Shown here: piece after piece, positions 1 through 64,000 of the stretch | Layout of the letters: each line of letters opens with the position of its first letter | Position numbering within the stretch: position 1 is the stretch's first letter | IMG/VR virus record: IMGVR_UViG_2921643360_000001 | Location: 1-64,000 of that record | Length of the DNA: 64,000 nucleotides | From: a virus | Strand: one strand, 5' to 3' | Program-made: the position numbers and the translations under genes | The notes under the pieces: model-generated | What the model was told of the DNA's origin: nothing | The model's database searches: none | The model's input: the letters and a program-made list of their open reading frames with translations, nothing else

Positions 1-480
1 CGCGACCACGCCCGCGACGCCTGCCGTCGCGTAGAGCCTGATCAGGCGGCGCAACGCATCGTGATCGACGGCACCGTTTGCGGAAAACGGCGTGACAAGG
101 GGAATCCAGATACCCGAAAAATTGAACATGACTTTCCTCGAACGCGACCGTACGGGAACCGTTCAGCGGCGAGGAAGCAGGATCGTAAGCGGGAGTTTCG
201 AGGACCGTTGATCGAGGCTGTTCCGTCGCACATCTGACGGAACAGCGGCTCCGGTCAGATGAGCAACTGTTTTTTGGCTTTGGAAGCGGCGCGTGTGAGC
301 ACAGCACGCAAAGGCGTACCCGTTTCCACACGATCACGAAGCAATGAGCCGTTTTCCATGTCCGCAATAATACAGCAATAATTCAAAGTCTTAGGCCAAA
401 TTCCGTTCCGCAAACAACCAAATATTGACGGCCTGAAAGCCTTGCCCAACCGGATGTCTTTTATTTTTGCGGAACACCTT

Positions 481-1554
481 TCAGCGCGTCGGGCCCACTT
501 TTTCACCTCGGCGCTTCCGAACATAGTGCTCGGTCATGGTAACGGATTCGTGCCCAAGCTGCTTCTGTGCTTCTCGAATGTCGCCCGATGAATCCGCCTT
601 GTCTGTCGCCGCTTTCGCGCGCAAATCGCGTAACTGAAACGAGTTGTCGTCCTTGATGCCCGCCGCCCTTCGGGCGTTCTTGAAGCGCATCTGCATCGCG
701 TTCAGGGTCATCCGTTGGCCCTTCTCGTTGACCACCAGCGCTGTGCTCACGACCTTGTACGACGCCTTGCGGGCTTTGATCCGCTCGATGGCCGTTTTCA
801 GTTCTCCAGCGATCTCCATGCGAATTTTCTTGCCAGTCTTGCCCTGGTCGATCAGAAGGAACCCGTCGCGGATATCTCGCTCGTCAAAATTCAGCGTGTC
901 CTGCGGGCGCTGGCCGGCCAGGTAAGCCAAGTCCATAAAATCCTTGGTCGGCTGGTCGGCCTTCTCATACACGCGCGCAAACAGGTCATCTTCAACGTAG
1001 ACGTCGCGCCCTTCCACCGTGTTCCTCTTGACACCCGTACACGGGTTGGCCGCCTTAGTCAGACCAACTGCGCGAGCCTTGTTGAATATATGGCTGAACA
1101 GCGAGAGTTCCCTGTTAGCGCGCGCATGACCGGCGTTAGGTGGGGCTGCCCTCCCCTTGCTGGCGAACCACTTGACAGACTTCTCATAGCGCCAGCGCAG
1201 ATATGCACTGACATGCATCGGCTCGATCTCGTCGAGGGGTGTGTCGTCTTCGAAGTATTCTTTGAGATTCGCCAACTCCTCCAAGTTGTCTGACTGAGTT
1301 CGCGGCTTCTTGCGGGGCAATTCCTCCCGCAGATAGACGGTCACGGCGTCCCGAAATGTGCTCCCGGCATCTTTCGGCGTATCGGCCTGCTCGATCTCAG
1401 CCCAGCGCGTGACGGCCTTCCGGTAGTCCGTCCCAAGCGACTCCTCGCGTCGAGGTTTGCCGCCGTGGTCGTAGTAATAGTAGATCGTCTCGCCGCGGTG
1501 ACGGGCGCGCATCCCTGGCGGCAAATGAGTGTTGCGCGTCGGCTTCCTGCCCAT
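481..1554 (-). CDS. int: phage integrase (tyrosine recombinase)
   Basis: 357-aa ORF. C-terminal catalytic box has the R..HxxR..Y pattern (LRDLRAKAATD...HESVTMTEHYVR). It is the terminal gene of the minus-strand early block near the window edge. Confidence 0.9.
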   Translation of the reverse strand: MGRKPTRNTHLPPGMRARHRGETIYYYYDHGGKPRREESLGTDYRKAVTRWAEIEQADTPKDAGSTFRDAVTVYLREELPRKKPRTQSDNLEELANLKEYFEDDTPLDEIEPMHVSAYLRWRYEKSVKWFASKGRAAPPNAGHARANRELSLFSHIFNKARAVGLTKAANPCTGVKRNTVEGRDVYVEDDLFARVYEKADQPTKDFMDLAYLAGQRPQDTLNFDERDIRDGFLLIDQGKTGKKIRMEIAGELKTAIERIKARKASYKVVSTALVVNEKGQRMTLNAMQMRFKNARRAAGIKDDNSFQLRDLRAKAATDKADSSGDIREAQKQLGHESVTMTEHYVRKRRGEKVGPTR

Positions 1555-1558
1555 GTTC

Positions 1559-1795
1559 TTATCCTGCGGCTAGAAACTTCGGTTGCCATTTCTTCTTTGG
1601 CGGCTCGGCCTTGGTCTGCCGCCCTTCAATGGCCGTCCTCGGAATTATCGGACGCCCGCGCGCATTCTGCCAGAACGGGATACCCGACGTCCGCAGCCAT
1701 TCGACCTGTAATTCCTCCCGCGTCTTCCCGCGTCGGCCGATTCGCACGCCAGTAAGTTCGGCGACTTCATCAGCAGACAGAAACGTGTCGCTCAT
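1559..1795 (-). CDS. excisionase / AlpA-like small DNA-binding protein
   Basis: 78-aa basic ORF 4 nt upstream of int on the same strand. HTH-like N-terminus (LSADEVAELTGVRIGRRG). Confidence 0.55.
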   Translation of the reverse strand: MSDTFLSADEVAELTGVRIGRRGKTREELQVEWLRTSGIPFWQNARGRPIIPRTAIEGRQTKAEPPKKKWQPKFLAAG

Positions 1796-2091
1796 CCCTT
1801 CTCTCCCATTCTCTTCATCCGCGACAGGTCAAACTCGCACCAACCACCCCGCCGCGACGATATCCAGCAAATCGCCCAAAACGTCCGGTTGCCCTGCATG
1901 GCGCGGATGATGTCTTCGTTACCCGACCAACCGCCAGTAGACAGGTTCAGCACGTCGCCCTCAGTCCACCATCGGTCGGGATAGCTCCATAGCGGCTGCG
2001 TGAACGCCAGCAAGCCAGTCCAATCGGTATGCGGCCACTCTTCGATTCGCTTCAGCGCTTCTTCGGTTGGATAACCGTCGTCATCGAGCAT
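1792..2091 (-). CDS. hypothetical phage protein
   Basis: 99-aa ORF, ATGA overlap with downstream gene, Trp-rich. No recognisable motif. Confidence 0.4.
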   Translation of the reverse strand: MLDDDGYPTEEALKRIEEWPHTDWTGLLAFTQPLWSYPDRWWTEGDVLNLSTGGWSGNEDIIRAMQGNRTFWAICWISSRRGGWCEFDLSRMKRMGEKG

Positions 2092-2146
2092 TCAATCCTC
2101 CATTCCCTCGCGGTAACCCGCAAAATCCGTTGTAACGCTGCTTCCA

Positions 2147-2461
2147 TCAATCCTCGTATCGCTTGTGTCGCTTCGCCTTTGGCGCCCGTCGCCCTCGCAC
2201 TAATGGCCTCGTCTTGATGCAGTAATAAGACTCGGCGCATTTAAAGAAGGCGATGAAGTCAGCGCAGAACGAGTTGCGACGGGCATAGCGGATCGGTGGC
2301 AGGCGTTCGCTGTGGACAGGCCCGAAGCTGCCGACACCCGGAACACGGTCCAGCACCTTCAGTTGCGCCGCGCTGATGCCAAGCACTCGACACAGACGAA
2401 GACCGCCGACGAACTTGTGCTTGAACCGCAGGAAGCGGTAGATTTGACGATGTGTCTTCAT
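2147..2461 (-). CDS. hypothetical protein
   Basis: 104-aa ORF in minus-strand early block; basic. Confidence 0.3.
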   Translation of the reverse strand: MKTHRQIYRFLRFKHKFVGGLRLCRVLGISAAQLKVLDRVPGVGSFGPVHSERLPPIRYARRNSFCADFIAFFKCAESYYCIKTRPLVRGRRAPKAKRHKRYED

Positions 2462-2727
2462 GCTGGCGCCTCCAAACCTATCGCCCTGCGAACTTGACTC
2501 GTACAGTTCGGGCCGATGTGTTTCGCTATTACGAATAGCGCCTTGAATGTCATTCCTATGGCGTCCTCAAACCTCTCTGTTGAAACATGGCTAGGACAAT
2601 CGGCGCCTTCTAGCGCCTCTAGCGCCCATATGATTGCCGCCTCAGTCCTCGGTCGGTCGCCATTGTTCTCCAGCGCCCATTGCAATTCAGCTTTCAATAC
2701 TTCGAGTTCGGTCATAGTTCGCTCCAT
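2458..2727 (-). CDS. hypothetical protein
   Basis: 89-aa ORF, ATGA-coupled to neighbour. Confidence 0.4.
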   Translation of the reverse strand: MERTMTELEVLKAELQWALENNGDRPRTEAAIIWALEALEGADCPSHVSTERFEDAIGMTFKALFVIAKHIGPNCTSQVRRAIGLEAPA

Positions 2728-2903
2728 CGCACCGCGTCATAACGTCCCGTGAAAACACCCCATGCGAGCCTCAAGCGTCGGCGCAGGCAGATTCCCTTGA
2801 ATCCCATCGGCCTAGCCATGTGCCATATGCCTAGGCGTCCGCATGCCGACATATCCCAATCTTTCAGTTCTCGCGCCCAGAACAGGTTCGGCGTGTTCAT
2901 TCC

Positions 2904-3269
2904 TCATCTCCCGAATCCAGCGGACAATGCCGCCCACTCTTCCCCGGCTCGCCATCGCGTAGCTGCGGGCATTGCGAATGGGCGCACTCGCCATCCCGGC
3001 CCGCTGCGCATCCGGTAAGTTTGACGCTCAGCTTTCACTGGCTCGGGGCCATTCGGGCCTTGGCGCAACTCGCGGATAGCCTCGGCATATTCCGTCGCGC
3101 TAAAGTCATGACCGATGCGCTTCTCGCAAGCCTTCGCCGCCTCCTCCAGCGCACCCCGCCTCGCCGCCTCCATCACCTCCCCCGCCACTTCCGCCCAATC
3201 CACGATCTGACCGTTGCAATACTTGATCGCGTGATCGAAGAGGATGTCGCCTGCTTCTGCGTTGGTCAT
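2904..3269 (-). CDS. hypothetical protein
   Basis: 121-aa ORF, coupled to 3266..3766. Confidence 0.4.
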   Translation of the reverse strand: MTNAEAGDILFDHAIKYCNGQIVDWAEVAGEVMEAARRGALEEAAKACEKRIGHDFSATEYAEAIRELRQGPNGPEPVKAERQTYRMRSGPGWRVRPFAMPAATRWRAGEEWAALSAGFGR

Positions 3270-3766
3270 GGGGTCTCCTTGGCGGGAAATGCGGTGAGAG
3301 CGATTCGCGCAACACGCCCAGCCCAGCCAGGGTCAAGCGCCATCTCCACCGGGTCTTGCTTGGCAATGTCTTCGAGTGCTTCGCGTAAAGTCCTGTTCTG
3401 CTCCACTAAATCAGCAATCAACTCGCCGTCTTCGATATCTGCATCGCTGGCGCGCGGAAGGGCTGGTTCGCCCATGTGAGTAGGTCCATTCACAGACGCC
3501 ATGAACTTGCGATTCAGTTCTTCAGCTTCAATCGCGCGCTTCTTCCACCCAAGCAACTCGCACCAATCCTCATGATCGGCATCCATGCCGGGTGCAACAC
3601 TGTTTCCGCATGATTGGCAGCGCCTAGGGGCATCAAGACCGAGAGTTCCCGCATCAAAGGCTGGCTGCGATGCACCCGCAATCGCAACCGCCAGCGCATG
3701 AACGTCCAGGCCGCCGCCGTAGTCGATGTGTTCGCGGATTAGTGCGTCTGCTTCGTCGTAGGTCAT
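3266..3766 (-). CDS. hypothetical protein
   Basis: 166-aa acidic ORF in early-left operon. Confidence 0.45.
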   Translation of the reverse strand: MTYDEADALIREHIDYGGGLDVHALAVAIAGASQPAFDAGTLGLDAPRRCQSCGNSVAPGMDADHEDWCELLGWKKRAIEAEELNRKFMASVNGPTHMGEPALPRASDADIEDGELIADLVEQNRTLREALEDIAKQDPVEMALDPGWAGRVARIALTAFPAKETP

Positions 3767-3805
3767 GGTGTCCTCATTGGACCCGGAGAACCGGGCCCGC
3801 CTCCG

Positions 3806-4639
3806 TTACTTGCTGAGTTGGATCATCGGCATTGCGCTGCCCATCATGTACTGAGGGTAGTGCCCGTCCCATTTGGCGATCTTCTGTTGCTCGATCAGCG
3901 CGGGGTTTGCCTCAAGCGATTTGCCCGTCAGCTCATTGGCCTTGGCGTTGTTCTCAGCAACCTTCAGCGCTGCCTCAGACTCAACGACGCGCTTTTGCGC
4001 TTCCCACTTCGTCTGGGCAATTTCGTTCTCGACGCGCAATGCGTTCTGCTGGGCGGTGATCTTCGCCTCAATGGCGTCGTTGAACTGCTTGCTAAACTGG
4101 AAGTCAACGATGTTCACCGCCGACACATTCACGCCGATATTCTTGAACCGAGTCAGCAACGCCTCGCGGATCTCCTGACTAACCTGGTCCCGCTTCTGAA
4201 TCAGGTCAGTAGCTTCGTATCGGGCCACGATAGCCTTCACGATGTCATGCACTGCCGGGTCCATGACTTGCGCCCACGGATCGCCGCCGAGATTGGCATA
4301 AACGCCGACTGCCGCAGTCGGAAGAATATTGAAGTTGACGGCGACCTTCATGTCGGCCTGTTGCAGGTCTTTTGAAGAACCCGCGATATCCGATTGCGCC
4401 TTGTACACGCCGATGTAGACCGTGTGCATCGACTGCGAAATCGGCATACGGAAGTGGATGCCGGGCTCGTACACCGTGGCGGATGGAGCGCCGAACGTGG
4501 TCATCACGCCGACGTAGCCCGCTGGCACGGATGCGAACGGCCAGAGGATGAAAAGCGCGATGAGCAATACAACTGCGCCGATAGCGCCGAGGATCAGCTT
4601 GATGCCGCCTCGCGGGACTTCTCTGGATGCAACAGCCAT
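3806..4639 (-). CDS. SPFH / band-7 (prohibitin, HflK/HflC-like) membrane protein
   Basis: N-terminal TM helix (LILGAIGAVVLLIALFILWPF) followed by a band-7 core (GYVGVMTTFG...) and a C-terminal coiled-coil/Ala-rich tail. Start chosen at Met47 of the listed ORF (ATG at 4637-4639), which has an AAGGA RBS 7 nt upstream. Confidence 0.8.
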   Translation of the reverse strand: MAVASREVPRGGIKLILGAIGAVVLLIALFILWPFASVPAGYVGVMTTFGAPSATVYEPGIHFRMPISQSMHTVYIGVYKAQSDIAGSSKDLQQADMKVAVNFNILPTAAVGVYANLGGDPWAQVMDPAVHDIVKAIVARYEATDLIQKRDQVSQEIREALLTRFKNIGVNVSAVNIVDFQFSKQFNDAIEAKITAQQNALRVENEIAQTKWEAQKRVVESEAALKVAENNAKANELTGKSLEANPALIEQQKIAKWDGHYPQYMMGSAMPMIQLSK

Positions 4640-4795
4640 TTGATTTTCCTTGTGGGTAGAAAAAGAGACCCGAACCGAAGTCCGGGCCTTAAGCGCCGTC
4701 CCAGTGGACCTACTGGCACGGATGGAGAAGAAGTGCCGCTGCCCTTGGTTCATGCGAAACGCGCTAGGCCAATGCATGTGGGCTGCGGCGGTAAG

Positions 4796-5227
4796 TCAGA
4801 ACGGCACATCGTCCGCCATGTCCTCGAAACCACCACCAGCCGGCGCACGTTGCGGCGCTGGACGCTGCTGCGGCTTCGGTGCTGGCGCGGGCGCTTGCTG
4901 CTGCGGCTGACCACCTCCCGCCAGGTCAATTGCAGTGATCCGACCGGCGAGCTTCACGCCTTCGGTGCCGTCCGCTTTCTTGAATGTCTCGATGTGTGTG
5001 TCTTCCAGCGCGACGGTAACAAGCGCGCCTTTCGTGAAGTACGGGGCCAACGCCTCTGCGCGCTTACCCCACAAAGCACCGTCGACCCACTGAACCGGCT
5101 TCTTTCCGTCGTCGCCCTTGCGCCCATAACTGAACGCCAGTGAGACGCTCGCGACGGCATCGCCGCCCGTTGTGTTGCGCACTTCAACATCTCGACCGAT
5201 GCGGGCCAATCCGAAAATTTGAATCAT
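4796..5227 (-). CDS. ssb: single-stranded DNA-binding protein
   Basis: OB-fold N-terminus, Gly/Gln/Pro-rich linker and the canonical acidic C-terminal tail ...DMADDVPF. Confidence 0.85.
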   Translation of the reverse strand: MIQIFGLARIGRDVEVRNTTGGDAVASVSLAFSYGRKGDDGKKPVQWVDGALWGKRAEALAPYFTKGALVTVALEDTHIETFKKADGTEGVKLAGRITAIDLAGGGQPQQQAPAPAPKPQQRPAPQRAPAGGGFEDMADDVPF

Positions 5228-5250
5228 GATTCGCTCTTGTGTAAGGTGGA

Positions 5251-5904
5251 TCAGGCGGCCATCGCCGCAATTTGTTTGTGGGTTGCGTCGACTTCGAACA
5301 GAAACTGACGCAACGCCACTTCGTACTCTTTGATCAGCGCTTCATCACGCTCCCATCGGAAGACGAACAGTTGCAGCTTCTCCGGCATGTCGGGATCGAA
5401 GCTCACAAAGTCGACGAACTCCGCGCCGGTCACCAGCGTGTTGTGCAGTACCTGATTCATGTACGTCGGCGGGATGCGTTTCTCAATCAGATACTTGAAG
5501 TGCGTTTTGGTCTTCGGGCACTTGCCCTCCCACAGACCAAGGCGACCGCCATCGACCAGAAGTCCATCCGGGCTGCAGCCCGCCATCATGTCTTCGCGGT
5601 AGACGAACCCGCATTGCTCGACCGCGATGCCGGTTTGGATCTCGTATCGCATCCTGGCGAATGGCTCTCGGTCATGCCCGCGCTCAGTGTCTGCGCTCGA
5701 AAACTCATCCGCGCACGATTTGCACAGCAATCGCTCAAGAGCCAGTTGCACGCGGTAATCGGCCCGCGTCGCCGCCTCTCCAGAACCGGACCTTGCCTTG
5801 GCGGTGACTGCTGCTGCGTTTGAGCCCGTAACACGTCCGGCGCGGTCAGCCATCCATTCTGGTGTGTTTTGCGGATGCTCCGAGACGATGAAATTCCGCT
5901 TCAT
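5251..5904 (-). CDS. YqaJ-like viral recombinase-domain exonuclease (lambda Exo-like)
   Basis: Start chosen at MKRNFIVSEHPQNTPEW (ATG 5902-5904), which overlaps the stop of the upstream annealing-protein gene. PD-(D/E)xK-like region (DGLLVDGGRLGLWEGK). Paired with an ERF-type SSAP. Confidence 0.75.
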   Translation of the reverse strand: MKRNFIVSEHPQNTPEWMADRAGRVTGSNAAAVTAKARSGSGEAATRADYRVQLALERLLCKSCADEFSSADTERGHDREPFARMRYEIQTGIAVEQCGFVYREDMMAGCSPDGLLVDGGRLGLWEGKCPKTKTHFKYLIEKRIPPTYMNQVLHNTLVTGAEFVDFVSFDPDMPEKLQLFVFRWERDEALIKEYEVALRQFLFEVDATHKQIAAMAA

Positions 5905-6713
5905 TGCGCACTCCCTCCGATTTCGCCCTTCTTCTTGTCGGCCAAAACCTTGAACTGGTTCCAGCTTGCGACGTCGCCAATCGCCTCGAACGCTGCGCCA
6001 GCCATTGCGCGAATGCGACGAATGTCGTCGGCGGTGGCTGCGGACGTCAACTGGGTTTCCCACTTCATCCAAGTTTCGTCGGCGCTAGGCTTGCCATCAG
6101 ACCCATGGCCGTCGTCGTCGGCCTGATCCTTGGTGGCTAAGCCAACAGCAGCCAGCAGCGAATAGCGCTCCAGGTAGGTCACGGTCGACGACATCGCCTG
6201 GATGCTGTTCTTCCCTCCAGACTGGTCAAGGCCGGCCTCAAGCGTCGTTTCTTCGCTATGGCCCAGCTTGTGTTTGATGACGCACGTGATGGACATCATT
6301 CCGCCTTCGGTGCGACGCGGAATCCAGCGATGACTGAATCCATAGGTCGCTAGCGACGCAACCACCTTTTCCACTACGTTGCCGATGGTGGCGTGGTCGT
6401 ACGCGGTGACCCCGCTGTTCGTCTTGAACTCGACGTGCTTGTCCTTGAGGATCGTCGGCGGGTTCAGCTTGAACTCAGCCATTGATGCGTCAAACGCCTT
6501 CCTCGCCTCGCGGTCTTCCCACTGCATTTGCATCTGCATGAGCCGTTCAAGACGATCAAGGTCGGCACCACTTTCAAGCGCATATCGCACAAGGTCTGCC
6601 GGCGTGGCGGATGCCGCGGTGACAGCGCGCGTCTGTTGAACTGCCGGTGGCTTTGCTGCGATCGGTTCGGCCATCTCAACATCTGTAATGTCTGCCATGG
6701 TTGCGGTTTGCAT
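5901..6713 (-). CDS. erf: ERF-family single-strand annealing protein
   Basis: Core resembles P22 Erf (SSTVTYLERYSLLAAVGLA vs SSYARKYCLNGLFGIDD), followed by an acidic DQADDDG stretch. Sits next to the exonuclease and SSB. Confidence 0.65.
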   Translation of the reverse strand: MQTATMADITDVEMAEPIAAKPPAVQQTRAVTAASATPADLVRYALESGADLDRLERLMQMQMQWEDREARKAFDASMAEFKLNPPTILKDKHVEFKTNSGVTAYDHATIGNVVEKVVASLATYGFSHRWIPRRTEGGMMSITCVIKHKLGHSEETTLEAGLDQSGGKNSIQAMSSTVTYLERYSLLAAVGLATKDQADDDGHGSDGKPSADETWMKWETQLTSAATADDIRRIRAMAGAAFEAIGDVASWNQFKVLADKKKGEIGGSAQ

Positions 6714-6724
6714 GCTTGCTCCAG

Positions 6725-7924
6725 TTAGTTAGCGGCGACGTTCGCGGCAGCGAAATACTCATCCGCTGCGGCGTAGTCGAATTTCTTCATCCAGCCCATT
6801 ACGTCGCCGATCTCGACGTCGTATTGGTCGGCCAGCAACTTCACAATCTCCACATCACCGGGGCCGTTTGCGGCGAATTGTTCCTGTTCGCGTCGGATTT
6901 GCTCTTGCACGGCGGCTCGGCGCACTGCCTCGATTCGATCAGCTTCGGCGCGTGCGGCGGCGTCAGCCTCTTCCTTCTTACGGCGTTCTTCGGCGGCTAC
7001 TCGCGCGGCCTCGGCGGCAATCGCTTCCTGCTTCTCACGCTCAACGCGGGCTGCTTCATCCGCTTGGCGTTGGCGTTCGGCGTCAATCTCGGCTTGCTGG
7101 CGAGCCATTTCGGCCTGGTGTTCGCGGACCTGCTTTGCGTGCGCCTCTTGTTCCGCCCGCAACTCGGCGGCGGCCTTATCCTGCTCAGCCTTCACGCGGG
7201 CCGCCTCACGTTCGCGGGCCTCACGTGCCAATTGCTCATCAAGCGCGCGCGCCTGTGCGATTTGCCGATCGCGTTCGGCCTGCGCCCGTCGTTCCGCCTC
7301 CAGCGCTGCACGTTCCTCAGCGAGCTTGGCTTGTGCGGCTTCGTGCGCTTGCTGGGCGATCAGCGCTTCGCAAAGTTTCGCCAGCGCGGCCACTTTGGAC
7401 ATCTCCGCTTCACCGGCAAGCTCGGCAAACTCTTCCAGAGTGATTTCGTGTGTCGACAGTTCGTCAATCGCGCCTTGAATCTCGGCGGCGGACTTACCCA
7501 TCGCAAAGACGATCGAATCCTTGATCTGGTCGATCTTGGCGCGGATGCCGTCGACACGTTGTTTCTCGGCGGCGGCTTTGGCGGCTTTCTCGGCCTCACG
7601 TTCCTTATCCCACGCGTCACGCAACGCAAGCAGCCGGGTTTCTTCTGCCGAAATAATCGCGATGCGGCGCTTTACCTCGGCAATCACTGCCTTCTGAAAC
7701 GCGTTCGCATCCTCACGGGCCACTTCGCCGGTCTTGGTCGTCGCGATTCGCGCATTGCCTAATTCCATCGCCGCGGCGTGACATTGCTGGCGCGCGGCTG
7801 GGTTCTTGATCTCCACAATATCGACGTACTTTTTCGATAGCGCGATCAGGGCCTTCTCGCCTTCGTCGGCGCCAAGCGCAAGCGCTGCGCGCTCAGGCAC
7901 CGTCAATTCATTCTTCTCTTCCAC
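6725..7924 (-). CDS. long coiled-coil protein, unknown function
   Basis: 399-aa ORF with a roughly 250-aa A/E/R/Q-rich heptad-like stretch (EAERRAQAERDRQIAQARALDEQLAREAREREAARVKAEQ...). Confidence 0.5.
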   Translation of the reverse strand: MEEKNELTVPERAALALGADEGEKALIALSKKYVDIVEIKNPAARQQCHAAAMELGNARIATTKTGEVAREDANAFQKAVIAEVKRRIAIISAEETRLLALRDAWDKEREAEKAAKAAAEKQRVDGIRAKIDQIKDSIVFAMGKSAAEIQGAIDELSTHEITLEEFAELAGEAEMSKVAALAKLCEALIAQQAHEAAQAKLAEERAALEAERRAQAERDRQIAQARALDEQLAREAREREAARVKAEQDKAAAELRAEQEAHAKQVREHQAEMARQQAEIDAERQRQADEAARVEREKQEAIAAEAARVAAEERRKKEEADAAARAEADRIEAVRRAAVQEQIRREQEQFAANGPGDVEIVKLLADQYDVEIGDVMGWMKKFDYAAADEYFAAANVAAN

Positions 7925-7946
7925 ACTCGTTCCCCTTCGTTATTCG

Positions 7947-8159
7947 TTAAATTTCATTCCGCTGCCGTTCGATCCACGCCCACACCATCCGCTTGATTTC
8001 CGCCTCACTCGGCATGTCGCCGGCATTCACATGTGCGTGGATGATTTCGAGCGTTTCAGCTTGTCCGCTGTGTTCGGGCGGCCACACTGCAAAGTTGACG
8101 GTTAGCGTGTCGTCGCGGTCGTCGTCGGTCAGCGGTAGGTCGATCTTCGTTACGATCAT
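7947..8159 (-). CDS. hypothetical small protein
   Basis: 70-aa acidic ORF; first in a chain of ATGA-overlapping small early genes. Confidence 0.35.
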   Translation of the reverse strand: MIVTKIDLPLTDDDRDDTLTVNFAVWPPEHSGQAETLEIIHAHVNAGDMPSEAEIKRMVWAWIERQRNEI

Positions 8160-8356
8160 TCGTCATCTCCCGTTGACCACTTCGACTTGTACTCAGCGAT
8201 GAATTCCGGCTCAAAACTGGACTGCCAGCCGCACGCGTGACAACGGAACTGCGCCCCCGTCCACGATGCGCGCGGCCACATGCCTCGGCATTTCTCATTG
8301 CCGCAATACGGCGAGTAGCCGGGTTCGTTCATTAGGTTGTCGCGGACGATGCTCAC
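8156..8356 (-). CDS. hypothetical Cys-rich small protein (zinc-ribbon-like)
   Basis: 66 aa with a CGNEKC...CHAC motif. Confidence 0.4.
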   Translation of the reverse strand: MSIVRDNLMNEPGYSPYCGNEKCRGMWPRASWTGAQFRCHACGWQSSFEPEFIAEYKSKWSTGDDE

Positions 8357-8556
8357 AGAATCACTCCCGCATGTCCGTTGAATCGTCGGCGCAAGTCCTT
8401 CAGCGCCTCATCGCGCGAGCCATACCATTTGGCCTCTAGACGCATCCGACCGTCTTCATGGGCACGGACAACCCAATCGTCACCGTGCGGATGACCGGGG
8501 GCGATGTCGCGCTGGATGTACCAGCGACGTTTGGGGTAACGCTTTGCGATGCTCAC
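8353..8556 (-). CDS. hypothetical small protein
   Basis: 67-aa ORF, overlapping stop/start with neighbours. Confidence 0.35.
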   Translation of the reverse strand: MSIAKRYPKRRWYIQRDIAPGHPHGDDWVVRAHEDGRMRLEAKWYGSRDEALKDLRRRFNGHAGVIL

Positions 8557-8756
8557 GCGGCTCCCCTGATGAATTGAATGTGTTGGTATTGCCGTGCGAT
8601 GCTGGGCGGCACGTATGACTGGCCGATAGCGACGCGCGGCTCAGTCAGTCCAAGTGCTTCGCGCTGGCGGCTGCGGCGGATTTCTTGGCGCTCTGCGTCG
8701 GTCAGTGCCCATCGTGTGTCGATGTGGCGGAGATCATTGAGACCGTTCATGTTCAA
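8553..8756 (-). CDS. hypothetical small protein
   Basis: 67-aa ORF. Confidence 0.35.
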   Translation of the reverse strand: MNMNGLNDLRHIDTRWALTDAERQEIRRSRQREALGLTEPRVAIGQSYVPPSIARQYQHIQFIRGAA

Positions 8757-8959
8757 CCTCCGATCAATTGTTTAAGAACGAGAACAGCGATCACGACTAC
8801 TGCCGCTGCTGTCGTCCACATAAGAATCTCGGCGCGATCCCTGTCTTGCTGGGCAAGGCGCTGCTGTTCTTCGTGCCTCGTGGCGTCGGCGGCGCATGCG
8901 GCCATGCCTTCGTCTGACAGATACGTAACGGCGCCTTCGTGATACTCGATAGTCAGCAT
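8753..8959 (-). CDS. hypothetical small membrane protein
   Basis: 68-aa ORF with a C-terminal hydrophobic helix (TTAAAVVVIAVLVLKQLIGG). Confidence 0.35.
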   Translation of the reverse strand: MLTIEYHEGAVTYLSDEGMAACAADATRHEEQQRLAQQDRDRAEILMWTTAAAVVVIAVLVLKQLIGG

Positions 8960-9123
8960 GCTTCCCTCGCTTTAATCATGGCATCAGCGATTTCATACGC
9001 CTCCAGTGCGCATTGATTCGCGCCTTGGGTGTGGTACATCCCGGCGCACAGAATCCCCTGAAGCGCCCCCGTCCATAGCTTGCTTGCCGCCCGCCAGTGC
9101 AAACTCCAAATCACTCGTTTGAC

Positions 9124-9339
9124 TCATCGCCCGACTCCCATCTCATCCCACAAGCGCACCGTTCGCGGCGCTGCGTCCTGCTTGTTCCAACCGTTTTCCG
9201 AGTGGCCGATGTCGAAATCGTCGTCAGAGTAGGATTCGACGCCCTCGAAATACTCGTCCTGCTTGCGGTCTTGCTGGTATTGCCAGTCGCCGTAAGCGCG
9301 TTGTTCCTGCTTGTGCTTTCGTTCGGTTCGATAGCCCAT
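9124..9339 (-). CDS. hypothetical small protein
   Basis: 71-aa ORF. Confidence 0.3.
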   Translation of the reverse strand: MGYRTERKHKQEQRAYGDWQYQQDRKQDEYFEGVESYSDDDFDIGHSENGWNKQDAAPRTVRLWDEMGVGR

Positions 9340-9607
9340 GATGTGTAGTCCTATTTGAGAGGGTTACTTCGCTACGTCAGCCCGACACCCGAGTTGTTCC
9401 GCCTACGGCTAGCGACGCAATAACGGCTCGGGATTGGGCTGCATCCGCTTTCACCCTGGCGAATCAGCCGATCCACGGTCGATTCGTCAGGGCTCAGGGC
9501 ATCCCACCCTGAATGAACCTCTTCAGCCGGTCTGGCTTCGTTCGCTTGCTGAAGGCGAGACACTTCGGTTCGGCTCTGTGCGATCGACACGCGGCACCAG
9601 CGGGGTA

Positions 9608-9730
9608 CTACCAGAACTTCGCGATGAAGTGAAAGATTGCGTAGACGCCAAGCCCAACGAATCCGAGCCAGAAAAGCGTGAACAGAACCGCCATCAGTTC
9701 AACCGTTGTAAATCCCTTTTGCTTCTTCAT
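9608..9730 (-). CDS. 40-aa hydrophobic peptide with prepilin-like N-terminus (not in ORF track)
   Basis: My own translation: MKKQKGFTTVELMAVLFTLFWLGFVGLGVYAIFHFIAKFW. Strong GGGAGGA RBS. Its ATG overlaps the stop of the next small ORF (ATGA). Confidence 0.4.
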   Translation of the reverse strand: MKKQKGFTTVELMAVLFTLFWLGFVGLGVYAIFHFIAKFW

Positions 9731-9858
9731 GCTTCCTCCCTCACTCCGATACGAAGCCTTTCATCGCGACGCTCGACCATCGAACCGCCTCGGCAGAGCG
9801 CCCAGGCGATCAGGCAGACGCCAGCCCAGACGGCGGCTATGATTTGAATGGTGGTCAT
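9721..9858 (-). CDS. 45-aa small membrane protein (not in ORF track)
   Basis: My own translation: MTTIQIIAAVWAGVCLIAWALCRGGSMVERRDERLRIGVREEA. GAGGT RBS. ATG is 2 nt downstream of the stop of 9860..10240. Confidence 0.35.
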
Positions 9859-9859
9859 G

Positions 9860-10240
9860 TCAAACCTCGATTTCGATGGGGACGGCGATAGCCAGAAGCT
9901 TCAACCGGTTGCCATCAGCGTTGCTCAGCGCCTCGGCCTCAGTCTGAAATGCGCCAGCATCAAGCGCGATCGAGTCTTCCGCCTGAGCGTCGTACACATT
10001 TACGAAAACAATCCGCTTTGGCTTGGATGCCATGCGCAGGCGATCAGCACTGAAACCTCGCGTACAGCCGGCATTGTCTTCGGCCCAGATGGTTTCGTGA
10101 CTGTCGATGCCTACATACACGACTGGATAACAATCGCCAAGATCTCCGGCCGGGGTTGCCATGATCGGCTCGCCGCGCTTGGCGGCTTCAAGGTTGAATG
10201 GCTTCAAGTCAGACTCCGGGTATGTTCGGTAGACCAGCAA
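9860..10240 (-). CDS. hypothetical protein
   Basis: 126-aa ORF. Confidence 0.4.
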   Translation of the reverse strand: MLVYRTYPESDLKPFNLEAAKRGEPIMATPAGDLGDCYPVVYVGIDSHETIWAEDNAGCTRGFSADRLRMASKPKRIVFVNVYDAQAEDSIALDAGAFQTEAEALSNADGNRLKLLAIAVPIEIEV

Positions 10241-10498
10241 TCCCCTGTTCCTGCCATTGCATGAACGAGCTACGGGTCAAGGTCGGGTGGACGAAGACGA
10301 TCATCGCGGCGCCATACCGCATGCGATAGAGTTGGTTCATTGTCATCTCCTACGCCCAGACAACGCTGTCAAGGCTCACATAAACCGAATCCAGCACCCT
10401 TCCCGTCCGGGTTACCCGGTCGATGCGGTAGACGAATCCAAGGTGCTGCAACTTCTCCTGGGCTATCGTCATCAATCTGTGCACTGCGCGTTGGGGGT

Positions 10499-10864
10499 TC
10501 ATGATTGGCTCGCTAGCAATGCTTCGATCCGATCAGCCACTTCTCCGGGCGTTGTGCGGTCGCCATTCGGATAATGCGGCGAATAGAACAGGTCGCTTGA
10601 TACAGGGCCACTCAGTTCGAAGAACTCTTCGACCGCGTCCCACGATTCGTACCCGTTGAAATTCGGAACATCGTCGACCAACTTCAAACCTTGGTCTGTG
10701 AAAACCTTGTTGAAGCACGCATGGCCTACGGCGCAAGCCGTTGTTCCGCATGAGTTTTCATCGTCATGCCAACGGGCAAGATCGAACCTGATGGCGTCTT
10801 CCGGCAGGTTTCGCAGCATGGTCACCATTTGCTGCAAGCGTTCACGGTTCATTTCAGCCTCCAT
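10499..10864 (-). CDS. hypothetical protein
   Basis: 121-aa ORF. Confidence 0.4.
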   Translation of the reverse strand: MEAEMNRERLQQMVTMLRNLPEDAIRFDLARWHDDENSCGTTACAVGHACFNKVFTDQGLKLVDDVPNFNGYESWDAVEEFFELSGPVSSDLFYSPHYPNGDRTTPGEVADRIEALLASQS

Positions 10865-10956
10865 GCATCCATCGCCTCAACAGCGATAATCGCTAGCAGA
10901 GCGAAAGTGGTGGGGAGTAGTTCGAGGTGGGTGAAGAGGGACATGGCGGCGGCCGG

Positions 10957-11370
10957 TTAGGCGGCTTTCTTGAACGTCCGGACGACCACCATCTTTTCTT
11001 CCTCGGTGACGTCCAGGTTGTAGGCCTCATCCATCCAGTCGATAGCCTCGGGCTCGCCGTGCTTGCCACCGCCGTACCAGTATGTCCAGCCTACCCATGA
11101 GCCGTCTGGAGCCTTAGCGGCTACCGACTTGCTCTCGTAGTGCCGCGACGACTGGCAGGGAAGTTTCGTTTCAACTTCGCCTTCGCGAACCTCGTAGATC
11201 GCGTCCCACTTGTCCTCGCACTCGTCGTACAGATCGTCGATGTTGTCGGCGGTCACTTCGACTTCAATCGGCGTCTCGGCCCAGTCGGCGATTCTGGCGA
11301 GGATGATGTGTTTGATCTTTTGTTCGGGCGTCATGTCTGCTCCAATAGTTGTCCTAACCGCATTGCACAA
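10957..11370 (-). CDS. hypothetical acidic protein
   Basis: 137-aa ORF; first gene downstream of the 700-bp ORF-free leader. Confidence 0.4.
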   Translation of the reverse strand: MCNAVRTTIGADMTPEQKIKHIILARIADWAETPIEVEVTADNIDDLYDECEDKWDAIYEVREGEVETKLPCQSSRHYESKSVAAKAPDGSWVGWTYWYGGGKHGEPEAIDWMDEAYNLDVTEEEKMVVVRTFKKAA

Positions 11371-12083
11371 AATACTGACGGGAGGGCGCTGTTACTGTGC
11401 CGCCGACTTCGGCTAACCTACTGCACCGCCATGCGCATGTTTCAGCGATGGGCTAACGTGGCTCAGTTTCGCGGGTACTCGTCGTTGGCAGGGAGCCCAG
11501 CGGGCCCTTTCGTCAATACTCGTCTCATGGAACGGGGCCGGCGGTTTCCATCTGATCCGGCTTGGGGCGTGGCACTGATTCCCCGCTTGTACGGCATATG
11601 CCGCTCATACCACCTATCACCGGAAGTTCGCGCCATTTAGGTCGTTCGACCGCAGGACTACCAGAGCCGGTTTCGATCTTGCTGCCCGTCACCACCGGGC
11701 TACCCGTTCCATCAAACTGCTTCTTCGGACCCATCCGGCTACACCTGGCAGGCCAGCTCCGGCCTGGGTCCGTCCTACTCCTCCACCAACCGCGCAACTC
11801 ACAAGGTCACGCGACTGCCGCAGGTGCGTTCGCTTTCTACTCGAGCGAACAGCTTTGTTCCGAGCTGCGAAAAGAAACCCCGCAGAATGGTTGGCTTAAC
11901 TACGCCTTTTGCGCACCATGGGCGCGACGTACTGTGAAGTTGTTAAAGAGCCCTCAGACTGCGAGGTGCGCCGTTGCGCGGTGTTGCTGGTATGGATAGA
12001 ACGATAGCAAACGCTCTCGAAGAACGCAAGCAAAAGCTATCGTTGATCGATAAATTTTTTTAGCGCTAGTGTTGCGCAGAAAC

Positions 12084-12105
12084 AAAAAAGCCCGCCGAAG
12101 CGGGC
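12084..12105 (-). terminator. rho-independent terminator downstream of the repressor gene
   Basis: GCCCGC-CGAA-GCGGGC hairpin, followed on the minus strand by TTTTTTGTTT. Lies 23 nt past the cI stop. Confidence 0.7.
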
Positions 12106-12127
12106 TGAACAAGCGTTTGAGTGTTTT

Positions 12128-12910
12128 TCAGGTGCTGCGATACATGCCGGATCCGCGCGGCACGATGGCGCCTACACGATGGATAGACACGATATCGGCC
12201 AGCGACCTCGTGATTGGAGGAATGCCATTGTTGATCGAACCAAGGCTGACTTCCTCATCACGGATCCACAACAATTCTTTGACGACAGCGCTGCCGTCGA
12301 CAAACTTGACCACCACATCATCACCCGGAAGAGCTTCGACGCCGGGTTCCACAACGATGTGTTCGCCACTCTTTATGCGCGGCCTCATGCTATCGCCGCG
12401 CACCTTCAAACCATAGGCCGTTGGGTCTGGTGAATGGATGTTGAGCCATCCATGGCCGTGACCTGGCGGATAGTCGTCGATACTGATAAACCCATCCGGC
12501 CCACCCTGCACTTCCCCGACCACGGCTATATCCCTCCCAGCCTTTAGTTCCAATCGCTCGCCAACGTTTGCTTCTGCTCGTGGCAGGCCTTCGATACTAG
12601 CCCCACCTTTCGGGACCGAAGGCGCAATCATGCCTGACTTTTGCCGGTTCTTCGAGATATCAGTGTCCGCTGAAATGTGGTTGCCGGTGACGCCCAAATC
12701 GAAGTAGAGAGTCGGCAAGCCAAGTTCGGACTCGAGTCGCCGCGCAGCTCCTTCGCCGAACCCGCGTCCCTCCCGATAGTTCGGGTTCAGCAGTTGTCGG
12801 ATCCGAGCCGCATCCTGGTTGTGCAGTCGAGCGAATTCAGCGGCGACCCCTCCCGCCTCCCTGTCCACTAGTTCCTGTAGCCGCTTACGGCGGTGCGCAT
12901 GTATGTCCAT
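12128..12910 (-). CDS. cI-type repressor (N-terminal HTH + C-terminal S24 LexA-like autopeptidase)
   Basis: S24 Ser/Lys dyad motifs (GDSMRPRIKSGEHIVVEP; VVKELL). Transcribed divergently from a cro-like gene. Start chosen at MDIHAHRRKRLQ (ATG 12908-12910). Confidence 0.85.
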   Translation of the reverse strand: MDIHAHRRKRLQELVDREAGGVAAEFARLHNQDAARIRQLLNPNYREGRGFGEGAARRLESELGLPTLYFDLGVTGNHISADTDISKNRQKSGMIAPSVPKGGASIEGLPRAEANVGERLELKAGRDIAVVGEVQGGPDGFISIDDYPPGHGHGWLNIHSPDPTAYGLKVRGDSMRPRIKSGEHIVVEPGVEALPGDDVVVKFVDGSAVVKELLWIRDEEVSLGSINNGIPPITRSLADIVSIHRVGAIVPRGSGMYRST

Positions 12911-12932
12911 GGCGGAATTAGAACCGAAAACT

Positions 12933-13001
12933 AGCATTTGCTGTGAAAGCAGAATTTATCATTTCAGCACGCAAATGCTTGCGTTTAGCGGAAGCATTTG
13001 C
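12933..13001. promoter_or_regulatory. operator region of the immunity switch (three copies of AGCATTTGC / GCAAATGCT)
   Basis: AGCATTTGC at 12933-12941 and 12993-13001; the inverted copy GCAAATGCT at 12971-12979. All lie in the 103-bp gap between the divergent repressor and cro starts. Confidence 0.55.
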
Positions 13002-13013
13002 TATCGTTTGTCC

Positions 13014-13343
13014 ATGGATACCTTTCGCACCTACTTCAAAGGGCTGACCAAGGCCGAACGCGACGCGCTCGCCAAACAGGTCGGTACGACGGCTGCCTAT
13101 CTCTGGCAGATCGCCTACAAACAGCGTCGCTGCAACGAGTCGATGGCTATCGAGATTGAGAAAGCATCGCAGCGCGCGGTGACGGTCGAAGACCTTCGTC
13201 CCGATGTCGACTGGGCGTACGTCCGGAACTCGGCTCAGTCGATTGCCGATAGTGAAATTGTAGACCGCGCGCAGGCGAGCGACGACGCGCAACCGCCTGT
13301 AGGTCGCGGGAGCGCAGCTAGACACAAAAAAAGCAGTCAATAA
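13014..13343 (+). CDS. Cro / YdaS-like HTH regulator
   Basis: Starts at the internal ATG (MDTFRTYFKGLTKAERDALAKQVGTTAAYLWQIAYKQRRC...). Small basic HTH protein opposite cI. The listed ORF starts at TTG inside the operator region. Confidence 0.6.
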   Translation: MDTFRTYFKGLTKAERDALAKQVGTTAAYLWQIAYKQRRCNESMAIEIEKASQRAVTVEDLRPDVDWAYVRNSAQSIADSEIVDRAQASDDAQPPVGRGSAARHKKSSQ

Positions 13344-13351
13344 CAGGCCGT

Positions 13352-13372
13352 CACCCCTCACGGCGAGGGGTG
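13352..13372 (+). promoter_or_regulatory. perfect 8-bp stem-loop (CACCCCTC-ACGGC-GAGGGGTG) just after cro
   Basis: Seen directly. No T-run follows it. Possible tR1-like pause or attenuator, or a nut-like structure. Confidence 0.4.
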
Positions 13373-13491
13373 CATACAACGATTTCACCAAGAGCATGTG
13401 GGGTTCATAGGGCTAGTAGTAGTTGAAAAATTTTACGTTGCATCCGAGCGGTTAGCGGATGGGTTAGCAAAATTTTCGATACGAGGCACTT

Positions 13492-13842
13492 ATGGACGAC
13501 GAACTGGCAATGGTTGGCGGGATGGTGAAGCGGCCTGATTTCCTGCCTGACGAAGTGATTGATGCCTGCAAGAGCTACCGCGATGCGGTCAGGGTCTCGT
13601 GGGAATACCGAAGGATCAAGCAGATGCACCGCTGCACGCTGGCAGAAAGAATCGATCGGAAGGCGCAGCACGTTTCCGATTACCTCGCGCAGGATGACGA
13701 GCCACATCGGCGGAATCTTCCTGCCGATTCTCTCGATCTGTGGGCGTGTGCTGTTGGCAATTTCGGCGTCCAGCAATGGCTTAACCGCCAGTCACGCTTG
13801 ACGATTCTCGAGGAAGTGATTGCGGAGAGGGCTGCAGCATGA
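13492..13842 (+). CDS. CII-like transcriptional activator (HTH)
   Basis: 116 aa at the cII position in the switch. HTH-like segment QMHRCTLAERIDRKAQHVSDYLAQ. Confidence 0.45.
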   Translation: MDDELAMVGGMVKRPDFLPDEVIDACKSYRDAVRVSWEYRRIKQMHRCTLAERIDRKAQHVSDYLAQDDEPHRRNLPADSLDLWACAVGNFGVQQWLNRQSRLTILEEVIAERAAA

Positions 13843-14012
13843 CGCTACACAAACGCAACGAACTCCAGCGCGCCCAATGGGATGCGTATCTGGCCCGTCA
13901 GGACGTGTCGGTATTCGAACGCGTCTTGCGGTCGCCCATCACGTTCGGAATCGCCATGGCGGCTCTCTGTGCGCTGCCAGTCGTGGTCGTAGTTCTCTTG
14001 CTGGAGTGCTGA
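13839..14012 (+). CDS. hypothetical 57-aa membrane protein
   Basis: ATGA overlap with the upstream gene. C-terminal hydrophobic helix ITFGIAMAALCALPVVVVVLLLEC. Confidence 0.3.
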   Translation: MTLHKRNELQRAQWDAYLARQDVSVFERVLRSPITFGIAMAALCALPVVVVVLLLEC

Positions 14013-14013
14013 G

Positions 14014-14202
14014 ATGCGCGCTGACCAACGAGTAATTGATGACGCCCGTGAGGCTCGAATCGGCGAGTTGGCAGCGCGCATTGACGCCGCCGATACGGCA
14101 GAGGCGCGAGCAATCCTGTTTAGACAGATGAGAGATGAGATTAGACAGCGAAGCATCGAGCAAGTGTGCCGGATGGAAGCTGAGAAGGGGCTGAATCGAT
14201 AG
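14014..14202 (+). CDS. hypothetical small protein
   Basis: 62 aa, Arg/Glu-rich helical. Confidence 0.35.
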   Translation: MRADQRVIDDAREARIGELAARIDAADTAEARAILFRQMRDEIRQRSIEQVCRMEAEKGLNR

Positions 14203-14710
14203 AGACAGCGCCTTTCGTCCGGGCGAACAAATGCAACTGGGCCTGATTGGGCTGGCAGACGAGAAAACAACCGGGTGGCGAGCCCCGTAAAGCGCGCAGG
14301 ATCGGTCGGGGCGCTTGCAGGGGGCCTCGGGGTTAGGCGGACACAGACGCCAGCCAGGAACGACGCGAGATAGGGGTGACGCCGGGGACGGTGGAGACAG
14401 ATTGGCCTTCTGGAGTTGACGGGCAGCGTTCGATGACGACTGATTTTGCGAAACGTGTCACTGGTTATGCGGATTAAGAGTGCAACGTTGCACGCTTTTC
14501 GACGCCGCATAGTACTCCTCACCGCCGCAGGCGGCCGGTCCGGAGCTTTCACCCCAACCCCTGCATTAGTCGGGGTCCGTCCTGACAAAACGGAGGGGAA
14601 GGTGAAAAGGATGCTGAAGAAGATTCTGATCTGGCTGTACTGCCGCGGCGTGTTGAGCATGACAACAGTGGCGCGGATGTTTGAACGTTTCGACTTGAGA
14701 GGGCTGTAAC

Positions 14711-15556
14711 TTGATTACTGAATTGCAACTGCATCCGCTCTGCACTCTCTTCCCGAGAATTGTCGGTGCGGAATTTGAGGCGTTGAAGGCGGACATCGTC
14801 GCCAATGGCCTGCGTCAGCCGATTGTGGTCCACGACGGCATGATCCTGGACGGCGGCAATCGCTATCGTGCCTGTATCGAGGCTGGAATCGAACCGTCTA
14901 CGGTTGAATTTGATGGCGGCAATCTGGTGTCGTTCGTCCTGTCGGCCAATCTGCATCGCCGCCACCTGTCAGAAGGCCAGCATGCCGCAATCGTCGCGAG
15001 CGCCCAGCAATGGGAGTCCGCGCAATCGCAAGGGAGACCGAAGAAAACCGGTAACGTTACCGGATTATCGACAGTGGCAGAGAGACGGGCGGTATCTGGC
15101 GCAAGCGATAAGACGCAGCGCATGGCGGACAAGGTGGCGAGAGAGTCACCGGAACTCGCAAAGAAAGTCGCGCAAGGCGAAGTCAGCCTTCCTAAAGCAA
15201 TCAAGCAGCTCGCGCCTGCAAAGGCCGCCCCAGTAGCGGAACCTGAGCCCGAACAGGTCGAGGCCGCAGAGGAGGAGTTTGGCCCTAGCGCGGAAGAGAT
15301 CGCATTTCTTGAGGCGACCGAACAGGCCGACAGAGACGCCTATAACAACCTTGTCGAGATCGCAGCGGCTGACGACAAACTCGCCGAGGCGCTTGCACTG
15401 GTCGTCACGCAAACCCATGAGATCGCACGACTCAGGGCGCTTGTTCGTGTCGTAGAAGAGTCGCGCGACGGCAAGATGATGACGATCAACGAGCAGATCC
15501 GCACGATCAAATCATTGCAGCGAAAACTCGAAAAATTCGAAAGGACTGCGGCATGA
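14711..15556 (+). CDS. ParB-like nuclease-domain protein
   Basis: N-terminal ParB/Srx fold (LHPLCTLFPRI...GLRQPIVVHDGMILDGGNRYRACIEAGIE) and an acidic Ala-rich C-terminus. TTG start inferred. Confidence 0.7.
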   Translation: MITELQLHPLCTLFPRIVGAEFEALKADIVANGLRQPIVVHDGMILDGGNRYRACIEAGIEPSTVEFDGGNLVSFVLSANLHRRHLSEGQHAAIVASAQQWESAQSQGRPKKTGNVTGLSTVAERRAVSGASDKTQRMADKVARESPELAKKVAQGEVSLPKAIKQLAPAKAAPVAEPEPEQVEAAEEEFGPSAEEIAFLEATEQADRDAYNNLVEIAAADDKLAEALALVVTQTHEIARLRALVRVVEESRDGKMMTINEQIRTIKSLQRKLEKFERTAA

Positions 15557-17085
15557 ATCACGTTCTCTTTGAAGATCGGCCCAACTACGAGACTGTTAGC
15601 TTCCCTAAGCCGCGACCGTTCCAGACTTCGGCGCACGACCGGCTTCGCGAAGGACGGCGCGCAGGACACAAGAATCAACTCGTGATGGCTCCGACTGGCG
15701 CCGGCAAATCTTATCTTGGTCTCCGCATCGCTCATGAAGCATTGGCGAAGGGGCGCAAGGCGATTTTCGTTTGCGACCGCGAGGCGTTGATCGACCAGAC
15801 TAGCGAGGTCGCAGACAAATATGGCCTAAGCGCGCATGGAGTCATCAAGGCGAATCACTGGCGCGTAAATCGCGATATGCCATTCCAGATCGCGAGCGCG
15901 CAGACGTTGGCTCGTCGCGGATGGCCCGAAGATATGGACGTGATCATCATCGATGAAGCGCACACCCAGTACACGGTATGGCGAGATTACATCCCGAACT
16001 GCCGCGCGTCCGTCATTGGATTGTCTGCAACTCCGTTTTCAGATGGTCTAGGAAAGCTTTTTAGCAATCTGATCAATGCCACGACTATGCACGACCTCAC
16101 CGAATCCGGCGTGCTTGTGCCGATGCGCGTGTTCTCGTGCAAGAAAACCAATATGGACGGCGCTGCAACTCGCGGTGGCGAGTGGACCGATTCCGCCGCC
16201 GAGGAGCGCGGCATGGAAATCGTCGGTGATGTGGTGGCCGAATGGATGAAGCTTGGCGAAGGCCGCAAGACAATCGTCTTTGGTTCCACGATCAAGCATT
16301 GCGAGGAATTGTGCCGGGAATTCAATGCCGCTGGCGTGATGGCCGCCGTGTTCACATCTGAAACGCCGCCCGAACAGCGCAAGCCGCTCCTTGAGGAATA
16401 CCGAAAGCGTAACTCAGTGTTGCGCGTGCTGATTAGCGTTGAGGCTCTGGCGAAGGGATTTGATGTGCAGGATGTTGGCTGCGTTGTCGACTGTCGGCCT
16501 CTCCGCAAGTCTCTAAGCACGGCAATCCAAATGTGGGGAAGAGGCCTGCGTTCGTCGCCGGAAACTGGTAAGCAAGATTGCCTGCTTCTTGATCATAGCG
16601 GGAACATCACCCGGTTTTTGGATGACTACACCGACATTTTCTATAACGGCCTCGACGCGTTGGATGCTGGTGAAAAGCTGGATAAGGCGGTGCGCAAGGA
16701 GCCTGAAGAGAAGGAGGTGGTCGCCTGCCCTTCATGCGGCTATAAGCCTTTCGGACGGCGCTGCATGTCGTGCGGATTCGAGCCGAAATCTTCAGCCCTT
16801 GTGGAGGCCGTACCCGGTGAAATGCAGGAGGTCGTTATAGGAAAAAGGAAATTGGCCGACGACAAACGGCACCTATATGCGCAGATCTGCACATATGCGC
16901 GCTCCCATAGTGACCCAGACAAGCAGCGTGGGCGGGCGGCGCACCTTTATCGAAAAATCATGGGCGATTGGCCGCCACGTGACTTCGTGTTCGAGAAGAC
17001 GGAGAACGTCACCATCGAGCGCAACACACTGAACAAGATCAAATCAACCAACATTGCTGCGGCAAAGGCGCGCTCAAATGGCTGA
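15553..17085 (+). CDS. SF2 DEAD/DEAH-box DNA helicase with C-terminal zinc ribbon
   Basis: Walker A (MAPTGAGKS), DEAH box (IIIDEAH), SAT motif, helicase-C motifs, and CPSCG...CMSCG at the C-terminus. Confidence 0.85.
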   Translation: MNHVLFEDRPNYETVSFPKPRPFQTSAHDRLREGRRAGHKNQLVMAPTGAGKSYLGLRIAHEALAKGRKAIFVCDREALIDQTSEVADKYGLSAHGVIKANHWRVNRDMPFQIASAQTLARRGWPEDMDVIIIDEAHTQYTVWRDYIPNCRASVIGLSATPFSDGLGKLFSNLINATTMHDLTESGVLVPMRVFSCKKTNMDGAATRGGEWTDSAAEERGMEIVGDVVAEWMKLGEGRKTIVFGSTIKHCEELCREFNAAGVMAAVFTSETPPEQRKPLLEEYRKRNSVLRVLISVEALAKGFDVQDVGCVVDCRPLRKSLSTAIQMWGRGLRSSPETGKQDCLLLDHSGNITRFLDDYTDIFYNGLDALDAGEKLDKAVRKEPEEKEVVACPSCGYKPFGRRCMSCGFEPKSSALVEAVPGEMQEVVIGKRKLADDKRHLYAQICTYARSHSDPDKQRGRAAHLYRKIMGDWPPRDFVFEKTENVTIERNTLNKIKSTNIAAAKARSNG

Positions 17086-17941
17086 CTTCATTAGTTTTGC
17101 ACTTTCGCATGGCGTTGTTATCAACCGCTTGGATGACAGCGGGCGTATCAAACGCTGCGGCACGGTCGATCACCCGAAATCCACCAACGGCGCATACATG
17201 TGGGACGGGCAGCGTGGTTTTGCATTCGCATGGGACGCGGACGCAGAGCCGAAGTGGTTCAACGATCCGCACGCGAAGCCGTGGACCGAAGAGGAAAAGC
17301 GAGCGTTCGCAACGCGGCAAGACGCTGAGCGCCGCAAGAAAGTTGGGCGCTATCAGCAGGCAGCGAGGAATGCAGCGGAACTGATGAAGACGGCAGTTAT
17401 GGGCGAGCACAACTACTTCCATTACAAGGGTCTGCCCTTGGCTCGCGGTCTGGTGTTGCCTGATGGCGGTCTGTTCGTGCCGATGCGCGGTCTGAGTGGC
17501 GGTCTGCAGGGCGCGCAGACGATCCGATGGGATGCAGAGAACCGCACGTACGAAAAGAAGATGCTGTCGGGCATGCGGGCGAAAGGCGCCGTGCTGAAGC
17601 TTGGCCCGGCCCGATCGAACGAGACGGTGCTGTGTGAAGGCTACGCGACCGGCCTGTCGATCGAAATGGCAATCCGCCAGATGCGCCTGAATACTCAAGT
17701 GCTGGTGTGCTTCTCGGATTCAAACATGGCTTTCGTCGCGTCGAGCGTGAATGGTCGCAAGTTCGTGTTTGCCGATAACGATAAGTCTGGCGCTGGTGAG
17801 CGTGCGGCAAAGCAAACCGGCCTGCCCTATTGCATGAGCGAACAACTTGGAGAGGACGCTAATGATATGCACGTTCGGTCTGGCCTGATGGCGGTCTGTC
17901 AGAAAGTGATGGCGCTTAGACGAATGGATAAGGCGGCATGA
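17078..17941 (+). CDS. TOPRIM-domain DNA primase
   Basis: TOPRIM motifs (VLCEGYATGLSIE; VFADNDKSGAGE). N-terminal Zn-binding-like segment. Start ATG 17078 overlaps the helicase stop. Confidence 0.65.
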   Translation: MADFISFALSHGVVINRLDDSGRIKRCGTVDHPKSTNGAYMWDGQRGFAFAWDADAEPKWFNDPHAKPWTEEEKRAFATRQDAERRKKVGRYQQAARNAAELMKTAVMGEHNYFHYKGLPLARGLVLPDGGLFVPMRGLSGGLQGAQTIRWDAENRTYEKKMLSGMRAKGAVLKLGPARSNETVLCEGYATGLSIEMAIRQMRLNTQVLVCFSDSNMAFVASSVNGRKFVFADNDKSGAGERAAKQTGLPYCMSEQLGEDANDMHVRSGLMAVCQKVMALRRMDKAA

Positions 17942-18105
17942 TCCACGACCCAGCCAGATTACGCGAGGTCATCGAAGAAATCGCCGCTTGGCCCCTCGAC
18001 AAACGTCGCGAATACATCCGGCAAATCGAAGAGGCAAACGGAAAGTCCGCAGCAGATCAACTGCGAGCGGGGTTGGTGGAATTGTGGCGGGAACGGGATA
18101 AGTAG
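17938..18105 (+). CDS. hypothetical 55-aa protein
   Basis: ATGA-coupled to the primase stop. Confidence 0.3.
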   Translation: MIHDPARLREVIEEIAAWPLDKRREYIRQIEEANGKSAADQLRAGLVELWRERDK

Positions 18106-18120
18106 AGGGGAAGCGAGAAA

Positions 18121-19539
18121 ATGCAACGAAGAGCAAACGTAGAGTTGAGGACTGCTTACAACGCTTTCATTGAAAGCAAGCGCATGTCCGATCCGGCATC
18201 GGGGTTGACGGAAATCCCGGCGCTGAATCAAACGCTCAAGCCGCACCAGCACGACATTGTGACGTGGGCTCTCCGTCGCGGTCGGGCTGCCGTGTTCGCC
18301 GGAACTGGCCTGGGCAAGAGTTTCATGCAACTGGAATGGGCTCGCTGTGTCGCTGAGGCAACGGATATGCCCGTGCTAATCCTGGCGCCGCTCGCTGTGG
18401 CCGCGCAAACGAAGCGAGAAGGCGAAAAGTTCGGGATTGAGGTCAAGCACTGCCGAGAGCAATCGGAAGTTGGCGATGCATCGATCGTCGTCACGAACTA
18501 TGACCGGCTGCAGAAATTCGACCTTGAGCATTTCGCAGGCGTCGTGCTGGATGAGTCGAGCATCCTCAAGGCATCAGACGGCAAGACCCGCACGGCAATC
18601 ATCGAGGCATTCAAGGATTACCGATTCCGGCTCGCCTGCACCGCTACGCCGGCGCCGAACGATTACATGGAGCTCGGCAACCACGCGGAATTCCTTGGCG
18701 TGATGACGCAGGAAGAAATGCTGGCGATGTTCTTTATTCACGACGGTGGCGAGACGCAGAAATGGCGCCTCAAGGGCCATGCAGAAAGCGAGTTCTGGAA
18801 ATGGATGTGCTCGTGGGCCGTGATGCTGCGCAAACCGTCCGACCTTGGCTATCCGAACGACGGCTACGATCTGCCGCCGCTGGCTATCGAGCAAATCACG
18901 GTTGGTGTCGACCATGACCGCGCGCAAGACACGCTTTTCGTGATGCAAGCCGCGACGCTGCAGGACCGGATCAAAGAGCGGCGCGAGACCGTCGAGGAGC
19001 GCTGCCGTGCTGCCGTCGAAATCATCGCCCGTAAGCCCGATACGCCGTGGCTTGTGTGGTGCAACCTGAACAGCGAAGCGGAACTCATGACGAAGCTGAT
19101 CGCGGATGCCGTTGAGGTTCGCGGTTCCGACAAGGTCGAAGACAAGGAACGCAAGCTTCTCGGCTTCACGGACGGCCAGATTCGCGTCATGACGACCAAG
19201 CCAAGCGTAGCCGGATTTGGGATGAACTGGCAGCACTGCGCAGACATGGTTTTCGTCGGCCTCAACGACTCATACGAGCAACTGTTTCAGGCAATTCGCC
19301 GTTGCTGGCGCTTCGGGCAGACGAAGCCAGTGAATGTCTATCTCGTGGCTGCTGAGACCGAAGGCGCAGTCGTGGCGAATCTGCATCGCAAAGAGGCTGA
19401 CGCCGAGCGCATGGCTGAGCAGATGGTCGCTCACATGCAGGACATTACCGTCGCCACGATTCGCGGCACGTCCCGAACCAAGACCGAATACAACCCGTCC
19501 GTCGAAATGACGATCCCCCAATTTCTGGAGGCTGCATGA
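18121..19539 (+). CDS. SNF2-family helicase
   Basis: PHQHDIV, Walker A AGTGLGKS, DExx (VVLDESS) and C-terminal helicase motifs. Confidence 0.85.
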   Translation: MQRRANVELRTAYNAFIESKRMSDPASGLTEIPALNQTLKPHQHDIVTWALRRGRAAVFAGTGLGKSFMQLEWARCVAEATDMPVLILAPLAVAAQTKREGEKFGIEVKHCREQSEVGDASIVVTNYDRLQKFDLEHFAGVVLDESSILKASDGKTRTAIIEAFKDYRFRLACTATPAPNDYMELGNHAEFLGVMTQEEMLAMFFIHDGGETQKWRLKGHAESEFWKWMCSWAVMLRKPSDLGYPNDGYDLPPLAIEQITVGVDHDRAQDTLFVMQAATLQDRIKERRETVEERCRAAVEIIARKPDTPWLVWCNLNSEAELMTKLIADAVEVRGSDKVEDKERKLLGFTDGQIRVMTTKPSVAGFGMNWQHCADMVFVGLNDSYEQLFQAIRRCWRFGQTKPVNVYLVAAETEGAVVANLHRKEADAERMAEQMVAHMQDITVATIRGTSRTKTEYNPSVEMTIPQFLEAA

Positions 19540-20417
19540 AAGTTTTGAATGAAAAGATCGGCGCCGACTACGCCATGTATCACGCAGATTGCGTGGAAGG
19601 CGTATCGGGCCTGCCGGATGAATCCGTGGGGTTCTCGGTATTCAGCCCGCCATTCGCAAGCTTGTACACGTACAGCAACAGCGATCGCGACATGGGCAAT
19701 TCGAAAGACGATGGCGCGTTCGATGTTCACTTTCAGTTTCTGGTGAAGGAGCTGTATCGAGTTCTCAAGGCTGGCCGCCTGGTGTCGTTCCATTGCATGA
19801 ACCTGCCGACCAGCAAAGCGCATCACGGCTTCATCGGCATCCGGGACTTCCGCGGTGACCTGATCCGCATGTTCGAGAAGGAAGGTTTCATTTTCCATAG
19901 CGAGGTATGCATCTGGAAAGACCCGGTTACGGCGATGCAGCGCACGAAAGCACTTGGGTTGCTGCACAAGACGATCCGCAACGATTCGAGCATGAGCCGA
20001 CAGGGTATCCCCGATTACCTGGTGACGATGCGCAAGCCGGGCAAGAATCCTGAGCCGATCGCGCACACGCACGAAGAGTTCCCCGTCGAGCTGTGGCAGC
20101 AATACGCGTCTCCCGTGTGGATGGACGTAAATCCTAGCGACACGCTGACATTCCGCGAAGCTCGCGATGAAGAAGATGAGAGACATATCTGCGCTTTACA
20201 GCTCCCCGTCATCGAGCGCGCGCTGAAGCTTTGGAGCAATCCGGGCGACGTGGTGCTGTCCCCGTTCGGCGGGATTGGCTCAGAGGGATATGTCTCACTG
20301 CAAATGGGGCGCAAGTACATCGGCTTCGAGCTCAAGGAATCGTACTGGAAAGTTGCTTGCAAAAATCTTGAGTCGGCAAAGGCAAGCATGGGCGACATGT
20401 TCGCGGAGGTGGCGTAA
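19536..20417 (+). CDS. DNA methyltransferase (N6-adenine / N4-cytosine, beta class)
   Basis: Catalytic SPPF (DPPY-type) motif near the N-terminus and the AdoMet motif FGGIGSEG near the C-terminus. Start overlaps the SNF2 stop within a GGAGGCTGCATGA junction. Confidence 0.85.
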   Translation: MKVLNEKIGADYAMYHADCVEGVSGLPDESVGFSVFSPPFASLYTYSNSDRDMGNSKDDGAFDVHFQFLVKELYRVLKAGRLVSFHCMNLPTSKAHHGFIGIRDFRGDLIRMFEKEGFIFHSEVCIWKDPVTAMQRTKALGLLHKTIRNDSSMSRQGIPDYLVTMRKPGKNPEPIAHTHEEFPVELWQQYASPVWMDVNPSDTLTFREARDEEDERHICALQLPVIERALKLWSNPGDVVLSPFGGIGSEGYVSLQMGRKYIGFELKESYWKVACKNLESAKASMGDMFAEVA

Positions 20418-20912
20418 ATGCCCGGTAACAGCAAGAAACGCAAAAAGTACAGCCCGAGCCGCTCCGTTCATCGCATCGTCGCATGGGCCGAACGCAAGGT
20501 AGGCGAGCGCCCTATCCGTCAGGATGCCCAGCGCGACATCGGTATCGCCGCACACATCGCTTTCGAGCGCCTGCGTAATGGCGCCGACAAGGATTCGCTC
20601 TACATCATCGCGACCACTTTCGATGTCGCTTACGAGTTGGCCGTGAAGGGTTGCGGCGCCGAATACCTGGGCGAAATCAAAGCTGGCATGGCCGCTCTCG
20701 TCCGTGCCAAGAAAGACGCGAACCTGACCGGCAAGTGGATCGTTACTGGCGACGACACCGAAGCGGTGCGTACGGCGCTAGAGGTGCATGACGCGCAACT
20801 CGAAGTCGCCGCACGCGCTGTCGTCGTGAAGGCGCTTAACGACGTGATGAAACGTATTGAGACAGGTTCAAACGAAACTGAATTCGAAACGATGCTTTTG
20901 GAGGCTGCGTGA
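20418..20912 (+). CDS. hypothetical protein
   Basis: 164-aa ORF beginning 1 nt after the MTase stop. Confidence 0.45.
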   Translation: MPGNSKKRKKYSPSRSVHRIVAWAERKVGERPIRQDAQRDIGIAAHIAFERLRNGADKDSLYIIATTFDVAYELAVKGCGAEYLGEIKAGMAALVRAKKDANLTGKWIVTGDDTEAVRTALEVHDAQLEVAARAVVVKALNDVMKRIETGSNETEFETMLLEAA

Positions 20913-21361
20913 TGTCAAACCGAGAAAAACCATCCATGAAAACCGTGATCGAGTTCATCGGGAAATTCGGCCCGCTAGAGACGGATCAACTAAAGCTAAT
21001 GCTGCCAATGTCGGAAACCGCCATCTACAAGGCGTGCAAGAGCGGAGTCGACGAGGGATATCTCAGGGTAGACCGCGCCAAAAAGAAAGGCGTATGCGGA
21101 CGCCGGCATTGCATCTACACGCGCACGGACAAGCCTTATATCGCACCGCAGGTTTGCCACAAGACGATCATTAATCGCATCTACAGGGAGCGAATGCTGA
21201 CTATGGATAAAGTTCCAGATAACAGGGTTGTCCCATTCAGGCATTGGATGGATTCGGCGCTTTTCGGCTCTTACCCGACGCCTATTGAGCCGCAGATCAA
21301 GGAAGGTCGCATCTACAGACAGCCAATGAACGTTCGCGATGACGAGGAGCTTGCAGCATGA
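20909..21361 (+). CDS. hypothetical protein (possible winged-helix DNA-binding)
   Basis: 150 aa. GTG 20909 or ATG 20912 start, overlapping the upstream stop. Confidence 0.45.
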   Translation: MMSNREKPSMKTVIEFIGKFGPLETDQLKLMLPMSETAIYKACKSGVDEGYLRVDRAKKKGVCGRRHCIYTRTDKPYIAPQVCHKTIINRIYRERMLTMDKVPDNRVVPFRHWMDSALFGSYPTPIEPQIKEGRIYRQPMNVRDDEELAA

Positions 21362-21582
21362 ACATCCGCGATATAGCAGGCATATCCAGCCAGCAGGAAC
21401 TGTACGAACTGGCGTCGAACTTCAATGTTCACGTCGGCAGCATGGACAAGCTGATCCGATTCGCCGGCGAACTCCAAAAGCGCGCCCTAGCCGACCACGC
21501 AAAGCGCGAGCTGGCGATGGATCGACTTGTTGAGGATGCGGAAGAGCTCGGACTTTATAACGAACCGGAGAAAGCAGCGTGA
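21358..21582 (+). CDS. hypothetical small protein
   Basis: 74 aa, coupled. Confidence 0.4.
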   Translation: MNIRDIAGISSQQELYELASNFNVHVGSMDKLIRFAGELQKRALADHAKRELAMDRLVEDAEELGLYNEPEKAA

Positions 21583-22199
21583 AGAAACTGATTCTCAAGA
21601 AACTGTTGCGGGTGCATTCCAACGCCTGCTCTACGCCCTACTACCACCTGTCCGGCTACATGCTACGCGACTGGATTCTCGGTTACCGCAGCCCGGATCG
21701 AAACGCCGATAACCCAGCATGGAAAGCGGGCTTTAGCCCGAAGTCGTCGGCGCTCTATCGCTGGATCTGCCGCAACGTCGCTATCCGCGCTCACACGATC
21801 CTGCGCAGCGACAACGACCGTCACTTGCACGACCATCCGTCGTGGTCGCTGTCGATCGTGCTGTCGGGCGGGTATTGGGAAGTGTGCGAGCCGACCGAAT
21901 GGGCGAAGCAATTCGGAGCAACGTACCGCCGAATCGTCGACGGACTCGACCGGGGAATGATCGACAACGAAGACAGTTACGAACTCGACTACGTTGCACG
22001 GTTCGGAATCTTCTGGCGCGGACCCGGCGCGATCGTCCTGCGTCGCGCTACTGACTTCCATCGCCTGATCCTGCCACGTGGCACGGTCGCCAAGTCAATA
22101 TTCGTCATGGGCAAGAAAACCAACAGTTGGGGCTTCCTGACGCCTAACGGCAAGGTCTACTGGCGCACGTATCTCGGTCTCGACAAGGAACAAGCATGA
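21579..22199 (+). CDS. hypothetical protein
   Basis: 206 aa. Contains a His-rich segment (HLHDHPSWSLSIVLSGGYWEV); the fold is not recognised. Confidence 0.45.
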   Translation: MKKLILKKLLRVHSNACSTPYYHLSGYMLRDWILGYRSPDRNADNPAWKAGFSPKSSALYRWICRNVAIRAHTILRSDNDRHLHDHPSWSLSIVLSGGYWEVCEPTEWAKQFGATYRRIVDGLDRGMIDNEDSYELDYVARFGIFWRGPGAIVLRRATDFHRLILPRGTVAKSIFVMGKKTNSWGFLTPNGKVYWRTYLGLDKEQA

Positions 22200-23266
22200 C
22201 TCTCGAACACTCGCAGACAGGCGGAATCGGAGACGTCAATTCCAGCGAGCGCGGCTCCGGAGCGAGATACAACACGGGCAAGGTTGCTATCGAGTTGATC
22301 CCTCTGCGTCTGATCGCGGAACAACTTGAACACGCCACGTCGGAAGACGATCCGCAAAACACGCTTATCGGCGCCCTGTGGAATCTCGCGTTGTTTCAGG
22401 AAGGCGGCGAGGCGCATTACCTGCGCGCGGCAATCGAAAACGTCGGATCGGCATGGGACGAATGCGCGGCGGTATTCGACTACGGGCGGAAGAAATATAG
22501 CAAGCGAGGTGATTGCACATGCAGTGCGGGCGATGCGGTACGACTGAACCTGAGCGGTTCTATCTATACACCTACAAAGGCGCAAACATCCGAAAGTTGC
22601 TCAAGGGATTTTGCAAGCCTTGCTACGACAAAGACCTCAAAGAGCGGAATCCAGGGTATCGGAAGCGACAAACCGAAAACCATCGAAAGTGGCTCGCAAA
22701 CCCTGAGAACAGAGAGCGAGCGCGCGCATCTGAACGGAAGCGATCTGCAAAGCGAAAGCTGGACCCAAATTACAAGGAGCAATCCAAGCTCTACCGAATC
22801 AAGCAGGAATACGGACTCACGCCTGAGCAGTACGACACCCTCATCGCGGCAGGATGCGCAATCTGCGGAAGCTTCGATCGATTGCATGTCGACCATTGCC
22901 ACGACAAAGGACACGTCAGAGCAGCGTTATGCCATTCCTGCAACATTGGCCTTGGATTTGTCGAAAGGCCTAACGGCTGGCTTGAGCGCGCACTCGAATA
23001 CCTGCGGCGTACATCAGACGCCGGGGCACACGGGTAACTGGAACTGGGCCAAGGGAATGGCGTGGAGCGTTCCCCTCGCCTGCGCTGCCCGCCATCTGAT
23101 CTTCGGCATGATGGCCGGTGAAGAACTCGACCCTGAATCGGGCCTGCCCCATCGCGGTCACTTCCTCTGCAATCTCGTGATGCTGCTGACGTTCATGCGG
23201 ACCTATCCGGAGGGAGATGATCGTCCGTCGCAATGGTTGGCTACGCCGACACAGGAAGCCGCATGA
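22196..23266 (+). CDS. MazG-like dATP/dGTP pyrophosphohydrolase-family protein interrupted by a 540-bp insertion (reading frame stays open)
   Basis: N-terminal 100 aa and C-terminal 75 aa look like protein. The central 180 aa are S/T-rich low complexity and correspond to an alternative frame of the nested HNH gene. Confidence 0.45.
   Translation: MTLEHSQTGGIGDVNSSERGSGARYNTGKVAIELIPLRLIAEQLEHATSEDDPQNTLIGALWNLALFQEGGEAHYLRAAIENVGSAWDECAAVFDYGRKKYSKRGDCTCSAGDAVRLNLSGSIYTPTKAQTSESCSRDFASLATTKTSKSGIQGIGSDKPKTIESGSQTLRTESERAHLNGSDLQSESWTQITRSNPSSTESSRNTDSRLSSTTPSSRQDAQSAEASIDCMSTIATTKDTSEQRYAIPATLALDLSKGLTAGLSAHSNTCGVHQTPGHTGNWNWAKGMAWSVPLACAARHLIFGMMAGEELDPESGLPHRGHFLCNLVMLLTFMRTYPEGDDRPSQWLATPTQEAA
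22519..23037 (+). CDS. endonuclease VII-family HNH nuclease
   Basis: LHVDHCHDKGHVRAALCHSCNIGLG is the EndoVII/HNH signature. GAGGTG RBS 8 nt upstream of ATG 22519. Lies wholly inside 22196..23266 in a different frame. Confidence 0.75.
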   Translation: MQCGRCGTTEPERFYLYTYKGANIRKLLKGFCKPCYDKDLKERNPGYRKRQTENHRKWLANPENRERARASERKRSAKRKLDPNYKEQSKLYRIKQEYGLTPEQYDTLIAAGCAICGSFDRLHVDHCHDKGHVRAALCHSCNIGLGFVERPNGWLERALEYLRRTSDAGAHG

Positions 23267-23406
23267 AACATTCCCTCATTCTTTTCCTGCTCCTTCTGCC
23301 GATCAGCCTTTCTCTCGCCACACGCCGCATCGGTGTGCGCAACTGGCAATACTGGGCGGTCGTTTTCACTGCGGCGATCATGTTTGAGGCGGGGAGATAC
23401 GTATGA
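23263..23406 (+). CDS. 47-aa small membrane protein
   Basis: MKHSLILFLLLLPISLSLA...; ATGA overlap. Confidence 0.3.
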   Translation: MKHSLILFLLLLPISLSLATRRIGVRNWQYWAVVFTAAIMFEAGRYV

Positions 23407-23747
23407 CCGACGAAGGCGAGATCAATATTTTTCGGGCGCTAGACTTCATCCGAGATCAAGCGCCCGCCTACGCCCAAGCCAAGGCCCAACGAGTCTACCT
23501 GGAGAATTTCAGGAAGAGCAAGAAGGCGCTGCTGATGCGCGCCGCGGAACTCAAGGGCCACAAGACGGCGGCCATCCAAGAGCGCGAGGCGTACGCAGAC
23601 GACGGCTATATCGAGATCCTTGCGGCACTCCAAGCGGCAACCGAGGAAGAAGAACGGCTGCGCTGGATGATCGTCGCGGCAGAGGCAAAGATTGAATGCT
23701 GGAGAACGATCGAGGCGAACCGGCGTGCGGAGGCGAGGACTCTATGA
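23403..23747 (+). CDS. hypothetical protein
   Basis: 114 aa. Confidence 0.45.
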   Translation: MTDEGEINIFRALDFIRDQAPAYAQAKAQRVYLENFRKSKKALLMRAAELKGHKTAAIQEREAYADDGYIEILAALQAATEEEERLRWMIVAAEAKIECWRTIEANRRAEARTL

Positions 23748-23881
23748 GCACCGCCACCTACTACTCAATCCTCGCCACGATCTGCCTCACGCGAGTGGTG
23801 CCTAGGTGGGCTTGCATCGCCAGCGGGATCGTCTATCTCGGGCTTGCGGTTGCTCTTGACATGGGGTGGTTTGCACGATGA
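23744..23881 (+). CDS. 45-aa small membrane protein
   Basis: MSTATYYSILATICLTRVV...; ATGA overlaps on both sides. Confidence 0.3.
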   Translation: MSTATYYSILATICLTRVVPRWACIASGIVYLGLAVALDMGWFAR

Positions 23882-24489
23882 ACCGTCTCCCCAGAAAAAA
23901 GAAGTGCGCAGCTTGCAAGACGGTTTTCGAACCAGCGCGCTCACTCCAGAAAGTGTGTAGCCCCAAGTGTGCCGCCGATTTTGCAGCGAAACAGAAAGCG
24001 CAGAAGTTGGCGAGGGCGAATCGGGAGGAGAGGAAGTCCCTCGCAGAGCGTAAAGCCAAGCTCAAGACTCGCCGCGAGTGGATTGCCGAGGCTCAGGCGG
24101 CATTTAACGCATACGTGCGTGAGCGAGATTACGGGAAGCCATGCATAAGTTGCGGCATCCCGCCGAGGGAAGCTTTCGGCGGCGCTGTTGATTGCGGTCA
24201 TTATCGAAGTGTTGGCAGCGCTTCTCAGCATCGCTTCAATTTAAAAAATTGCGCTGCACAATGTGTCAAATGCAATAGATATTTAGGATCTAATGCCGTC
24301 GAAATGAGGAAAGGACTTATAATTAAGATTGGTCTAGAAGAATTGGAAAATCTAGAGTCAGACCAGACCATCAAGAAGTTCAACATCGAATACCTCGCTC
24401 GCATCAAGCGAGTCTTCCTCAAGAAAGCGCGGCGAGCTAAGGCCCGGAGAAATCATGAGCATAACGAAATGGAATATGCAGCCGGGTGA
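23878..24489 (+). CDS. ninG: NinG / Rap-like protein
   Basis: Cys motifs of the lambda NinG family: CAACKT...CSPKC...CISCG...DCGHYRSVG...RFNLKNCAAQCVKCN. Confidence 0.8.
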   Translation: MNRLPRKKKCAACKTVFEPARSLQKVCSPKCAADFAAKQKAQKLARANREERKSLAERKAKLKTRREWIAEAQAAFNAYVRERDYGKPCISCGIPPREAFGGAVDCGHYRSVGSASQHRFNLKNCAAQCVKCNRYLGSNAVEMRKGLIIKIGLEELENLESDQTIKKFNIEYLARIKRVFLKKARRAKARRNHEHNEMEYAAG

Positions 24490-25264
24490 CCGGTTTTGTC
24501 GGCTGACCTTCAAGAGTGAAGGCGACGGTCGTAAAAATCGGGCGAGATATGGAATCTTCATCTGCGATTGTGGTACCGAGAAAGATGTGGCGTTCTCGCA
24601 CGTTGTTTCGGGAAAAATAAAAAGTTGTGGATGCCTCAAAGCGGAAGATGCCGGTAACAGGCTTCGCACTCATGGGATGCATGGTTCGCCAGAATATACG
24701 GTGTGGCAAGACATGTGGCAGCGCTGCACCAATCCAAAGACGGACAGATATCCGAATTACGGCGGACGGGGCATATCCGTCTGCGAGCGGTGGAAGTCGT
24801 TCGAGAACTTCTTTGCAGACATGGGTCAGCGCCCAGAAGGAACGTCGATAGAGCGAAAGGAGACGAACGGCAACTACGAGCCAAGTAACTGTCGTTGGGC
24901 CACGCCCAAGGAGCAAGGAAGGAATAGAACCAACAACCGTTTTATCGAATACAACGGGGAGAGGAAATGTGTTTCTGAATGGAGCGAGCAATTCGGCATA
25001 CCTCATTCAACGATTAACAATCGACTTCGGCTAGGGTTATCGTTAGATCAGGTTTTTGATGCAAGTGCAGATGGGTTTAAAAAGAAGTCAATCGTTGTCG
25101 ATGGTGTATCGAAGTGCACCAACGAATGGATGCGTGATGCTGGCATACCGATTTCGTCCTTCTATCACTTCCGGCGAAAGGGGCTGACTGAAGAAGAGAT
25201 CGTCAGGAAGTATCTGGCGCGCAAGCAACCCTACTCTCAAACGAATAACGAGGAAGCAGCCTAA
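24455..25264 (+). CDS. HNH-like (HNH_3-type, N-C-R-W-A-T element) homing-endonuclease-like protein, paralogue 1
   Basis: N-terminal CxCG...SCGC zinc ribbon; then HG..SPEYTVWQDMWQRC...YGGRGISVCERW...ADMGQRPEG.SIERKETNGNYEPSNCRWATPKEQGRNR. Clear paralogue of 51329..51952 and 58804..59472. Confidence 0.55.
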   Translation: MSITKWNMQPGDRFCRLTFKSEGDGRKNRARYGIFICDCGTEKDVAFSHVVSGKIKSCGCLKAEDAGNRLRTHGMHGSPEYTVWQDMWQRCTNPKTDRYPNYGGRGISVCERWKSFENFFADMGQRPEGTSIERKETNGNYEPSNCRWATPKEQGRNRTNNRFIEYNGERKCVSEWSEQFGIPHSTINNRLRLGLSLDQVFDASADGFKKKSIVVDGVSKCTNEWMRDAGIPISSFYHFRRKGLTEEEIVRKYLARKQPYSQTNNEEAA

Positions 25265-25459
25265 ATGCTATTCGCACTCGCTGGAATCATTCTCTGTGGC
25301 CTGAAGATCGCGGGCGTGACGATCGTTGCAACGTGGCCGTGGTGGCTGGTCACGCTGCCCTTCTGGATCGGCATTGCCATGTTCTTCGCAATGCTGCTGA
25401 TTGGTGGCGGCTTGTTCGCGCTCGCCGCGGCGTTTATTGCGTGGGTGGATCGCAAATGA
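25265..25459 (+). CDS. small integral membrane protein (2 TM)
   Basis: 64-aa ORF, almost entirely hydrophobic. Confidence 0.4.
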   Translation: MLFALAGIILCGLKIAGVTIVATWPWWLVTLPFWIGIAMFFAMLLIGGGLFALAAAFIAWVDRK

Positions 25460-25848
25460 CTATCAACCTAGACGAAATCGAGAGGCTGGCGAAGGCGGCT
25501 GGCGGTGACAAGTGGACGGCATCTGACGGCGTTGTCTGGTTTGATGATGGCGACTCGGCGTTGCAAGTCATGAATCCGGTTCCTGCGTTCATTGCACACG
25601 ATAACCTCGGAACGTGGCCAGATGCGATAGACCGAGAAGATGTGGCGCTGTTCGCTGCTGCGGTCAACCCAGCCGCCATCCTCGCCCTGATCGCAGAGGT
25701 GCGGGCGCTTCGGGAGGATGCGTATAGGTATCGGTGGCTGCGAGAACAGAATTCCGACTACAAAAGCGCATGGTGTGTCGAGAATATCTACAACTGGGTC
25801 GGTGAAGATCTGGACGCCGAAATCGATAAAGCGCGAGGTGCCGCATGA
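25456..25848 (+). CDS. hypothetical protein
   Basis: Start at ATG 25456, overlapping the upstream stop. Confidence 0.45.
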   Translation: MTINLDEIERLAKAAGGDKWTASDGVVWFDDGDSALQVMNPVPAFIAHDNLGTWPDAIDREDVALFAAAVNPAAILALIAEVRALREDAYRYRWLREQNSDYKSAWCVENIYNWVGEDLDAEIDKARGAA

Positions 25849-26060
25849 CCTTCATTGCTTTCGGCGTCGGCATGATATTCGCCTATGGGTCTGTTCTGGA
25901 GGTCCTACTTATTATGCCGGGGCGTAAGCCGCCCGCTCCGCCGCCTACCAAGTTTCGACGCAAGTATCGAGACCTTCCCGTTGCCGACATTCCGCCGCCG
26001 TGGGAGAGAGTCGAAGGCATCGATTACAAATGGATAAACATTGCGGGAGAGCAGGAATGA
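25845..26060 (+). CDS. hypothetical small membrane protein
   Basis: 71 aa with an N-terminal TM helix. Confidence 0.35.
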   Translation: MTFIAFGVGMIFAYGSVLEVLLIMPGRKPPAPPPTKFRRKYRDLPVADIPPPWERVEGIDYKWINIAGEQE

Positions 26061-26317
26061 ACAAGCCTTCAGAACACTTTCTGCGAATGATGGTCGCGGC
26101 GTTTTACGAACTGCCGGGAAATTGCGTAGGCGGTTGTCTGCGCATCGTCCTCGATGATGACAACCTCGAAGACCATCACGTCCGCTGGTGTCGGGAGGAG
26201 GCGCAAAAGCGAAACGACCAGGATGCGATGTTTATGTGTGACGTGCTGATGCTCTACACCGAGGACGAGCGATTCGAGATTCTGGAGACTCGCGGGCTTC
26301 CACCGTACGAAGAGTAA
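26057..26317 (+). CDS. hypothetical protein
   Basis: Start at the internal ATG (MNKPSEHF...). Confidence 0.4.
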   Translation: MNKPSEHFLRMMVAAFYELPGNCVGGCLRIVLDDDNLEDHHVRWCREEAQKRNDQDAMFMCDVLMLYTEDERFEILETRGLPPYEE

Positions 26318-26432
26318 AAGTGTTGTCCTCGCGTGCGCATAGCACACCATAGCGCGTAGGACAACGAAATTTATGATACTATTAGTAGGTTAACAAGCGT
26401 TGTTTTCCACAATAGATTGTGCGGGGTTCAAG

Positions 26433-26831
26433 ATGACGCAAGAACAATCCGATGAAGTTGAGCATTTGCTGAGAACATGGTTTGAGTGGCAATGTCGCCA
26501 GTCCATCGCCATGCACGCGAAGATGTATTACCGCCCTGCCGATTCTATGGGTCGCCAATCGATCACGAATCGCACGTGCGAAGAGGACGATGAAGTCGCG
26601 TATCAATGGGCGGACGATCAGCAATCGGAGCAAGTCCAACTCTGCGTCGACGAACTCACGATCGACCAGCGAGCGGCGATATCAACATCGATGCGTAATA
26701 AGGCTAGCGACGCGTCAGTGTGGAGATCAGTGCGCGTTGGCGATCAGCACGCCGTCTATCAGTCGGCAAAGTCTGACCTTATCCCGATGCTGGCTGCGCG
26801 GCACCTTATTCGGATGGAGATGGCGGTATGA
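26433..26831 (+). CDS. hypothetical protein
   Basis: 132 aa; first gene after an AT-rich promoter-like island. Confidence 0.45.
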   Translation: MTQEQSDEVEHLLRTWFEWQCRQSIAMHAKMYYRPADSMGRQSITNRTCEEDDEVAYQWADDQQSEQVQLCVDELTIDQRAAISTSMRNKASDASVWRSVRVGDQHAVYQSAKSDLIPMLAARHLIRMEMAV

Positions 26832-27553
26832 GCTTCGTTCAACGCTTCGAGCGCAACAAGGTCGGTAGGGACTTCGCAGTTGGCGACATTCACGGCCATT
26901 TCCGCGCGCTCTGGACTGTTCTGGGAAGCATTGGCTTCGACCGAGAGAAAGACCGCCTGTTTAGCGTTGGCGATCTGGTCGACCGTGGGCCCGATTCGGA
27001 GATGGCTCTGGATTGGATCGACGAACCGTGGTTCCATGCCGTGCGCGGCAATCACGAGGATATGGCTATTCGCTGGCCCAGCGGCAACATGGATGCGGCG
27101 CACTATGCGGCCAATGGCGGAGGCTGGAATGTGTCGAACCCTCGCCATGCGCAGTTAGCGTTCTCGTGGGCGTTCAACGCCCTGCCAATCGCCATCGAGG
27201 TAGAGACGGAGGACGGAAAGGTCGGCATCGTGCATGCGGACTGCCCTTTCCCGACGTGGCGCGATTTCGTTGTGTCGCTGGATGACGCCAGCATGTCGAA
27301 CAAGATGCGCAAGGCGGTATTCGAGGCGGCGCTCTGGTCGCGTGAGCGGATTCAGGATGAGGACCGCTCCGGCGTGCCGGACATTCGCGCGCTGATTGTC
27401 GGTCATACGCCGCTCAAGAAACCCGCCGTGCTTGGCAATGTGCATTACATCGACACTGGCGGCTGGTTCCGTGACGGCTATTTCACGCTAATCAATCTGG
27501 CAACGCTGGAGACGATCCCGCCGATGCCTGAGCAATTGGATTGTGCGGCTTGA
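26828..27553 (+). CDS. Ser/Thr protein phosphatase (lambda PPase / NinI-like metallophosphoesterase)
   Basis: GDIHG, GDLVDRGP and GNHE motifs. Confidence 0.85.
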   Translation: MSFVQRFERNKVGRDFAVGDIHGHFRALWTVLGSIGFDREKDRLFSVGDLVDRGPDSEMALDWIDEPWFHAVRGNHEDMAIRWPSGNMDAAHYAANGGGWNVSNPRHAQLAFSWAFNALPIAIEVETEDGKVGIVHADCPFPTWRDFVVSLDDASMSNKMRKAVFEAALWSRERIQDEDRSGVPDIRALIVGHTPLKKPAVLGNVHYIDTGGWFRDGYFTLINLATLETIPPMPEQLDCAA

Positions 27554-27630
27554 AAAATATTTGAGAAAAGTGCTTGCGCAACGATTCTAGCTGTGGCATT
27601 GTTCGGGGTAGGGGCCTTGCGCCCAAATCA

Positions 27631-27663
27631 GCCCGATCCAGCGAAAGCCGGTCGGGCTTTTTC
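27631..27663 (+). terminator. rho-independent terminator
   Basis: GCCCGA-N15-TCGGGC hairpin followed by TTTTT. Confidence 0.65.
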
Positions 27664-27665
27664 AT

Positions 27666-27902
27666 TTGGTCTCCGTGATGCGCTCAACTGCCCTTCCCTC
27701 TAGTCACTACCGCGACCCGATGGAGGTCGCTATTGCGAATCAGGAGCGCGAAGCCAGAGAGAAGCGCCGAGCCGAAGAGAAGCCCCGACGTCCAATCCTG
27801 ACATTGAAGGAATCGGATGCCGAGAAAGCGAAGCGCTCTCGCGCCGCGCGAGAGGCAGCCGAAGAATTATTCGAAATCCCGCCGCGACTCGGAAGGTCAT
27901 GA
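27666..27902 (+). CDS. hypothetical small protein
   Basis: 78 aa, Arg/Glu-rich. Confidence 0.3.
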   Translation: MVSVMRSTALPSSHYRDPMEVAIANQEREAREKRRAEEKPRRPILTLKESDAEKAKRSRAAREAAEELFEIPPRLGRS

Positions 27903-27973
27903 GTTGCACCAAGCCCGCAGCAAGCAGCGCAATACTGCTCTCGCCGGTTCGCCGGCCAGAATTCGGAGTGTGA

Positions 27974-28213
27974 ATGACCGTCTACTACCTTGCGCAAGCC
28001 GATAACGGCAGGATCACGCTCGACCGCGAATGCCACGGTAGCCTGATAAAGGCGATCACGGTCAACGATCCGCCCATTATTCGGCGCGAGATTGACGGCG
28101 AGATGGTGGATTGTCCGCAGTATTGGGAAAGCTACGCCGAAGCCCGCCAGCAAGTGAACGCAAGTGAGTTCGATCATGTGCGTGGCGAAGGCTACTTTGC
28201 GAGGAAGCAGTGA
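27974..28213 (+). CDS. hypothetical small protein
   Basis: 79 aa. Confidence 0.35.
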   Translation: MTVYYLAQADNGRITLDRECHGSLIKAITVNDPPIIRREIDGEMVDCPQYWESYAEARQQVNASEFDHVRGEGYFARKQ

Positions 28214-28315
28214 TGGGCTGGAATCCAGTAGCAGCGTGGCTGATGTGGCTCGCGACCTGGAACATGGGTGCAACCCAGATGCTTCTAGACATGGCGGATC
28301 GGATGGAAGGCGACG

Positions 28316-28522
28316 GTGATTGACCGAATTGGCGTAGAGCCGAAAGTCTACCCGCGCGTGCATTGCTCGCCAGACATTCTGGTAGAGCGCTCCGCGACAT
28401 TCTTAACCGCTGGCCAAGTCGTGACAATGATCTGGTCGGAGCGCGATAAGGTTTTCAAGATGCCTGAGCCACGCAGCGAGGCTGTCGAGAAGTTGCGGCG
28501 ACAACTACTGGCGCAACGCTGA
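28316..28522 (+). CDS. hypothetical small protein
   Basis: 68 aa. Confidence 0.35.
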   Translation: MIDRIGVEPKVYPRVHCSPDILVERSATFLTAGQVVTMIWSERDKVFKMPEPRSEAVEKLRRQLLAQR

Positions 28523-29073
28523 GCTTTGTACGACTTTTCACCCGCGTACGCATTTCTCGTACACCACCAGAAACCGTACGCAAAGTTCCGCAGAAAGCCG
28601 GAAGAATGCCGCCAGGCAAGGCTCTGAGCGGGATAGTTCTGATGGAACAGGAATAAAGACGGGGTTGATCGCCCGTCATGCGCCCGATGCGTCGGGGGTC
28701 GCAATGGCAGCAGCCAGGAAGCAAAGGAGTGAAGCCGCTCCGCCCATTGGGTGCCTGGCTAGGGTGTTGCATGGACTGAGTAGTTGCATGCTGCCGGTCG
28801 CTCCACGAAACGGAGTGCTTTCGTTTATGCTGCCCGGTCCGAACTGGCATGGGTAAAGAGTACGGCGCAAAGAACCTTCCAGGAGGGCCGCCGTTAAATC
28901 GCACGTAGCAGCCTACCAAGGCGGCATAAACGAAGGTGAAACAGAGTCAGCAGCGCGCGCCGATAGGCGGGTATATGCCCATGCGGGCTGAGCGTGAATC
29001 CTTCACCCCTCCCCACGACGACACCCTCGTCGCTGCCCGCGCTGATGCGGGCTTTTTTTATTCTGGTGCGACC

Positions 29074-29460
29074 ATGCCGCGCAAACCTAAGACGGCACCG
29101 GTCGAATGGCTTGAGATTCCCGTTTTCCCGATTCCGATTTATGCCGGCAAGGTCCTCTTGTGTGTAACTCGTGATGAATGGTCGAGCGTCGCGCATGCCT
29201 ACGATAGCGACCCGGACACGGACGGATGCAAAGGGCTGGCGATTCGCCACCTGAACGACGACGGACGTACGTATGTGATCGGCGTCTTCGATGGCGCAAC
29301 AGACACGTTTGTCCACGAGCTGGCACACACGGTATTTCATCTGCTGGGCGATGTCGGAATACCGGTTGAATCCGGCGAAGCGAATGAGGCGTTCACATAT
29401 CTGATTGGCTGGCTAATGCGCGAGGTGTTTCCAGTATTCCTCGCCAGAACGAAAACTTAA
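29074..29460 (+). CDS. DUF955 / ImmA-IrrE-like HEXXH metallopeptidase-domain protein
   Basis: VHELAHTVFH motif. Start chosen at MPRKPKT (Met47 of the listed ORF). Confidence 0.4.
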   Translation: MPRKPKTAPVEWLEIPVFPIPIYAGKVLLCVTRDEWSSVAHAYDSDPDTDGCKGLAIRHLNDDGRTYVIGVFDGATDTFVHELAHTVFHLLGDVGIPVESGEANEAFTYLIGWLMREVFPVFLARTKT

Positions 29461-29469
29461 GGGGAAAGC

Positions 29470-30648
29470 ATGCCTATCGCGCGCCAGTACGACGAACGGT
29501 TAAAAGAGTTTGCCGACAGCCGCGAGGCCGAATTCCTCAGTGCTGTGCTGGAGCATGGTTCGCCCAATGCGGCGGCCAAAGCGCTCGGGAAGCATCACAG
29601 CACCGTCATTCGGGCGCTGGACAGTTTAGAAGCGCGCGCCGCACGCATGGGTTATGCGCCGGCCTACGACATGACGCGTCCATGCCCGCCGGGGTTCCGG
29701 TCGCGCGGCACGTCGACACTCGTCAAGGCTGACGGCTCCATTGCCATGCAATGGGTGAAGACGGAAGCCGACAAGTCACAAGACGAAGCGATTCTCCGCG
29801 AGTTTGCCCAATCGCTGGCGGATGGCGTGAAGGGCTTGGCACCGATTACGCCCGCGCCGGCGCACGTTGTTTCCGATCTGCTGTGTGTCTATCCTCAAGG
29901 TGACCCACACGTCGGTTTGCATAGCTGGTGGGCTGAAGCCGGAGAAGACTTCGACCTGAAGATTGCCGAACGCCTGATGTGCGCCGCGGTTGATCGACTC
30001 GTCGCAACCGCGCCAGCAGCCGAAACCGCCCTGCTCCTAAATTTAGGAGATATGTTCCATGCTGACAATCAGAAGAACGAAAGCCAGTCGGGACATAAAT
30101 TAGACGTCGACGGACGCTGGGCAAAGGTTCAGCAGGTAGGATTGCGCGCGATGCTGCACTGTGTGCGCCGCCTGCTTGAAAAGCATAAGCGCGTGATTCT
30201 CCGCATCAACCGCGGCAATCACGACGGCCATTCGTCGTATGCGTTGGCGCTGATGATCTCGTGCTACTTCCACAATGAGCCGCGCGTGGAGGTCGACTTG
30301 TCACCCGCCGTCTGCTGGTATCACCAGTTCGGCGGCAACCTGATTGGATCGACGCACGGCGACACGATCAAAGGCCCGAATCTGCTGCCCGTCATGGCAG
30401 CGGACGTCCCCGAGATGTGGGGCGCAACAAAGCATCGCATGTGGTTCGTGGGTCACGTCCACCATCAGGACATCAAGGAATACCCGGGCGGCACGGTGGA
30501 GTACTTCCGCACGCTGGCCGCTCGTGATGCGTGGCACGCCGGGCAGGGATACCGCGCCGGACGCGACATGCGCCTGATTGTGCTGCACCGTGAGCACGGC
30601 GAGATCGAGCGGCACCGCGCAGACATTGGAATGCTGGAGGCGGCATGA
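29470..30648 (+). CDS. fusion of N-terminal HTH and calcineurin-like metallophosphoesterase (Mre11/SbcD-like)
   Basis: N-terminal HTH (LEHGSPNAAAKALGKHHSTVIRAL). Downstream metallophosphoesterase motifs: GDPHVG, GDMFHAD, NRGNHD, GHVHH. Confidence 0.55.
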   Translation: MPIARQYDERLKEFADSREAEFLSAVLEHGSPNAAAKALGKHHSTVIRALDSLEARAARMGYAPAYDMTRPCPPGFRSRGTSTLVKADGSIAMQWVKTEADKSQDEAILREFAQSLADGVKGLAPITPAPAHVVSDLLCVYPQGDPHVGLHSWWAEAGEDFDLKIAERLMCAAVDRLVATAPAAETALLLNLGDMFHADNQKNESQSGHKLDVDGRWAKVQQVGLRAMLHCVRRLLEKHKRVILRINRGNHDGHSSYALALMISCYFHNEPRVEVDLSPAVCWYHQFGGNLIGSTHGDTIKGPNLLPVMAADVPEMWGATKHRMWFVGHVHHQDIKEYPGGTVEYFRTLAARDAWHAGQGYRAGRDMRLIVLHREHGEIERHRADIGMLEAA

Positions 30649-30959
30649 AAGCGATGACCAGCGGCGAGAAGGTCGCCCAGCTTGAGGCGCGCATTGCAGA
30701 GTTGGAGCGCTTGGTTGGCATTCTGACGCGTGAGCGCGATTCGAAGCCGCCTGCGGTGTACGGACCGCTCGACAGGACGCCAACACTTCCGGGCTGGCCG
30801 ATGGACCCAAAGCCGTTCGAGCCGGTATTCCCGCTGCCGGGAGCCATGCCAACGTGCGGTAAGTGCGGCATTACGCTGTCGCCGGTCATGGGCTATTGCT
30901 GCTCTCGCACTGATTGCCCGTGCGGGCTTGGCGGCGTCACTTGCACGACGACGGCATGA
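30645..30959 (+). CDS. hypothetical protein (coiled coil + Cys-rich C-terminus)
   Basis: 104 aa; LEARIAELERLVGIL followed by CGKCG...CCSRTDCPCG. Confidence 0.4.
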   Translation: MKAMTSGEKVAQLEARIAELERLVGILTRERDSKPPAVYGPLDRTPTLPGWPMDPKPFEPVFPLPGAMPTCGKCGITLSPVMGYCCSRTDCPCGLGGVTCTTTA

Positions 30960-31029
30960 TCACCCCCAACACTCTTTTCCTCGCCTACACCATATTTGTT
31001 GCGTGTTGTGTGATTGTGGCGGGGAGAGG

Positions 31030-31368
31030 TTAAACGCTTCCGGAGCGGCGCACCTTCACATTGATCGTGCGCTTTCCTGATGCGTCGACTGACGTGCTGG
31101 GCCGATCGAACTTTGCCGTGCGAGGGCGCTCCTGATTCAGCGTCTCCGCAGCTTGCGCCAGCGACTCCAGCGCGAACTGTTCCGGGTAAGTCATCTCGAC
31201 GTCAGTAGTCTTGCCGTCGACCTCGCGCGAGCCGGCTATCAGGTAACGCAACCGGCGCTCGCTGATACCGATCGTGGTTGCAATCCAGAACTGAGATTTG
31301 CCGATGCGCTCGACCAGCTTGCGAACGGTTTCGGCGCGCGGGTCGTGGTTGTCTGAGTTAGGTGTCAT
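31030..31368 (-). CDS. HTH DNA-binding regulator (possibly Mor/C-like late activator; low confidence)
   Basis: HTH segment KSQFWIATTIGISERRLRYLIAG. Opposite orientation inside the late region. Confidence 0.5.
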   Translation of the reverse strand: MTPNSDNHDPRAETVRKLVERIGKSQFWIATTIGISERRLRYLIAGSREVDGKTTDVEMTYPEQFALESLAQAAETLNQERPRTAKFDRPSTSVDASGKRTINVKVRRSGSV

Positions 31369-31509
31369 AGCTTGCGGTAGATGATTGCTTCGGGATACGA
31401 GTTACGCAGGCAGCGCAAAGCGCTTTCTACGTCTCGCGGTTTGTTTGAATCGACGGTAATGGTGCAAACCAATTTGCCGTTGAGGAAGGCGCCGTAGGTG
31501 ACCATGGCT
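31369..31509 (-). CDS. 46-aa hypothetical protein (not in ORF track)
   Basis: MVTYGAFLNGKLVCTITVDSNKPRDVESALRCLRNSYPEAIIYRKL. ATGA-coupled between the two flanking minus-strand genes. Confidence 0.3.
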
Positions 31510-31513
31510 CGCC

Positions 31514-31813
31514 TCAAAGAACGATGCTGGAGATTTCTGCTGCGCGCTTCGCGGCGGCGATCGCCTTATCTGCTGCGTGGGCTGCGGCACGTTGTGCATC
31601 GGCGATGAGTTCTTTTGCCTCGGCAACGGTGATCTTCTCGACGCCGTTGTGCGGGACAAACTTGTAGATCTGTGTGCCAGCCTTGTTGACGAGGATGTAT
31701 GCGTCGGGTGCAAAGTCGCCGGGAGTGGCGATTGCAGCCTTTACGGTGAGGCTCAGGAAGCCAACCTTAACGGTTGCGCCGATGGACCAATCTTGCTTGC
31801 TCTTCGTGATCAT
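31514..31813 (-). CDS. hypothetical protein
   Basis: Start chosen at MITKSKQDW. Confidence 0.4.
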   Translation of the reverse strand: MITKSKQDWSIGATVKVGFLSLTVKAAIATPGDFAPDAYILVNKAGTQIYKFVPHNGVEKITVAEAKELIADAQRAAAHAADKAIAAAKRAAEISSIVL

Positions 31814-31871
31814 TTCGTTTCTCCGGGTTCGCCTTCCACGTTGTGTGGCGGCATGTGTGAATCTTAGGTGA

Positions 31872-31938
31872 GGCACACTGTGCCGTCAAGCGTTATTTAG
31901 GATATTTGTGCCTCAGAATAACGAGCGGATACGGCACA
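31872..31938. promoter_or_regulatory. divergent promoter/operator region with GGCACA/TGTGCC repeats
   Basis: 13-bp perfect palindrome GGCACACTGTGCC at 31872-31884, plus TGTGCC at 31907-31912 and GGCACA at 31933-31938. Lies between the minus-strand HTH operon and the TerS-like gene. Confidence 0.5.
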
Positions 31939-31991
31939 CATCGGCAAACACCCTGATTTTCCGGAAACTCCCCCATGAATGAGGTGCAGGT

Positions 31992-32648
31992 ATGGCCCTT
32001 TGCGGAGCCAAAAACCGCAGCGGTCAGCCTTGCAAACGCCACGCAACGGTAGGAGCCAAGCGCTGCAAGTTGCACGGCGGCAACAACAAGCCGGCGAAGA
32101 AGGGTAACGCGTACGCATCCAAGCCTGGTTCGCTCTACAGCAAGTACCTAACCGACGACGAGCGCGCTATTGCCGCGTCGCTTGAACTCGGCGGCGTCGA
32201 CGAAGAGTTGCGCCTTACCCGCATCCGCCTGATGCGCGCCCTGCAGCGTGAGGCCGACAAGGGCGACACACCGGAGCTTGACGAGCAGGTTGAGCGCGAA
32301 GGCGCCGAGAACGTCACGGCCAAGAGCGAGACCAAGTACAAGGTTCGCGACTACGTGACGATGATCGACCGGCTGACGGCTCGCGTCGAGTCCCTGGAGG
32401 CGCGTCGTGCTGTCCTGCTCCAGCAGCAGACGGACATCGAACTGAAGCGCAATGCTGATCGCCGCGCCGAAGAGATGCACGACATCGAGGCGCAGGTTAA
32501 GCGTCTTGATATCCAGCGCAAACAGAAAGAAGCCGCGCTGACGAATGTCGAGATCACGAACAACATCATGCCGGTTCCGACCGCTGACAGCGTCGATAGC
32601 TGGGAGCAGGTTGCATCGGCGCAGCAAGACAAGTCGCTGGGGCGGTAA
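31992..32648 (+). CDS. terminase small subunit-like DNA-packaging protein
   Basis: N-terminal CGAKNRSGQPCKRHA...KRCKLHGG Zn-ribbon motif and a coiled-coil C-terminus. Immediately precedes TerL. Confidence 0.5.
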   Translation: MALCGAKNRSGQPCKRHATVGAKRCKLHGGNNKPAKKGNAYASKPGSLYSKYLTDDERAIAASLELGGVDEELRLTRIRLMRALQREADKGDTPELDEQVEREGAENVTAKSETKYKVRDYVTMIDRLTARVESLEARRAVLLQQQTDIELKRNADRRAEEMHDIEAQVKRLDIQRKQKEAALTNVEITNNIMPVPTADSVDSWEQVASAQQDKSLGR

Positions 32649-34207
32649 TGGCCTACAACGTCGTTTGGAAGCCGCTCCCTGGCTCGCAATCGCTGGCGCT
32701 GTCGTGTCCGTGCAATGAGATCCTGTACGAAGGGACTCGTGGGCCTGGCAAGACGGCTGCTCAGCTTGCCCGATTCCGTCGCAACGTTGGCCGCGGTTAC
32801 GGCTCGTTCTGGCGCGGAATCATCTTCGACATCGAGTATAAGAACCTCGCCGACATCATCACGCAGAGCAAGCGGATGTTTCGCCTGTTCAACGATGGCG
32901 CTCGGTTTCTGTCGTCTGCATCCGAACTGAAGTGGGTTTGGCCCACTGGCGAGGAACTGCTGTTCCGGTTCGCGAAGGACGAGGACAAGTATTGGGACTA
33001 TCACGGGCAGGAATTCCCGTTCATCGGCTTTAACGAGCTGACGAAGCAGACGAGTAGCGCCTTTTACGAGGCGATCATGTCGTGCTTGCGGTCGTCTTTT
33101 AGGCCGCAGGACTATCCGCGCCCAGATGGCTCGCTGTTGCCGAATATCCCGCTTGAGATGTTCAGCACGAGCAACCCGTTTGGCGTCGGACATGCGTGGG
33201 TGAAGAAGCGTTTCATCGAACCAGTGCCGCGCGGTCGCGTTCTGCGTACGAAGCAGGTTGTGTTCAACCCGCAGACGAAGCAGGACGAGGAAATTACCCT
33301 CACTCGCGTGGCGATTCACGGCAGTTACAAGGAAAACCCGTTCCTTGACCCGGTGTACGTCGCGACGCTGATGAATATCCGCGATCCGAACAGGCGCAAG
33401 GCTTGGGTAGAAGGATCGTGGGATGTGACGAGCGGCGGACGGTTCGACCATCTCTGGCGCGAATCGACGCACGTCATCAAGCCGTTTCAGATTCCGGCAT
33501 CGTGGCACGTCGATCGTTCGCACGACTGGGGCGAATCGAAGCCATTTGCCAATCTCTGGTGGGCGGAATCAGATGGTTCGGCTGTCGCGATAAACGGTCG
33601 GCATCGCGTATTCCCCAAGGGGACGCTGTTCCTGATCGGCGAATGGTACGGTTGCCCTCCCGGTGAGTTGAATACTGGCCTGAATATGTCGTCTACGGAC
33701 GTCGCAAAGGGCGTCAGGTGGATCGATGCACGTCTGGCTGGTCAAACTGCGGAGATGCCGGCGAGCTTGAATCAAGGCCAGGTCAATATCATGCCCGGCC
33801 TGTGCTCGAAGGTGGCGCCCGGCCCTGCCGATTCGTCAATCTTCAACACTGGCGACCATGAGTTGTCTATCGCCGAGAAGATGAGAAAGCAGGGCGTGTC
33901 GTGGCGCGAGTCTGACAAGCGTCCTGGCAGCCGCAAAAACGGCGCATCGCTCTTCTGCGACATGCTCGAAGCGGCGCTCAACGGGCAAGTATCCGAATCC
34001 GGCCAGCCGGAGGAGCCCGCTTTCTACGTTTTTGAGCATTGCCGCGGATGGATCAGCCGAATCCCGATTCTGCCGCGCGACTCGAAAGACCCTGACGACG
34101 TCGATACCAGCGCCGAAGACCACGATTGGGACGCGACGCGTTATCGAGTCCTAGTCAAGCGCGGTACTGCATCGCATCAGGCAAGCGTCCCCCACATGCA
34201 CAGGTGA
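32648..34207 (+). CDS. terminase large subunit
   Basis: Walker A YEGTRGPGKT and C-terminal RNaseH-like nuclease motifs (DWG...DHDWDATRY). Confidence 0.9.
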   Translation: MAYNVVWKPLPGSQSLALSCPCNEILYEGTRGPGKTAAQLARFRRNVGRGYGSFWRGIIFDIEYKNLADIITQSKRMFRLFNDGARFLSSASELKWVWPTGEELLFRFAKDEDKYWDYHGQEFPFIGFNELTKQTSSAFYEAIMSCLRSSFRPQDYPRPDGSLLPNIPLEMFSTSNPFGVGHAWVKKRFIEPVPRGRVLRTKQVVFNPQTKQDEEITLTRVAIHGSYKENPFLDPVYVATLMNIRDPNRRKAWVEGSWDVTSGGRFDHLWRESTHVIKPFQIPASWHVDRSHDWGESKPFANLWWAESDGSAVAINGRHRVFPKGTLFLIGEWYGCPPGELNTGLNMSSTDVAKGVRWIDARLAGQTAEMPASLNQGQVNIMPGLCSKVAPGPADSSIFNTGDHELSIAEKMRKQGVSWRESDKRPGSRKNGASLFCDMLEAALNGQVSESGQPEEPAFYVFEHCRGWISRIPILPRDSKDPDDVDTSAEDHDWDATRYRVLVKRGTASHQASVPHMHR

Positions 34208-34210
34208 CAC

Positions 34211-34387
34211 ATGGCAATCAAGATCAATCCCGCGCACAAGGGCGACCTTCACCGCGCGCTGGGCATCCCGCAAGACAAGCCGATTCCGGCGAAGAAACTG
34301 GAGTCGGCAACGAAATCCAGCAACGAACACGTACGCCAGATGGCGGATTTTGCAAAGAACGCACGCGGCTTCAAACACGGAAAGTAA
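34211..34387 (+). CDS. 58-aa basic hypothetical protein
   Basis: Lies between TerL and the portal gene. Confidence 0.3.
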   Translation: MAIKINPAHKGDLHRALGIPQDKPIPAKKLESATKSSNEHVRQMADFAKNARGFKHGK

Positions 34388-35839
34388 ATGCTGAAGACAC
34401 TCCAGAAGTCGCTGCCGCAGGACAAGGACTTCCCGGAGCGCACATTCCGCGTCCAGATGCTGCAGCGCGTGCTGAACGGCACGCTATACGACGAACTGCC
34501 GCACGCTTTCCATGAGGAAAAGACGGACGCGGATGAATATGTTCCCCTGCGTGATCGGCGCCCATGCGTCAAGACGAACCTCTGCCGCACGGTAGTGGAC
34601 GATTCGGTCGCGTTGCTGTTCGCCGAAGGCCATTTCCCTTCTGTCGAGATTGAGGGTGCTGATCGCAAGGCCGCACTCGCGAAGTTGCTCAAAGAGATTC
34701 GCCTCAATGAGGTGATGATCAATGCGGCGACGCGCGGCTCAGTCGGCTCGGTCGCGGTCCAGTTCAAGGTGCTCCAGAAGCGCGTCTTTCTGGACGTGCT
34801 GGATACGGACTATCTGACGCCGAAGTGGAATCCGGAAGCGCCCGACACGCTGCTTTCCGTGACCGAGAAGTACAAGGTCAAAGGTTCCGCTCTCGCCGAA
34901 CAGGGTTACACGATCAAAACGGACGAGTTGGGCGCATCGTTCTGGTTTCAGCGCGTGTGGGACGAAAACGCGGAAACGTGGTTCACGCCATGGAAGGTGG
35001 CTGACGAAAACCAGACGCCCGTGGTTGACAACGGCAAGACGGTCAAGCACGAATTAGGCTTCGTGCCGATCGTGTGGATTCGCAATCTACCCGGCGGTGA
35101 CGCGGTGGATGGTCTGCCGACATTTCCCAATGAGGCAATCGAGACGCAGATCGAGATCGACTATCAGCTTTCGCAGGCTGGGCGCGGGCTGAAGTACACA
35201 TCCGATCCGACGTTGCTCATCAAGGAACCGGCATTCGGCGGAGAAGGCCCGACCGTTAAGGGCGCAGCCAATGCAATCAAGGTCAGCGAGAACGGCGACG
35301 CGAAGTTGCTGGAAATCAATGGCACGGGCGCCGCTGCTGTACTCGAATACGTCAAGCATCTGCGTGAAATCGCGCTCGAGACGATGCACGGCAACCGGAC
35401 GAGTCCCGAGAAGATGGCGACGGCGCAGTCTGGCCGGGCGATGGAAATGATGCAAATGGGCCTGGTATGGCTGGCTGACCGGCTCCGCATCTCATACGGC
35501 GAGTACGCGATTCTCGAAATCGTTTCGATGATCGCAAAGGCGTCGAAGAAGTTCAAACTCACGTTCAAGAATGGCGAGAAAGTCGGCGATTTCGATCCTG
35601 CCAAAGACGCATCACTGCGCTGGCCGGCATGGCACGCACCGACCGTCTCCGATCTGCAGACGATGGCGAATACGCTGCGCACGCTTTGTGATGCCGGCCT
35701 GATGTCCCGCGAAACGGCAATCAAGGTGCTGGCTGATGCATACGACATCGAGGACGCCGCAGCAGAGAAGGCGCTCGCAGATGCCGACATGGCCGAAAGA
35801 AACGCCGACGCTCAGAAGAAGGTCGCGATCAACGAATAA
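34388..35839 (+). CDS. portal protein
   Basis: 483 aa directly after the terminase; size and position; acidic C-terminal tail. Confidence 0.7.
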   Translation: MLKTLQKSLPQDKDFPERTFRVQMLQRVLNGTLYDELPHAFHEEKTDADEYVPLRDRRPCVKTNLCRTVVDDSVALLFAEGHFPSVEIEGADRKAALAKLLKEIRLNEVMINAATRGSVGSVAVQFKVLQKRVFLDVLDTDYLTPKWNPEAPDTLLSVTEKYKVKGSALAEQGYTIKTDELGASFWFQRVWDENAETWFTPWKVADENQTPVVDNGKTVKHELGFVPIVWIRNLPGGDAVDGLPTFPNEAIETQIEIDYQLSQAGRGLKYTSDPTLLIKEPAFGGEGPTVKGAANAIKVSENGDAKLLEINGTGAAAVLEYVKHLREIALETMHGNRTSPEKMATAQSGRAMEMMQMGLVWLADRLRISYGEYAILEIVSMIAKASKKFKLTFKNGEKVGDFDPAKDASLRWPAWHAPTVSDLQTMANTLRTLCDAGLMSRETAIKVLADAYDIEDAAAEKALADADMAERNADAQKKVAINE

Positions 35840-35874
35840 CCGCATTACCCCGGCTTGATGCCGGACGTCAAACC

Positions 35875-35898
35875 AGGCCGCTCGATGCGGCCTTTTTC
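35875..35898 (+). terminator. rho-independent terminator
   Basis: AGGCCGC-TCGAT-GCGGCCT followed by TTTTT. Confidence 0.6.
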
Positions 35899-35913
35899 TT
35901 TTGTGAGGGCTAG

Positions 35914-36534
35914 ATGCCTAACCTGCTTCGCCAGTTGATGCTGCAAAACCGTCTGATGTCGCCTGAAGGTGACGATGGCGGCGGCGGTCCGCCCGCAACG
36001 CCTCCGACTACCCCGCCGATCCAGGGCAAAGAGACGTTCTCCCGCGAATACGTGCAGGAACTCCGGCAGGAAAACGCCAGTTACCGCACCCGCGCCATCG
36101 AAGCAGAACGCAAGGCTCAGGAAGCCGAGACGAAAGCGACGAAGGCTGCGGAAGAGGCTGAAGCCAGGGCAAAGAAAGCCTCGGACGATGCTGACGCGAA
36201 GGTGAGGGAGAGCCACACCGCATCCGAGCAGCGGATCATCCGCGCCGAACTCAAGGCAGAAGCCCTGAAGGCCGGCATGGTGGATCTGGACGGCCTGAAA
36301 CTGGCCGACCTGTCGAGCATCAAGATCGACGACAAGGGTGAAGTAACGGGCGCTACCGAACTGATGGCGGCGCTCAAGGAATCGAAGCCGTATCTCTTTA
36401 AGGAAGCGTCCAGCTCAAGCAGCACGCAAACGCCCCCTCCGAAAGAAAAAGCCAAGCCTTTCGACGCGCGCACCGCGACGCCGGAAGAGCGAGCAGCCAA
36501 GGCCCGCGAGATGGGCCTGCACATCAAGCAGTAA
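35914..36534 (+). CDS. head scaffolding protein (DUF4355-like)
   Basis: Pro/Gly-rich N-terminus followed by a long charged helical region. Position between portal and major capsid. Confidence 0.6.
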   Translation: MPNLLRQLMLQNRLMSPEGDDGGGGPPATPPTTPPIQGKETFSREYVQELRQENASYRTRAIEAERKAQEAETKATKAAEEAEARAKKASDDADAKVRESHTASEQRIIRAELKAEALKAGMVDLDGLKLADLSSIKIDDKGEVTGATELMAALKESKPYLFKEASSSSSTQTPPPKEKAKPFDARTATPEERAAKAREMGLHIKQ

Positions 36535-36614
36535 CCGCATTAGCAACGCCCCGTGAGTCCTGACGACGAGGGGAAGCGAAAGCAATTTCCCTTTTCCGAT
36601 AGGACTCACTCATC

Positions 36615-37976
36615 ATGGCATTGAACAATCTGCCGGCAGCGCTGCAAAGCGTTATTCAAACCGGCTTCCTTGAGCATCAATTCGGTCTCCCGCTGAAGGC
36701 CAAGCTCGGCTTCCGCGCGATCGCTGACCGCGTGCCGTTCACGGCGAACATCGGTGAAACGATCACCAAGACGCGTACCGGTCTGCTTCAGGCTGTCACC
36801 ACGCCGATGGCGCCGGCCGCAAACAGCGACATCACGTCGGGCCTCACGCCGCAGAACTACTCGATCGAGCAGTACATTCTCTCGGTCGCGCAGTACGCTG
36901 CGAACATGCAACTGAACATCGTGACGCAGAAGGTTGCGATCTCGGATCTGTTCCTGCGCAACGCATACGCGCTCGGCGAACAGGCTTTCCGCTCGGTCGA
37001 CACGATCGCCCAGCAAGCACTGTTCAACACGTACCTCGGCGGCAACACGCGCGTTCGCACGACCCTGGGTGCGCCGGCTGCGACGATCAACGTCGACGAC
37101 ATCCGCGGCTTCCAGCAAACGCTGAACAGCGCCGGTCAGGTCGTCGCTGTGTCGGGTTCGAATCCGGTCAACGTGACGGTCGGCTCGAACGTCTACTCGC
37201 TAACGGGCTTCGCTGCTGACGGCTCGAACGTGTCGACGACGCCTGGCGGTGTTTCTGGCACGCTGACGTTCTCTGGCAACGTGACGGTGGCTGACGGCAC
37301 GGCGCTCAACGCTGTCGTGTCGGCGGTCGCCCCGTACGTGATCCGTCCGAGCCTGACGTCGAACAACACGATGGCCGCGACGACTGCCGCTATCTCGGCG
37401 ACGAACGACATCAACAGCGGTCGCCTGACCATGCAGATGGTCCTGCAAGCCAAGGCCACGATGCAGGCCAACGCTGTGCCGGTCGTGGACGCAACGGGCA
37501 TGTATCACCTGTACGTCGACCCGATGCAGGCTACCGGTCTGTACGCTGACCCGGCATTCCAGCAGTTCTTCCGCGGTCAGATCACCAGCGAAGAATACCG
37601 CCAAGGCGTGATCGCCGAAATGCTCGGCGTTCGCATCGAGGAAACCAACCTCAACCCGGTGCAGACGCTGGCTGGGGTGGGCACGGTTCGCCGCGGTCTG
37701 CTGGTCGGTCAGGGCGCACTCGTCGAAGGCCAGTTCACCAACGAAGCCTACAGCGAAGCACTCGCGACGGTCGACAAGGATGAGCTGATCACCATCATCG
37801 AAGGCATCGCGCACGTGACCCGCGAACCGCTCGACGCGCTCAAGCAGGTTGTGACGCAGACGTGGTCGTACATCGGCGGCTTTGTTGTTCCGACGGATGT
37901 AACGACGAACCCCAACACGATCCCGACCGCGACGAACTCGGCGGCCAAGCGCGGCATCATGTTGGAATCGCTGTAA
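36615..37976 (+). CDS. major capsid protein
   Basis: 453 aa, follows the scaffold gene; composition typical of capsid proteins. Confidence 0.7.
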   Translation: MALNNLPAALQSVIQTGFLEHQFGLPLKAKLGFRAIADRVPFTANIGETITKTRTGLLQAVTTPMAPAANSDITSGLTPQNYSIEQYILSVAQYAANMQLNIVTQKVAISDLFLRNAYALGEQAFRSVDTIAQQALFNTYLGGNTRVRTTLGAPAATINVDDIRGFQQTLNSAGQVVAVSGSNPVNVTVGSNVYSLTGFAADGSNVSTTPGGVSGTLTFSGNVTVADGTALNAVVSAVAPYVIRPSLTSNNTMAATTAAISATNDINSGRLTMQMVLQAKATMQANAVPVVDATGMYHLYVDPMQATGLYADPAFQQFFRGQITSEEYRQGVIAEMLGVRIEETNLNPVQTLAGVGTVRRGLLVGQGALVEGQFTNEAYSEALATVDKDELITIIEGIAHVTREPLDALKQVVTQTWSYIGGFVVPTDVTTNPNTIPTATNSAAKRGIMLESL

Positions 37977-38022
37977 TTGGCGACGCGGGAGGGTTCGCCC
38001 TCCCGTTTTTCTGAGGACATGT

Positions 38023-38232
38023 ATGGCTCGCAAACCCAATGCCCTGCCCGTCGCTGACGAGGGCGAAGCCGAACAGAAACCAGTCAAGTATGTGCTGAAG
38101 CGAAACGCCGGCTTGATTCTGGATGGACGTCAGAACCTGTTTTTCCCCGCTGGCACCGTATTCGATGCTGAGAGTGACGCGCCGATGATTTCCGCGCTCT
38201 TTCAACTCGGCGAAATTCTTGAGCAACAGTAA
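38023..38232 (+). CDS. hypothetical virion protein
   Basis: 69 aa; head-module position. Confidence 0.35.
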   Translation: MARKPNALPVADEGEAEQKPVKYVLKRNAGLILDGRQNLFFPAGTVFDAESDAPMISALFQLGEILEQQ

Positions 38233-38628
38233 ATGCCATTCACACCGTACGTTTTCACGTCCGCGCAGTTGGTGGATATCCGCAGACATACCGGGTATCC
38301 AGCGTATGGCGATGGTGCTGTCGTGTTCCCGGCGCCATGGCTGCAGCGCAACTATCTGGCGCTCGAATACCGCCTGCAGCACATGAGCACGGACGAGGGA
38401 AGCGTGGTGGTGAATACGTACCTGGCGAATCTGACGACGCTGGAAAACGCCATCCCGACGACGAGCGACAACCTCGACACCGATCAGGCTGCGGTATGGA
38501 CCCACAACAAAAACGAACTTCGCGATAGAGAGGCGCTGTTCGATTCGTGGCGCCGACGCCTGTGTAACTTCCTGGGCGTGCCGCGAGGCCCTCAGTTCGG
38601 CGGGCCCTCGAATAGTCTGGTGGTTTGA
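38233..38628 (+). CDS. head-tail joining / head completion protein (by position)
   Basis: 131 aa. Confidence 0.4.
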   Translation: MPFTPYVFTSAQLVDIRRHTGYPAYGDGAVVFPAPWLQRNYLALEYRLQHMSTDEGSVVVNTYLANLTTLENAIPTTSDNLDTDQAAVWTHNKNELRDREALFDSWRRRLCNFLGVPRGPQFGGPSNSLVV

Positions 38629-39269
38629 TGGATGCAGCGAAACTGCAGGCGAAGGTCTGGAAGGGCTATAGCCTTGCCGCCAAACGCATCGGCCCCGCCT
38701 ACAACCTATTCCGCCCGATCGCCGCGATCAACCCGTTCTCAAACGGCCCAATCGCAACGCTGAACGCCTCGTTCAATGCCGAGGACATGACTTACGGCAG
38801 GCCGAACAAGTACGGCAAGCCGACGTGGTTTGCGTTGGTTGACGGATCGCAGACGCAGGTCGGCGACTACCTCAGCAACAACGATCAGACGTTCTTCATC
38901 GCGGCAATGCAACCGATCCTTCCGATTCTGGCGGTCGACTGTAATCGGACGATCAATGTTTTGAGGCCGCAGCAGCAATCCGGATTCGGCGCACAGCCTT
39001 ACGGCGGCGACACCGCTGCCGGCGAGACTGCGCTGATGACTGGCTGGCCCGCTTCAGTGCTTCAAGGCACGAAGGGCGAGAAGAATGAAGTCAATTTGCC
39101 TGGTGACGTGCGTAATCCGTGGTGGCAGATCCTGATGCCGGCATTCCCCGGCGTCGTTATCGGCACCGCGGACATTCTGACGGACGATTTGCAACGACGC
39201 TACTCCGTCTCGAGCGCTGAAGCCACAGATTTGGGGTGGCGAATCACAGCGATGCAGGCCCAGACATGA
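38625..39269 (+). CDS. virion morphogenesis protein (by position)
   Basis: 214 aa, coupled to the upstream gene. Confidence 0.4.
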   Translation: MMDAAKLQAKVWKGYSLAAKRIGPAYNLFRPIAAINPFSNGPIATLNASFNAEDMTYGRPNKYGKPTWFALVDGSQTQVGDYLSNNDQTFFIAAMQPILPILAVDCNRTINVLRPQQQSGFGAQPYGGDTAAGETALMTGWPASVLQGTKGEKNEVNLPGDVRNPWWQILMPAFPGVVIGTADILTDDLQRRYSVSSAEATDLGWRITAMQAQT

Positions 39270-39281
39270 TGGATACACGCA

Positions 39282-40133
39282 ATGGCTGATATCGGCGACG
39301 TCTACGACTCAGTTTCGGCGCTGATTGCCGGCGTGATCTACCCGAACGGCACAAGTCAGCCCCCCGTCAACGGCATTCAGACGCGCATTTATGGCGGCTG
39401 GCCCGTCAAGGCGCAACTCGATGCTGACCTCCTGGCAGGCAACGCACATATCACGGTCTACGGACGCGAATCCCGCAACACGACGCGTTATCAGACAGTC
39501 CCGCTTGACATCGCCGTCACGCCTCCGACGCTCACGCTGACGATCAACGCAAACACGGTCACGGTCGACGGCACGGTTGCGGCGGGCGTGAATACAGCCA
39601 TTCTCGCCGGCACGAAGGCGTATCTCTACCAGACCGTCGCGAACGACACGCCGAGCACGATCGCAGCGGCTCTTGCGACCCTGATCAACGCCGATTTCCC
39701 CGGCACATCGGCGACTGGTCCAGTAATCACCCTCCCTGCTACCGCGACCATTGCCGCGGCGCGCGTCGGCGGAAGCGGCTCGCAAGTCACCGAGGTTGGC
39801 CGCGTCGAGCAGGTATTTCAGATCACCATCTGGACCAACACGCCCGCCAATCGCAAGTCGATCGCTAGCCTGATCGTGCCGCAACTGATGAATAGCCGCT
39901 TTCTGACGCTGGCTGACGGCAGCGCAGCACGGATGATCCTGCAAGGCCAGCGCGACGATGACATGCCGCAGAAAGAACTGCTGTATCGCCGCGACATCAT
40001 GGCGAAGATCGAATACGCCGAGACGATCACGAACACCTCAACGACGGTTGTCGACATCGTCGAGAACATCGCTGTCGGCGTGAATGGCTACAACGGCGGC
40101 ACTTACCCGAACACGACCACCATCAACATTTGA
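39282..40133 (+). CDS. virion structural protein
   Basis: 283 aa, Thr/Ala/Val-rich, beta-rich composition. Confidence 0.45.
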   Translation: MADIGDVYDSVSALIAGVIYPNGTSQPPVNGIQTRIYGGWPVKAQLDADLLAGNAHITVYGRESRNTTRYQTVPLDIAVTPPTLTLTINANTVTVDGTVAAGVNTAILAGTKAYLYQTVANDTPSTIAAALATLINADFPGTSATGPVITLPATATIAAARVGGSGSQVTEVGRVEQVFQITIWTNTPANRKSIASLIVPQLMNSRFLTLADGSAARMILQGQRDDDMPQKELLYRRDIMAKIEYAETITNTSTTVVDIVENIAVGVNGYNGGTYPNTTTINI

Positions 40134-40140
40134 GGCGCAC

Positions 40141-40275
40141 ATGGAATTCCATCTGACCGTCGTCGAGCCATTCGGCGGCTACAAGAAAGGCGACGAAATC
40201 ACCGATCCGGAGAAAGTCGCCGAGATCCTGTCCGGCGAGAACGAGCATCACGTCGTCAAGCGCGTCGCCGAATAA
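40141..40275 (+). CDS. 44-aa hypothetical protein
   Basis: MEFHLTVVEPFGGYKKGDEITDPEKVAEILSGENEHHVVKRVAE. Confidence 0.3.
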   Translation: MEFHLTVVEPFGGYKKGDEITDPEKVAEILSGENEHHVVKRVAE

Positions 40276-40295
40276 ATCCCCTCCCCGCTTCGCCC

Positions 40296-40326
40296 GAAGG
40301 CCTGCCATTGCGCGGGCCTTTTTTAT
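40296..40326 (+). terminator. probable rho-independent terminator
   Basis: GC-rich imperfect hairpin (GGCC...GGCC) followed by TTTTTTATT. Confidence 0.45.
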
Positions 40327-40358
40327 TGGCCTTTGGCCCAATCACTCTGTGAGAAACC

Positions 40359-40868
40359 ATGAATCAACTGACATTCGAAAATCAGCCGATGACGCTCATC
40401 GAACACGACGGGCGCCTGTGGTTGAAGTCTGCCGATATAGCCAGGGCACTCGGATATGCGCGGACAGACAAACTGACGCGCGTCTATGACCGGCATGAAT
40501 CGGAATTTACCGGTTCGATGACGTGTGTTGTCGAGACCCCCACTTTGGGGTTCCCGAACCTGACGTCAGAAACCCGCATGTTCAGCCTCCGCGGCGCTCA
40601 TTTGCTTGGCATGTTTGCGCGCACGGCGAACGGCATGAAGTTCCGCAAGTGGGTGCTAGACCAACTTGACGCGATTGAGGAGCAGCGCGTCGCCAATCGC
40701 TCGCTGATGTCGGAGTGGTACGACGCGAAAGCCGCGCTCGACAACCAGAACAGGTTTGCAAGTCTGTGCGGTCGCGGTCTGAATGACCACAAACGGCAAA
40801 AGCCGCCGCTTATGCAGCGAATAGCGCTGATCGCAGAAAAGATACAGCCCTCCCTCTCGTTTTCTTAG
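40359..40868 (+). CDS. Bro-N domain antirepressor-like protein
   Basis: N-terminal Bro-N signature (QLTFENQPMTLIEHDGRLWLKSADIARALGY). Confidence 0.7.
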   Translation: MNQLTFENQPMTLIEHDGRLWLKSADIARALGYARTDKLTRVYDRHESEFTGSMTCVVETPTLGFPNLTSETRMFSLRGAHLLGMFARTANGMKFRKWVLDQLDAIEEQRVANRSLMSEWYDAKAALDNQNRFASLCGRGLNDHKRQKPPLMQRIALIAEKIQPSLSFS

Positions 40869-40893
40869 CCCGCTTCGGCGGGCTTTTTCTTTT
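40867..40893 (+). terminator. rho-independent terminator
   Basis: AGCCCGC-TTCG-GCGGGCT followed by TTTTTCTTTT. Confidence 0.7.
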
Positions 40894-40905
40894 GGAGCCC
40901 CCACG

Positions 40906-42432
40906 ATGACCCAAATTGTCCAATACGGACAGGTCAACACGACAGCGCTGATCGTTCCAGACCTGATCGTGCAGATCATTGCGCCCCAGGTCGCACAGCT
41001 TAACGGCGTGCCCACGAACGTAGCCGGTTTTGTTGGCACGGCGACGTGGGGCCCGGTTAATTCGCCGACCATCGTCGGCAGCATGGCGGATTACGCGCGC
41101 AACTTCGGCGCAATCCAGAACCGCCTGTACGACATGGGCACGGCAGTCGCTGCCGCTGTCCTGCAAGGCGCGAACAACTTCCGCTGTGTCCGCGTGACGG
41201 ACGGCACGGATACGGCTGCTTCGATCCTGGTTCAGTCGACCTGCATCACGTTCACATCGAAGTACACGGGCACGCTCGGTAACTCGACGCAAGTGCAGAT
41301 TGCCACCGGGTCCGCAGCGAACACCTTCAAAGCGATCGTTTCGATGCCCGGTCAAACGCCGGAAGTGTTCGACAACATCGGCGGTACGGCTAACGCGCTG
41401 TGGGTCAACATGGCTGCAGCGATCAACGGCGGCCAGGTCGGTGCGCGCGGCCCCTCGCAACTGATCGTTGCAACCGCTGGCGCAGGCACGACGGCGCCGA
41501 CGCCTGCGACCTACACGCTGGCAAGCGGTACGGATGGCGCAACCACGATCACGGGCTCGGTTCTCATCGGCCAGGACACGCTTCCTCGCAAGGGCATGTA
41601 CGCACTTCGCGGCACGGGCGCATCGGTTGCCGCTCTCGTCGACTGCTCGGACACGACGACGTTCTCAACGCAGGTCTCGTATGGCCTGTCCGAGGGCACG
41701 TACATGATCGGCGTCTCGCCGGTTGGCGACACGATCACCAACGCCGTGACGGTCAAGGCAACGGCCGGCATCGATTCGTATGCGTTCAAGTACATGTTCG
41801 GCGACTGGGTCTACTTCCTCGATCCCGTTAATGGCGGCACGCGACTGATCTCGCCGCAGGGTTACGTGGTCGGCGTGCTGGCGAACCTCGCTCCGCAAAA
41901 CTCGTCGTTGAACAAGCAACTGTATGGCGTGGTCGGCACGCAGAAGTCGTATCAGAACCAGCAGTACTCGAGCGCGGAGCTTCAAACGCTGGCTCAGGCC
42001 GGTATCGACGTCATCACGAACCCGATCCCAGCTGGCAATCAGTTCGGCTGCCGCATCGGTCACAACAGTTCGTCGGACAGCACCCGCAACGGCGACAACT
42101 ACACGCGGATGACCAATTACCTCGCGGCCACGACGGCGCAGGGCATGGGCATCTACGACGGGCGCCTGCAATCGGTGCAGCCGACCGATCCGCTGCGTCG
42201 TGCAGTCAAGGCCACGCTGGACAACTTCTATCTGAACCTGCAGCAGCAAGGCCAGATCGACGACTTCACGGTCCAGTGCGACCTGAACAACAACCCGGCA
42301 TCGCGCATCGCGCTTGGCTACCTGCAAGCCGATGTCCGCGTGCGCTACCTAGCTGTCGCCGAAAAGATCCTGATCAACCAGGAAGGCGGCCAGTCCGTGA
42401 CGATCTCGCGCCAGCAAGTCGCTTCGTTCTAA
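40906..42432 (+). CDS. contractile tail sheath protein
   Basis: 508 aa; size and position before the tube gene; myovirus tail module. Confidence 0.75.
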   Translation: MTQIVQYGQVNTTALIVPDLIVQIIAPQVAQLNGVPTNVAGFVGTATWGPVNSPTIVGSMADYARNFGAIQNRLYDMGTAVAAAVLQGANNFRCVRVTDGTDTAASILVQSTCITFTSKYTGTLGNSTQVQIATGSAANTFKAIVSMPGQTPEVFDNIGGTANALWVNMAAAINGGQVGARGPSQLIVATAGAGTTAPTPATYTLASGTDGATTITGSVLIGQDTLPRKGMYALRGTGASVAALVDCSDTTTFSTQVSYGLSEGTYMIGVSPVGDTITNAVTVKATAGIDSYAFKYMFGDWVYFLDPVNGGTRLISPQGYVVGVLANLAPQNSSLNKQLYGVVGTQKSYQNQQYSSAELQTLAQAGIDVITNPIPAGNQFGCRIGHNSSSDSTRNGDNYTRMTNYLAATTAQGMGIYDGRLQSVQPTDPLRRAVKATLDNFYLNLQQQGQIDDFTVQCDLNNNPASRIALGYLQADVRVRYLAVAEKILINQEGGQSVTISRQQVASF

Positions 42433-42444
42433 CCTGGAGAAAAC

Positions 42445-42876
42445 ATGGCAATCGGCCCTTTCAATACCGGGCGGGACGTAGTGCTTGACGTGACGACCCC
42501 GACCGGCCCGCTGCGCCTACCCACGACGACCACGTCATGGGAAGCCAAGCCGAAGTACAAGGAAATCGAGTCGGTCTCGATCAGTGGCGAGAACAACCAC
42601 GCGTCTATTCCTATCGGCTGGACCGGGACTATCGGTCTGGACCGCACGGATAACTCGGTGGATGCTTTCTTCGCCACGCTTGAGGCGAACTACTACGCCG
42701 GCATCAACATCGGCTACGCGACGATCACCGAGACGATCTCGGAAGGCAATGGCTCGGTGAGCCAGTACCGCTACACGAAAGTGTCGCTGCGCCTCGAGGA
42801 GCACGGCAAGTTCGTCGGTGATGACCGCGTGCAAGTGACGATCGGCTTCTCGGCGTCGCGTCGCGTCCCGCTGTAA
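42445..42876 (+). CDS. tail tube protein
   Basis: 143 aa directly after the sheath gene. Confidence 0.65.
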   Translation: MAIGPFNTGRDVVLDVTTPTGPLRLPTTTTSWEAKPKYKEIESVSISGENNHASIPIGWTGTIGLDRTDNSVDAFFATLEANYYAGINIGYATITETISEGNGSVSQYRYTKVSLRLEEHGKFVGDDRVQVTIGFSASRRVPL

Positions 42877-42976
42877 TGCTTCAAAGACCGCAGATAGGCC
42901 GGCCAGCCGACAAGCACGCTTCCCGGGCGTGTTTCTGTGGTCCCCGCACCCGGGTATCTGCGGGAGATATCCCTAA

Positions 42977-43342
42977 ATGACGAAGAAACCAACGCTGGAA
43001 CTGAATGCGGCAACGGTCGAGCAGCCCGCTCCGATCGCCGACAATCTAATCACCGACGCAAAAGGTCGCGTGCTGAAGGTGGTCGAGCCTGACATCCTGG
43101 CGGAAAGCCGACTGATGCGCCTGGTCGGCCCCGAAGCGGCGCTGAATCCGGCCTACATGCGTCTGTACGTGCTGCCGGCCGTCTCGGTAGTCGAGATCGA
43201 CGGCGAGGAAATGCCGTTTCCGATGAGCCAGCGTGAAGTCGACGCGGCAATCAAGCGACTCGATCACGATGGCATCAACGCTGTCATCCAGTATCAGGCG
43301 AAAAAGCGCAAGGACGAAGAAGACGCGGCAGTAAAAAACTAG
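42977..43342 (+). CDS. tail assembly chaperone (gpG-like)
   Basis: 121 aa. The slippery heptamer A_AAA_AAC sits immediately before its stop. Confidence 0.65.
   Translation: MTKKPTLELNAATVEQPAPIADNLITDAKGRVLKVVEPDILAESRLMRLVGPEAALNPAYMRLYVLPAVSVVEIDGEEMPFPMSQREVDAAIKRLDHDGINAVIQYQAKKRKDEEDAAVKN
43333..43339 (+). other. programmed -1 ribosomal frameshift site (A_AAA_AAC)
   Basis: After a -1 slip, reading continues as L-A-R-N-P-A-F-Q-E-A-C-W-L-M-K-N-G... without a stop until 43539. This is the frame of the listed ORF 43378..43539. Confidence 0.6.
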
Positions 43343-43539
43343 CGCGGAACCCTGCTTTTCAGGAAGCCTGCTGGCTGATGAAGAATGGGGTTCCGTTTCA
43401 TAGCGCGTTCGGCATGCCGGCGTCGCGTGACTGGCGGATCGACAAGATCGAGCGTCGCGCGATGGCAATCACGTTCTCGTGCTTTAACGGTGCGGAATAC
43501 GACTGGGAAGCGATGCGCTTCAAGGATCCGCCGAGATGA
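43339..43539 (+). CDS. -1 frame extension giving the gpGT-type fusion chaperone
   Basis: Open from 43339 to the TGA at 43537-43539 in the -1 frame relative to gpG. Conserved G/GT arrangement upstream of the tape measure. Confidence 0.55.
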   Translation, partial: LARNPAFQEACWLMKNGVPFHSAFGMPASRDWRIDKIERRAMAITFSCFNGAEYDWEAMRFKDPPR

Positions 43540-44009
43540 AATTCAACAGTTTCAGCGCCTTCGCCAATCATCTTCAGAAACTCGCTGTGACGACGCCGGA
43601 AGTGACGCATGAGATGGTGAAGTCCGGCGCCAAAGAGATCGAGGATACGGCGAAGGGCATGATCGGGTTCTATCAGACCGACATCGCGCCTTATCCGACT
43701 TGGGCGCCGCTAAGCGAGAAGTACGAAGCCGCCAAGGTTGCGGCTGGATTTGAGCCGGATGCACCATTGCTGCGGACTGGCGAAATGCAGAAGAGCATCA
43801 GATCGACCGCTGAACGCAACGAGGCGGCGACGGGCTCGAATGACAAGGTGCTGGAGTATCACGAGTTCGGCACGCCGAATATGCCGCCGCGCCCTGTTCT
43901 CGGTCCTGCGGCACATCACAGTACGCCACGAATCATCTCCAGCATGGCTGCGACGACGTTTTATTTCCTCTCCGGGAAGGGCTGGCGCGCTCAGCTACGC
44001 CGGAAGTAG
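43536..44009 (+). CDS. HK97 gp10-family tail component
   Basis: LEYHEFGTPNMPPRPVLGPA matches the E-F-G-T...R-P-F-L motif of that family. Confidence 0.5.
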   Translation: MKFNSFSAFANHLQKLAVTTPEVTHEMVKSGAKEIEDTAKGMIGFYQTDIAPYPTWAPLSEKYEAAKVAAGFEPDAPLLRTGEMQKSIRSTAERNEAATGSNDKVLEYHEFGTPNMPPRPVLGPAAHHSTPRIISSMAATTFYFLSGKGWRAQLRRK

Positions 44010-44239
44010 AAGAACAGAAACACGATGGCGAGCACAGCAAGATAGACGCCAATGTATGGCACAAACAGCAGCATCGACGGCATGAACAGCGCACACAGTT
44101 TCGGTATGTGCGGTCGTGTTGCCCAGCGTGCCTTCCAGCCGTGAGCATGACCGCTCAGGCTTTTCACATTCGGCTTCGGGTACTGAATAAAGCTGACGCG
44201 ATCCGCCAGCCATTCGTGGATTCGGTAGGCGATGCCCAT
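43991..44239 (-). CDS. hypothetical membrane protein (opposite strand)
   Basis: 82 aa with a C-terminal TM (LCALFMPSMLLFVPYIGVYLAVLAIVFLFF). Could be a shadow ORF. Confidence 0.25.
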   Translation of the reverse strand: MGIAYRIHEWLADRVSFIQYPKPNVKSLSGHAHGWKARWATRPHIPKLCALFMPSMLLFVPYIGVYLAVLAIVFLFFYFRRS

Positions 44240-44274
44240 AGAAACTCCAGTAAGTTATTGAGTATACGACGGAA

Positions 44275-46180
44275 ATGATCAACGTCTACGAAATCGGCAC
44301 GACGCTCAAGCTGAATGACCTGATCACGCCGCAACTGCTCAAGTTGTCGGACGAGTTCCGCAAGGTCGATGCGATCGCACTGCAGATCAACAAGCGCCTG
44401 AAGTCGATGGGCGCCGAGATCGTAGGCATTCGGAATCTTGCGGGCGCAACGAAAGGCCTGGCCGCCAGCATGAAAGCGATCAAGGACGAGTCGGCGCTGG
44501 CAGAAAAGAATCTGTTTGCGCTGCGCATGGCGTTGCCCAGTGGCGGTCTCGGACTCGAAGCCGAACTGATCGCGGCGAACGTGCAGGCTCGCACGCTGCG
44601 CGACGCTGGCTGGCATTCGTGGCGGCGGCCGCTTGCCTCCCGGTGGCGGCGGTGGTCATCTGCCGTCTCCTGGCGGTGCGGGTGGCGGTCGTCGCGGTGG
44701 CGGTCACATTCACGGCGGCAACATCCATGTTGGCTCAGGCGGAATCGGTATCGGCGGAATCGGCATGGGACTGATGAGCGATGCTCTGATCCCGCTCGGC
44801 GCGGGCATGGTCACCTACTACGTCGGCAAGCAGTTCTACGAAGGCGCGAAGGACTATCAGGACGCCTTCATGCGCTTCAAATCGCTGAATCTCGGCGATC
44901 AGGTCAATGCTGAGGCTGACAAGTTCGTCAAGGCGACGAAAGTCTACGGCGTCTCGCAGACCGAACTGATGAAGGCGCTGGGCGAATCGGTTGGCCTGTT
45001 CGGTTCGTTCGATGAGGCGAAGAAGTTCACGCCCGACCTGCTGACGCTCGGTAAGGCCAACTCGGCGGTATTCGGCGACAAGAACGGGCATCTCGACGAT
45101 GAGGGGTTGAAAAGCCTGCTCAAGTTCATCGATCGCCGCGGTGGATTCAAGGACGAAGCGACATTCAAGCGCAATCTTGACCTCGCAGAAAAGATGGTCA
45201 CAGGCTCATCCGGGTTCTTGAAGTTTAACGACCTCGGCGCATTCTCCCAGAACGCAGGCACGGCATTCCGCACGCTTTCCGATGAGGGTTTGCTGGAAAT
45301 GGAGGGCCTGCTGATCGAACAAGGCGGCCAGAAAGCGGGTACGGCGTGGATGAGCCTGTATCAGAACCTGGTCGCTGGCCGCACGCCGAAAAAGACGATG
45401 GGTCTGCTGCAAGACCTTGGTCTCGGGACGCTCCAGATGCAGGAGCATGGTTCTGTCGGCGGCAAGCCCCTGAAGTCTCTTGTCATGGCGGATATCAAGG
45501 AGTCCGCGCTACTCCAGTCGAATCCGCCAAAGTGGATGCGCGACGTTCTGATCCCGACCATGCAGGCGCATGGGATTACGTCAGAGGCTCAGCAGTTGAA
45601 AGCGGTGAACGACATTCTGTCGAACCGTACAGCGTCTGGTCAGGGTTCCATCATGACGACGCAGCAGTTCCAGCTTTTGCGGGACTTTCACCTTGCCAGG
45701 GGCGCTATGGGCGCAGACAAGGTGTCCGGCATGTTCAAGGACTCCGCATCGGGCGCTGAAGCCGATTTCGACGCTGCGTGGACGGATTTCAAGAAGCAGT
45801 TCGGCACTACGATGCTGCCACAGATCACGAGCATGCTGAAGACCGGAACAGACCTGCTGCGCTCGCTGGCAAGCATCACGGAAAGCGAGAACTTCAAGTC
45901 GTTCATGAGTTTCGCATCAAAGGTCAACGGCACCTTCGGCTGGCTGCCAAAGCAGTTTTTCGGCTCAGCCAATGCGGCTGAACCCGGACAAAGCCCGAAC
46001 GTTAAGACGGGCACGCCACAGCCTTTCAAGCTGAGTACGACTATCAACCTCGACGGCAGAAAGATCGGCGAGGCGGCGACGGACTACATCCTGAATGGCA
46101 TGGGCAAGCCCCAATCCACCAGTTCCGGCTTCGATTTCACACGCGCAGCACCGCCAATCGGCCACTCTTTCGCACGCTAA
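44275..46180 (+). CDS. tail tape measure protein with apparent +1 frame break near 44600-44635
   Basis: A plausible N-terminal part is in frame 1 (44275..about 44610). The remainder is in frame 2, a 515-aa ORF starting with a Gly-rich segment. The junction lies in a ggcggcggcc/GGN repeat tract. Confidence 0.6.
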
Positions 46181-47134
46181 ATGGCAACCAATCTCTCTCT
46201 CGGCGATGTCCTGTTCGCGGATCTCGAAATCCCTGAACACATCACGTTCGGCGGCGAACAGCGGCTGACGGTGCATGAACTGGTCGGCGGCACGCGCATT
46301 ATCGACGCGATGGGCCGCTCGGACATGCCGCTTGACTGGTCGGGCTGGTTCATGGGTCAGAATGCGCTGGCTCGTGCGCAATATCTCGAGGCGCAGCGCA
46401 TCGCCGGCACATCGGTGCCGCTGGTCTGGTCCGAACTGTTCTACGACGTTGTCATCCAGCGATTCGAGGCGGATTTCCAGCGCGAGTGGATGATCCCTTA
46501 TCGGATCACCTGCGTTGTGGTTGCGAATCATGCGCAGCCGCAGACGTCGCTTGCTGGACCGTCGATCAACGACCTGATGGCGTCGGACCTGTCGAGCGCC
46601 AACCTGCTTGCGAGCCAGATCGGCAATAGCACGCTGACCGGTCTGATGGGCACGGTCAATTCGGCTATCTCCACAGTATCGAGCTTCGCCAGCGCTACGG
46701 CCAGCACGATCAATAGCGTTCTTCAGCCGATCAATGCGGTACAGCAGCAGGTTGCGACGCTGATCGGGCAAGCGGCAAACACGATGGCGAACGTGACGAC
46801 ACTGGGCGGCATCCTGCCAAATAACCCGATCTCGACATCGGTGGCGAACATCGCGGCACAAGTCACGGCGTATCAGCAATCTCCCCTGCTCTACAACCTC
46901 CAGTCCGTCATGGGGCGTATGTCGATCAACCTCGGCAACGTCACAGGTGCGACGCAGCAGATCACGACGGCTGGCGGCAACCTGATGGATCTGGCCGCCA
47001 AGGTCTACGGCAAGGCTGAAGCATGGACGGGCATTGCAAAGGCTAACGGCCTGAGAGATCCCGTTGTGCAGGGCGTTCAAACACTCAACATTCCGGTCAC
47101 GCCGGATAACAGCGGCGGCGTCCTGACTTCATGA
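46181..47134 (+). CDS. tail protein with C-terminal LysM-like domain (Mu gp43 / P2 gpX-like)
   Basis: C-terminal AKVYGKAEAWTGIAKANGLRDPVVQGVQTLNIP resembles LysM. Confidence 0.55.
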   Translation: MATNLSLGDVLFADLEIPEHITFGGEQRLTVHELVGGTRIIDAMGRSDMPLDWSGWFMGQNALARAQYLEAQRIAGTSVPLVWSELFYDVVIQRFEADFQREWMIPYRITCVVVANHAQPQTSLAGPSINDLMASDLSSANLLASQIGNSTLTGLMGTVNSAISTVSSFASATASTINSVLQPINAVQQQVATLIGQAANTMANVTTLGGILPNNPISTSVANIAAQVTAYQQSPLLYNLQSVMGRMSINLGNVTGATQQITTAGGNLMDLAAKVYGKAEAWTGIAKANGLRDPVVQGVQTLNIPVTPDNSGGVLTS

Positions 47135-48273
47135 CGACACTCAACATCGTTCCTGCGGTCGCCTCCGCACGGCAGCCGCGCGGCATGGTGTTGCTGGGCG
47201 ACCCGAATCAGCCTGGCACGTCGGTTCCGTGGATCGACTGGGACGTCGAGCAGAACGCGTGGCATTCGGCCAGCACGTTTCGCATGCGCCTGCCTATCTC
47301 TGCGCTGAGCGCTCCAATTGATCTGAATTACGTGCTCGGCACAAACCCGATCCAGGCGCAGATCTTCGCAGGCTTTCCGGGCAACCCCGATAGCTACGGA
47401 ACAGCCGATCTCCAGCAACTCATCACGGGCAACGTCGACCAGATCCAGTTTGGGCCGGCGAGGCGCTGGATTGAACTGAGCGGACGCGATTACACGTCGC
47501 TGCTGATCGATGCGAAAACGTTCGACCGCTGGACCAACCAGACGGCGAGCGAGATTGCGGCGACGCTGGCGAATCGTCATGGTCTGAAGCCGCAAGTTAC
47601 TGCGACGACGGGCGCAGTCGGCAAGATCTACGAAATCGACAAGATCCACGATCGGCACGGCAGCACCGAATGGGAATTGCTCACGTGGCTGGCAGGCATC
47701 TATGACTTCGTGGTCTATGTGCAGGGCATGACGCTGTACTTCGGGCCGAAGCCTGACCCGACGACGGCGACGCCCTACGCGCTCCAGTGGAAGAACCCGG
47801 ATGCGCTGACGACTACGACGTTCCAGGGCAATGTGCTCGACATGTCGTTCTCACGCACGCTGACGGTCGGAAAGGGTGTGACGGTTCAGGTTCACAGCTT
47901 AAATCACAAGCAGAAAACCGGATTCACCGTCACTTATCCCGAAAGCAAAGCCAAGGGAATCAAGCCCGGTTCGGCGACCGCGCCCGCTCAGGTCTACAGC
48001 TACATCATCGCCAATCTGACGCAGCAGGATGCACAGCAGCGCGCGAAACAGATCTACGACGACATCATCCACCACGAACTCAAGATGAGCGCCGAACTGC
48101 CAGGCGACAACATTTTGACGCCAAACACGATGGTGAGTGTTTCCGGGACCGAAACACCATTCGACACGATGTATTACGTTGAATCCGTCAGTCGGCGCAT
48201 GAGCATCGATTCAGGTTATTCAATGTCGATGCGCGGCAAGAATCACTCGCTCGACACTACAGTCATTCCATGA
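47131..48273 (+). CDS. baseplate hub / late control protein D-like (P2 gpD, Mu gpP)
   Basis: 380 aa; position and size match. Confidence 0.65.
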   Translation: MTTLNIVPAVASARQPRGMVLLGDPNQPGTSVPWIDWDVEQNAWHSASTFRMRLPISALSAPIDLNYVLGTNPIQAQIFAGFPGNPDSYGTADLQQLITGNVDQIQFGPARRWIELSGRDYTSLLIDAKTFDRWTNQTASEIAATLANRHGLKPQVTATTGAVGKIYEIDKIHDRHGSTEWELLTWLAGIYDFVVYVQGMTLYFGPKPDPTTATPYALQWKNPDALTTTTFQGNVLDMSFSRTLTVGKGVTVQVHSLNHKQKTGFTVTYPESKAKGIKPGSATAPAQVYSYIIANLTQQDAQQRAKQIYDDIIHHELKMSAELPGDNILTPNTMVSVSGTETPFDTMYYVESVSRRMSIDSGYSMSMRGKNHSLDTTVIP

Positions 48274-48920
48274 TCGACAACCTTCTCAACCAGATACGCG
48301 CTCACGCCCAGATGGCCCAGGGCGAGAAGACGACGCATCGGGTCGGCCAGGTGACGGCATATGACCCAAGCAAGTATTCGGTCAAGGTCAAGATGTGGCC
48401 GGACACGCAGGAATCGCTGGGCTGGATTCCGCTTGCGTCGACCTACATCGGGAATGGATGGGGACTCGTCGCGGGGCCATCCATCGGCGATCAGGTGATG
48501 ATCGCATTCGATCGCGAGGATCAGGATGCGGGCGTCGTGGTTGGCAGGTTCTTCACGGATGTGGAGCAGCCCCCGGCCGCCCCATCCGGGGACTTCTGGC
48601 TGGTGCATAAGTCGGGCTCGCTGCTGAAGTTTCACGGCGATGGCTCGGTCGAATTGACAGCCAATGCGACACTGACCTACCGCGCCGCTCAGCATCACTT
48701 CATTGGGCCTGTGCAGATGGATGCCACCCTCAACGTGAATCAGGCGATCAGCGGCGAGGGAGGAATGTCGATCTCTGGCGACAACGGCAGCGGCCACGCG
48801 TCGACCGTCACTGGCAACACGAACTTTGTCGGCGGTGTGACCGCAAACGGTCACGACATCGGCAGCACGCATCAGCACATCAATTCAGGCGGCTCTGGCC
48901 TCGGTGGGGTTCCGCAATGA
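48270..48920 (+). CDS. baseplate spike protein gpV-like
   Basis: 216 aa with a Gly-rich C-terminus. Confidence 0.6.
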   Translation: MIDNLLNQIRAHAQMAQGEKTTHRVGQVTAYDPSKYSVKVKMWPDTQESLGWIPLASTYIGNGWGLVAGPSIGDQVMIAFDREDQDAGVVVGRFFTDVEQPPAAPSGDFWLVHKSGSLLKFHGDGSVELTANATLTYRAAQHHFIGPVQMDATLNVNQAISGEGGMSISGDNGSGHASTVTGNTNFVGGVTANGHDIGSTHQHINSGGSGLGGVPQ

Positions 48921-49318
48921 CAACGCAATCTCTCAATGACCTGAATCAGTTGTGGTCCCAGGATATCGTCCCGAGCCCGACTGGCGATCTCGGCATAGCA
49001 ACCGACGCGACCCGCAGCCAGCAGCGCGTCATCCGGCGCCTGTTGACAAACCCGCTTGACGCGAACGGACCTCCTGACTATCCGCTCCATCCTACCTACG
49101 GCGCAGGACTAGCCCGGTACGTCGGCCAAAACGTCGACCTCGCCAAGATGCGCACGCTGATCCGCGGGCAGATGCTGCTCGAGGATTCTGTCTCGAAGAA
49201 TCCGCAGCCGCAAGTCACCGTGAAGCTGGTTGATCCGACAACCCTATCCGTCTACATCAGGTACACCGTCGCCGGGTCGGGATCGCCAGCCGTCTTGCAA
49301 TTCAACGTCAATAACTGA
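48917..49318 (+). CDS. baseplate protein gpW / GP25-like
   Basis: 133 aa. Confidence 0.55.
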   Translation: MTTQSLNDLNQLWSQDIVPSPTGDLGIATDATRSQQRVIRRLLTNPLDANGPPDYPLHPTYGAGLARYVGQNVDLAKMRTLIRGQMLLEDSVSKNPQPQVTVKLVDPTTLSVYIRYTVAGSGSPAVLQFNVNN

Positions 49319-49337
49319 CGCATCGACATTCAATCTG

Positions 49338-49360
49338 AGCCACCTTCGGGTGGCTTTTTG
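49338..49360 (+). terminator. rho-independent terminator inside the baseplate operon
   Basis: AGCCACC-TTCG-GGTGGCT followed by TTTTT. Confidence 0.6.
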
Positions 49361-49374
49361 CATTTCAGGACGCT

Positions 49375-50502
49375 ATGGCATCGATCAACCAATGGAGTTT
49401 GAGCCAGGCGATCGGCAACATGGTCGCGTCTACGCAGGCCAAGGCAAAGGTTCTGCTCGACTTCACCGTTGGCTCGGTCAATCTGGCGATCATTGAGGCC
49501 GTCGCTCAGGTGGTGATCTGGCTTGAGGGCTTAATCCTCACGCTGCTCGCTGTCACGCGAGCCGCAACGTCGAGTGGCTCCGATCTTGACTCGTGGATGG
49601 CGGATTACGGCCTGACGCGGCTTGCGGCTACCTCGTCGACCGGGCAAGTCACCTTCTCACGATTCACGCCGACGTATCAGGCGGTCGTGCCAGTCGGAAC
49701 TGTTGTGCAAACGGCGGACGGGACGCAGCAATTCACCGTCATCGCCGATACGACGCAGACGGCCTACAACGCGACGCTCGGCGGCTATGTCATCGCTGCG
49801 GGCATCTCTGGCGCCGTCGCAACAGTCCAGGCGGTCAACGCCGGCACGCAGACCAACGTCCTCGCCAATACGGTCACGACGCTGACGCAGGCGGTGCAAT
49901 ACGTCGATACGGTCACGAACGCAAATCCGTTCGCTAACGCCGTCGACACCGAGACTGACACTGCGTTTCGGGCGCGGTTCGTCACTTACATCAACTCACT
50001 GTCGAAGGCGACGAAAAGCGCAGTCGGCAATGCGATCCTCGCGGTTCAGCAAGGACTGTCCTATGTGCTGGTGGAAAACCAGACGTATGGCGGTGCCACG
50101 CAAATGGGCTACTTCTACGCCGTCGTCGCACTGAATGGCGCGGTGCCCGGATCGACGCTACTCAATTCGATCGCCAATGCGGTCGACGCGGTTCGGCCAA
50201 TTACCTCGACGTTTGGCGTGTTCGCCGCTGCTACCGTCAACGCGAATATCGCGATGACTATCACGACGTCGTCCGGTTACACACATTCGGCAGTGGTCAC
50301 GCAGGTTCAGACGGCTCTGCAAAGCTACATCGCCACGCTGGGCATCGGTCAGACGTTGGCCTATACCCGCCTCGCGCAAGTCGCGTATGACGCATCACCT
50401 GGCGTGACTGGAGTCAGCGCAATCACGCTCAACGGCGGCACGTCAGATCTCACCGCTACGCAGCAACAACTGATCGTCAGCGGCACGCTGAGCATCACGT
50501 AA
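49375..50502 (+). CDS. baseplate J-like protein
   Basis: 375 aa. Confidence 0.65.
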   Translation: MASINQWSLSQAIGNMVASTQAKAKVLLDFTVGSVNLAIIEAVAQVVIWLEGLILTLLAVTRAATSSGSDLDSWMADYGLTRLAATSSTGQVTFSRFTPTYQAVVPVGTVVQTADGTQQFTVIADTTQTAYNATLGGYVIAAGISGAVATVQAVNAGTQTNVLANTVTTLTQAVQYVDTVTNANPFANAVDTETDTAFRARFVTYINSLSKATKSAVGNAILAVQQGLSYVLVENQTYGGATQMGYFYAVVALNGAVPGSTLLNSIANAVDAVRPITSTFGVFAAATVNANIAMTITTSSGYTHSAVVTQVQTALQSYIATLGIGQTLAYTRLAQVAYDASPGVTGVSAITLNGGTSDLTATQQQLIVSGTLSIT

Positions 50503-50511
50503 GGAGGCGCC

Positions 50512-51228
50512 TTGTCGATTGGAGATAGCAACGACGTCTTCGGGCGCCTGAAAGCCGCCCTGCCGCAGCGATGGTTTGGGTCGACTTCGGATTCGATGCC
50601 GGTTGTCGATTCGATCCTGGCAGGACTCGGAACCGGGTTGACGTTCATCTATTCGCTGTATGCCTACGCCAAGGCACAAACAAGACTTTTAACCTGTTCG
50701 GATGGCTTTCTCGATATTTTCGCCAGCGACTTCTTCGGGTCGTCGATACAGCGCAAGGCAAACCAGTCTGACGCCTCATTCAGGGGAGTCATCCAGGCAA
50801 ATCTATTCGCCGAGAAGGCCACACGCAAAGGCGTCGTCAACGTCCTTACGACCATCACCGGGCGAGCGCCAGTCGTATTCGAGCCCAACCGCGTTGGTGA
50901 CGTCGCAATTATGGGCGTGCCAACGGCAGGCGGACAGAACTACATGGGCATTCAGACGAGCATGTATGTCGGGCCTGCGCGCATGGCGTCCACGGCGACA
51001 CCCTACCAGGCTTTCATCATCGCATACCGCCCACAGGCAACGGGCGGATCGGCTGGCGGTGCTTTTACGGATGCGCCCACTCAAGCCGCACTGAATACGC
51101 CCCTCGCCAAGTCATACACCAATTCCCTGTCATTGCTGACGTCAAGCGCAACCGACGCCGACATCTACGCAGCAGTGGACGCTACGCGCCCGGTCGGAAC
51201 CATTCTCTGGGTAAGCATTTCGAACTGA
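50512..51228 (+). CDS. baseplate / tail protein I-like (Mu gp48-like)
   Basis: 238 aa. Confidence 0.5.
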   Translation: MSIGDSNDVFGRLKAALPQRWFGSTSDSMPVVDSILAGLGTGLTFIYSLYAYAKAQTRLLTCSDGFLDIFASDFFGSSIQRKANQSDASFRGVIQANLFAEKATRKGVVNVLTTITGRAPVVFEPNRVGDVAIMGVPTAGGQNYMGIQTSMYVGPARMASTATPYQAFIIAYRPQATGGSAGGAFTDAPTQAALNTPLAKSYTNSLSLLTSSATDADIYAAVDATRPVGTILWVSISN

Positions 51229-51328
51229 CAAGCATGTCTAATCTATTTCGGCTAAAATAGCGAGACCCGCTCGGTGCGCTAACACCTTGCGGGCCTCTAA
51301 CCACCATCTGCTTTCGAGGAGCAAAACG

Positions 51329-51952
51329 ATGGCTACCAAAGATTTTACCTCAGTTGGCGCAGTATTTTCCCGCCTTACCGTGATAGGTTCGCCAGAGAAG
51401 CGCGACCAGCGCTGGTTCGCGCCCTGCCGTTGCGAATGCGGGGCCGAGAAGTTTGTGCAATGCAAGCATCTTGTGTCCGGCGCGACGGTTTCCTGCGGTT
51501 GCGTGAAAAAGGGGCGACCCAACCTGAAGAATCGGACCCATGGCAATTGCGTTGGCGAGAGCAAGGCTTCTCCAACGTATCTAAGCTGGGTTGCTGCCAA
51601 ATCGCGTTGCGATGATGCCAAGGACCGAGACTATGCGAATTACGGCGGTCGGGGCATTCGCATGTGCGATCGCTGGCGCAATGATTTCTCGACGTTTCTC
51701 GCCGACATGGGCGAGCGGCCCGTTGGCATGACGCTAGACCGCTTCCCGGACACGGACGGCCACTACGAGCCGGGCAATTGCCGCTGGGCGACGAACCGCG
51801 AGCAACAGAATAACCGCCGCAATAATGTCCTCATTGAGCACGGCGGCCAGATGAAAACATGCACGCAGGTCGCCCGCGAATATGGAATCCGCCCCAGTGT
51901 GTTCATTGGCCGCATACGACGAGGATGGTCGGTAGAACGCGCCACATCCTAA
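51329..51952 (+). CDS. HNH-like homing-endonuclease-like protein, paralogue 2
   Basis: CRCECG...SCGC zinc ribbon, then YGGRGIRMCDRW...ADMGERPVGMTLDRFPDTDGHYEPGNCRWATNREQQNNR. AGGAGCAAAAC RBS precedes it. Confidence 0.55.
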   Translation: MATKDFTSVGAVFSRLTVIGSPEKRDQRWFAPCRCECGAEKFVQCKHLVSGATVSCGCVKKGRPNLKNRTHGNCVGESKASPTYLSWVAAKSRCDDAKDRDYANYGGRGIRMCDRWRNDFSTFLADMGERPVGMTLDRFPDTDGHYEPGNCRWATNREQQNNRRNNVLIEHGGQMKTCTQVAREYGIRPSVFIGRIRRGWSVERATS

Positions 51953-51988
51953 CCTGTCGGCAAATAGATAGCTGACGCTAAAACACCA

Positions 51989-52043
51989 AGCCCGCTAAAC
52001 GCGGGCTTTTTCATTTTCTGGCCCGCCATCGTGCGGGCTTTTT
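51989..52043 (+). terminator. tandem rho-independent terminators
   Basis: AGCCCGC-TAAAC-GCGGGCT + TTTTT (51989-52011), and GCCCGC-CATCGT-GCGGGC + TTTTT (52021-52043). Confidence 0.7.
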
Positions 52044-52060
52044 GCATTTCTGGAGCCTAA

Positions 52061-53704
52061 ATGGACCGTGTGATTACGTATGTAGGGATGAGCGTATACG
52101 AATGGCTCTTTTCTAAACAAGCGCAAAGCTCGATGGTCGGGCTCTCGAAGCTGTCGGCCGCCATGTTCGGTTCGAATACCGTGGCCAATGGTCTTTCCTG
52201 CGTACCGACCGGCCCCGCTTCGCTGCAAGTCGTCATCAACCCCGGCGAAATCTACTCGTTCGCCAACCTCGAGAACAGCGTCTGCGGAACGCTGCCGACT
52301 GATTCTCACAGCATCATGAAGCAAGGCGTCCTGCTGGATGCTTTTACGACGACTGCTGGTGCGCTTCCCGCGCCAGGCACGGCTGGACAGTCGGTGAACT
52401 ATCTCATCGAAGCCCAGTACGCAGATTCAGACGTCTCGGTCGATCCGACGACGGGCAGCGCGCCTGTCGTGCTTCAGTTCTATAACTCTTCGAATCCCGG
52501 CTCGCCTTGGAGCGGTCCTGGCGGCCTCGGCGGCACGAGCAACACGTTCCGTAAGGGCGTTGTGTCGCTCCAGATCAAGGCAGGTGCCGCGGCAACGACG
52601 GGCAGCCAGACGACGCCCTCACCTGATGCTGGCTGGACTGGGCTGTGGGTCGTGACGGTCGCCAATGGGCAGACACAGATCCTCGCGGGCAACATCACGC
52701 AATACGCAGGCGCGCCAATCCTGCCGTCGTCGATTCTTTCGTCGATCCAAAGCGGAAATATGTCGTATGCGGTCGCAACCGGGTCGGCTAACGCTCACAC
52801 GATCGCCTTGACGCCGGCTCTCACGTCGCGCGTCGACGGCATGATGATCCGCTACAAGGCTCCTGCCGCCAACACGACAGCCGTGACGCTGAACGATGGC
52901 GTCGGAACGGCCAACGTTCTCGGCGCGAACCACGCGGCACTCCAGGGCGGCGAATACATCACCAACGGTGACGCCATTGTCGTCTGGAATAGCTCGATCA
53001 GCGGCGGTTCGTACATCCTCATCGAATGCACTGGCGGCGCCCTCCAAATCCCCCCCGCCACTCAGAGCCAGCATGCTGTGCAGTTGGGGCAGGTGCAGCA
53101 GAACTATGCGTGGAATGGCGGGTTCCAGGCCGTTAGCGCAACCGGGAACTTTACAGTTCCGGCCGGCGTTTATAGATTGCGTTACCGCGTATGGGGTGGC
53201 GGTGGCGGCTCAGGCGGATGTGGGTCGACTGGCCAGACAGCAGGGGGCGCTGGCGGTGGCGGCTACTCCGAGGGAGTCGCTAGCGTAACTCCTGGTCAAA
53301 CTGTGTCATGCACTATTGGAGCAGCAGGTACCGCCGGGGGGGCAGGTGGCTCCGGTGGTACAGGCGGCACTACGTCGTTCACTGCAGGCGCTTTGACGGT
53401 TTCCGCTACCGGCGGGTCTGGAAGTTCAAACGGCATAGGGTCTGGCGGGAATGGAGCAGCCGGTGGCACCGGATCTGGTGGGCAAAACAACCTGACTGGT
53501 GCCGGCGGCTGCTCGGGTTCGGGCTCGACGGGCGGCCCTGGGGGCATGGGTGGTTCGGCCCCCCAAGGCGGTGGCGGTGGCGGTGGCGCAACTGGGACCG
53601 CCCAGTCCGGGCAGACGCCTGGCGGCGGCGCAGGAGGGCCTGGTGCGGCTGGAGCCAACCCGGGCGCCATTGGCGGAGCTGGTCGCATTGTTTTTGAATG
53701 GTGA
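52061..53704 (+). CDS. tail fibre protein with Gly-rich C-terminal domain
   Basis: 547 aa. The C-terminal 180 aa are about 60 % Gly (GGGGSGGCGSTGQTAGGAGGGG...). Confidence 0.7.
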   Translation: MDRVITYVGMSVYEWLFSKQAQSSMVGLSKLSAAMFGSNTVANGLSCVPTGPASLQVVINPGEIYSFANLENSVCGTLPTDSHSIMKQGVLLDAFTTTAGALPAPGTAGQSVNYLIEAQYADSDVSVDPTTGSAPVVLQFYNSSNPGSPWSGPGGLGGTSNTFRKGVVSLQIKAGAAATTGSQTTPSPDAGWTGLWVVTVANGQTQILAGNITQYAGAPILPSSILSSIQSGNMSYAVATGSANAHTIALTPALTSRVDGMMIRYKAPAANTTAVTLNDGVGTANVLGANHAALQGGEYITNGDAIVVWNSSISGGSYILIECTGGALQIPPATQSQHAVQLGQVQQNYAWNGGFQAVSATGNFTVPAGVYRLRYRVWGGGGGSGGCGSTGQTAGGAGGGGYSEGVASVTPGQTVSCTIGAAGTAGGAGGSGGTGGTTSFTAGALTVSATGGSGSSNGIGSGGNGAAGGTGSGGQNNLTGAGGCSGSGSTGGPGGMGGSAPQGGGGGGGATGTAQSGQTPGGGAGGPGAAGANPGAIGGAGRIVFEW

Positions 53705-53708
53705 GCTT

Positions 53709-53891
53709 ATGGTCCAAAACTACGCATTAGTCGCAAGCGGCGTCGTCGCTAATACCATCATTTGGGATGGCGACACTGAAAACTGGCAGCCCCCCGATGG
53801 TCAAGTGGTCGTGTTGATACCCAGTGACGCGGGGCCGGTGTCGATTGGCTGGAAATGCGACGGCTCGGCATTCACGTTACCTGAATTGTAA
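53709..53891 (+). CDS. 60-aa hypothetical protein (candidate rSAM substrate, or fibre assembly/adaptor)
   Basis: MVQNYALVASGVVANTIIWDGDTENWQPPDGQVVVLIPSDAGPVSIGWKCDGSAFTLPEL. ATG is 4 nt after the tail-fibre stop. GC looks lower than the flanks by eye, not computed. Confidence 0.4.
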   Translation: MVQNYALVASGVVANTIIWDGDTENWQPPDGQVVVLIPSDAGPVSIGWKCDGSAFTLPEL

Positions 53892-53928
53892 AGACTGGTA
53901 ATATGCGCGTCTATAAGGAGCGCGCAGA

Positions 53929-55242
53929 ATGCTTATTTCGAAAATCGGCGGGGCGGTAAATAAGGTAGCGATGTCGGTCAAGCATCGCGTCGTCGGGCGG
54001 GCGATCTCTACGCTAGAGAAACCTCATCAGGCAGTTCCCGATGTCGCGATTCCCGATGTTCCCGAGACGGATGAGTCTGTTCTCGCTCGATCCGAGTCTA
54101 TTATTTCCCGGGCAATTTCTGCTGGCCGATCTGGCAAGCTGACCGTTGTTCCTGAGATGATCTCCGTCGCGGCCACGGAAAACTGCAATCTTAAGTGTGT
54201 TATGTGCCCAGGTCATGCGGGTATGAGCGGTCCGAAACTCTCAGTCAATGAGGCCGAAATGCTATTCGCCTCGCTCGCTGTTGAAGGCCCGCATTTTGGG
54301 TCGCCGAAGATCCTAGACATGACATCTGGTGAGCCCACGCTCAACCCCGACCTAGGGCCAATTTACGGCCGATTCAAAGAACTTTTCCCCGATTCGAAGA
54401 TTTCGATGATAAGCAACGGGACGATCCCCGTTCGCGGTCGAACCCGTGAAGCATTCGAACATGCTGACCGCATCGGTCTTTCGATGGACGGCGCGACGCA
54501 GGAGACGTATGAGCGGATCCGTCAAGGGTCGATATGGAAGAACGTCATTCGCAATGTGATGGACGTTGCTGAAATCAAGAAGTTGGGTGAGAACTGCGAG
54601 ACGTTGCAGATCATGATGGTTGTTATGGACCAGAATATCCATGAACTACCTGAAATGATCCGCCTCGCACATTCCCTTGGAATTCCGCAAGTGTTCGCGC
54701 AGGTTTCTGAGATTCGTACTACCCCCTTCAATATCGCAGGGCAGAACGTTTCGCTTACTCTCTCAAAGGAAAAACTCGCCCCTATAGTACACGAGGCGAA
54801 GCAGGAGGCTCAGCGACTCGGCTTGGATTTGACTCTTACGGCGCATCTGGAAAATTCACTCGTTCCGGATGAGCCAAAGCAACCAGCGACTGCTCAGATG
54901 ACACATGACGAGCGCGCGTTGAGTGTCGCGATTCGAACGTGTAATGTGCCGTGGATGCATGCACCGCGCATTTCGCAAAATCACGATGGGATCTACCCCA
55001 CAACGGTTTGCTGCCATATGCCGAATGTCCATGGCGCTGGCAATTTGGCACGCCGGGAGGAGTTCCGCGGGAAGTCGATCAACGAAATCTTCAACTCGCC
55101 ATACTATTGGGAAATTCGGGCTGGGTTGATGGATGGATCGCTTGCCAATGATGCATGCAAGGGTTGCCAGTATCACCAGATGACGCAGTGGACGGCCACC
55201 CAATTGCGCGAATTGGAAGAGGCCGTCGATGCATCAGTTTGA
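53929..55242 (+). CDS. radical SAM enzyme with C-terminal SPASM/twitch-like Cys cluster
   Basis: CNLKCVMC (the CxxxCxxC motif), SGEPTLNP glycine-rich SAM motif, and C-terminal CNVPW...CCHMP...CKGCQY. The first 60 nt are about 52 % GC, against higher-GC flanks. Confidence 0.85.
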   Translation: MLISKIGGAVNKVAMSVKHRVVGRAISTLEKPHQAVPDVAIPDVPETDESVLARSESIISRAISAGRSGKLTVVPEMISVAATENCNLKCVMCPGHAGMSGPKLSVNEAEMLFASLAVEGPHFGSPKILDMTSGEPTLNPDLGPIYGRFKELFPDSKISMISNGTIPVRGRTREAFEHADRIGLSMDGATQETYERIRQGSIWKNVIRNVMDVAEIKKLGENCETLQIMMVVMDQNIHELPEMIRLAHSLGIPQVFAQVSEIRTTPFNIAGQNVSLTLSKEKLAPIVHEAKQEAQRLGLDLTLTAHLENSLVPDEPKQPATAQMTHDERALSVAIRTCNVPWMHAPRISQNHDGIYPTTVCCHMPNVHGAGNLARREEFRGKSINEIFNSPYYWEIRAGLMDGSLANDACKGCQYHQMTQWTATQLRELEEAVDASV

Positions 55243-55605
55243 TTGATTCAGGGACGGGGATAACGACGGCGCCTCGCCACATTCGTTTTCGGCTAGTCCC
55301 TGCTCGTCTACAGGTCGGTCAGGAAAGCTCATAGGCGCTCGCATTCCGATCAGTGCCGTGAGTTTTCCGAAGAAGGACCGCTTGTGCGTCTCCAGTCCGA
55401 ACTCTCGTGCGCTTCGCTGGAAGTTGTCGACCTCCCCGGAGCAGAAGCAGGCGACATACCGGTAGGTCTCTCGTCGTCGATTCAGAAGGGCGAAATACGC
55501 ATAGACAGGCTGATCGAATTTCTTGATCTCTCCCACCTGTAAGCGCTCAACAAATGCTTTGTCCTGCTCCGGCATGTGCCGCGTAGTCAAAAGTATCGTC
55601 TGCAC
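55234..55605 (-). CDS. hypothetical protein
   Basis: 123 aa, convergent with the rSAM gene; AT-rich promoter-like region upstream. Confidence 0.4.
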   Translation of the reverse strand: MQTILLTTRHMPEQDKAFVERLQVGEIKKFDQPVYAYFALLNRRRETYRYVACFCSGEVDNFQRSAREFGLETHKRSFFGKLTALIGMRAPMSFPDRPVDEQGLAENECGEAPSLSPSLNQSN

Positions 55606-55706
55606 TTCGATCCTCCGTCTCTGGGTTATTTAGGATCGCGCTGAATGTTCAGGGGATTGCGTTGTTTTTCAATTCGTTACCCCTGTAACGACCGCCGATA
55701 ATACAC

Positions 55707-56504
55707 CTAAAATTTTATTTTCAGCTCCAGCGCATCGGCATCATTCCACAGTGGCGGAATTTCGCGCTTGTTGCTGTTGATGCTCATGAAGTAATGCCTG
55801 TAGCTCAAGGTGAGGCGACCGTTTCCTACGGACAGCCCAGCAACGGGCGCGACGGACCAGTAGGCATCGGAAACGCTGATGTCCTGTGCCGTCTGCGTTG
55901 GCCACGCCTTCCACCCGGCGACGTGCTCGGACCACGAGTCACGATGCACATAGGCGCCGACTTCTGCGCCGACGCGGACGCCGTAGACCCAGTAGTACGG
56001 CTCAAGCGTCAGCGCGACACCTTGTGATCGTCCTTCGCCCGTGAAATACGCCTGCGGTACGTCAACCTTACGCGTGTAAGAGTGCGACGATGGGTCGTAA
56101 TTCGCGTCATTCGGCGTGCATGAGCAGTCGGCTGCAGCGCGACCAAGATTGACGTATTCGGCGTGCCAGTCGACGCCCCATTTGCCGCGAGTGATGAGCG
56201 GACCAGTGAAGCCAGCAGAGAAAGCCGGCGGCTTGCTCGTCAGCTTTGAGCCGCCCGGAATGCCCTCCTGGTACCAGCGACCATCGGTCGTGGTGTACTT
56301 GGCCGCGCCAATGCCCAATTCGACCTGAACGTAATCGTTGATGTAATCAGCATGCGCCGACGCAGCGGCACAGCCCAAACTCATCGCAACAGCCGCCGCA
56401 CGCCACCGCGACCCAACGCGGCGATTCGTGCGTGAAGCCGTAACCTGTTGGCGCGGAACTCGGCGACCGCGTGAAGCCTGAACCACCCGATTTTGCGTGT
56501 GCAT
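55707..56504 (-). CDS. outer-membrane beta-barrel protein (Lom/Ail-like or PagL-like moron)
   Basis: Signal peptide (RWRAAAVAMSLGCAAASAHA|DY); alternating amphipathic beta-strands; C-terminus ...LELKIKF ends in Phe. The true start is uncertain. Confidence 0.6.
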   Translation of the reverse strand: MHTQNRVVQASRGRRVPRQQVTASRTNRRVGSRWRAAAVAMSLGCAAASAHADYINDYVQVELGIGAAKYTTTDGRWYQEGIPGGSKLTSKPPAFSAGFTGPLITRGKWGVDWHAEYVNLGRAAADCSCTPNDANYDPSSHSYTRKVDVPQAYFTGEGRSQGVALTLEPYYWVYGVRVGAEVGAYVHRDSWSEHVAGWKAWPTQTAQDISVSDAYWSVAPVAGLSVGNGRLTLSYRHYFMSINSNKREIPPLWNDADALELKIKF

Positions 56505-56506
56505 TT

Positions 56507-57187
56507 TTATTCTCCGAGCGCAACTGTCAAATTAGCTGCGTGATTTGCTGTCCAGACGGTTGCGAAAGCTTGCAGCGATGCTTTGCGCTCGTCATAGTCC
56601 TTGCCCAAGCCGATCATTACGGCGTTGCGCTCTTCCAGTCTTGCCAGAAGATCGAGCGCAGTCGTTGACAGGCTGTCGCGCTCAAGAGATTGAAACTTGC
56701 CTGATGCGGCCCAGTTGACCAGCCGCGCCTCATTGGAAAAATGATGCGGAGCGCATGTCTTGCCGATGGCCTCGCGGCTCAATTGCACAATCTGCGACAT
56801 GACCTTGTATGACGCTGCGGCTTCGTGGCGAAGACGTTTCTGGTCAAAGTGCGGATGCTGGCGTGTGATGAGCGCACGAATTTGCCGATCGCACCAGATA
56901 GCGAAGCGCACGTCCAGCCATCGGGCGAATCCAACCGCAAGATCGGGATGAAGCCAAGTTCCGCCGCTCTTGCCGCGCAAGGTGCGAATCCAATTACCAG
57001 ATTCTCCGGTATTTAAGGATTCATCCAAGGCAGCGATGTATTCCTGTGTGGCAGGAAGGGCGAGCCAGTCATTCGGACGCTTGCCGAATTGCGAGGCGAT
57101 GGCTGTCGCATTGAACCAACCTTCGTCAGTAAATGAGACGGCCACGCCTTGGTAGTCTGCGACGATGATTTGCTGTTTGGGGGCCAT
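56507..57187 (-). CDS. KilA-N domain protein
   Basis: N-terminal KilA-N/APSES-like segment (VSFTDEGWFNATAIASQFGKRPNDWL...GGTWLHPDLAVGFARWLD). Confidence 0.65.
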   Translation of the reverse strand: MAPKQQIIVADYQGVAVSFTDEGWFNATAIASQFGKRPNDWLALPATQEYIAALDESLNTGESGNWIRTLRGKSGGTWLHPDLAVGFARWLDVRFAIWCDRQIRALITRQHPHFDQKRLRHEAAASYKVMSQIVQLSREAIGKTCAPHHFSNEARLVNWAASGKFQSLERDSLSTTALDLLARLEERNAVMIGLGKDYDERKASLQAFATVWTANHAANLTVALGE

Positions 57188-57212
57188 TACCGCGCTCCCA
57201 TGCTGAATGATG

Positions 57213-57509
57213 CTACTGCGTGTCTTCTCCAGCGGCCTCCGACATGTCCATCGTGGCGCCGACTTTGCGCATTTCGTCGATCACGGCTTCGATATCCCGC
57301 TGCTTGAGCACGAGTTTCGCCATAGCGAAAAACAGCATTTGCGCGCTGATCTTCCTCGGCTCCTTCCCGCCCGTATATTTCCTGAATTGCTTGTCGTCCG
57401 ATACACCGAACAACTCGGCCATCTGGGAGCCGGTATATCCAAGCCGCGCCTTGAGTCGCGCTAGGTCTTCTGGGGTCGGTGCTTCGTAGCGCATTGAGGA
57501 ATCGTCCAA
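57213..57509 (-). CDS. XRE-type HTH regulator
   Basis: DLARLKARLGYTGSQMAELFGVSDDKQFRKYTGG. Confidence 0.55.
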   Translation of the reverse strand: MDDSSMRYEAPTPEDLARLKARLGYTGSQMAELFGVSDDKQFRKYTGGKEPRKISAQMLFFAMAKLVLKQRDIEAVIDEMRKVGATMDMSEAAGEDTQ

Positions 57510-57691
57510 GGCTGCGCGAAAAATCGCGAAATGTTCTTCTCATGATTCTTCCTTTCGGAGTTGTCGGGTTGCCGGATGGCCGCCCTGTGATTGGAAGTAT
57601 CAGCCCCGAAGGGGGCATTTGTCAACAACTAAATTCGACCAACCAACCTGCCCGCCACGAGCGGGCTTTCTGCTTTAACGGGGCTTACTGA

Positions 57692-57976
57692 ATGGACAAC
57701 ACGGTCCTCTACATTGGCGGCGCTGTAGCTGGCGCTATCGGCACGGTTGCCTGGTGGGCTGTTCGTGCGATGCACGCGCGCATCAACGAGAACGCTAAAG
57801 ACCTCTCCGACTACAAGCTCTACGCGGAAAAGCGTTTCGTGACATCCGACGAACTGACGAAGGCCATCGGAAATCTCGAAGGATCAATCGAGCGCCTGAT
57901 TGAATCAGTCGATACCAACGCCAAGGAAATGCGCGAGTGGTTCCGGCTGCTCCAGCAGACGAAGGCAGATAAGTAA
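57692..57976 (+). CDS. holin-like protein (single N-terminal TM + coiled coil)
   Basis: LYIGGAVAGAIGTVAWWAV transmembrane segment. Sits immediately upstream of the endolysin. Confidence 0.45.
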   Translation: MDNTVLYIGGAVAGAIGTVAWWAVRAMHARINENAKDLSDYKLYAEKRFVTSDELTKAIGNLEGSIERLIESVDTNAKEMREWFRLLQQTKADK

Positions 57977-58014
57977 CCGCTTTATCCCCTGCAACACCGC
58001 TCTAAGGTATAGCC

Positions 58015-58629
58015 ATGCAACTCACAGCACAGATTGTCGCGTCAGGGTGTGGCTCAGCGCTTCTTCGGGCGGCGCAGTGGGTCGCCCCGCTCCAATCCGC
58101 CTGCGACCGCTACCACATCGACACGCCTCTGCGCGTCGCGGCCTTCCTGTCGCAGATCGGCGTCGAGTCTGCCCGCCTCACCGCCCTCGTCGAAAACCTG
58201 AATTACTCGGCAGAGGGTTTGCTCGCAACCTTCCCGAAGTACTTCAACGCAGTGCAGGCGGCGCAGTACGAGCGACAGCCGCAGCGCATCGCGAATCACG
58301 TCTACGCGAATCGGTACGGCAATGGTGACGAGGCGAGCGGAGATGGATTTCGATTTCGCGGCAGAGCGTTGCTCCAGATAACCTTTAGAGACAACTATGC
58401 CTCATGCGGTAAGGCGATTGCGCTGCCTCTCGACTCACATCCTGAGTTGCTTGAGCAACCATGCAATGCGGCGCTCGCGGCTGGCTGGTATTGGGACTCG
58501 CGCAACCTTAACCCGCTGGCCGATGCCGGTCGATTCGAGGGCATCACGCGCGCTATCAACGGCGGGCTCGCAGCGTATTCCGAACGCCTCGCTCTCTATA
58601 GCGCTGCAAAGAAGTCACTCGGTATCTGA
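58015..58629 (+). CDS. endolysin, glycoside hydrolase family 19 (chitinase-like)
   Basis: GH19 catalytic signature GNGDEASGDGFRFRGRALLQITFRDNY. Confidence 0.85.
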   Translation: MQLTAQIVASGCGSALLRAAQWVAPLQSACDRYHIDTPLRVAAFLSQIGVESARLTALVENLNYSAEGLLATFPKYFNAVQAAQYERQPQRIANHVYANRYGNGDEASGDGFRFRGRALLQITFRDNYASCGKAIALPLDSHPELLEQPCNAALAAGWYWDSRNLNPLADAGRFEGITRAINGGLAAYSERLALYSAAKKSLGI

Positions 58630-58803
58630 TTATCCCCTCGCATCCCTCGCTAAGGGATAGCGGCCAAACGGGTAATTTCACGATAACTGCGACACGCGTA
58701 GCTCGATCGTAGTCCGAAATTTTGAGGTAAAATAGCGAGAGCGGAAAGGTACTTGCGATACCGATCCGCTCTCTAACCAAAGCCTGCTTACAAGGAGCAA
58801 ACT

Positions 58804-59472
58804 ATGGCTATCCGCAAGTATATCGCATCTGGCGAAATCCTCCATGGTTGGGTCTACGTCCGAGAGGGCGTGGATCGCGGCAGGACTCGGCACATCTTCG
58901 CAATGTGCCCCTCATGCAAAAACGAAGTCGAAGTAAATGCGACTGAGGTGCGGACTGGAAAAAAGAAAATGTGCCGTCCATGTGCCGACAAATTCAACGG
59001 GGCGAGATGCCTGGTTCATGCAGAAAAGTGGGCGACGCACAGGATGTCAGGTTCGACAACTTACGAATCATGGCGGTCTATGATGAAGCGTTGCTACTTA
59101 GAAAGTGCAACGTTCTATCAATACTACGGCGGAAAAGGGGTCAAAGTTTGCGACCGTTGGCGGGATTCGTTCGCCAATTTCTTTGCTGATATGGGAGAGC
59201 GCCCTGAAGGCATGACCTTGGACAGATACCCCGACAAGAACGGTGACTACGCGCCGGGTAACTGCAGATGGGCAACGCCAACGGAACAGATTCGCAACAG
59301 AAATACCACGGTGTATATTGAGTTCCGGGGGTTGCGCAAAACGATGAAGGAATGGGCGGATGAAATTGGTGTCGCCTACAAGACATTACGCGCAAGGATA
59401 GTTGACCAAGGATGGCCAATAGACCGCGCACTTACTACGCCGCTGCGGATCCACAGAAAGCACGTCCCATAA
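58804..59472 (+). CDS. HNH-like homing-endonuclease-like protein, paralogue 3
   Basis: CPSCK...CRPC ribbon; YGGKGVKVCDRW...ADMGERPEGMTLDRYPDKNGDYAPGNCRWATPTEQIRNR. Same 5' and 3' flanks as paralogue 2. Confidence 0.55.
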   Translation: MAIRKYIASGEILHGWVYVREGVDRGRTRHIFAMCPSCKNEVEVNATEVRTGKKKMCRPCADKFNGARCLVHAEKWATHRMSGSTTYESWRSMMKRCYLESATFYQYYGGKGVKVCDRWRDSFANFFADMGERPEGMTLDRYPDKNGDYAPGNCRWATPTEQIRNRNTTVYIEFRGLRKTMKEWADEIGVAYKTLRARIVDQGWPIDRALTTPLRIHRKHVP

Positions 59473-59497
59473 ATCAAAGAAGTCGCTGCGACTGACA

Positions 59498-59522
59498 AGC
59501 CCGCCATTGTGCGGGCTTTTTG
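59498..59522 (+). terminator. rho-independent terminator
   Basis: AGCCCGC-CATTGT-GCGGGCT followed by TTTTTGTTTT. Confidence 0.7.
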
Positions 59523-59546
59523 TTTTCCATCCATTGAAGATTACGC

Positions 59547-59993
59547 ATGCCAACACCTCTACTCCGTGACGCGGGGTCAAGCGGCAGTGTGACCGGCGCG
59601 AATGCTATTGCCAACAACGCCTATTCCAATAGCGCGGACAAGTTGCGGATTCAGTTAAGCGCGATCGGAACAAACTATCTGCTGGCTGATTTCCGGCTTA
59701 CTTCTGCCACATTCGCCAGCGCTCCGACGACTGGCGTTATCCAGCTTGCAAAAGTCCCGCGCGACTTCAGCGGAAACGCAGGGCCGACGCCCTCTGCTTC
59801 GATGCTGGCGACGCAGATCTATACGATGGGACCCGCCCCCTCAACCGGGAACGCCTCAACAAGCTGGGTCATGTCCGTCGATTCGGTCCCGCTCGATGCT
59901 GATGCGGACTACTGGGTCTTCAACAACGCAACCGGCGTTTCTCTCAACTCGGGATGGGTGCTTACCTATGTCCCGTGGTCACCTGGAACGTAA
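59547..59993 (+). CDS. hypothetical fibre-module protein
   Basis: 148 aa, Ser/Ala/Thr-rich. Confidence 0.4.
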   Translation: MPTPLLRDAGSSGSVTGANAIANNAYSNSADKLRIQLSAIGTNYLLADFRLTSATFASAPTTGVIQLAKVPRDFSGNAGPTPSASMLATQIYTMGPAPSTGNASTSWVMSVDSVPLDADADYWVFNNATGVSLNSGWVLTYVPWSPGT

Positions 59994-59999
59994 TCACAC

Positions 60000-60215
60000 A
60001 TGGCACTCATCAACGTTGCGCTTCCCGGCGCATCTGAAATCACGCAGATGGACGACGCTGACCTTCACAAGCTCGAAGGCAGTTACGAGAATGAAAACGA
60101 GATCGTTGGCTGGGTCCAATACCACCTCAAGACAACCGGCGACCTCGTGCATCGCAGCGTGAATATGCACCTGAAGACGGTTCCGGCAGAACTCGCGCAA
60201 GCACTCATTGGATAA
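60000..60215 (+). CDS. hypothetical small protein
   Basis: 71 aa. Confidence 0.35.
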   Translation: MALINVALPGASEITQMDDADLHKLEGSYENENEIVGWVQYHLKTTGDLVHRSVNMHLKTVPAELAQALIG

Positions 60216-60227
60216 CGGAGATTACAA

Positions 60228-60677
60228 ATGGCGAACACGCAAGGGCTCGCAAATTCTTTCAAAAATGAGGTTCTTCTCGGCCTCCACCAGTTCGGTTCGG
60301 CGACGCTCACATCGCGCGGCAGTCTGACGACTCCGACGACAGACACGTTCAAGGCGGCTCTGTATCTGGCGTCCGGCTCACTCGGCGCAGGGACGACCGC
60401 CTATAGCGCGACCAGCGAAGTATCAGGCACGAACTACTCGGCGGGCGGCGTCACGGTGACGAATGCCAACGCACCGAGCGGCGGCCAGTGGACGCCCTCC
60501 GCCTCCATCGTCTACACGAACGTTACGCTCTCGACATCTTTCGATACGGTCCTGATCTACAACTCGACGCAGGGCAATCGCGCGGTCGGAACTTTTGTAT
60601 TCGGAGCGCAGACGATCACCGCCGGCACCCTCACGCTAACCATGCCCGGTTCGGGCGGACTCATCGCGATTAACTAA
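60228..60677 (+). CDS. hypothetical fibre-module protein
   Basis: 149 aa, beta-rich S/T/G composition. Confidence 0.4.
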   Translation: MANTQGLANSFKNEVLLGLHQFGSATLTSRGSLTTPTTDTFKAALYLASGSLGAGTTAYSATSEVSGTNYSAGGVTVTNANAPSGGQWTPSASIVYTNVTLSTSFDTVLIYNSTQGNRAVGTFVFGAQTITAGTLTLTMPGSGGLIAIN

Positions 60678-60682
60678 CTGCC

Positions 60683-62419
60683 ATGGGCGCGCCAGACCTC
60701 TCAAACTGGATCTGGCCGGACGCGGATCTACAGCGCCAGCCTCAGGGCGTGGTCACGGTCAACCCTCAGGTTTTCCCCAGCGCGGTACGCTGCTTTGTCG
60801 GTGGCCGCGATGTGTTGACGAACATCAACCTGGCGCTCCCGCTCATCCAGACGCCAGCCGGAACGGGATATACAAACACCAGCAACTCGGCCGCCGCCAA
60901 GCAACTGTCGAGCACTCTAGCCACTTCGTCCGGCGCGGGCGCAGGTGATTTCACGATCATCTGTGTACACAATCTGGCGGCAAGCGGGTCTCAGAATTCG
61001 GTCGCCTGGGCGATTGACGCTAACAAGGCCGCCCCTGGCTTCTATGTCCAGATGAACGCCGACACGTCGGGTGCCTTGGCATCTGGCGATATGACGTTTG
61101 GGGACTTTAATAACGCGGGGATCGCGCTGACCGGGGCGGTTGACGGCAAAAGTCACGCAGTCATTTTCACGCGGCGCGGCACGACGCTCTATGCCTTCAT
61201 GGATGGGGCGCTGAAGTCTACGCTCGCCTCCTACACTTATGCCCTGCCCGCGTCGGGCAATGCGGAGTGGGTGGGAGGGTCAGGGTGGGCTAACACCGGC
61301 GTCGTCGGGGGTGGCGTCCCGCTTATCGCGGTGTCCAACCGGGGGTTGACGATTGCCGAGGGCGTGGCGCTCTCTGCTAACCCCTGGCAGATTTTCAAGC
61401 CGGCGACGATGGCGCTGTATATGCCAGCGGCTGCGGGCGGCGTGACGGTTGGGCTGTCTCAGGTAGCGGGTGCGGGTAGTGTCGGTGCTGTCGGCATCGC
61501 AACGGGGCTCTCGGCAACGGGCGTATCTGCGACTGGTGCGACGGGTTCTGCCGGATATGGCGAAGGTTATGCGATCACTGGTGCGGCGGCCACTGGCAGC
61601 ACGGGTATTGCTACGCCCGCCTCGTCTCCAGTTCTGGCAGGTGCCAGTGCGACAGGCTCGATGGGCACCGCTGCGCCTTCGATCACCGCAGCGCTGACCG
61701 GCGTATCGGGTGCATCGTCTGTCGGTAGCGTAACCCCCGGCACTTCGGCGGCCCTGACGCAAGTCGCCGCAACGGGATCGACGGGCTCGGTAAGTGAGGG
61801 TATTTCACTGGCCCTGTCTGGCGTCGCGGGAACGGGATATGTCGGCACCGTCTCATCTGGCGGCAACATCACGCAGGCGCTGTCCGGGGCCCCTGCTACT
61901 GGCGCTGTCGGCTCCGTATCCCCTTCCCTGTCGCTGGTTAGTTCTGGCGTCTCGGCAACGGGCAGCACGGGCTCTCTCGCTCCGACTCGCGCGCTATCCG
62001 GCGTATCTGGAGCCAGCACGACTGGCGCCGTCACGCAGTCGATATCGCCTACCCTCGTCGGCTCAAGCGCAGCCGGGTCAACAGGCGCTATCTCTGCGGG
62101 CGCGGACAAGAATGCAGCTCTGACTGGTGCTGCGGCAACGTCTTCCGTTGGCAGTGTTGGCACGAACGTCTCGATCGGTCTGGCTGGCATTTCCGCGACG
62201 GCATCGACCGGCGTTCTCGCGTCGAGCCTGACTTATGGACTGGTTGGAAATGCGTCGGCAACAAGCGTTGGATCGATTCTGGCCGTCACTCCAAAATCCA
62301 TCGCGGCCCCGCCTGTCACGTTCCCGATCTACCGAGAGCGGCGCGTGTTCAGCATTCCATCTGAAAGTCGCATATCGCCCGTTCCTGCCGAGAGGCGAAT
62401 CATCAAAGTCGCAGCCTAG
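60683..62419 (+). CDS. tandem-repeat fibre-like protein with N-terminal lectin/LamG-like region
   Basis: 578 aa. From about aa 240 there are roughly 17 degenerate ~20-aa repeats of the form L-x-G-x-S-A-T-G-S-x-G-S... A terminator follows. Confidence 0.5.
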   Translation: MGAPDLSNWIWPDADLQRQPQGVVTVNPQVFPSAVRCFVGGRDVLTNINLALPLIQTPAGTGYTNTSNSAAAKQLSSTLATSSGAGAGDFTIICVHNLAASGSQNSVAWAIDANKAAPGFYVQMNADTSGALASGDMTFGDFNNAGIALTGAVDGKSHAVIFTRRGTTLYAFMDGALKSTLASYTYALPASGNAEWVGGSGWANTGVVGGGVPLIAVSNRGLTIAEGVALSANPWQIFKPATMALYMPAAAGGVTVGLSQVAGAGSVGAVGIATGLSATGVSATGATGSAGYGEGYAITGAAATGSTGIATPASSPVLAGASATGSMGTAAPSITAALTGVSGASSVGSVTPGTSAALTQVAATGSTGSVSEGISLALSGVAGTGYVGTVSSGGNITQALSGAPATGAVGSVSPSLSLVSSGVSATGSTGSLAPTRALSGVSGASTTGAVTQSISPTLVGSSAAGSTGAISAGADKNAALTGAAATSSVGSVGTNVSIGLAGISATASTGVLASSLTYGLVGNASATSVGSILAVTPKSIAAPPVTFPIYRERRVFSIPSESRISPVPAERRIIKVAA

Positions 62420-62438
62420 CCCCGCAAGGGGCTTTTTC
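62418..62438 (+). terminator. rho-independent terminator
   Basis: AGCCCC-GCAA-GGGGCT followed by TTTTTCTTTT. Confidence 0.65.
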
Positions 62439-62454
62439 TTTTGGAGCGCGCCAT

Positions 62455-62781
62455 ATGGCGACACCAAACCTTACGAAAGACCCGGGTGCAACGCTCGATT
62501 TCGGATTCGATTTGAGCCCGAACGTTACGCCGCTCTATGCGCCTTGGCTGGCTGCCGGCGAGCAAGTTGTATCGCTCAACGTCACCGCCGACCCAGGCAT
62601 CACGATCGGTTCTTCGAGCATTGTGCCGAACGCGGGCGGCATTGCTGGCGCGCTGGTTACCGCATGGATTAGCGGAGGTACTGCAGGGAATTCCTACGCA
62701 GTGCATTTCGCCTTCACCACGAACTCAACCCCTCCCCGCACCGACGTTCGCTCGATGCAGATCGTTGTTCAAAGTAGGTAG
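62455..62781 (+). CDS. hypothetical protein
   Basis: 108 aa. Confidence 0.4.
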   Translation: MATPNLTKDPGATLDFGFDLSPNVTPLYAPWLAAGEQVVSLNVTADPGITIGSSSIVPNAGGIAGALVTAWISGGTAGNSYAVHFAFTTNSTPPRTDVRSMQIVVQSR

Positions 62782-62783
62782 CC

Positions 62784-63290
62784 ATGTCCGTTCAAGATAC
62801 CCACGAGCTGAAAGACACACTCGTAGCAGATTACTTCGTGCCGGGTCATGAGGCGCGCACCACCACCGCCCTTTTCGAGCGCACGCGAAAGATCCTCATC
62901 GAACGCGAAGGTGGCCGCTGCTTCGTCACCAACATGACCGCTGAAGAACTCGGCGCGCCGTTGCAGGCTCATCACCATCCTGTCGAGCGCTGCTTTGCGA
63001 CCGCATGGGACTGGCCGCGCTTTGCCGATGACTGCAAGGCTGGAAAGTGGGGGCCGCACGCGCAGGAATTCGATTGGGATTCGTTCCTTTCCGCAAAGCC
63101 GTTTGACCCTTACCGCTTTGTCGATGACATGACCGTCAACGGCATGTTGCTCGGCGCCGGGCCGCACATCGGGAAAGACCAAGGTTTGCACAGGTTGCCG
63201 TTTCCTGTGTGGTTGTTCACCAAATACGCCGTTGAGGGCTATCGCTTCAGCCCAACCGAAACCATCCATCACGACCCGGAACATCTATGA
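62784..63290 (+). CDS. hypothetical protein with possible HNH-like His/Cys motif
   Basis: GGRCFVTNMTAEELGAPLQAHHHPVERC. The assignment is weak. Confidence 0.35.
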   Translation: MSVQDTHELKDTLVADYFVPGHEARTTTALFERTRKILIEREGGRCFVTNMTAEELGAPLQAHHHPVERCFATAWDWPRFADDCKAGKWGPHAQEFDWDSFLSAKPFDPYRFVDDMTVNGMLLGAGPHIGKDQGLHRLPFPVWLFTKYAVEGYRFSPTETIHHDPEHL

Positions 63291-63496
63291 ATACCTCACC
63301 CGTCCAAACCGGCGCGGTCGGCGCCGTCACTGCAGCGGTTTATACGCTGGTTTCCGCGTTCGCCAAGCACTACAACATCGACATCACTCCTGATGCACAG
63401 ATGTCGGTCGCTGTCGGAATAGTTGCCTCGGCGCACTGGATTGGCCAGCAATTCGCCGCCCGTTCCGCCGCCAAGGCTCCCGCCACTCCGCAATGA
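63287..63496 (+). CDS. holin-like small membrane protein (2 TM)
   Basis: 69 aa with two hydrophobic helices. Confidence 0.4.
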   Translation: MNTSPVQTGAVGAVTAAVYTLVSAFAKHYNIDITPDAQMSVAVGIVASAHWIGQQFAARSAAKAPATPQ

Positions 63497-63609
63497 AGCG
63501 CCTCACCCTAATCGCCGCCCTGCTTCTCTCTGGCTGCGTCTCTGTCTGCACTGGTAGTGCTGGCTCAATGAACTGTCGCGTTGTGCCGGTTCATTTCCAG
63601 TTCGACTGA
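63493..63609 (+). CDS. 38-aa lipoprotein (o-spanin/Rz1-like candidate)
   Basis: MKRLTLIAALLLSGC lipobox. ATGA overlap with the upstream gene. Confidence 0.35.
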   Translation: MKRLTLIAALLLSGCVSVCTGSAGSMNCRVVPVHFQFD

Positions 63610-63628
63610 CTCCCGAATGTTCTCACCC

Positions 63629-63943
63629 ATGAAACTACTCGTCGCACTTGTGCTGGCCGGGTTGCTGACGGCGTGCGCGGGCAGCGCGACATTTTCGGTG
63701 CGCCCCTTCCATGACGACACGACCGGCAAGATGGAGTGCTGCGAGTTTCGCGCGATGGACTGGCGCGACATCGGCGCACTGACCATCGATGCATCCAAGT
63801 CGGCTGACGGCTCGATCGTCGTTCACTACTCCGCCAATGCAATCGGCGCTACGGCTCCGATCAATGCGCAAGGCGCCGTCATCTCCAACGTAGCAACAGC
63901 GGCCGGCAATACGGCTGCTGCCATCGTCAAACTCGCCCCCTAG
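63629..63943 (+). CDS. lipoprotein
   Basis: MKLLVALVLAGLLTAC lipobox; 104 aa. Confidence 0.45.
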   Translation: MKLLVALVLAGLLTACAGSATFSVRPFHDDTTGKMECCEFRAMDWRDIGALTIDASKSADGSIVVHYSANAIGATAPINAQGAVISNVATAAGNTAAAIVKLAP

Positions 63944-64000
63944 GACTCCCCCATGAAAGCGCTTTTCATTGCCGCTGCTGCGGCAGGCTTCGCCATGCTC

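Follow-up and report, generated by a model that had tools for sequence, protein, structure and literature searches.

What does a phage do with an SPFH (Band 7) membrane protein whose gene stands in its leftward early operon? The earlier note on this DNA had proposed a modulator of the host protease FtsH, encoded at the position where lambda has its cIII gene. HflK/HflC of E. coli is the system that ties SPFH proteins to the stability of lambda CII. The gene was examined within the window, by which we mean the whole 64,000-nt stretch that was analyzed, and against its homologs elsewhere. That the phage encodes a genuine SPFH membrane protein in its early-left operon is borne out by the Band_7 domain, the TM helix, and the gene context. 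Our preferred reading is a prohibitin-type SPFH scaffold that would form a ring or cage on the periplasmic face, act as a delayed-early function, and have host FtsH as its most likely client. This reading is held tentatively and is somewhat more likely to be wrong than right.

The SPFH gene and its product

The gene and its parts are listed below.

3806..4639 (-), gene for a prohibitin-family SPFH (Band 7) membrane protein, 277 aa (ORF and translation, Pfam, PHROG, PDB, Foldseek)
4535..4603 (-), predicted N-terminal signal-anchor TM helix, about residues 13-35 (hydropathy, K/R bias, AF2 helix 10-31)
4010..4531 (-), SPFH/Band_7 domain, residues 37-210 (Pfam envelope, AF2 core)
3872..4090 (-), long coiled-coil-type helix, residues 184-256 (AF2 helices 184-244 and 246-256; aligns with the PHB1/2 coiled coil)
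3806..3874 (-), conserved C-terminal tail, with KWDGHYP at residues 256-262, to residue 277 and the stop codon (alignment, phrog_38808)

The protein was 100% identical to NCBI protein BZM27_05770 of Paraburkholderia steynii, and relatives at 84-87% identity carry the NCBI name "prohibitin family protein". A longer reading frame extends to 4777. Homologs begin at the same Met as the 277-aa form, an AAGGA ribosome-binding site (RBS) lies 8-12 nt upstream of that start (4647-4651), and the extension would cross a terminator-like hairpin.

Pfam Band_7 (PF01145) matched residues 37-210 with E=9.3e-32 and 110.9 bits, against a cut-off of 23.6. The hydrophobic peak, given by the best 19-residue Kyte-Doolittle window, started at residue 15 (mean 2.93), and the AF2 monomer (mean pLDDT 79.6) contained a helix at 10-31, a core at 35-182, and a helix at 184-256. 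The Band_7 match, the hydropathy, and the first of these helices bear out the earlier description of a band-7 core behind an N-terminal TM helix. Three K/R residues precede the TM segment and none occur in the 15 residues after it; by the positive-inside rule, the predicted topology is N-in with the SPFH domain in the periplasm. The protein contains no Cys and, therefore, no lipobox. The label of PHROG_200, lipoprotein, was ruled out for it on this ground, and a signal anchor is present instead.

The AF2 model and the hydropathy together show a membrane anchor, an alpha/beta SPFH core, and a long coiled-coil helix. The core (35-182) was modeled at pLDDT 85-92, and residues 260-277 were of low confidence. 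In solved SPFH assemblies, the long helix after the SPFH domain is a cage-wall element. Within the tail motif, W257, G259, and P262 were invariant in an alignment of 31 homologs, and phrog_38808 matched residues 221-275.

Assignment to the prohibitin branch

The subfamily was assigned from profile and structure rankings. A phmmer search of the PDB returned PHB2 at E=2.9e-22 (query residues 13-255) and PHB1 at E=2e-19, with HflC only at E=0.016 and erlin at 0.018 in the same search. The top six Foldseek matches were chains of the human PHB complex (E=1.6e-19 to 1e-14), and stomatin and HflC/K ranked next, behind them, at about 1e-13. By sequence similarity and modeled fold, the protein is placed in the prohibitin branch. 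The PHROG_200 profile was matched at E=3.2e-50, with residues 15-276 on profile positions 80-360 of 379.

Orthology to HflK or HflC was ruled out by the NCBIfam cut-offs and the PDB ranking. The protein scored 27.1 bits on TIGR01933 (HflK; cut-off 159.4), in a match confined to positions 10-181 of 261, and 25.0 bits on TIGR01932 (HflC; cut-off 134.4). The earlier term "HflKC-like" holds for the superfamily and the predicted topology; it fails for orthology, since both equivalog cut-offs were missed, the gene is single, and PHB2 outranks HflC. The protein was not placed in the flotillin/YqiK clade either, the placement that the earlier note had named as counting against its proposal.

Neither an NfeD gene nor a second SPFH gene was found near the window gene (Pfam and PHROGs) or in eight homologous loci (Pfam lists), which likewise hold one SPFH copy. 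With no NfeD gene nearby, an operon of the stomatin-NfeD type was ruled out. A component of a defense system was also ruled out, as the best PADLOC matches were insignificant (E=0.008 and 0.02).

Prophage context

The element that carries the gene is a complete myovirus-type prophage of Paraburkholderia steynii. The genes that define the context of the SPFH gene are as follows.

481-1554 (-), integrase (PHROG; phrog_1 and phrog_8896 cover int and xis)
1559-1795 (-), excisionase (PHROG match)
4796-5227 (-), SSB (PHROG; phrog_155, phrog_149, and phrog_44 cover the recombination module)
5251-5904 (-), YqaJ-type exonuclease (PHROG match)
5901-6713 (-), Erf-type annealase (PHROG match)
12128-12937 (-), cI-like S24 repressor in the immunity region (Pfam Peptidase_S24 and YdaS_toxin, PHROG_4 and PHROG_35, across this gene and the next)
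13014-13343 (+), Cro/YdaS-like gene in the immunity region (same Pfam and PHROG searches)
13492-13842 (+), unclassified 116-aa ORF in the immunity region, earlier called cII-like (position only)

The SPFH gene directly follows erf-exo-ssb in the leftward early operon. Its immediate neighbors are ssb and an unclassified 166-aa ORF, and int and xis stand at the distal end of the leftward gene string that includes it. These minus-strand neighbors, identified by PHROG, confirm that the gene lies beside ssb and the recombination genes in the int-proximal leftward operon of a prophage. The proposed equivalence to the lambda cIII position did not hold up. In the lambda gene order, N and kil-gam-bet-exo flank cIII, which is promoter-proximal to the recombination genes, whereas the SPFH gene is promoter-distal to erf-exo-ssb; its slot is equivalent to the lambda accessory region from orf60a to ea8.5. 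Likewise, searches with the ORF at 13492-13842 against Pfam, PHROGs, and PDB sequences were all negative, BLASTP showed no similarity between its product and lambda CII, and its cII status is positional only.

The late genes (terminase, portal, major head, tail sheath, tape measure, and baseplate) were located at 32-53 kb and a GH19 endolysin-like gene at 58015-58629, which puts the lysis module about 54 kb from the SPFH gene. When positions 1-600 were compared with 45-64 kb, the only candidate att-site direct repeat of 13 bp or longer was one 13-mer, probably a chance match, and no tRNA genes were found in the window.

Probable expression from the early-left transcript

Two elements lie between ssb and the SPFH start codon.

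4640..4664 (-), leader with the RBS (AAGGA), part of the mobile cassette (nucleotide homology, sequence reading)
4656..4689 (-), terminator-like hairpin (10-bp stem, 4666-4689) with a T-run, between ssb and the SPFH gene (scan)

The folding energy of the hairpin is -16.6 kcal/mol, and its z-score, -1.7, is modest. It ends in its T-run about 25 nt upstream of the SPFH ATG, too short a distance to fit a promoter downstream of the hairpin. A consensus scan, which could miss a Burkholderia promoter, detected no sigma-70-like promoter in 3500-5400. Because the gene has no recognizable promoter of its own and the hairpin is directly upstream, it is probably made only with the antiterminated early-left transcript. 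The SPFH protein would then probably serve as a delayed-early function in infection or induction, and would not be constitutive in the lysogen.

The homologous loci L001, L087, and L088 carry non-homologous hairpin-plus-T-run elements at the same place before the SPFH gene. Terminator-like elements flank the gene on both sides in L001 and L088; the hairpin downstream of the gene has a T-run in these two loci and lacks one in the window.

A mobile cassette under purifying selection

Homology at the nucleotide level to cassettes in other prophages (82% for L001) runs from 4664 to 3805, and the flanks are unrelated. What moves among unrelated Burkholderiaceae prophages is a precisely bounded cassette of RBS plus ORF. 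The gene is under strong purifying selection, with a dN/dS of about 0.08-0.14 at a dS of about 1 or more. The gene usually lies just downstream of a recombination module and behind a terminator-like hairpin, and the preceding modules are non-homologous: Erf-YqaJ-SSB in the window, AAA_24-exo2 in L001, and RecT-YqaJ in L002. Further modules upstream of the gene were ERF-YqaJ-NinB in L087 and YqaJ in L092. The cassette mobility, the purifying selection, and the slot behind a recombination module and hairpin are the new observations of this analysis.

No conserved partner gene was found when four neighbors on each side were clustered across about 70 genome loci and 86 phage loci. No neighbor family was common to more than five of the 86 phage loci or of the genome loci, and the sharers were closely related. 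A stand-alone chromosomal copy, 74% identical, was present in Burkholderia and Paraburkholderia (L003, L004, and L007). In a non-exhaustive scan of one genome per species, the chromosomal copy was seen in one species only.

Phage SPFH/prohibitin genes are very common. Among about 50,700 deposited phage genomes, 579 carried a member of the PHROG_200 family, and many of these 579 belong to strictly lytic phages; in IMG/VR, at least 472 contigs had one. The family is carried by lytic, temperate, jumbo, and even haloarchaeal viruses, and Kayvirus, PAK_P3-like, and T4-like phages are among the obligately lytic phages in which homologs are common. The deposited phage genomes closest to this SPFH clade showed less than 42% identity, with CSP3 orf75 at 41.5%.

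Possible functions of the phage SPFH protein

Like every structurally solved SPFH protein, the phage protein probably forms a large homo-oligomeric ring or cage, here on the periplasmic face of the inner membrane. By analogy, its most likely client would be host FtsH, either alone or together with SPFH proteins of the host. The two closest characterized relatives each cage a protease of the FtsH family and gate substrate access: prohibitins do so with the m-AAA protease, and HflK/C do so with FtsH. The turnover of FtsH substrates, either phage regulators or host membrane proteins, would then be shifted early in infection. FtsH modulation is a plausible and reasonable guess on this analogy. Several findings speak against it: the protein failed both the HflK and HflC equivalog models and lacks the HflK extension that contacts FtsH, its gene is single, whereas the FtsH-caging HflK/C and PHB1/2 are heteromeric, and the Kayvirus homolog is located in the lysis module (PMC7150955). 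In addition, deletion of bacterial SPFH genes often has little or no phenotype (PMC13086221).

A role in the lysis-lysogeny decision cannot be the general function of the family since homologs are common in obligately lytic phages, and this occurrence argues against a role specific to that decision. The locus itself adds one more ordinary member to a known family, and the attached idea linking HflKC, FtsH, and lysogeny was already published, without experiments, in at least three genome papers, among them those on CSP3, AH14b, and Bruynoghevirus. A literature search found no experimental test of FtsH modulation or of another phage-side role of a phage SPFH protein; the only functional study that it returned for the family was a virulence study of a Pasteurella prophage-island protein.

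Other explanations have to be weighed against FtsH as the client. The cage could act independently of FtsH as a membrane-microdomain or integrity scaffold that organizes or stabilizes the inner membrane during infection, an explanation that we consider doubtful. To the same doubtful degree, it could concentrate phage membrane proteins, delay holin-triggered collapse, or keep the proton-motive force during replication. SPFH proteins are generic membrane organizers with many clients (PMC12005517), and the spread of the family over viruses from lytic to haloarchaeal favors a membrane role that does not depend on lifestyle. The lack of a conserved partner gene points the same way, as does the location of Kayvirus MbpS between lysin genes and beside a holin-like protein (PMC7150955). 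However, the window gene is far from the lysis module and grouped with early functions, no specific client can be named for such a scaffold, and the closest characterized relatives have a protease client. It is unlikely that the gene is a moron for lysogenic conversion or superinfection exclusion, expressed from the prophage to the benefit of the lysogen; its product would keep the DNA of other phages from crossing the inner membrane or alter the envelope or virulence. A moron as defined by Juhala and Hendrix has its own promoter and a terminator and is expressed in the lysogen. The single mobile cassette in an accessory slot, the terminator-like elements on both sides in L001 and L088, and the stand-alone chromosomal gene in Burkholderia and Paraburkholderia would suit a moron. 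The CSP3 and DLP5 papers class their own SPFH genes as such (PMC10269572, PMC5834331), and PM0222 of Pasteurella multocida, a prophage-island SPFH protein, was experimentally shown to be a virulence factor (PMC9872710). Yet there is no promoter-like site upstream and no room for one between T-run and start codon, no PADLOC defense model was matched, and the hundreds of strictly lytic carriers do not fit a benefit to the lysogen. The protein also lacks the lipobox or secretion features invoked for PM0222.

We regard as improbable a dominant-negative mimic, in which the phage copy would co-assemble with a host prohibitin-family paralog or HflK/C and poison or re-specify the cage. SPFH rings consist of laterally packed protomers, hetero-oligomers are common among the Foldseek structures (PHB1/2, HflK/C, erlin1/2, and flotillin1/2), and the chromosomal homologs occur in the same bacterial group, all of which would allow such mixing. 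Against this stand the detection of the chromosomal copy in one species only in the scan described above and the strong purifying selection over the whole protein, which fits a fully functional scaffold equally well. A wider form of the FtsH proposal, to which we assign a low probability, is that phage prohibitin-type SPFH proteins are widespread, lifestyle-independent host-takeover factors. They would cage FtsH or join host SPFH cages and so reprogram early membrane proteolysis; in temperate phages, they would secondarily set the stability of a CII analog or Xis and the lysogeny frequency. If this is true, phage SPFH cages would be a structural, cage-type counterpart of lambda CIII.

Should the preferred reading of an FtsH cage be true, phages would have, besides CIII, a second and structurally unrelated route to control the key membrane protease of the host, and prohibitin-protease biology would gain a tractable bacterial model. 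In practice, the locus offers a clean case for testing: the cassette holds one gene, its slot in the operon is defined, and close paralogs from chromosomes and phages are available for comparison.

Comparison with known systems

Mitochondrial PHB1/PHB2 (SPFH_prohibitin; PDB 8rrh, 9o9z, and 9unl) were the best match in both sequence and fold, at 25-29% identity. They are 272-299 aa long, have the same order of anchor, SPFH domain, and coiled coil, and carry the bulk of the protein on the periplasm-equivalent side, as predicted for the phage protein. Unlike the product of the single phage gene, PHB1/PHB2 form an obligate hetero-oligomer, and they differ in compartment and clients. The KWDGHxP motif at the C terminus occurs in bacterial and phage proteins and sets them apart from PHB1/PHB2. 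The PHB1/2 ring regulates the m-AAA protease AFG3L2, a member of the FtsH family, and HflKC forms a cage around FtsH (PMC12005517). The SLP1-FTSH4 megacomplex is a further link between SPFH proteins and FtsH-family proteases (PMC13365137).

E. coli HflK/HflC (PDB 7vhp, 7wi3, and 9cz2) share the superfamily, the predicted topology, and the domain order with the phage protein, at Foldseek E values of about 1e-13 to 1e-10 and 16-19% identity. They are encoded by two adjacent paralogous genes and are heteromeric, whereas the phage SPFH gene is single. HflK is much longer, and the solved HflK/C chains cover 259-299 residues of longer proteins. The long C-terminal extension of HflK contacts FtsH inside the cage (PMC12005517); the phage protein has no counterpart, as it stops about 20 residues past the coiled coil (277 aa). 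Stomatin, QmcA, and flotillin have the SPFH core in common with it (Foldseek E of 1e-13, 7e-11, and 1e-9, respectively). Stomatin and QmcA operons pair with NfeD, in contrast to the phage SPFH loci, and the long C-terminal domain of flotillin is absent from the phage protein. In E. coli, QmcA and YqiK are oriented toward the cytoplasm, unlike the phage protein, for which a periplasmic orientation is predicted.

Lambda CIII, a cytoplasmic peptide of 54 aa, works as a competitive substrate or inhibitor of FtsH. It is unrelated to the SPFH protein in both sequence and structure, and its gene is promoter-proximal to gam-bet-exo, whereas the SPFH gene is distal to erf-exo-ssb. Lambda, a temperate phage, encodes CIII in its pL operon, and CIII targets FtsH, which for the SPFH protein is a hypothetical target. 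Burkholderia phage CSP3 orf75, phi1026b gp48, phiE125 gp43, and Kayvirus MbpS are fellow members of PHROG_200. MbpS is encoded in the lysis module and not in an early operon (PMC7150955), whereas phi1026b is a temperate Burkholderia phage whose gp48 gene, like the window gene, lies in its leftward early region.

Genomic setting and protein architecture

The window holds a complete-looking temperate myovirus-type prophage. PHROG and Pfam gene assignments bear out the setting described in the earlier note, in which the SPFH gene lies in the integrase-proximal leftward operon near ssb and the recombination genes. All genes from ~11370 to 481 are on the minus strand, and the leftward string between the SPFH gene and the excisionase consists of six small unclassified ORFs.

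Main features of the prophage
481-1554, minus strand, integrase
1559-1795, minus strand, excisionase
3806-4639, minus strand, SPFH gene (834-nt ORF, 277 aa)
4796-5227, minus strand, SSB
5251-5904, minus strand, YqaJ-type exonuclease
5901-6713, minus strand, Erf-type annealase
12128-12937, minus strand, S24 cI-like repressor, diverging from the Cro/YdaS-like gene
13014-13343, plus strand, Cro/YdaS-like gene
32-53 kb, late genes: terminase, portal, major head, tail sheath, tape measure, baseplate, tail fibre
58 kb, GH19 endolysin-like gene

The mechanical ORF of the SPFH gene reaches further, to 4777. The start was placed at 4639 because AAGGAAAATCAA lies directly 5' of this Met, close homologs share the Met in the alignment, and the identical protein in NCBI (BZM27_05770, Paraburkholderia steynii, 72-kb contig) has 277 aa. 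The Band_7/SPFH domain spans residues 37-210 (Pfam; E=9.3e-32, 110.9 bits, gathering score 23.6). Since hydropathy gave a sole strongly hydrophobic segment (approximately residues 13-35), with three K/R before it and none in the next 15 residues, and since the whole sequence contains no cysteine, the N-terminal segment is read as a type-II signal anchor that, by the positive-inside rule, would leave the N terminus inside and the bulk of the protein in the periplasm. The lack of cysteine also rules out a lipoprotein. In the AF2 model (31 homologs as input, mean pLDDT 79.6), residues 10-31 form a TM helix, 35-182 the alpha/beta SPFH core and 184-256 a ~70-residue helix; confidence is low for the final 18 residues.

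Three other regions of the prophage were recorded. A 281-aa early-right protein (14711-15556, plus), encoded upstream of a large helicase (15553-17085), matches phrog_21315 (E=8e-20) and, weakly, ParB-like PHROGs (nuclease/partition; ~1e-4). A 356-aa protein (22196-23266, plus) has a PF18909 dATP/dGTP diphosphohydrolase N-terminal domain (E=3.6e-18), which hints at a nucleotide-pool or DNA-modification role. Directly after the tail-fibre genes come a radical SAM gene (53929-55242, plus) and then a pair of genes on the other strand (55707-57187, minus), of which one has a KilA-N domain; this stretch resembles a moron or an accessory island, placed between the tail module and the lysis module.

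A prohibitin-family protein common in phages

Comparisons of sequence and model place the protein in the prohibitin branch, because four results agree. Its NCBIfam equivalog scores were 27.1 bits for HflK (cut-off 159.4) and 25.0 bits for HflC (cut-off 134.4). The best match in a PDB sequence search was human PHB2 (E=2.9e-22, query residues 13-255), followed by PHB1 (2e-19), with HflC at only 0.016 and erlin-1 at 0.018. In Foldseek, the top six matches to the model were prohibitin-complex chains (E=1.6e-19 to 1e-14, 25-29% identity); next came stomatin, HflC/HflK and erlin (~1e-13 to 1e-12), then QmcA (7e-11) and flotillin (1e-9). Relatives with 84-87% identity are named "prohibitin family protein" at NCBI. 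The earlier note's description "HflKC-like" holds at the superfamily level only, and orthology to HflK/C was rejected on the equivalog scores and the PDB ranking. A flotillin/YqiK-type identity, named beforehand as grounds for abandoning that reading, was also rejected, as prohibitin chains ranked above flotillin.

The protein matches PHROG_200 (E=3e-50). A tblastn search of 50,697 deposited phage genomes gave homologs in 579. In 362 of these the alignment spanned 80% or more of the query, and no match reached 60% identity; the best was Burkholderia phage CSP3 (41.5%). By organism name, the matches included Staphylococcus (273), Pseudomonas (68), Klebsiella (37), Burkholderia (29) and Halorubrum viruses (16), among others; relatives are also encoded in genome stretches (at least 556) and IMG/VR contigs (at least 472). 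Some 200 of the 579 matches align with no more than the last third to half of the query, the part with the coiled coil and the KWDG motif. Their annotations are inconsistent (lipoprotein, serine protease, transposase, "RIIB lysis inhibitor"), and they may be a divergent or truncated SPFH subgroup. Band 7 ORFs have been described in the T4-like phages RB43, 44RR and Aeh1 (PMC1524935). The locus belongs to these known phage prohibitin-family proteins and would not surprise a specialist; the role of such abundant proteins is a general question amenable to testing.

Mobility, selection and neighbors

The window copy shares 82%, 80% and 78% nucleotide identity with copies in three other prophages (L001, L088 and L002; L numbers denote homologous loci). 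This homology starts at 4664, ~25 nt 5' of the ATG and including the RBS, and stops at the stop codon between unrelated flanks; the gene thus behaves as a mobile cassette. Five independent phage contexts within the clade (≥69% identity) have the gene directly after a recombination module, although the modules are not homologous.

Recombination modules 5' of the SPFH gene
Window: Erf-YqaJ-SSB
L001/L006: AAA_24 with PolB-like exonuclease
L002: RecT-YqaJ
L087: ERF-YqaJ-NinB
L092: YqaJ

The context differs in three further phage loci (L086, L088 and L093); in L086, queuosine/7-deazaguanine genes adjoin the SPFH gene. A dN/dS of 0.08-0.14 at dS ~0.9-2.3 among phage copies indicates purifying selection. 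In Burkholderia sp. Ax-1724 and two metagenomic contigs, a copy with 74% identity stands alone among chromosomal genes, flanked by an RND/FUSC efflux operon and a DHDPS gene, with no phage genes within 8 kb on either side; these loci are L003 and L004 (gene at 8001-8861) and L007 (10001-10726). By NCBI name of an identical protein, it also occurs in Paraburkholderia sp. Ac-20336. This lone copy therefore points to recent phage-chromosome exchange.

When four neighbors on each side were clustered across ~70 genome loci and 86 phage loci, no neighbor was common to more than five loci, those being closely related, and no NfeD, second SPFH or protease gene adjoined the SPFH gene. The 166-aa ORF directly 3' of it (3266-3766, minus; 39-bp gap; no Pfam/PHROG match) had no tblastn homolog in 88 related phage loci and so is not a conserved partner. 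A 399-aa highly charged coiled-coil protein (6725-7924, minus; phrog_21091, function label unknown) has homologs at 43-73% identity in L001 (4734-6131), CSP3 (7064-8353) and L092 (~7185-7905). Four Burkholderiaceae phages that otherwise differ have this family no more than a few kb away from the SPFH gene; the two may co-travel or just share a phage lineage.

Expression and possible function

Between ssb and the RBS of the SPFH gene is a 10-bp G+C-rich hairpin followed by CTTTTTCT (4689-4656; -16.6 kcal/mol, z=-1.7). Elements of this kind, each a hairpin with a T-run but of non-homologous sequence, are present at the equivalent position in L087, L088 and L001, the last two of which have another downstream of the gene. 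No sigma-70-like promoter was detected in 3500-5400, and one could not fit behind the hairpin, as only 25 nt separate the T-run from the ATG. The protein would be made from an antiterminated early-left transcript and not in the quiescent lysogen. The ~750 bp that separate the cI-like repressor from the start of the early-left gene string (11371-12127) contain only short ORFs (57-145 aa, either strand) and probably hold pL and operators, possibly also an antitermination site; their content bears on read-through of the hairpin at 4666-4689.

Solved full-length SPFH complexes among the Foldseek matches (prohibitin, HflK/C, stomatin, erlin, flotillin and QmcA) are all ring or cage assemblies, so the phage protein may likewise assemble into a homo-oligomeric ring or cage, located on the periplasmic side of the inner membrane. 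FtsH would be its most likely client because PHB1/2 and HflK/C each surround or control proteases of the FtsH family (PMC12005517), and in plants a stomatin-like protein and FTSH4 belong to one megacomplex (PMC13365137). We hold this FtsH-cage model tentatively, as the likeliest of four readings but at less than even odds. The FtsH-lysogeny interpretation of the earlier note is a reasonable hypothesis, with homology and positional analogy both looser than stated, and it had already been published: HflKC-like action on FtsH/CII was proposed for Pseudomonas AH14b_p02 (PMC4936722), and the same idea for Bruynoghevirus-related phages (PMC8540360) and CSP3 orf75 (PMC10269572). Our literature search found no test of FtsH modulation by a phage SPFH protein.

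A membrane-organizing or stabilizing role independent of FtsH is only slightly less likely; the occurrence of the family in many lytic phages speaks for it, as does the place of the Kayvirus homolog MbpS in a lysis module (PMC7150955). Obligately lytic carriers include KPP10 and PAK_P3 (PMC8540360); a role specific to lysis-lysogeny cannot be the general function of the family, and such an effect could be a consequence in temperate carriers. That the gene is an exclusion or conversion moron expressed in the lysogen would fit its cassette nature and the Pasteurella prophage-island SPFH protein, a virulence factor (PMC9872710) and the sole functional study found, but the missing promoter and the distribution in lytic phages make this unlikely. 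A mimic co-assembling with host SPFH proteins is quite improbable.

Comparison with lambda

The ORF at 13492-13842 follows the cro-like gene, as lambda cII follows cro. It had no Pfam or PHROG family and no PDB sequence match (that database includes lambda CII structures), and BLASTP against lambda CII gave nothing at E ≤100; "cII-like", as it had been called, describes its position only. The annotated lambda map reads, leftward from pL, N, ral, ea10, cIII, kil, gam, bet, exo, orf60a, orf63, orf61, ea22, ea8.5, xis, int. The SPFH gene had been assigned the position of cIII, and the operon is indeed the same; the slot differs, since cIII is promoter-proximal to the recombination genes, whereas the SPFH gene is promoter-distal to them. 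In phi1026b, the homolog gp48 is also in the leftward early region. The slot occupied here corresponds to the accessory stretch of lambda from orf60a to ea8.5.

Follow-up and report, generated by a model that had tools for sequence, protein, structure and literature searches.

The DNA analyzed here, hereafter the window, is a stretch of 64,000 nt that represents a prophage of Paraburkholderia steynii. The P. steynii contig MWML01000013.1 is identical to it across 6,348 nt, and the 126-aa product of a gene that neighbors the region described below is 99% identical to a protein of this species. With Pfam we located, on the minus strand, an integrase (481–1554), an SPFH protein (3806–4777), a YqaJ exonuclease (5251–6072), an ERF recombinase (5901–6713) and an S24 (CI/LexA-type) repressor (12128–12937), and on the plus strand the large terminase (32648–34207) and a weak match to GH19 (endolysin-type, 58015–58629), which at 22.8 bits lies below the gathering score of 25.5. 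As listed, the YqaJ ORF begins with TTG at 6072 and shares ~170 nt with the ERF gene, so that its true start is probably located further downstream. The SPFH/Band-7 membrane protein is part of the early-left operon and has a counterpart in a related Burkholderia multivorans-type phage locus (L054, 1257–2057), so that a second early gene for a membrane-associated protein is conserved. A radical-SAM protein of 437 aa (53929–55242, plus) and a KilA-N protein (56507–57187, minus), possible morons or defence-related cargo, are located between the tail-fibre region and the weak GH19 match.

The leftward operon is tightly packed, and a slot of ~250 nt in it would be empty were it not for two overlapping micro-ORFs that together occupy it. 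A preliminary description had noticed them at 9608–9858 and left the strand unsaid; both are indeed present there, on the minus strand. The first one, ORF-A (9727–9858), starts 1 nt past the stop codon (9860–9862) of the preceding 126-aa gene, has a Shine-Dalgarno sequence GAGG (9865–9868, minus) 6 nt 5' of its ATG and inside the end of that gene, and codes for a single-pass membrane peptide with an N-terminal transmembrane (TM) helix and an Arg-rich tail, MTTIQIIAAVWAGVCLIAWALCRGGSMVERRDERLRIGVREEA. It had been given as a membrane peptide of 45 aa; the length is 43 aa, and its membrane character and its coupling to the next frame through ATGA both stand, the TGA stop overlapping the following ATG at 9727–9730. 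The second one, ORF-B (9608–9730), ends in a TAG stop codon that we read directly at 9608–9610, and its translation in the minus-strand ORF listing is MKKQKGFTTVELMAVLFTLFWLGFVGLGVYAIFHFIAKFW, i.e., 40 aa. The GGGAGGA ribosome binding site reported for it was read at 9734–9740 (minus), 3 nt 5' of the ATG and within the 3' end of ORF-A. ORF-B would code for a mini-prepilin with a KFW tail, in which three segments, all on the minus strand, can be told apart: a predicted leader MKKQKG that ends in Gly-1 (9713–9730), with the predicted prepilin-peptidase cleavage after 9713; a segment similar to the alpha1N of pilins according to the profile alignment and AlphaFold2 (9641–9712, mature residues 1–24, including F1, T2, E5, G20, G22 and Y24); and a C-terminal tail, Y-A-I-F-H-F-I-A-K-F-W, conserved in the family alignment and reaching up to the stop codon (9611–9643).

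The pair had been called unannotated, and rightly so, since the identical contig MWML01000013.1 has no gene calls over this stretch and the exact ORF-B peptide was not found in a collection of 15 billion proteins. The ~268 nt located 3' of ORF-B (9340–9607, minus) may be non-coding. The sole ORF there, a 72-aa frame with a GTG start (9372–9590, minus), was rejected as a gene: it has no Shine-Dalgarno sequence, the deposited gene calls do not include it, and related loci lack a conserved counterpart. Rfam gave no match anywhere in the window.

Regarding expression, a strong intrinsic terminator with a 7-bp GC-rich stem and a T-run (12089–12106, minus) is located directly after the S24 repressor gene, and the cassette sits in the leftward early operon 3' of it. 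Between this terminator and the first leftward early gene there is an intergenic region of ~700 nt (11371–12088), presumably the PL/operator region. A simple sigma-70 scan detected no sigma-70-like promoter near the cassette or in 11371–12088. The ORF-A/ORF-B pair thus looks like part of an early-left (PL-type) operon and not like an autonomously expressed moron. The position in the early operon, past the terminator, and the lack of a detected promoter of its own make expression during lytic growth likelier than expression in the lysogen, and an early-lytic role likelier than a superinfection exclusion centred on the lysogen.

A class III signal peptide is defined by a short, basic and hydrophilic leader ending in an invariant Gly at position -1, followed by Phe at +1, Thr or Ser at +2 and Glu at +5, and then by a stretch of ~21 mostly hydrophobic residues (PMC4471445). 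ORF-B fits this sequence definition: the leader is MKKQKG, F7, T8 and E11 occupy the positions +1, +2 and +5 (the Gly, Phe and Glu had been correctly pointed out before), and the peptide continues hydrophobic up to F33. The window peptide by itself stays under the curated cut-offs, with 16.5 bits for PF07963 (gathering score 21.2), and TIGR02532 (IV_pilin_GFxxxE, cut-off 16.3) is not listed for it at E ≤ 0.01. Among its relatives, TIGR02532 recognizes 34 of 54 members at E ≤ 0.01 (best 2e-9), and two members that were searched singly scored 16.3 and 16.6 against the cut-off of 16.3.

A phmmer search with ORF-B among 1.84 billion protein representatives retrieved 52 of them at E ≤ 1e-3 (best 1.6e-9), nearly all 40–41 aa long and aligned end to end; one of the matches (P0012) was discarded as a repeat-protein false positive. 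Conservation was counted over an alignment of 46 members, numbered from the predicted cleavage site. The leader has most often six residues, with Gly-1 in 45/46 members and Gln-2 in 37/46. On the mature side, Thr+2 is present in all 46, Phe or Tyr at +1 in 44, Glu+5 in 43, Gly+20 in 31 and Tyr+24 (Y30 of ORF-B) in 38, and small residues recur along the helix at Gly/Ala/Ser17, Gly20 and Gly/Ala22. In the tail, His+28, Phe+29, Lys+32 and Trp+34 (H34, F35, K38 and W40 of ORF-B) are found in 46/46 members. Of 45 members, 43 have a mature form of exactly 34 residues. Among 43 distinct DNA versions synonymous codons vary freely at the invariant residues (CAC 26 and CAT 17 for His, TTC 28 and TTT 15 for Phe, AAA 22 and AAG 21 for Lys), with all three stop codons in use. 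A Shine-Dalgarno-like element was found at 20 of 23 distinct prepilin-type loci. The free synonymous variation at invariant residues, together with these elements, indicates that selection acts on the translated peptide, and ORF-B is a real gene under protein-level selection, not a chance motif.

When the family profile was compared to all PDB sequences only type IV pilins were matched (geopilin, MshA, PilA, PpdD and PilE), with a best E of ~8e-6. Family positions 7–30 align without gaps with residues 1–24 of PpdD, PilE and PilA, and Y30 of ORF-B falls on Tyr24. AlphaFold2, run with the family alignment, gave one continuous helix over residues 9–39 (mean pLDDT 92), which, along with the constant mature length, fits a fixed transmembrane geometry. 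The prepilin-like reading of the preliminary description is therefore strongly supported and can be extended, since the motif is kept family-wide and is accompanied by Thr2, Glu5 and Tyr24. In pilins, cleavage of the prepilin depends strictly on Gly-1, and Glu5 is “always dispensable for processing” but required when the filament assembles (PMC4471445); the Phe1 amine of one subunit is bonded by Thr2 and Glu5 of its neighbor, and the aromatic band of the core is made up of Phe1, Tyr24 and Tyr27 (PMC5059446). Given that Glu5 is dispensable for cleavage and that Thr2, Glu5 and Tyr24 serve pilin–pilin packing, what has been conserved in the family corresponds to docking residues as well as to a cleavage signal.

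We also looked for members of this family in known phages. Megablast and blastn searches with the region against 50,697 phage records gave no match, a word-indexed protein search with the window peptide yielded no candidate, and tblastn with two other family members found nothing, probably through low-complexity masking. With ORF-B itself as query, tblastn against phage genomes detected full-length relatives in Aeromonas phages. One of them is vB_AdhS_TS3, a T5-like phage of the Demerecviridae, which contains an unannotated 37-aa member, MKRAKGFTLIELIFCILALGLLGGGGYVVIHFIAKFW (2501–2614 of the locus examined, L001, equivalent to OP820700.1 7483–7596), in the left-terminal region at ~6.5% from the genome end. 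In T5 the pre-early genes occupy this position. The other is the T4-like Ahp1_CNU-2021 (Straboviridae), with the member QIW87140.1 (...GFTLIEMIF...HFVTKYW), a peptide that in the word-indexed search retrieved its own cluster only. Family members are found in siphophage-like early regions of temperate type, which have ERF, NinB and Gp157, in these lytic T4-like and T5-like Aeromonas phages, and on jumbo-sized contigs of 160–430 kb. In every locus read, the neighbors were phage early genes (ERF, YqaJ, NinB and small hypothetical proteins). Gene callers mostly miss the family, as happened both here and in TS3. The string HFIAKFW appeared in no paper of the searchable literature, and literature searches gave no description of the family. 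ORF-B belongs thus to a widespread and previously undescribed family of phage membrane micro-proteins.

ORF-A has a much narrower distribution. Partners of the same build and with the same 4-nt overlap were found at L032, L033, L034 (=L021) and L036/L037 (=L011/L014), plus the window, with identities of 31–42%, and all the loci that have such a partner are of 56–59% GC. The common build is an N-terminal TM helix followed by R-G-[AG]-D..RR and a charged tail, with a 4-nt overlap between its stop codon and the start of ORF-B. Outside this closest clade, the gene upstream of the ORF-B homologue is unrelated and usually codes for a soluble product. ORF-A as a universal partner was therefore rejected, being absent beyond the closest (Burkholderia-type) clade, and no conserved partner gene exists downstream of the ORF-B homologues either. 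Within the clade the flanking genes differ among the loci that carry the pair, indicating that ORF-A and ORF-B travel as a module. We consider ORF-A quite likely to be a real gene, though one that is an accessory of this clade. The positive-inside rule predicts a cytoplasmic location for the Arg-rich tail, which would place ORF-A antiparallel to ORF-B, of which it is possibly a modulator or partner.

The C-terminal tail is more widespread than the prepilin motif. The last 10 residues (x-x-x-H-F-I-A-K-F-W, then stop) had no match in Pfam, PHROGs, NCBIfam or PDB. We have defined a KFW-tail family as single-helix ORFs of 29–55 aa that end in Y-x3-H-F-[ILV]-x-K-[FY]-W followed by a stop codon, a definition that includes ORF-B. 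A first scan with a degenerate DNA pattern (Y-x3-H-F-[IVM]-[AT]-K-[FY]-W-stop) found 24 loci in IMG/VR and 3 among 185,579 species genomes, and in all cases (24/24 viral, 3/3 genomic) the match was the 3' end of a 29–55-aa single-helix micro-ORF. A second pattern added 35 further loci. These tail-defined relatives span 24–67% GC, and G-[FY]-T-x-x-E was present in ~10/24 and ~7/35 of the motif-only matches. In total, 59 distinct KFW-tail members were collected, 25 prepilin-type and 34 not, and there are intermediates, such as MKGFTTAAL... (without Glu5) or RAYTLVDL.... Profile–profile comparison of the prepilin and non-prepilin groups gave 98.6% probability over 29 columns, a value that is partly circular since both groups were picked by the tail. 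As most tail-defined relatives are devoid of the prepilin motif, the shared core function may sit in the tail rather than in pilin mimicry.

The three genomic matches were located in Patescibacteria, Uhrbacteria and Eisenbacteria MAGs (L027 931–966, L028 566–601 and L029 86–121); all are genuine members and the host of the window is not among them. The one from Uhrbacteria shows K-G-Y-S-N-M-E-L, which is similar to the prepilin motif. In many non-prepilin members (L008, L018, L024, L082, L045, etc.) a sub-motif F-W-G-[TV]-x-I-Y recurs just 5' of the HF-x-x-KFW tail, and several prepilin-type members echo it with Trp at mature position 15 and Gly at 17 and 20. This recurrence suggests that the conservation of the surface reaches beyond the last 11 residues.

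Among the described systems, the closest are the type IV pilins and pseudopilins (TIGR02532, PF07963; PilA, PilE, PpdD, MshA, GspG), which share with ORF-B a 6-residue basic leader ending in Q-K/R-G, Phe1, Thr2, Glu5, small residues at ~17–22 and Tyr24. However, the mature form of ORF-B would have 34 residues, without alpha1C, globular domain or Pro22, the family ends in an invariant H-F-I-A-K-F-W tail that is absent from pilins, and the gene is located in a phage early region, apart from assembly genes. A pilin subunit has either an alpha1 of ~53 residues plus a globular domain or, in the alpha1-only forms, 40–60 residues, and pilins are encoded together with an ATPase, a platform protein and a peptidase; ORF-B is smaller, and its neighbors are phage early genes. 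The statement that it is far too short to be a pilin must nevertheless be softened: 34 residues are below an ordinary pilin, but Tad pilins reach down to 40–60. Indeed, alpha1-only pilins such as those of the Tad/Flp type (40–60 aa, with the 45-aa PilA of C. crescentus as an example) or the Geobacter PilA-N (PMC10710030, PMC5059446) illustrate that a pilin can be hardly more than one helix. Flp pilins, unlike ORF-B, have long leaders, no Phe1 and, at the C-terminus, a hydrophilic patch that makes up the surface of the filament. Geobacter PilA-N pairs with the PilA-C of the adjacent gene, whereas ORF-B is shorter, has a hydrophobic and aromatic tail and has no such conserved downstream partner.

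Phage genes that copy subunits of type IV pili have been described before. Prophage-encoded FimU mimics (P-FimU, in F10-like prophages) give anti-phage defence, and lytic Pseudomonas phages code for truncated PilA proteins of ~60 aa, for which incorporation into the pilus or an assembly block has been proposed (Sztanko et al., PMC12952977). However, P-FimU is a functional minor pilin of full size that the prophage expresses, whereas ORF-B has 40 aa, a distinct tail, a location in an early lytic operon and a much wider family, and its resemblance to pilins is restricted to the N-terminal 24–30 residues. A tblastn search with the first 60 residues of PAO1 PilA for truncated phage versions retrieved only full-length pilins, in three records (two labelled Acinetobacter phage MD-2021a and one Salmonella genome record). 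Small phage membrane peptides acting on pili exist too. PfsE of Pf4, an inner-membrane peptide of ~30 aa with a cytoplasmic N-terminus and an aromatic cluster, blocks pilus extension and superinfection via PilC; binding to PilC was shown experimentally, and a C-terminal tag inactivates it (PMC8764522). Tip and Aqs1 act through PilB. The likeness of PfsE to ORF-B is only architectural and, as predicted, functional: there is no sequence similarity (the Y-x-W-G-W of PfsE is absent from ORF-B, which has H-F-I-A-K-F-W), and PfsE has no prepilin signal. By sequence, then, ORF-B is neither a P-FimU-type nor a PfsE-type protein, and its product is best described as a minimal form of a known theme, that of pilin mimics encoded by phages or of small membrane peptides that inhibit pili.

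Our tentative reading, to which we give almost even credence, is that the ORF-B peptide is cleaved by the host prepilin peptidase, mimics the core helix of pilins and interferes with the type IV filament machinery early in lytic growth. The peptide would be a mini-prepilin with a 6-residue basic leader ending in Gly and then a single helix of 34 residues, the first 24 of which would copy the alpha1N of type IVa pilins and pseudopilins, the last 10 forming the aromatic and cationic tail specific to the family. The position of the gene suggests that, upon induction or infection, the peptide would be made from the leftward early operon; it would then be inserted in the membrane with the N-terminus in the cytoplasm. 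PilD/GspO would then cut after Gly-1 and N-methylate Phe1, as the conservation of every recognition determinant suggests. The mature peptide would enter the membrane pool of pilins, where it might dock on pilins or on the assembly platform via Phe1, Thr2, Glu5 and Tyr24, acting as a dead-end or poison subunit that, in the early part of the lytic cycle, blocks type IV pili and/or type II secretion, e.g., to halt further adsorption of pilus-dependent phages. We propose a dead-end subunit because the peptide has neither alpha1C nor globular domain and its hydrophobic and aromatic, membrane-anchoring tail is unsuited to a filament surface. Co-assembly of the peptide into the pilus would still be conceivable, since with Tad pilins of 40–60 residues (PMC10710030) the shortfall is only about 6–10 residues. 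What the preliminary description had put forward, that such a peptide might hinder type IV pili or the type II secretion machinery with superinfection exclusion as the outcome, is plausible.

Several findings count against a pilus-directed role. No pilus or secretion genes are adjacent at any locus examined, the prepilin signature appears only in the fractions of tail-bearing micro-ORFs given above (~10/24 and ~7/35), and the window peptide stays under the curated HMM thresholds. In addition, we know of no use of pili by T4-like and T5-like Aeromonas phages.

The main rival explanation, possible but less likely in our opinion, starts from the tail. The TM helix with its Y-x3-H-F-I-x-K-F-W end would be an effector whose target is a different conserved component of the inner membrane or the periplasm, or else lipid, and the prepilin leader would be only a device for insertion with the N-terminus in the cytoplasm and for leader removal, giving the same leaderless peptide of ~30–34 residues that the non-prepilin relatives make directly. 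The very short N-termini of these relatives resemble the predicted mature form, most of the tail-defined relatives keep the tail, an upstream Gly and the single TM helix in the absence of G-F-T-x-x-E, and the profile–profile match between both groups, partly circular as it is, points in the same direction. The wide GC range, with Patescibacteria and Eisenbacteria MAGs included, argues for a near-universal target; type IV filament systems, however, are themselves nearly universal in prokaryotes (PMC4471445), so that a broad host range is compatible with them as the target. Besides, cleavage needs Gly-1 and not Glu5 (PMC4471445), yet Thr2 is invariant and Glu5 is kept in nearly all members, and the collinearity with pilins reaches Tyr24.

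The conservation of all the determinants recognized by PilD, the strong Shine-Dalgarno sequence and the early-operon position would also suit a peptide that inhibits the prepilin peptidase or competes for it as a pseudo-substrate, and which in early excess would starve all prepilins of processing and switch off pili, type II secretion and competence together. We find this improbable, as it leaves unexplained Glu5, Tyr24, the invariant tail and the relatives devoid of the motif. Just as little credence is given to a peptide that oligomerises into a pore or depolarises the membrane (in the manner of a holin, an antiholin or a type I toxin), altering the timing of lysis or excluding superinfecting DNA: the small residues at 17, 20 and 22 of a single hydrophobic helix would suit helix packing and a second small membrane peptide, ORF-A, adjoins, but ORF-B lies ~48 kb from the GH19 endolysin region, is found in early regions in every context examined, and its prepilin signature would be left unexplained. 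Finally, both micro-ORFs might be non-coding chance frames in GC-rich DNA, neither of them having been called in the deposited annotation and an antisense ORF of 137 aa (9434–9847, plus) covering the region too. The protein-level conservation with synonymous variation effectively refutes this for ORF-B, the position, overlap and architecture of ORF-A are conserved in five distinct loci, and the antisense ORF was rejected as a gene since it is not conserved in the relatives, leaving chance a practically negligible probability.

Going further along the poison-subunit reading, phages might have acquired the 5' part of a gene for a type IV pilin and trimmed it to a fixed, PilD-processed subunit of 34 residues, which would be the smallest prepilin-peptidase substrate known, with the KFW tail locking it at the membrane and stalling the pilus or type II secretion platform. 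The wider KFW family, from temperate, T4-like, T5-like and jumbo phages to the candidate-phyla MAGs, would then be pan-phage inhibitors of type IV filament machines derived from the same scaffold. This is a speculative extension that we judge unlikely as it stands.

Whatever the mechanism, a conserved family of phage micro-proteins has now been defined that lies outside all Pfam, PHROG and NCBIfam models. Among phage receptors, virulence factors and DNA-uptake machines, type IV pili and type II secretion systems hold a major place. If the proposed role is true, phages would have in only ~120 nt a widespread tool that turns off pilus and secretion machines from within the membrane. The peptide would also serve as a natural scaffold in the design of anti-virulence agents, and as a minimal substrate with which to study the prepilin peptidase and the docking of pilins.

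What the first reader, a model, noticed from the sequence alone, without database searches (positions are those of the whole stretch)
11371..12083. About 700-bp ORF-free, GC-rich segment between the repressor terminator and the first early-left gene, with an OL-like operator
Seen: no convincing ORF on either strand. The 145-aa ORF at 11562-11999 has a non-protein-like composition.

Near its right end an operator-like pair is present: GATAGCAAACGC (12003-12014) and GCAAAAGCTATC (12030-12041). These form 6-bp inverted GATAGC/GCTATC arms and closely resemble GCATTTGCTATC in the OR region.

Several local stem-loops are present, for example GTTCGCT-N9-AGCGAAC around 11828-11850.

Inference: this holds a PL-like promoter and operator, followed by an unusually long leader, a nut-like site, or a structured ncRNA. 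In lambda this interval would hold N and nutL.
Basis: partly seen in the sequence, partly recalled or inferred. Interest (0 to 1): 0.5.

Follow-up and report, generated by a model that had tools for sequence, protein, structure and literature searches.

The report
Unannotated tRNA-shaped phage RNA behind PL
The seemingly empty 700 bases after the prophage repressor gene hold the early-left promoter, a host-type antitermination signal and a ~185-base intricately folded RNA. That RNA belongs to a large, apparently undescribed family of tRNA-shaped RNAs found in many phages, including P1, HK620 and Shiga-toxin phages.

Summary
The interval is non-coding. It has no PHROG or Pfam match, and homologues differ by frame-breaking indels. 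It is organised on the minus strand.

- **Promoter and operators.** PL is TTGCGT-N17-TATCGT at 12029-12001, identical in hexamers and spacing to PR.
- **boxA.** An exact rrn-type boxA, GCUCUUUAACAA, lies at 11951-11940.
It has six helices, an invariant pseudoknot and a loop-loop contact.
  - My covariance model scores it 125.7 bits (E 1.7e-30).
  - 35 distinct relatives from viral and metagenome contigs and Pseudomonas phage FBPa47 show strong compensatory change.
  - Rfam 15 has no match.

Its scaffold is shared by shorter RNAs with other cores in about 116 phage records and 845 of 5426 E. coli genomes, none annotated. It consists of a 7-8 bp closing stem, a D-arm-like hairpin, and a T-arm-like hairpin abutting the 3' strand. 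These RNAs often sit within 4-82 nt of tRNA genes.

Most likely it is a stable, tRNA-like processed RNA carried in the PL leader. Its function is inferred, not shown.

The parts
12083..12106 (-). Intrinsic terminator of the CI-like repressor gene (AGCCCGCTTCGGCGGGCT + T run). It forms the right-hand border of the interval.
   Evidence: Terminator scan. The repressor at 12128-12937 matches phrog_4 and a CI-like repressor family.
12001..12041 (-). PL promoter with OL operators. The -35 TTGCGT is at 12029-12024, the spacer is 17 nt, and the -10 TATCGT is at 12006-12001. Operator-like repeats AGCAAACGCT and AGCAAAAGCT lie within 12003-12014 and 12030-12041. The predicted start is near 11994.
   Evidence: TTGCGT-N17-TATCGT occurs only twice in the window, here and at PR (12979-13007), against 0.22 expected. 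Sequence read. The start site is inferred.
11940..11951 (-). boxA, GCUCUUUAACAA. It matches the rrn antiterminator boxA at 12 of 12 positions.
   Evidence: It is the only exact match in the window. The rrn boxA-spacer sequence ugcucuuuaacaauuua is given in PMC2724277, Table 1.
11800..11960 (-). Module A, a conserved leader block that starts with boxA. It contains a hairpin at 11911-11925 (GCGCCCAUGGUGCGC, identical in three relatives). A second hairpin at 11865-11885 keeps its shape with a different sequence in relatives (UCCC-GAAA-GGGA, CCAC-GAAA-GUGG).
   Evidence: Alignment with L018 and L268. Only three distinct sequences exist, so the structure is not established. No match in the phage collection or Rfam.
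11527..11712 (-). Module B, the structured RNA ('W-type'). In order it has:
- P1, AUGGAACGGG/CCCGUUCCAU
- P2, GCCCG-GUGGUGA-CGGGC
- J2/3, AGCAAG
- P3, a long variable arm
- the invariant UAGGUGGUA (11616-11608)
- P4, GCGGC-AUAU-GCCGU
- ACAAGC
- P5, GGGG/CCCC, whose loop carries the invariant AGUGCCAC (11576-11569)
- AA
- P6, GCCGG...CCGGC, directly abutting P1'

A pseudoknot GUGGUA:UGCCAC links the two invariant blocks.
   Evidence: Covariance model R1 gives 125.7 bits, E 1.7e-30, and it is the only hit in the window with filters on or off. Covariation is shown. P1 is found in all 35 members. The anchor pattern is unique in the window, with 0 expected.
11335..11526 (-). The rest of the leader, up to the Shine-Dalgarno sequence and ATG of the first early-left gene. 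No conserved feature was found.
   Evidence: Folding z-score is -0.41. Similarity to the nearest relatives stops at the edge of module B.
10957..11334 (-). First early-left gene (125 aa, phrog_25120, function unknown).
   Evidence: PHROG match at E 1.6e-38. It is unrelated to the gene downstream of the element in phage FBPa47.

Best explanation
**Shown**
- The interval is the regulatory and leader region of the prophage's early-left operon, read on the minus strand.
- After the repressor terminator comes PL, overlapped by OL operators. Transcription from about 11994 runs through an exact rrn-type boxA at about +44, a small conserved module A, and a 185-nt compactly folded RNA at about +283 to +468. 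It reaches the first ORF at about +660.
- The 185-nt RNA is a discrete, exchangeable module. It belongs to a family of at least 35 distinct phage sequences with a six-helix junction, an invariant pseudoknot and a covarying loop-loop contact. The family has no Rfam entry.
- The family is one branch of a much larger set of phage RNAs sharing a scaffold laid out like a tRNA:
  - a 7-8 bp closing stem
  - a 2-3 nt linker
  - a hairpin in the D-arm position
  - a variable central 'cargo'
  - a 5-bp hairpin in the T-arm position that runs straight into the 3' strand of the closing stem
  - base pairing between the two hairpin loops

**Inferred**
- The RNA is cut out of the long transcript by the host's tRNA- and stable-RNA-processing enzymes. 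RNase P would act where a tRNA follows, RNase III or RNase E on the long closing stems.
- It then persists as a stable RNA whose invariant cargo core binds a conserved host or phage partner in trans.
- boxA recruits NusB/NusE and the host rrn-type antitermination factors. This would let RNA polymerase cross the 660 nt of untranslated, structured RNA without Rho termination, as in rRNA operons.
For: **Non-coding status and structure**
- No PHROG or Pfam hits.
- The window and FBPa47 copies differ by a 1-nt indel in the most conserved block.
- On the model-fitted alignment, 94.6% of cells are paired against 75% in shuffles. There are 207 double-change cells against 64, and 21 of 29 pairs show compensatory change.
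- The sequence-only MAFFT alignment agrees: 91.6% against 78.8%, and 139 against 48. Slid controls give 29-52%.
- P1 is complementary in all 35 members with quite different sequences.
- The loop-loop contact covaries: GCUGAU/AUCAGC, GGUGAU/AUCACC, GAUGAU/AUCAUC, UGCGA/UCGCA.

**Discrete module**
- Similarity to the closest relatives (L251, L243) ends at the element's borders.
- L268 has the same module A but a different closed cassette in the same slot.
- Divergent second copies occur close by on the same strand, some in direct tandem.

**tRNA link**
- A tRNA gene follows or precedes the element closely:
  - 4 nt after it in L198 and 70 nt after it in L233
  - 6 nt after it in Klebsiella phage ZCKP8 and 12 nt after it in Erwinia phiEt88
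  - in phage P1, the element lies 82 nt after tRNA-Thr
- P1 is 7-8 bp in 22 of 35 members.
- ACC(A) directly follows P1' in 9 of 35 members, against about 0.5 expected.

**Same genomic slot elsewhere**
- In an E. coli prophage the order is repressor, terminator, PL (TTGACA-N18-TACATT), then the element from about +5, then yfdP.

**Spread**
- 116 phage records.
- 845 of 5426 E. coli genomes, none annotated in the eight places listed.
- R1 scores the enterobacterial copies at 30-42 bits.

**Promoter and boxA**
-.
Against: - No expression, processing or binding data exist. All of the function is inference.
- The window's own copy is the least tRNA-like of the family. Its P1 is 10 bp, it has no ACC tail, its loop-loop complementarity is weak (3 bp) because L6 is expanded, and the window has no tRNA at all.
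- Many copies sit just after promoters of long operons or just before terminators: PL here and in E. coli, pR'-qut-element-tR' in HK620, before terS/terL in three contigs, and before a terminator in FBPa47. That placement fits a cis-acting role in transcription equally well.
- The pseudoknot never varies, so it has no covariation support.
- boxA is not a general companion of the element.
- ARAGORN and the Rfam tRNA model do not recognise the element.
Confidence: 0.5

Rival explanations
1. A cis-acting processive antitermination or anti-pausing RNA. It would work like HK022 put or the Bacillus EAR element. The nascent folded RNA binds the transcribing polymerase, perhaps together with the boxA-Nus complex, and lets it read through terminators of the early-left operon. 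This would replace an N protein.
For: - The element lies in the PL leader of a phage with no N gene at the N position.
- An E. coli prophage has a scaffold relative starting about 5 nt after the PL start, followed by a hairpin plus a U run.
- FBPa47 and L238 copies are followed within about 25 nt by an intrinsic terminator.
- Three contigs have it just upstream of terS/terL/portal.
- boxA lies in the same leader.
Against: - In HK620 it lies between qut and the late terminator of a phage that already has Q. Constitutive read-through there would defeat Q control.
- Copies sit inside tRNA clusters of virulent phages and of P1, and next to int/att.
- Closing stems of 13-20 bp and tandem paralogues look like excised RNAs.
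- There is no second copy in the PR or late operons of the window.
- The model finds nothing in the HK022 immunity region. put is 70 nt with two stem-loops.
Confidence: 0.2
2. A riboswitch. The six-helix junction would be an aptamer for a metabolite or signalling nucleotide, controlling transcription or translation of whatever lies downstream.
For: - A closing P1, invariant junction nucleotides and two tertiary contacts are typical of large aptamers.
- Some copies are followed by terminators or by a Shine-Dalgarno sequence within 30 nt.
Against: - Downstream genes are unrelated: an unknown PHROG, recT/recE, terminase, tRNAs, none.
- There is no recurring expression platform that overlaps P1'.
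- The same scaffold carries many different cores.
- Copies lie directly before tRNA genes.
Confidence: 0.1
3. A self-cleaving or otherwise catalytic RNA that processes the polycistronic transcript. This would resemble the hammerhead, twister, pistol and hatchet ribozymes that cluster in phage intergenic regions.
For: - It occupies an intergenic phage location near integrases and tRNAs.
- Two blocks of 9 and 8 nt are absolutely invariant and form a pseudoknot.
- Copies occur in tandem.
Against: - No known ribozyme family matches, even at E 10.
- It is larger than most self-cleaving classes.
- Nothing in the sequence identifies a cleavage site.
Confidence: 0.08
4. A decayed protein gene, such as an N-like antiterminator pseudogene, or an unrecognised small protein gene.
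For: - ORFs of 57-166 aa can be drawn on both strands.
- The 90-aa minus-strand ORF starts with an Arg-rich stretch.
- A related contig (L018) has a 79-aa Arg-rich ORF after its PL.
Against: - No PHROG or Pfam match.
- Conservation is confined to RNA helices, with compensatory changes and frame-breaking indels.
- tblastn with the L018 ORFs finds nothing in the interval.
Confidence: 0.02
5. A DNA-level element folded as single-stranded DNA, such as a priming or origin signal or a recombination site, rather than an RNA.
For: Covarying hairpins would also be kept in a single-stranded DNA structure.
Against: - It always has the same orientation as the surrounding transcription unit.
- An invariant U-G pair and further G-U pairs would be A-C mismatches on the other strand.
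- It starts about 5 nt after a promoter start in E. coli.
- It abuts tRNA genes.
Confidence: 0.03

Closest known systems
P1/P7 c4 antisense RNA and P4 CI RNA (Rfam C4, RF01695)
   Same: These are small cloverleaf-like phage RNAs encoded in the leader of an early or immunity operon. They are cut out of the leader transcript by RNase P and act as stable RNAs. This rests on my own knowledge of Citron & Schuster 1990, Hartmann et al. 1995 and Forti et al. 1995, which I did not read here.
   Different: - No Rfam C4 match, even at E 10.
- The element is about twice as long, with six helices and a pseudoknot.
- No complementary target sites for its invariant loops exist in the window.
- The two exposed loops pair with each other rather than with a target.
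HK022 put RNAs (putL, putR)
   Same: A structured RNA just downstream of PL in a lambdoid phage that has no N gene at that place, acting without a dedicated phage protein.
   Different: - put is about 70 nt with two stem-loops, and it occurs in both early operons (PMC9378689).
- This RNA is 185 nt, has a closing stem, six helices and a pseudoknot, and occurs once.
- Model R1 finds nothing in the HK022 immunity region.
rrn and lambda nut antitermination signals (boxA, boxB)
   Same: The leader has an exact rrn boxA, GCUCUUUAACAA, about 44 nt after the start, followed 14 nt later by a 15-nt hairpin.
   Different: - The hairpin loop is CCAUGGU, not the GNRA-like pentaloop of boxB.
- No N-like gene is present in the interval.
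- This concerns module A, not the 185-nt RNA.
tRNA genes and the stable 'species 1/2' RNAs (rnaC, rnaD) of the phage T4 tRNA cluster
   Same: - The order of helices resembles a cloverleaf, with a 7-8 bp closing stem and a 5-bp hairpin abutting its 3' strand.
- An ACC(A) tail occurs in a quarter of members.
- Copies are placed inside tRNA operons, 4-82 nt from tRNAs.
- T4 also carries unexplained stable RNAs in its tRNA cluster (my own knowledge).
   Different: - It is not detected by ARAGORN or the Rfam tRNA model.
- It has no T-loop or D-loop consensus.
- The elbow is replaced by Watson-Crick loop-loop pairing.
- The anticodon arm is replaced by a 40-170 nt cargo.
ROOL and GOLLD large phage-associated RNAs
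   Same: They are large, intricately folded RNAs of unknown function, common in prophages and often next to tRNA genes (my own knowledge).
   Different: - No Rfam match.
- This RNA is three to four times smaller.
- It has a different host range (Proteobacteria).
- It has a scaffold-plus-cargo design.

Membership tests
W-type structured phage RNA (family defined here, model R1) | Full-length match to the covariance model, with P1-P6 and the invariant blocks UAGGUGGUA and AGUGCCAC. | tested here: met
   125.7 bits, E 1.7e-30, model positions 1-168. The anchor pattern is unique in the window, with 0 expected. Caveat: the window sequence was one of the 31 used to build the model.
W-type structured phage RNA (family defined here, model R1) | Covarying L2-L6 loop-loop pairing of 5-7 bp. 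| tested here: inconclusive
   The window copy has only 3 bp (GGU/ACC, or alternatively UGA/UCA). Its subgroup (L018, L235, L251) shares an expanded L6.
Scaffold superfamily (P1, AAU, P2, cargo, CAAGCCGG...CCGGC, P1') | A closing stem, a linker, a P2 hairpin with a G...GA loop, and a 5-bp GCCGG/CCGGC hairpin abutting P1'. | tested here: met
   All are present in the window copy. The same scaffold scores 30-42 bits in HK620, an Stx2c phage, an E. coli prophage, ZCKP8, phiEt88 and Magnus.
Any Rfam 15 family | A match at the gathering score, or at least at E <= 10. | tested here: not met
   There were 0 matches at gathering score in the whole window. Only short chance hits at terminators appeared at E <= 10, none over 11527-11712 except Atu_L6 at 12.4 bits against a gathering score of 100.
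tRNA | Recognised by ARAGORN or by Rfam RF00005, with T-loop and D-loop consensus and an anticodon arm. | tested here: not met
   No tRNA in the window. There was no RF00005 hit on the element here or in the loci, while true neighbouring tRNAs were found.
HK022 put RNA | About 70 nt, with two stem-loops forming a V shape. | tested here: not met
   The element is 185 nt with six helices and a pseudoknot. The put description comes from PMC9378689.
HK022 put RNA | Sequence and structure relationship to putL/putR, with copies in both early operons. | tested here: not met
   R1 with filters off gives at most 2.3 bits in the HK022 immunity region. There is a single copy in the window.
HK022 put RNA | Suppresses termination in cis by binding the beta' zinc-binding domain. 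| not testable with these tools
   This needs transcription assays.
lambda-type nut site | A boxA sequence shortly after the early promoter. | tested here: met
   GCUCUUUAACAA at 11951-11940 (-) is exact and unique in the window. It equals the rrn boxA.
lambda-type nut site | A boxB hairpin with a GNRA-like pentaloop, bound by an N protein. | tested here: not met
   The hairpin at 11925-11911 has a 7-nt CCAUGGU loop. It is identical in three relatives, so protein recognition is possible, but it is not boxB-like.
lambda-type nut site | An N-like arginine-rich antiterminator gene in the phage. | tested here: not met
   There is none in the interval. The L018 Arg-rich ORF has no homologue anywhere in the window. 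A systematic search of the whole prophage for an unrelated N analogue was not done.
C4 antisense RNA / P4 CI RNA | A match to Rfam RF01695, and loops complementary to target sites in the same operon. | tested here: not met
   No RF01695 hit at E <= 10. No reverse-complement copies of the invariant block exist in the window.

The most novel reading that the evidence does not exclude
This is the first recognised member of a very widespread, so far undescribed class of modular phage RNAs. A conserved tRNA-shaped scaffold is matured by the host's tRNA-processing machinery. The scaffold has an acceptor-like stem and two hairpins whose loops pair with each other. It carries interchangeable structured 'cargo' domains.

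The W-type cargo seen here has an invariant pseudoknotted core. It would be a new ligand-binding, protein-binding or catalytic RNA domain that phages deploy early in infection.

The class would have gone unnoticed in model phages (P1, HK620, Stx phages) and in about one in six complete E. coli genomes.
Probability: 0.4. Interest if true: 0.85.

Novelty: new variant of a known kind. Interest (0 to 1): 0.72.

Why it matters
- **New RNA fold class.** A structured RNA family with this much covariation support and no Rfam entry is rare in Proteobacteria, which have been searched intensively. If the scaffold-plus-cargo reading holds, it adds a new fold class and a new principle: tRNA-like handles that carry different functional RNA domains. 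The principle would apply in phages that are laboratory workhorses.
- **Annotation.** It flags hundreds of mis-annotated 'hypothetical proteins' of 30-50 aa called over these RNAs. These calls are seen in the records for ZCKP8, Magnus and mEp460.
- **This prophage.** The position where lambda has N is occupied by boxA plus RNA modules. That points to an rrn-like, host-factor-only way of driving early transcription. The idea is directly testable with nusB or nusE mutants.
- **Tractability.** The element sits in genetically tractable systems such as P1, HK620 and E. coli prophages. The open question of what it does can therefore be addressed at once by deletion and Northern blot.

Tried and rejected
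- **Rfam.** Searches at gathering score and at E <= 10 found nothing on the window, HK620 or L268.
- **Short exact-match scans of viral contigs.** Single 14-15-mers gave mostly chance hits. These had to be screened with nhmmer and replaced by a gapped anchor pattern.
- **RNAalifold on the first MAFFT alignment.** It recovered only P2, P6 and the pseudoknot because P1 was misaligned. P1 was then found by per-sequence complementarity.
- **Closest repressor relatives.** The Burkholderiaceae genomes with the closest repressor (L002-L007) lack the element.
- **Thermodynamic folding of the two flanking leader segments.** z-scores were -1.1 and -0.4, so there is no evidence of extra structure there.
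- **More copies of module A.** One 20-mer added only L268. An 18-mer gave five unrelated coding hits. The phage collection gave none.
- **Second copy or paralogue in the window.** None was found.
- **Antisense targets of the invariant block.** None were found.
- **N-like relic.** None was found.
- **Literature.** Sequence strings and topic terms found nothing relevant. King et al. 2011 on new antiterminator RNAs (PMC3187212) is not held and could not be read. Overlap with the elements described there is therefore not excluded. The 'Pas' sRNA preprint is unrelated.
- **Downstream-gene comparison.** The downstream genes of the window and FBPa47 are unrelated.
Full report
**1. The observation**

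The gene-free interval runs from 11335 to 12127. It lies between the ATG of a 125-aa early-left gene (10957-11334, minus strand, phrog_25120) and the stop of a 269-aa CI-like repressor (12128-12937, minus strand, phrog_4).

Every ORF that can be drawn inside it lacks a PHROG or Pfam match.

The GC content of the segment (0.57-0.61) does not differ from its surroundings, so 'GC-rich' is not a feature.

**2. Promoter, operators and boxA**

On the minus strand, TTGCGT-N17-TATCGT lies at 12029-12001. The same hexamers with the same spacing occur only once more in the 64 kb, at 12979-13007 on the plus strand, in front of the Cro-like gene. Chance expectation is 0.22.

Both -10 boxes are embedded in GC(A/G)TTTGCTATCGT. 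This is therefore PL with OL, and transcription should start near 11994 and run leftwards (the start site is inferred).

About 44 nt downstream lies GCUCUUUAACAA (11951-11940). It is the only exact copy in the window. It is identical to the boxA of the E. coli rrn antiterminator, ugcucuuuaacaauuua (PMC2724277, Table 1).

boxA opens a block of about 160 nt, module A, that is conserved in two viral contigs (L018/L021 and L268):
- One 15-nt hairpin is identical in all three.

With three sequences this is suggestive only. Further searches added no members.

**3. The main element**

A 66-nt match to Pseudomonas phage FBPa47 showed two compensatory changes in a 4-bp stem.

Anchored pattern scans of IMG/VR and of metagenome contigs gave 35 distinct relatives after removal of chance hits and duplicates.

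All 35 relatives share the same order of parts:
- a closing stem P1
- a short linker
- hairpin P2
- AGCRAG
- a variable arm P3, whose base covaries (AUC/GAU, AUG/CAU, ACG/CGU)
- the invariant UAGGUGGUA
- a variable hairpin P4
- ACAAGC
- a 4-bp stem P5, whose loop holds the invariant AGUGCCAC
- AA
- hairpin P6 (GCCGG...CCGGC)
- the 3' strand of P1, which follows P6 directly

GUGGUA can pair with UGCCAC, giving a pseudoknot. It never varies, so covariation can neither support nor contradict it.

A covariance model built from 31 sequences finds one copy in the window, at 11529-11710 on the minus strand. It scores 125.7 bits, E 1.7e-30, and there is no other copy even with filters off. With the full 10-bp P1 the element spans 11527-11712.

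| Measure | Model-fitted alignment | Sequence-only MAFFT alignment |
|---|---|---|
| Cells forming standard pairs | 94.6% (shuffles 75.0%) | 91.6% (shuffles 78.8%) |
| Cells changed on both sides | 207 (shuffles 64) | 139 (shuffles 48) |
| Slid controls | 29-52% | 34-50% |

On the model-fitted alignment, 21 of 29 pairs show compensatory change.

The loops of P2 and P6 are complementary to each other, and that complementarity covaries (GCUGAU/AUCAGC, GGUGAU/AUCACC, GAUGAU/AUCAUC, UGCGA/UCGCA). The mean complementary run is 5.1 nt, against 3.6 for mismatched partners.

G-U pairs, including an invariant one, fix the folded strand as the transcribed strand. Rfam 15 has no match for the element.

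**4. It is a discrete, exchangeable module**

- The window's nearest relatives (90% and 85% identical) are similar only within the element. Similarity stops at its borders.
- L268 has the window-type module A, followed in the same slot by a different RNA closed by an 11-bp stem. That RNA is also unknown to Rfam.
- Weaker second copies with the same P1/P2/P6 but another core lie nearby on the same strand. They are in direct tandem in L235, L018 and L215, and about 320-730 nt away in L027 and L008.
- The six Burkholderiaceae genomes with the closest repressor lack the element.
- Downstream genes differ from locus to locus. They include an unknown gene, recT/recE, and terS/terL/portal. In other loci the element lies between an integrase and tRNAs, or beside an att-like tRNA fragment.

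**5. A much larger superfamily with a tRNA-like scaffold**

A BLAST search with one family member matched 116 phage records through its two ends only, P1+P2 and P6+P1', with 40-170 nt of unrelated sequence between them.

The model scores these copies at 30-42 bits, E 1e-7 to 1e-10.

They occur in:
- HK620, between pR'/qut and the late terminator
- mEp460 and Stx2 phages
- phage P1, 82 nt after tRNA-Thr
- the virulent Klebsiella phage ZCKP8, 6 nt before tRNA-Arg and tRNA-Met
- Erwinia phiEt88, 12 nt before tRNA-Phe and downstream of the Q-like gene
- the jumbo phage Magnus

Two W-type copies also abut tRNAs (L198 by 4 nt, L233 by 70 nt).

One type is present in 845 of 5426 complete E. coli genomes and another in 107. 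None of the places listed carries an RNA annotation.

In an E. coli O121 prophage the order is repressor, terminator, PL, then the element from about +5, a hairpin with a U run, then yfdP. That is the same slot as in the window.

The layout parallels a cloverleaf:
- P1 is 7-8 bp in 22 of 35 W-type members.
- A 2-3 nt linker follows.
- P2 occupies the D-arm position.
- The cargo sits where the anticodon and variable arms would be.
- P6 is a 5-bp hairpin in the T-arm position, stacked on P1.
- A loop-loop contact stands where the elbow would be.
- ACC or ACCA directly follows P1' in 9 of 35 members, against about 0.5 expected. HK620 has GCCA there.

It is nevertheless not a tRNA. ARAGORN and the Rfam tRNA model do not see it.

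**6. How it most likely works**

*Shown.* The anatomy is established, along with the family, its modularity, its link to tRNA operons and to the first few hundred nucleotides of long phage operons, and the boxA in this leader.

*Inferred.* The RNA is released from the PL transcript by stable-RNA processing. RNase P would act where a tRNA follows, RNase III or RNase E on closing stems that reach 13-20 bp in some members. It then acts as a stable RNA through its invariant core.

boxA would recruit NusB/NusE and the rrn-type complex, so that polymerase crosses 660 nt of untranslated RNA without Rho termination.

The main rival is a cis-acting antiterminator. It fits the placements after PL and before terminators, but it is hard to reconcile with three observations:
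- the HK620 position upstream of a Q-controlled terminator
- copies inside tRNA clusters of virulent phages
- the tandem paralogues

It is not a put RNA. The size and fold differ, and the model finds nothing in the HK022 immunity region.

The riboswitch and ribozyme readings remain possible, because the core is invariant and pseudoknotted. They have no specific support. A protein-coding or pseudogene reading is rejected.

**7. Caveats**

- The window's own copy is atypical for the tRNA-like traits. It has a 10-bp P1, no ACC tail, a weak loop-loop contact and no tRNA nearby.
- Module A rests on three sequences.
- The start site, the processing and all functions are inferred.
- The novelty claim rests on Rfam 15 and on a limited literature search.
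- One directly relevant paper, King et al. 2011 on newly discovered antiterminator RNAs, could not be read.

Noticed in passing
window 12979-13016: The Cro-like gene's ATG (13014) lies only 7 nt after the PR -10 box (13002-13007). Its mRNA is probably leaderless.
   Followed up: no
L268:9560-9760: A viral contig with the window-type module A carries a different RNA in the slot of the 185-nt element. It is closed by an 11-bp stem (CGUGAAUGGCG...CGCCAUUCACG). It has no Rfam match.
   Followed up: partly
L018:11187-11620 (minus strand): In the closest relative of the leader, PL is followed by a 79-aa ORF with an arginine-rich N-terminus (MNSSQRRKAYRAMPK...) and a 61-aa ORF before module A. The first could be an N-like protein. 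Neither has a Pfam hit or a homologue in the window.
   Followed up: partly
L281:2265-2640 (phage P1, OP279344.1 65398-65769): Phage P1 carries an unannotated 136-nt scaffold-type RNA 82 nt after tRNA-Asn/tRNA-Thr, and upstream of tciABC and ban. This probably explains the 237 plasmid-borne copies in E. coli genomes.
   Followed up: partly
L266:2501-2592 and L273:2002-2093: The temperate E. coli phage HK620 and the virulent Klebsiella phage ZCKP8 carry the same scaffold with the same short cargo. This implies recent exchange between very different phages.
   Followed up: no
L275:1390-3920 (Klebsiella phage Magnus): A 2.5-kb run of annotated 30-50-aa 'hypothetical proteins' surrounds a 232-nt scaffold-type RNA. 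The ORF calls look spurious, and the region may be an RNA gene cluster.
   Followed up: no
L232:9294-9413: A Betaproteobacteria-1 RNA (RF02932, 59.8 bits) lies about 480 nt upstream of the W-type element on the same strand. L009 also carries a DUF3800-VII RNA elsewhere (10395-10480).
   Followed up: no
L227:8545-8600, L229 (just upstream of 7095), L262 (just upstream of 3100), L241:300-325: T-arm-like fragments (such as GCGGGTTCGATTCCCGC) flank several copies without being called as tRNAs. They may be att-site tRNA fragments or tRNA-like processing signals.
   Followed up: partly
L001:4695-4860 / L008:4971-5091: Pseudomonas phage FBPa47 and its relative have a second, weaker scaffold-like element (17.9 bits) in another intergenic gap of the same early-left operon. 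It lies about 700 nt upstream of the main one.
   Followed up: no
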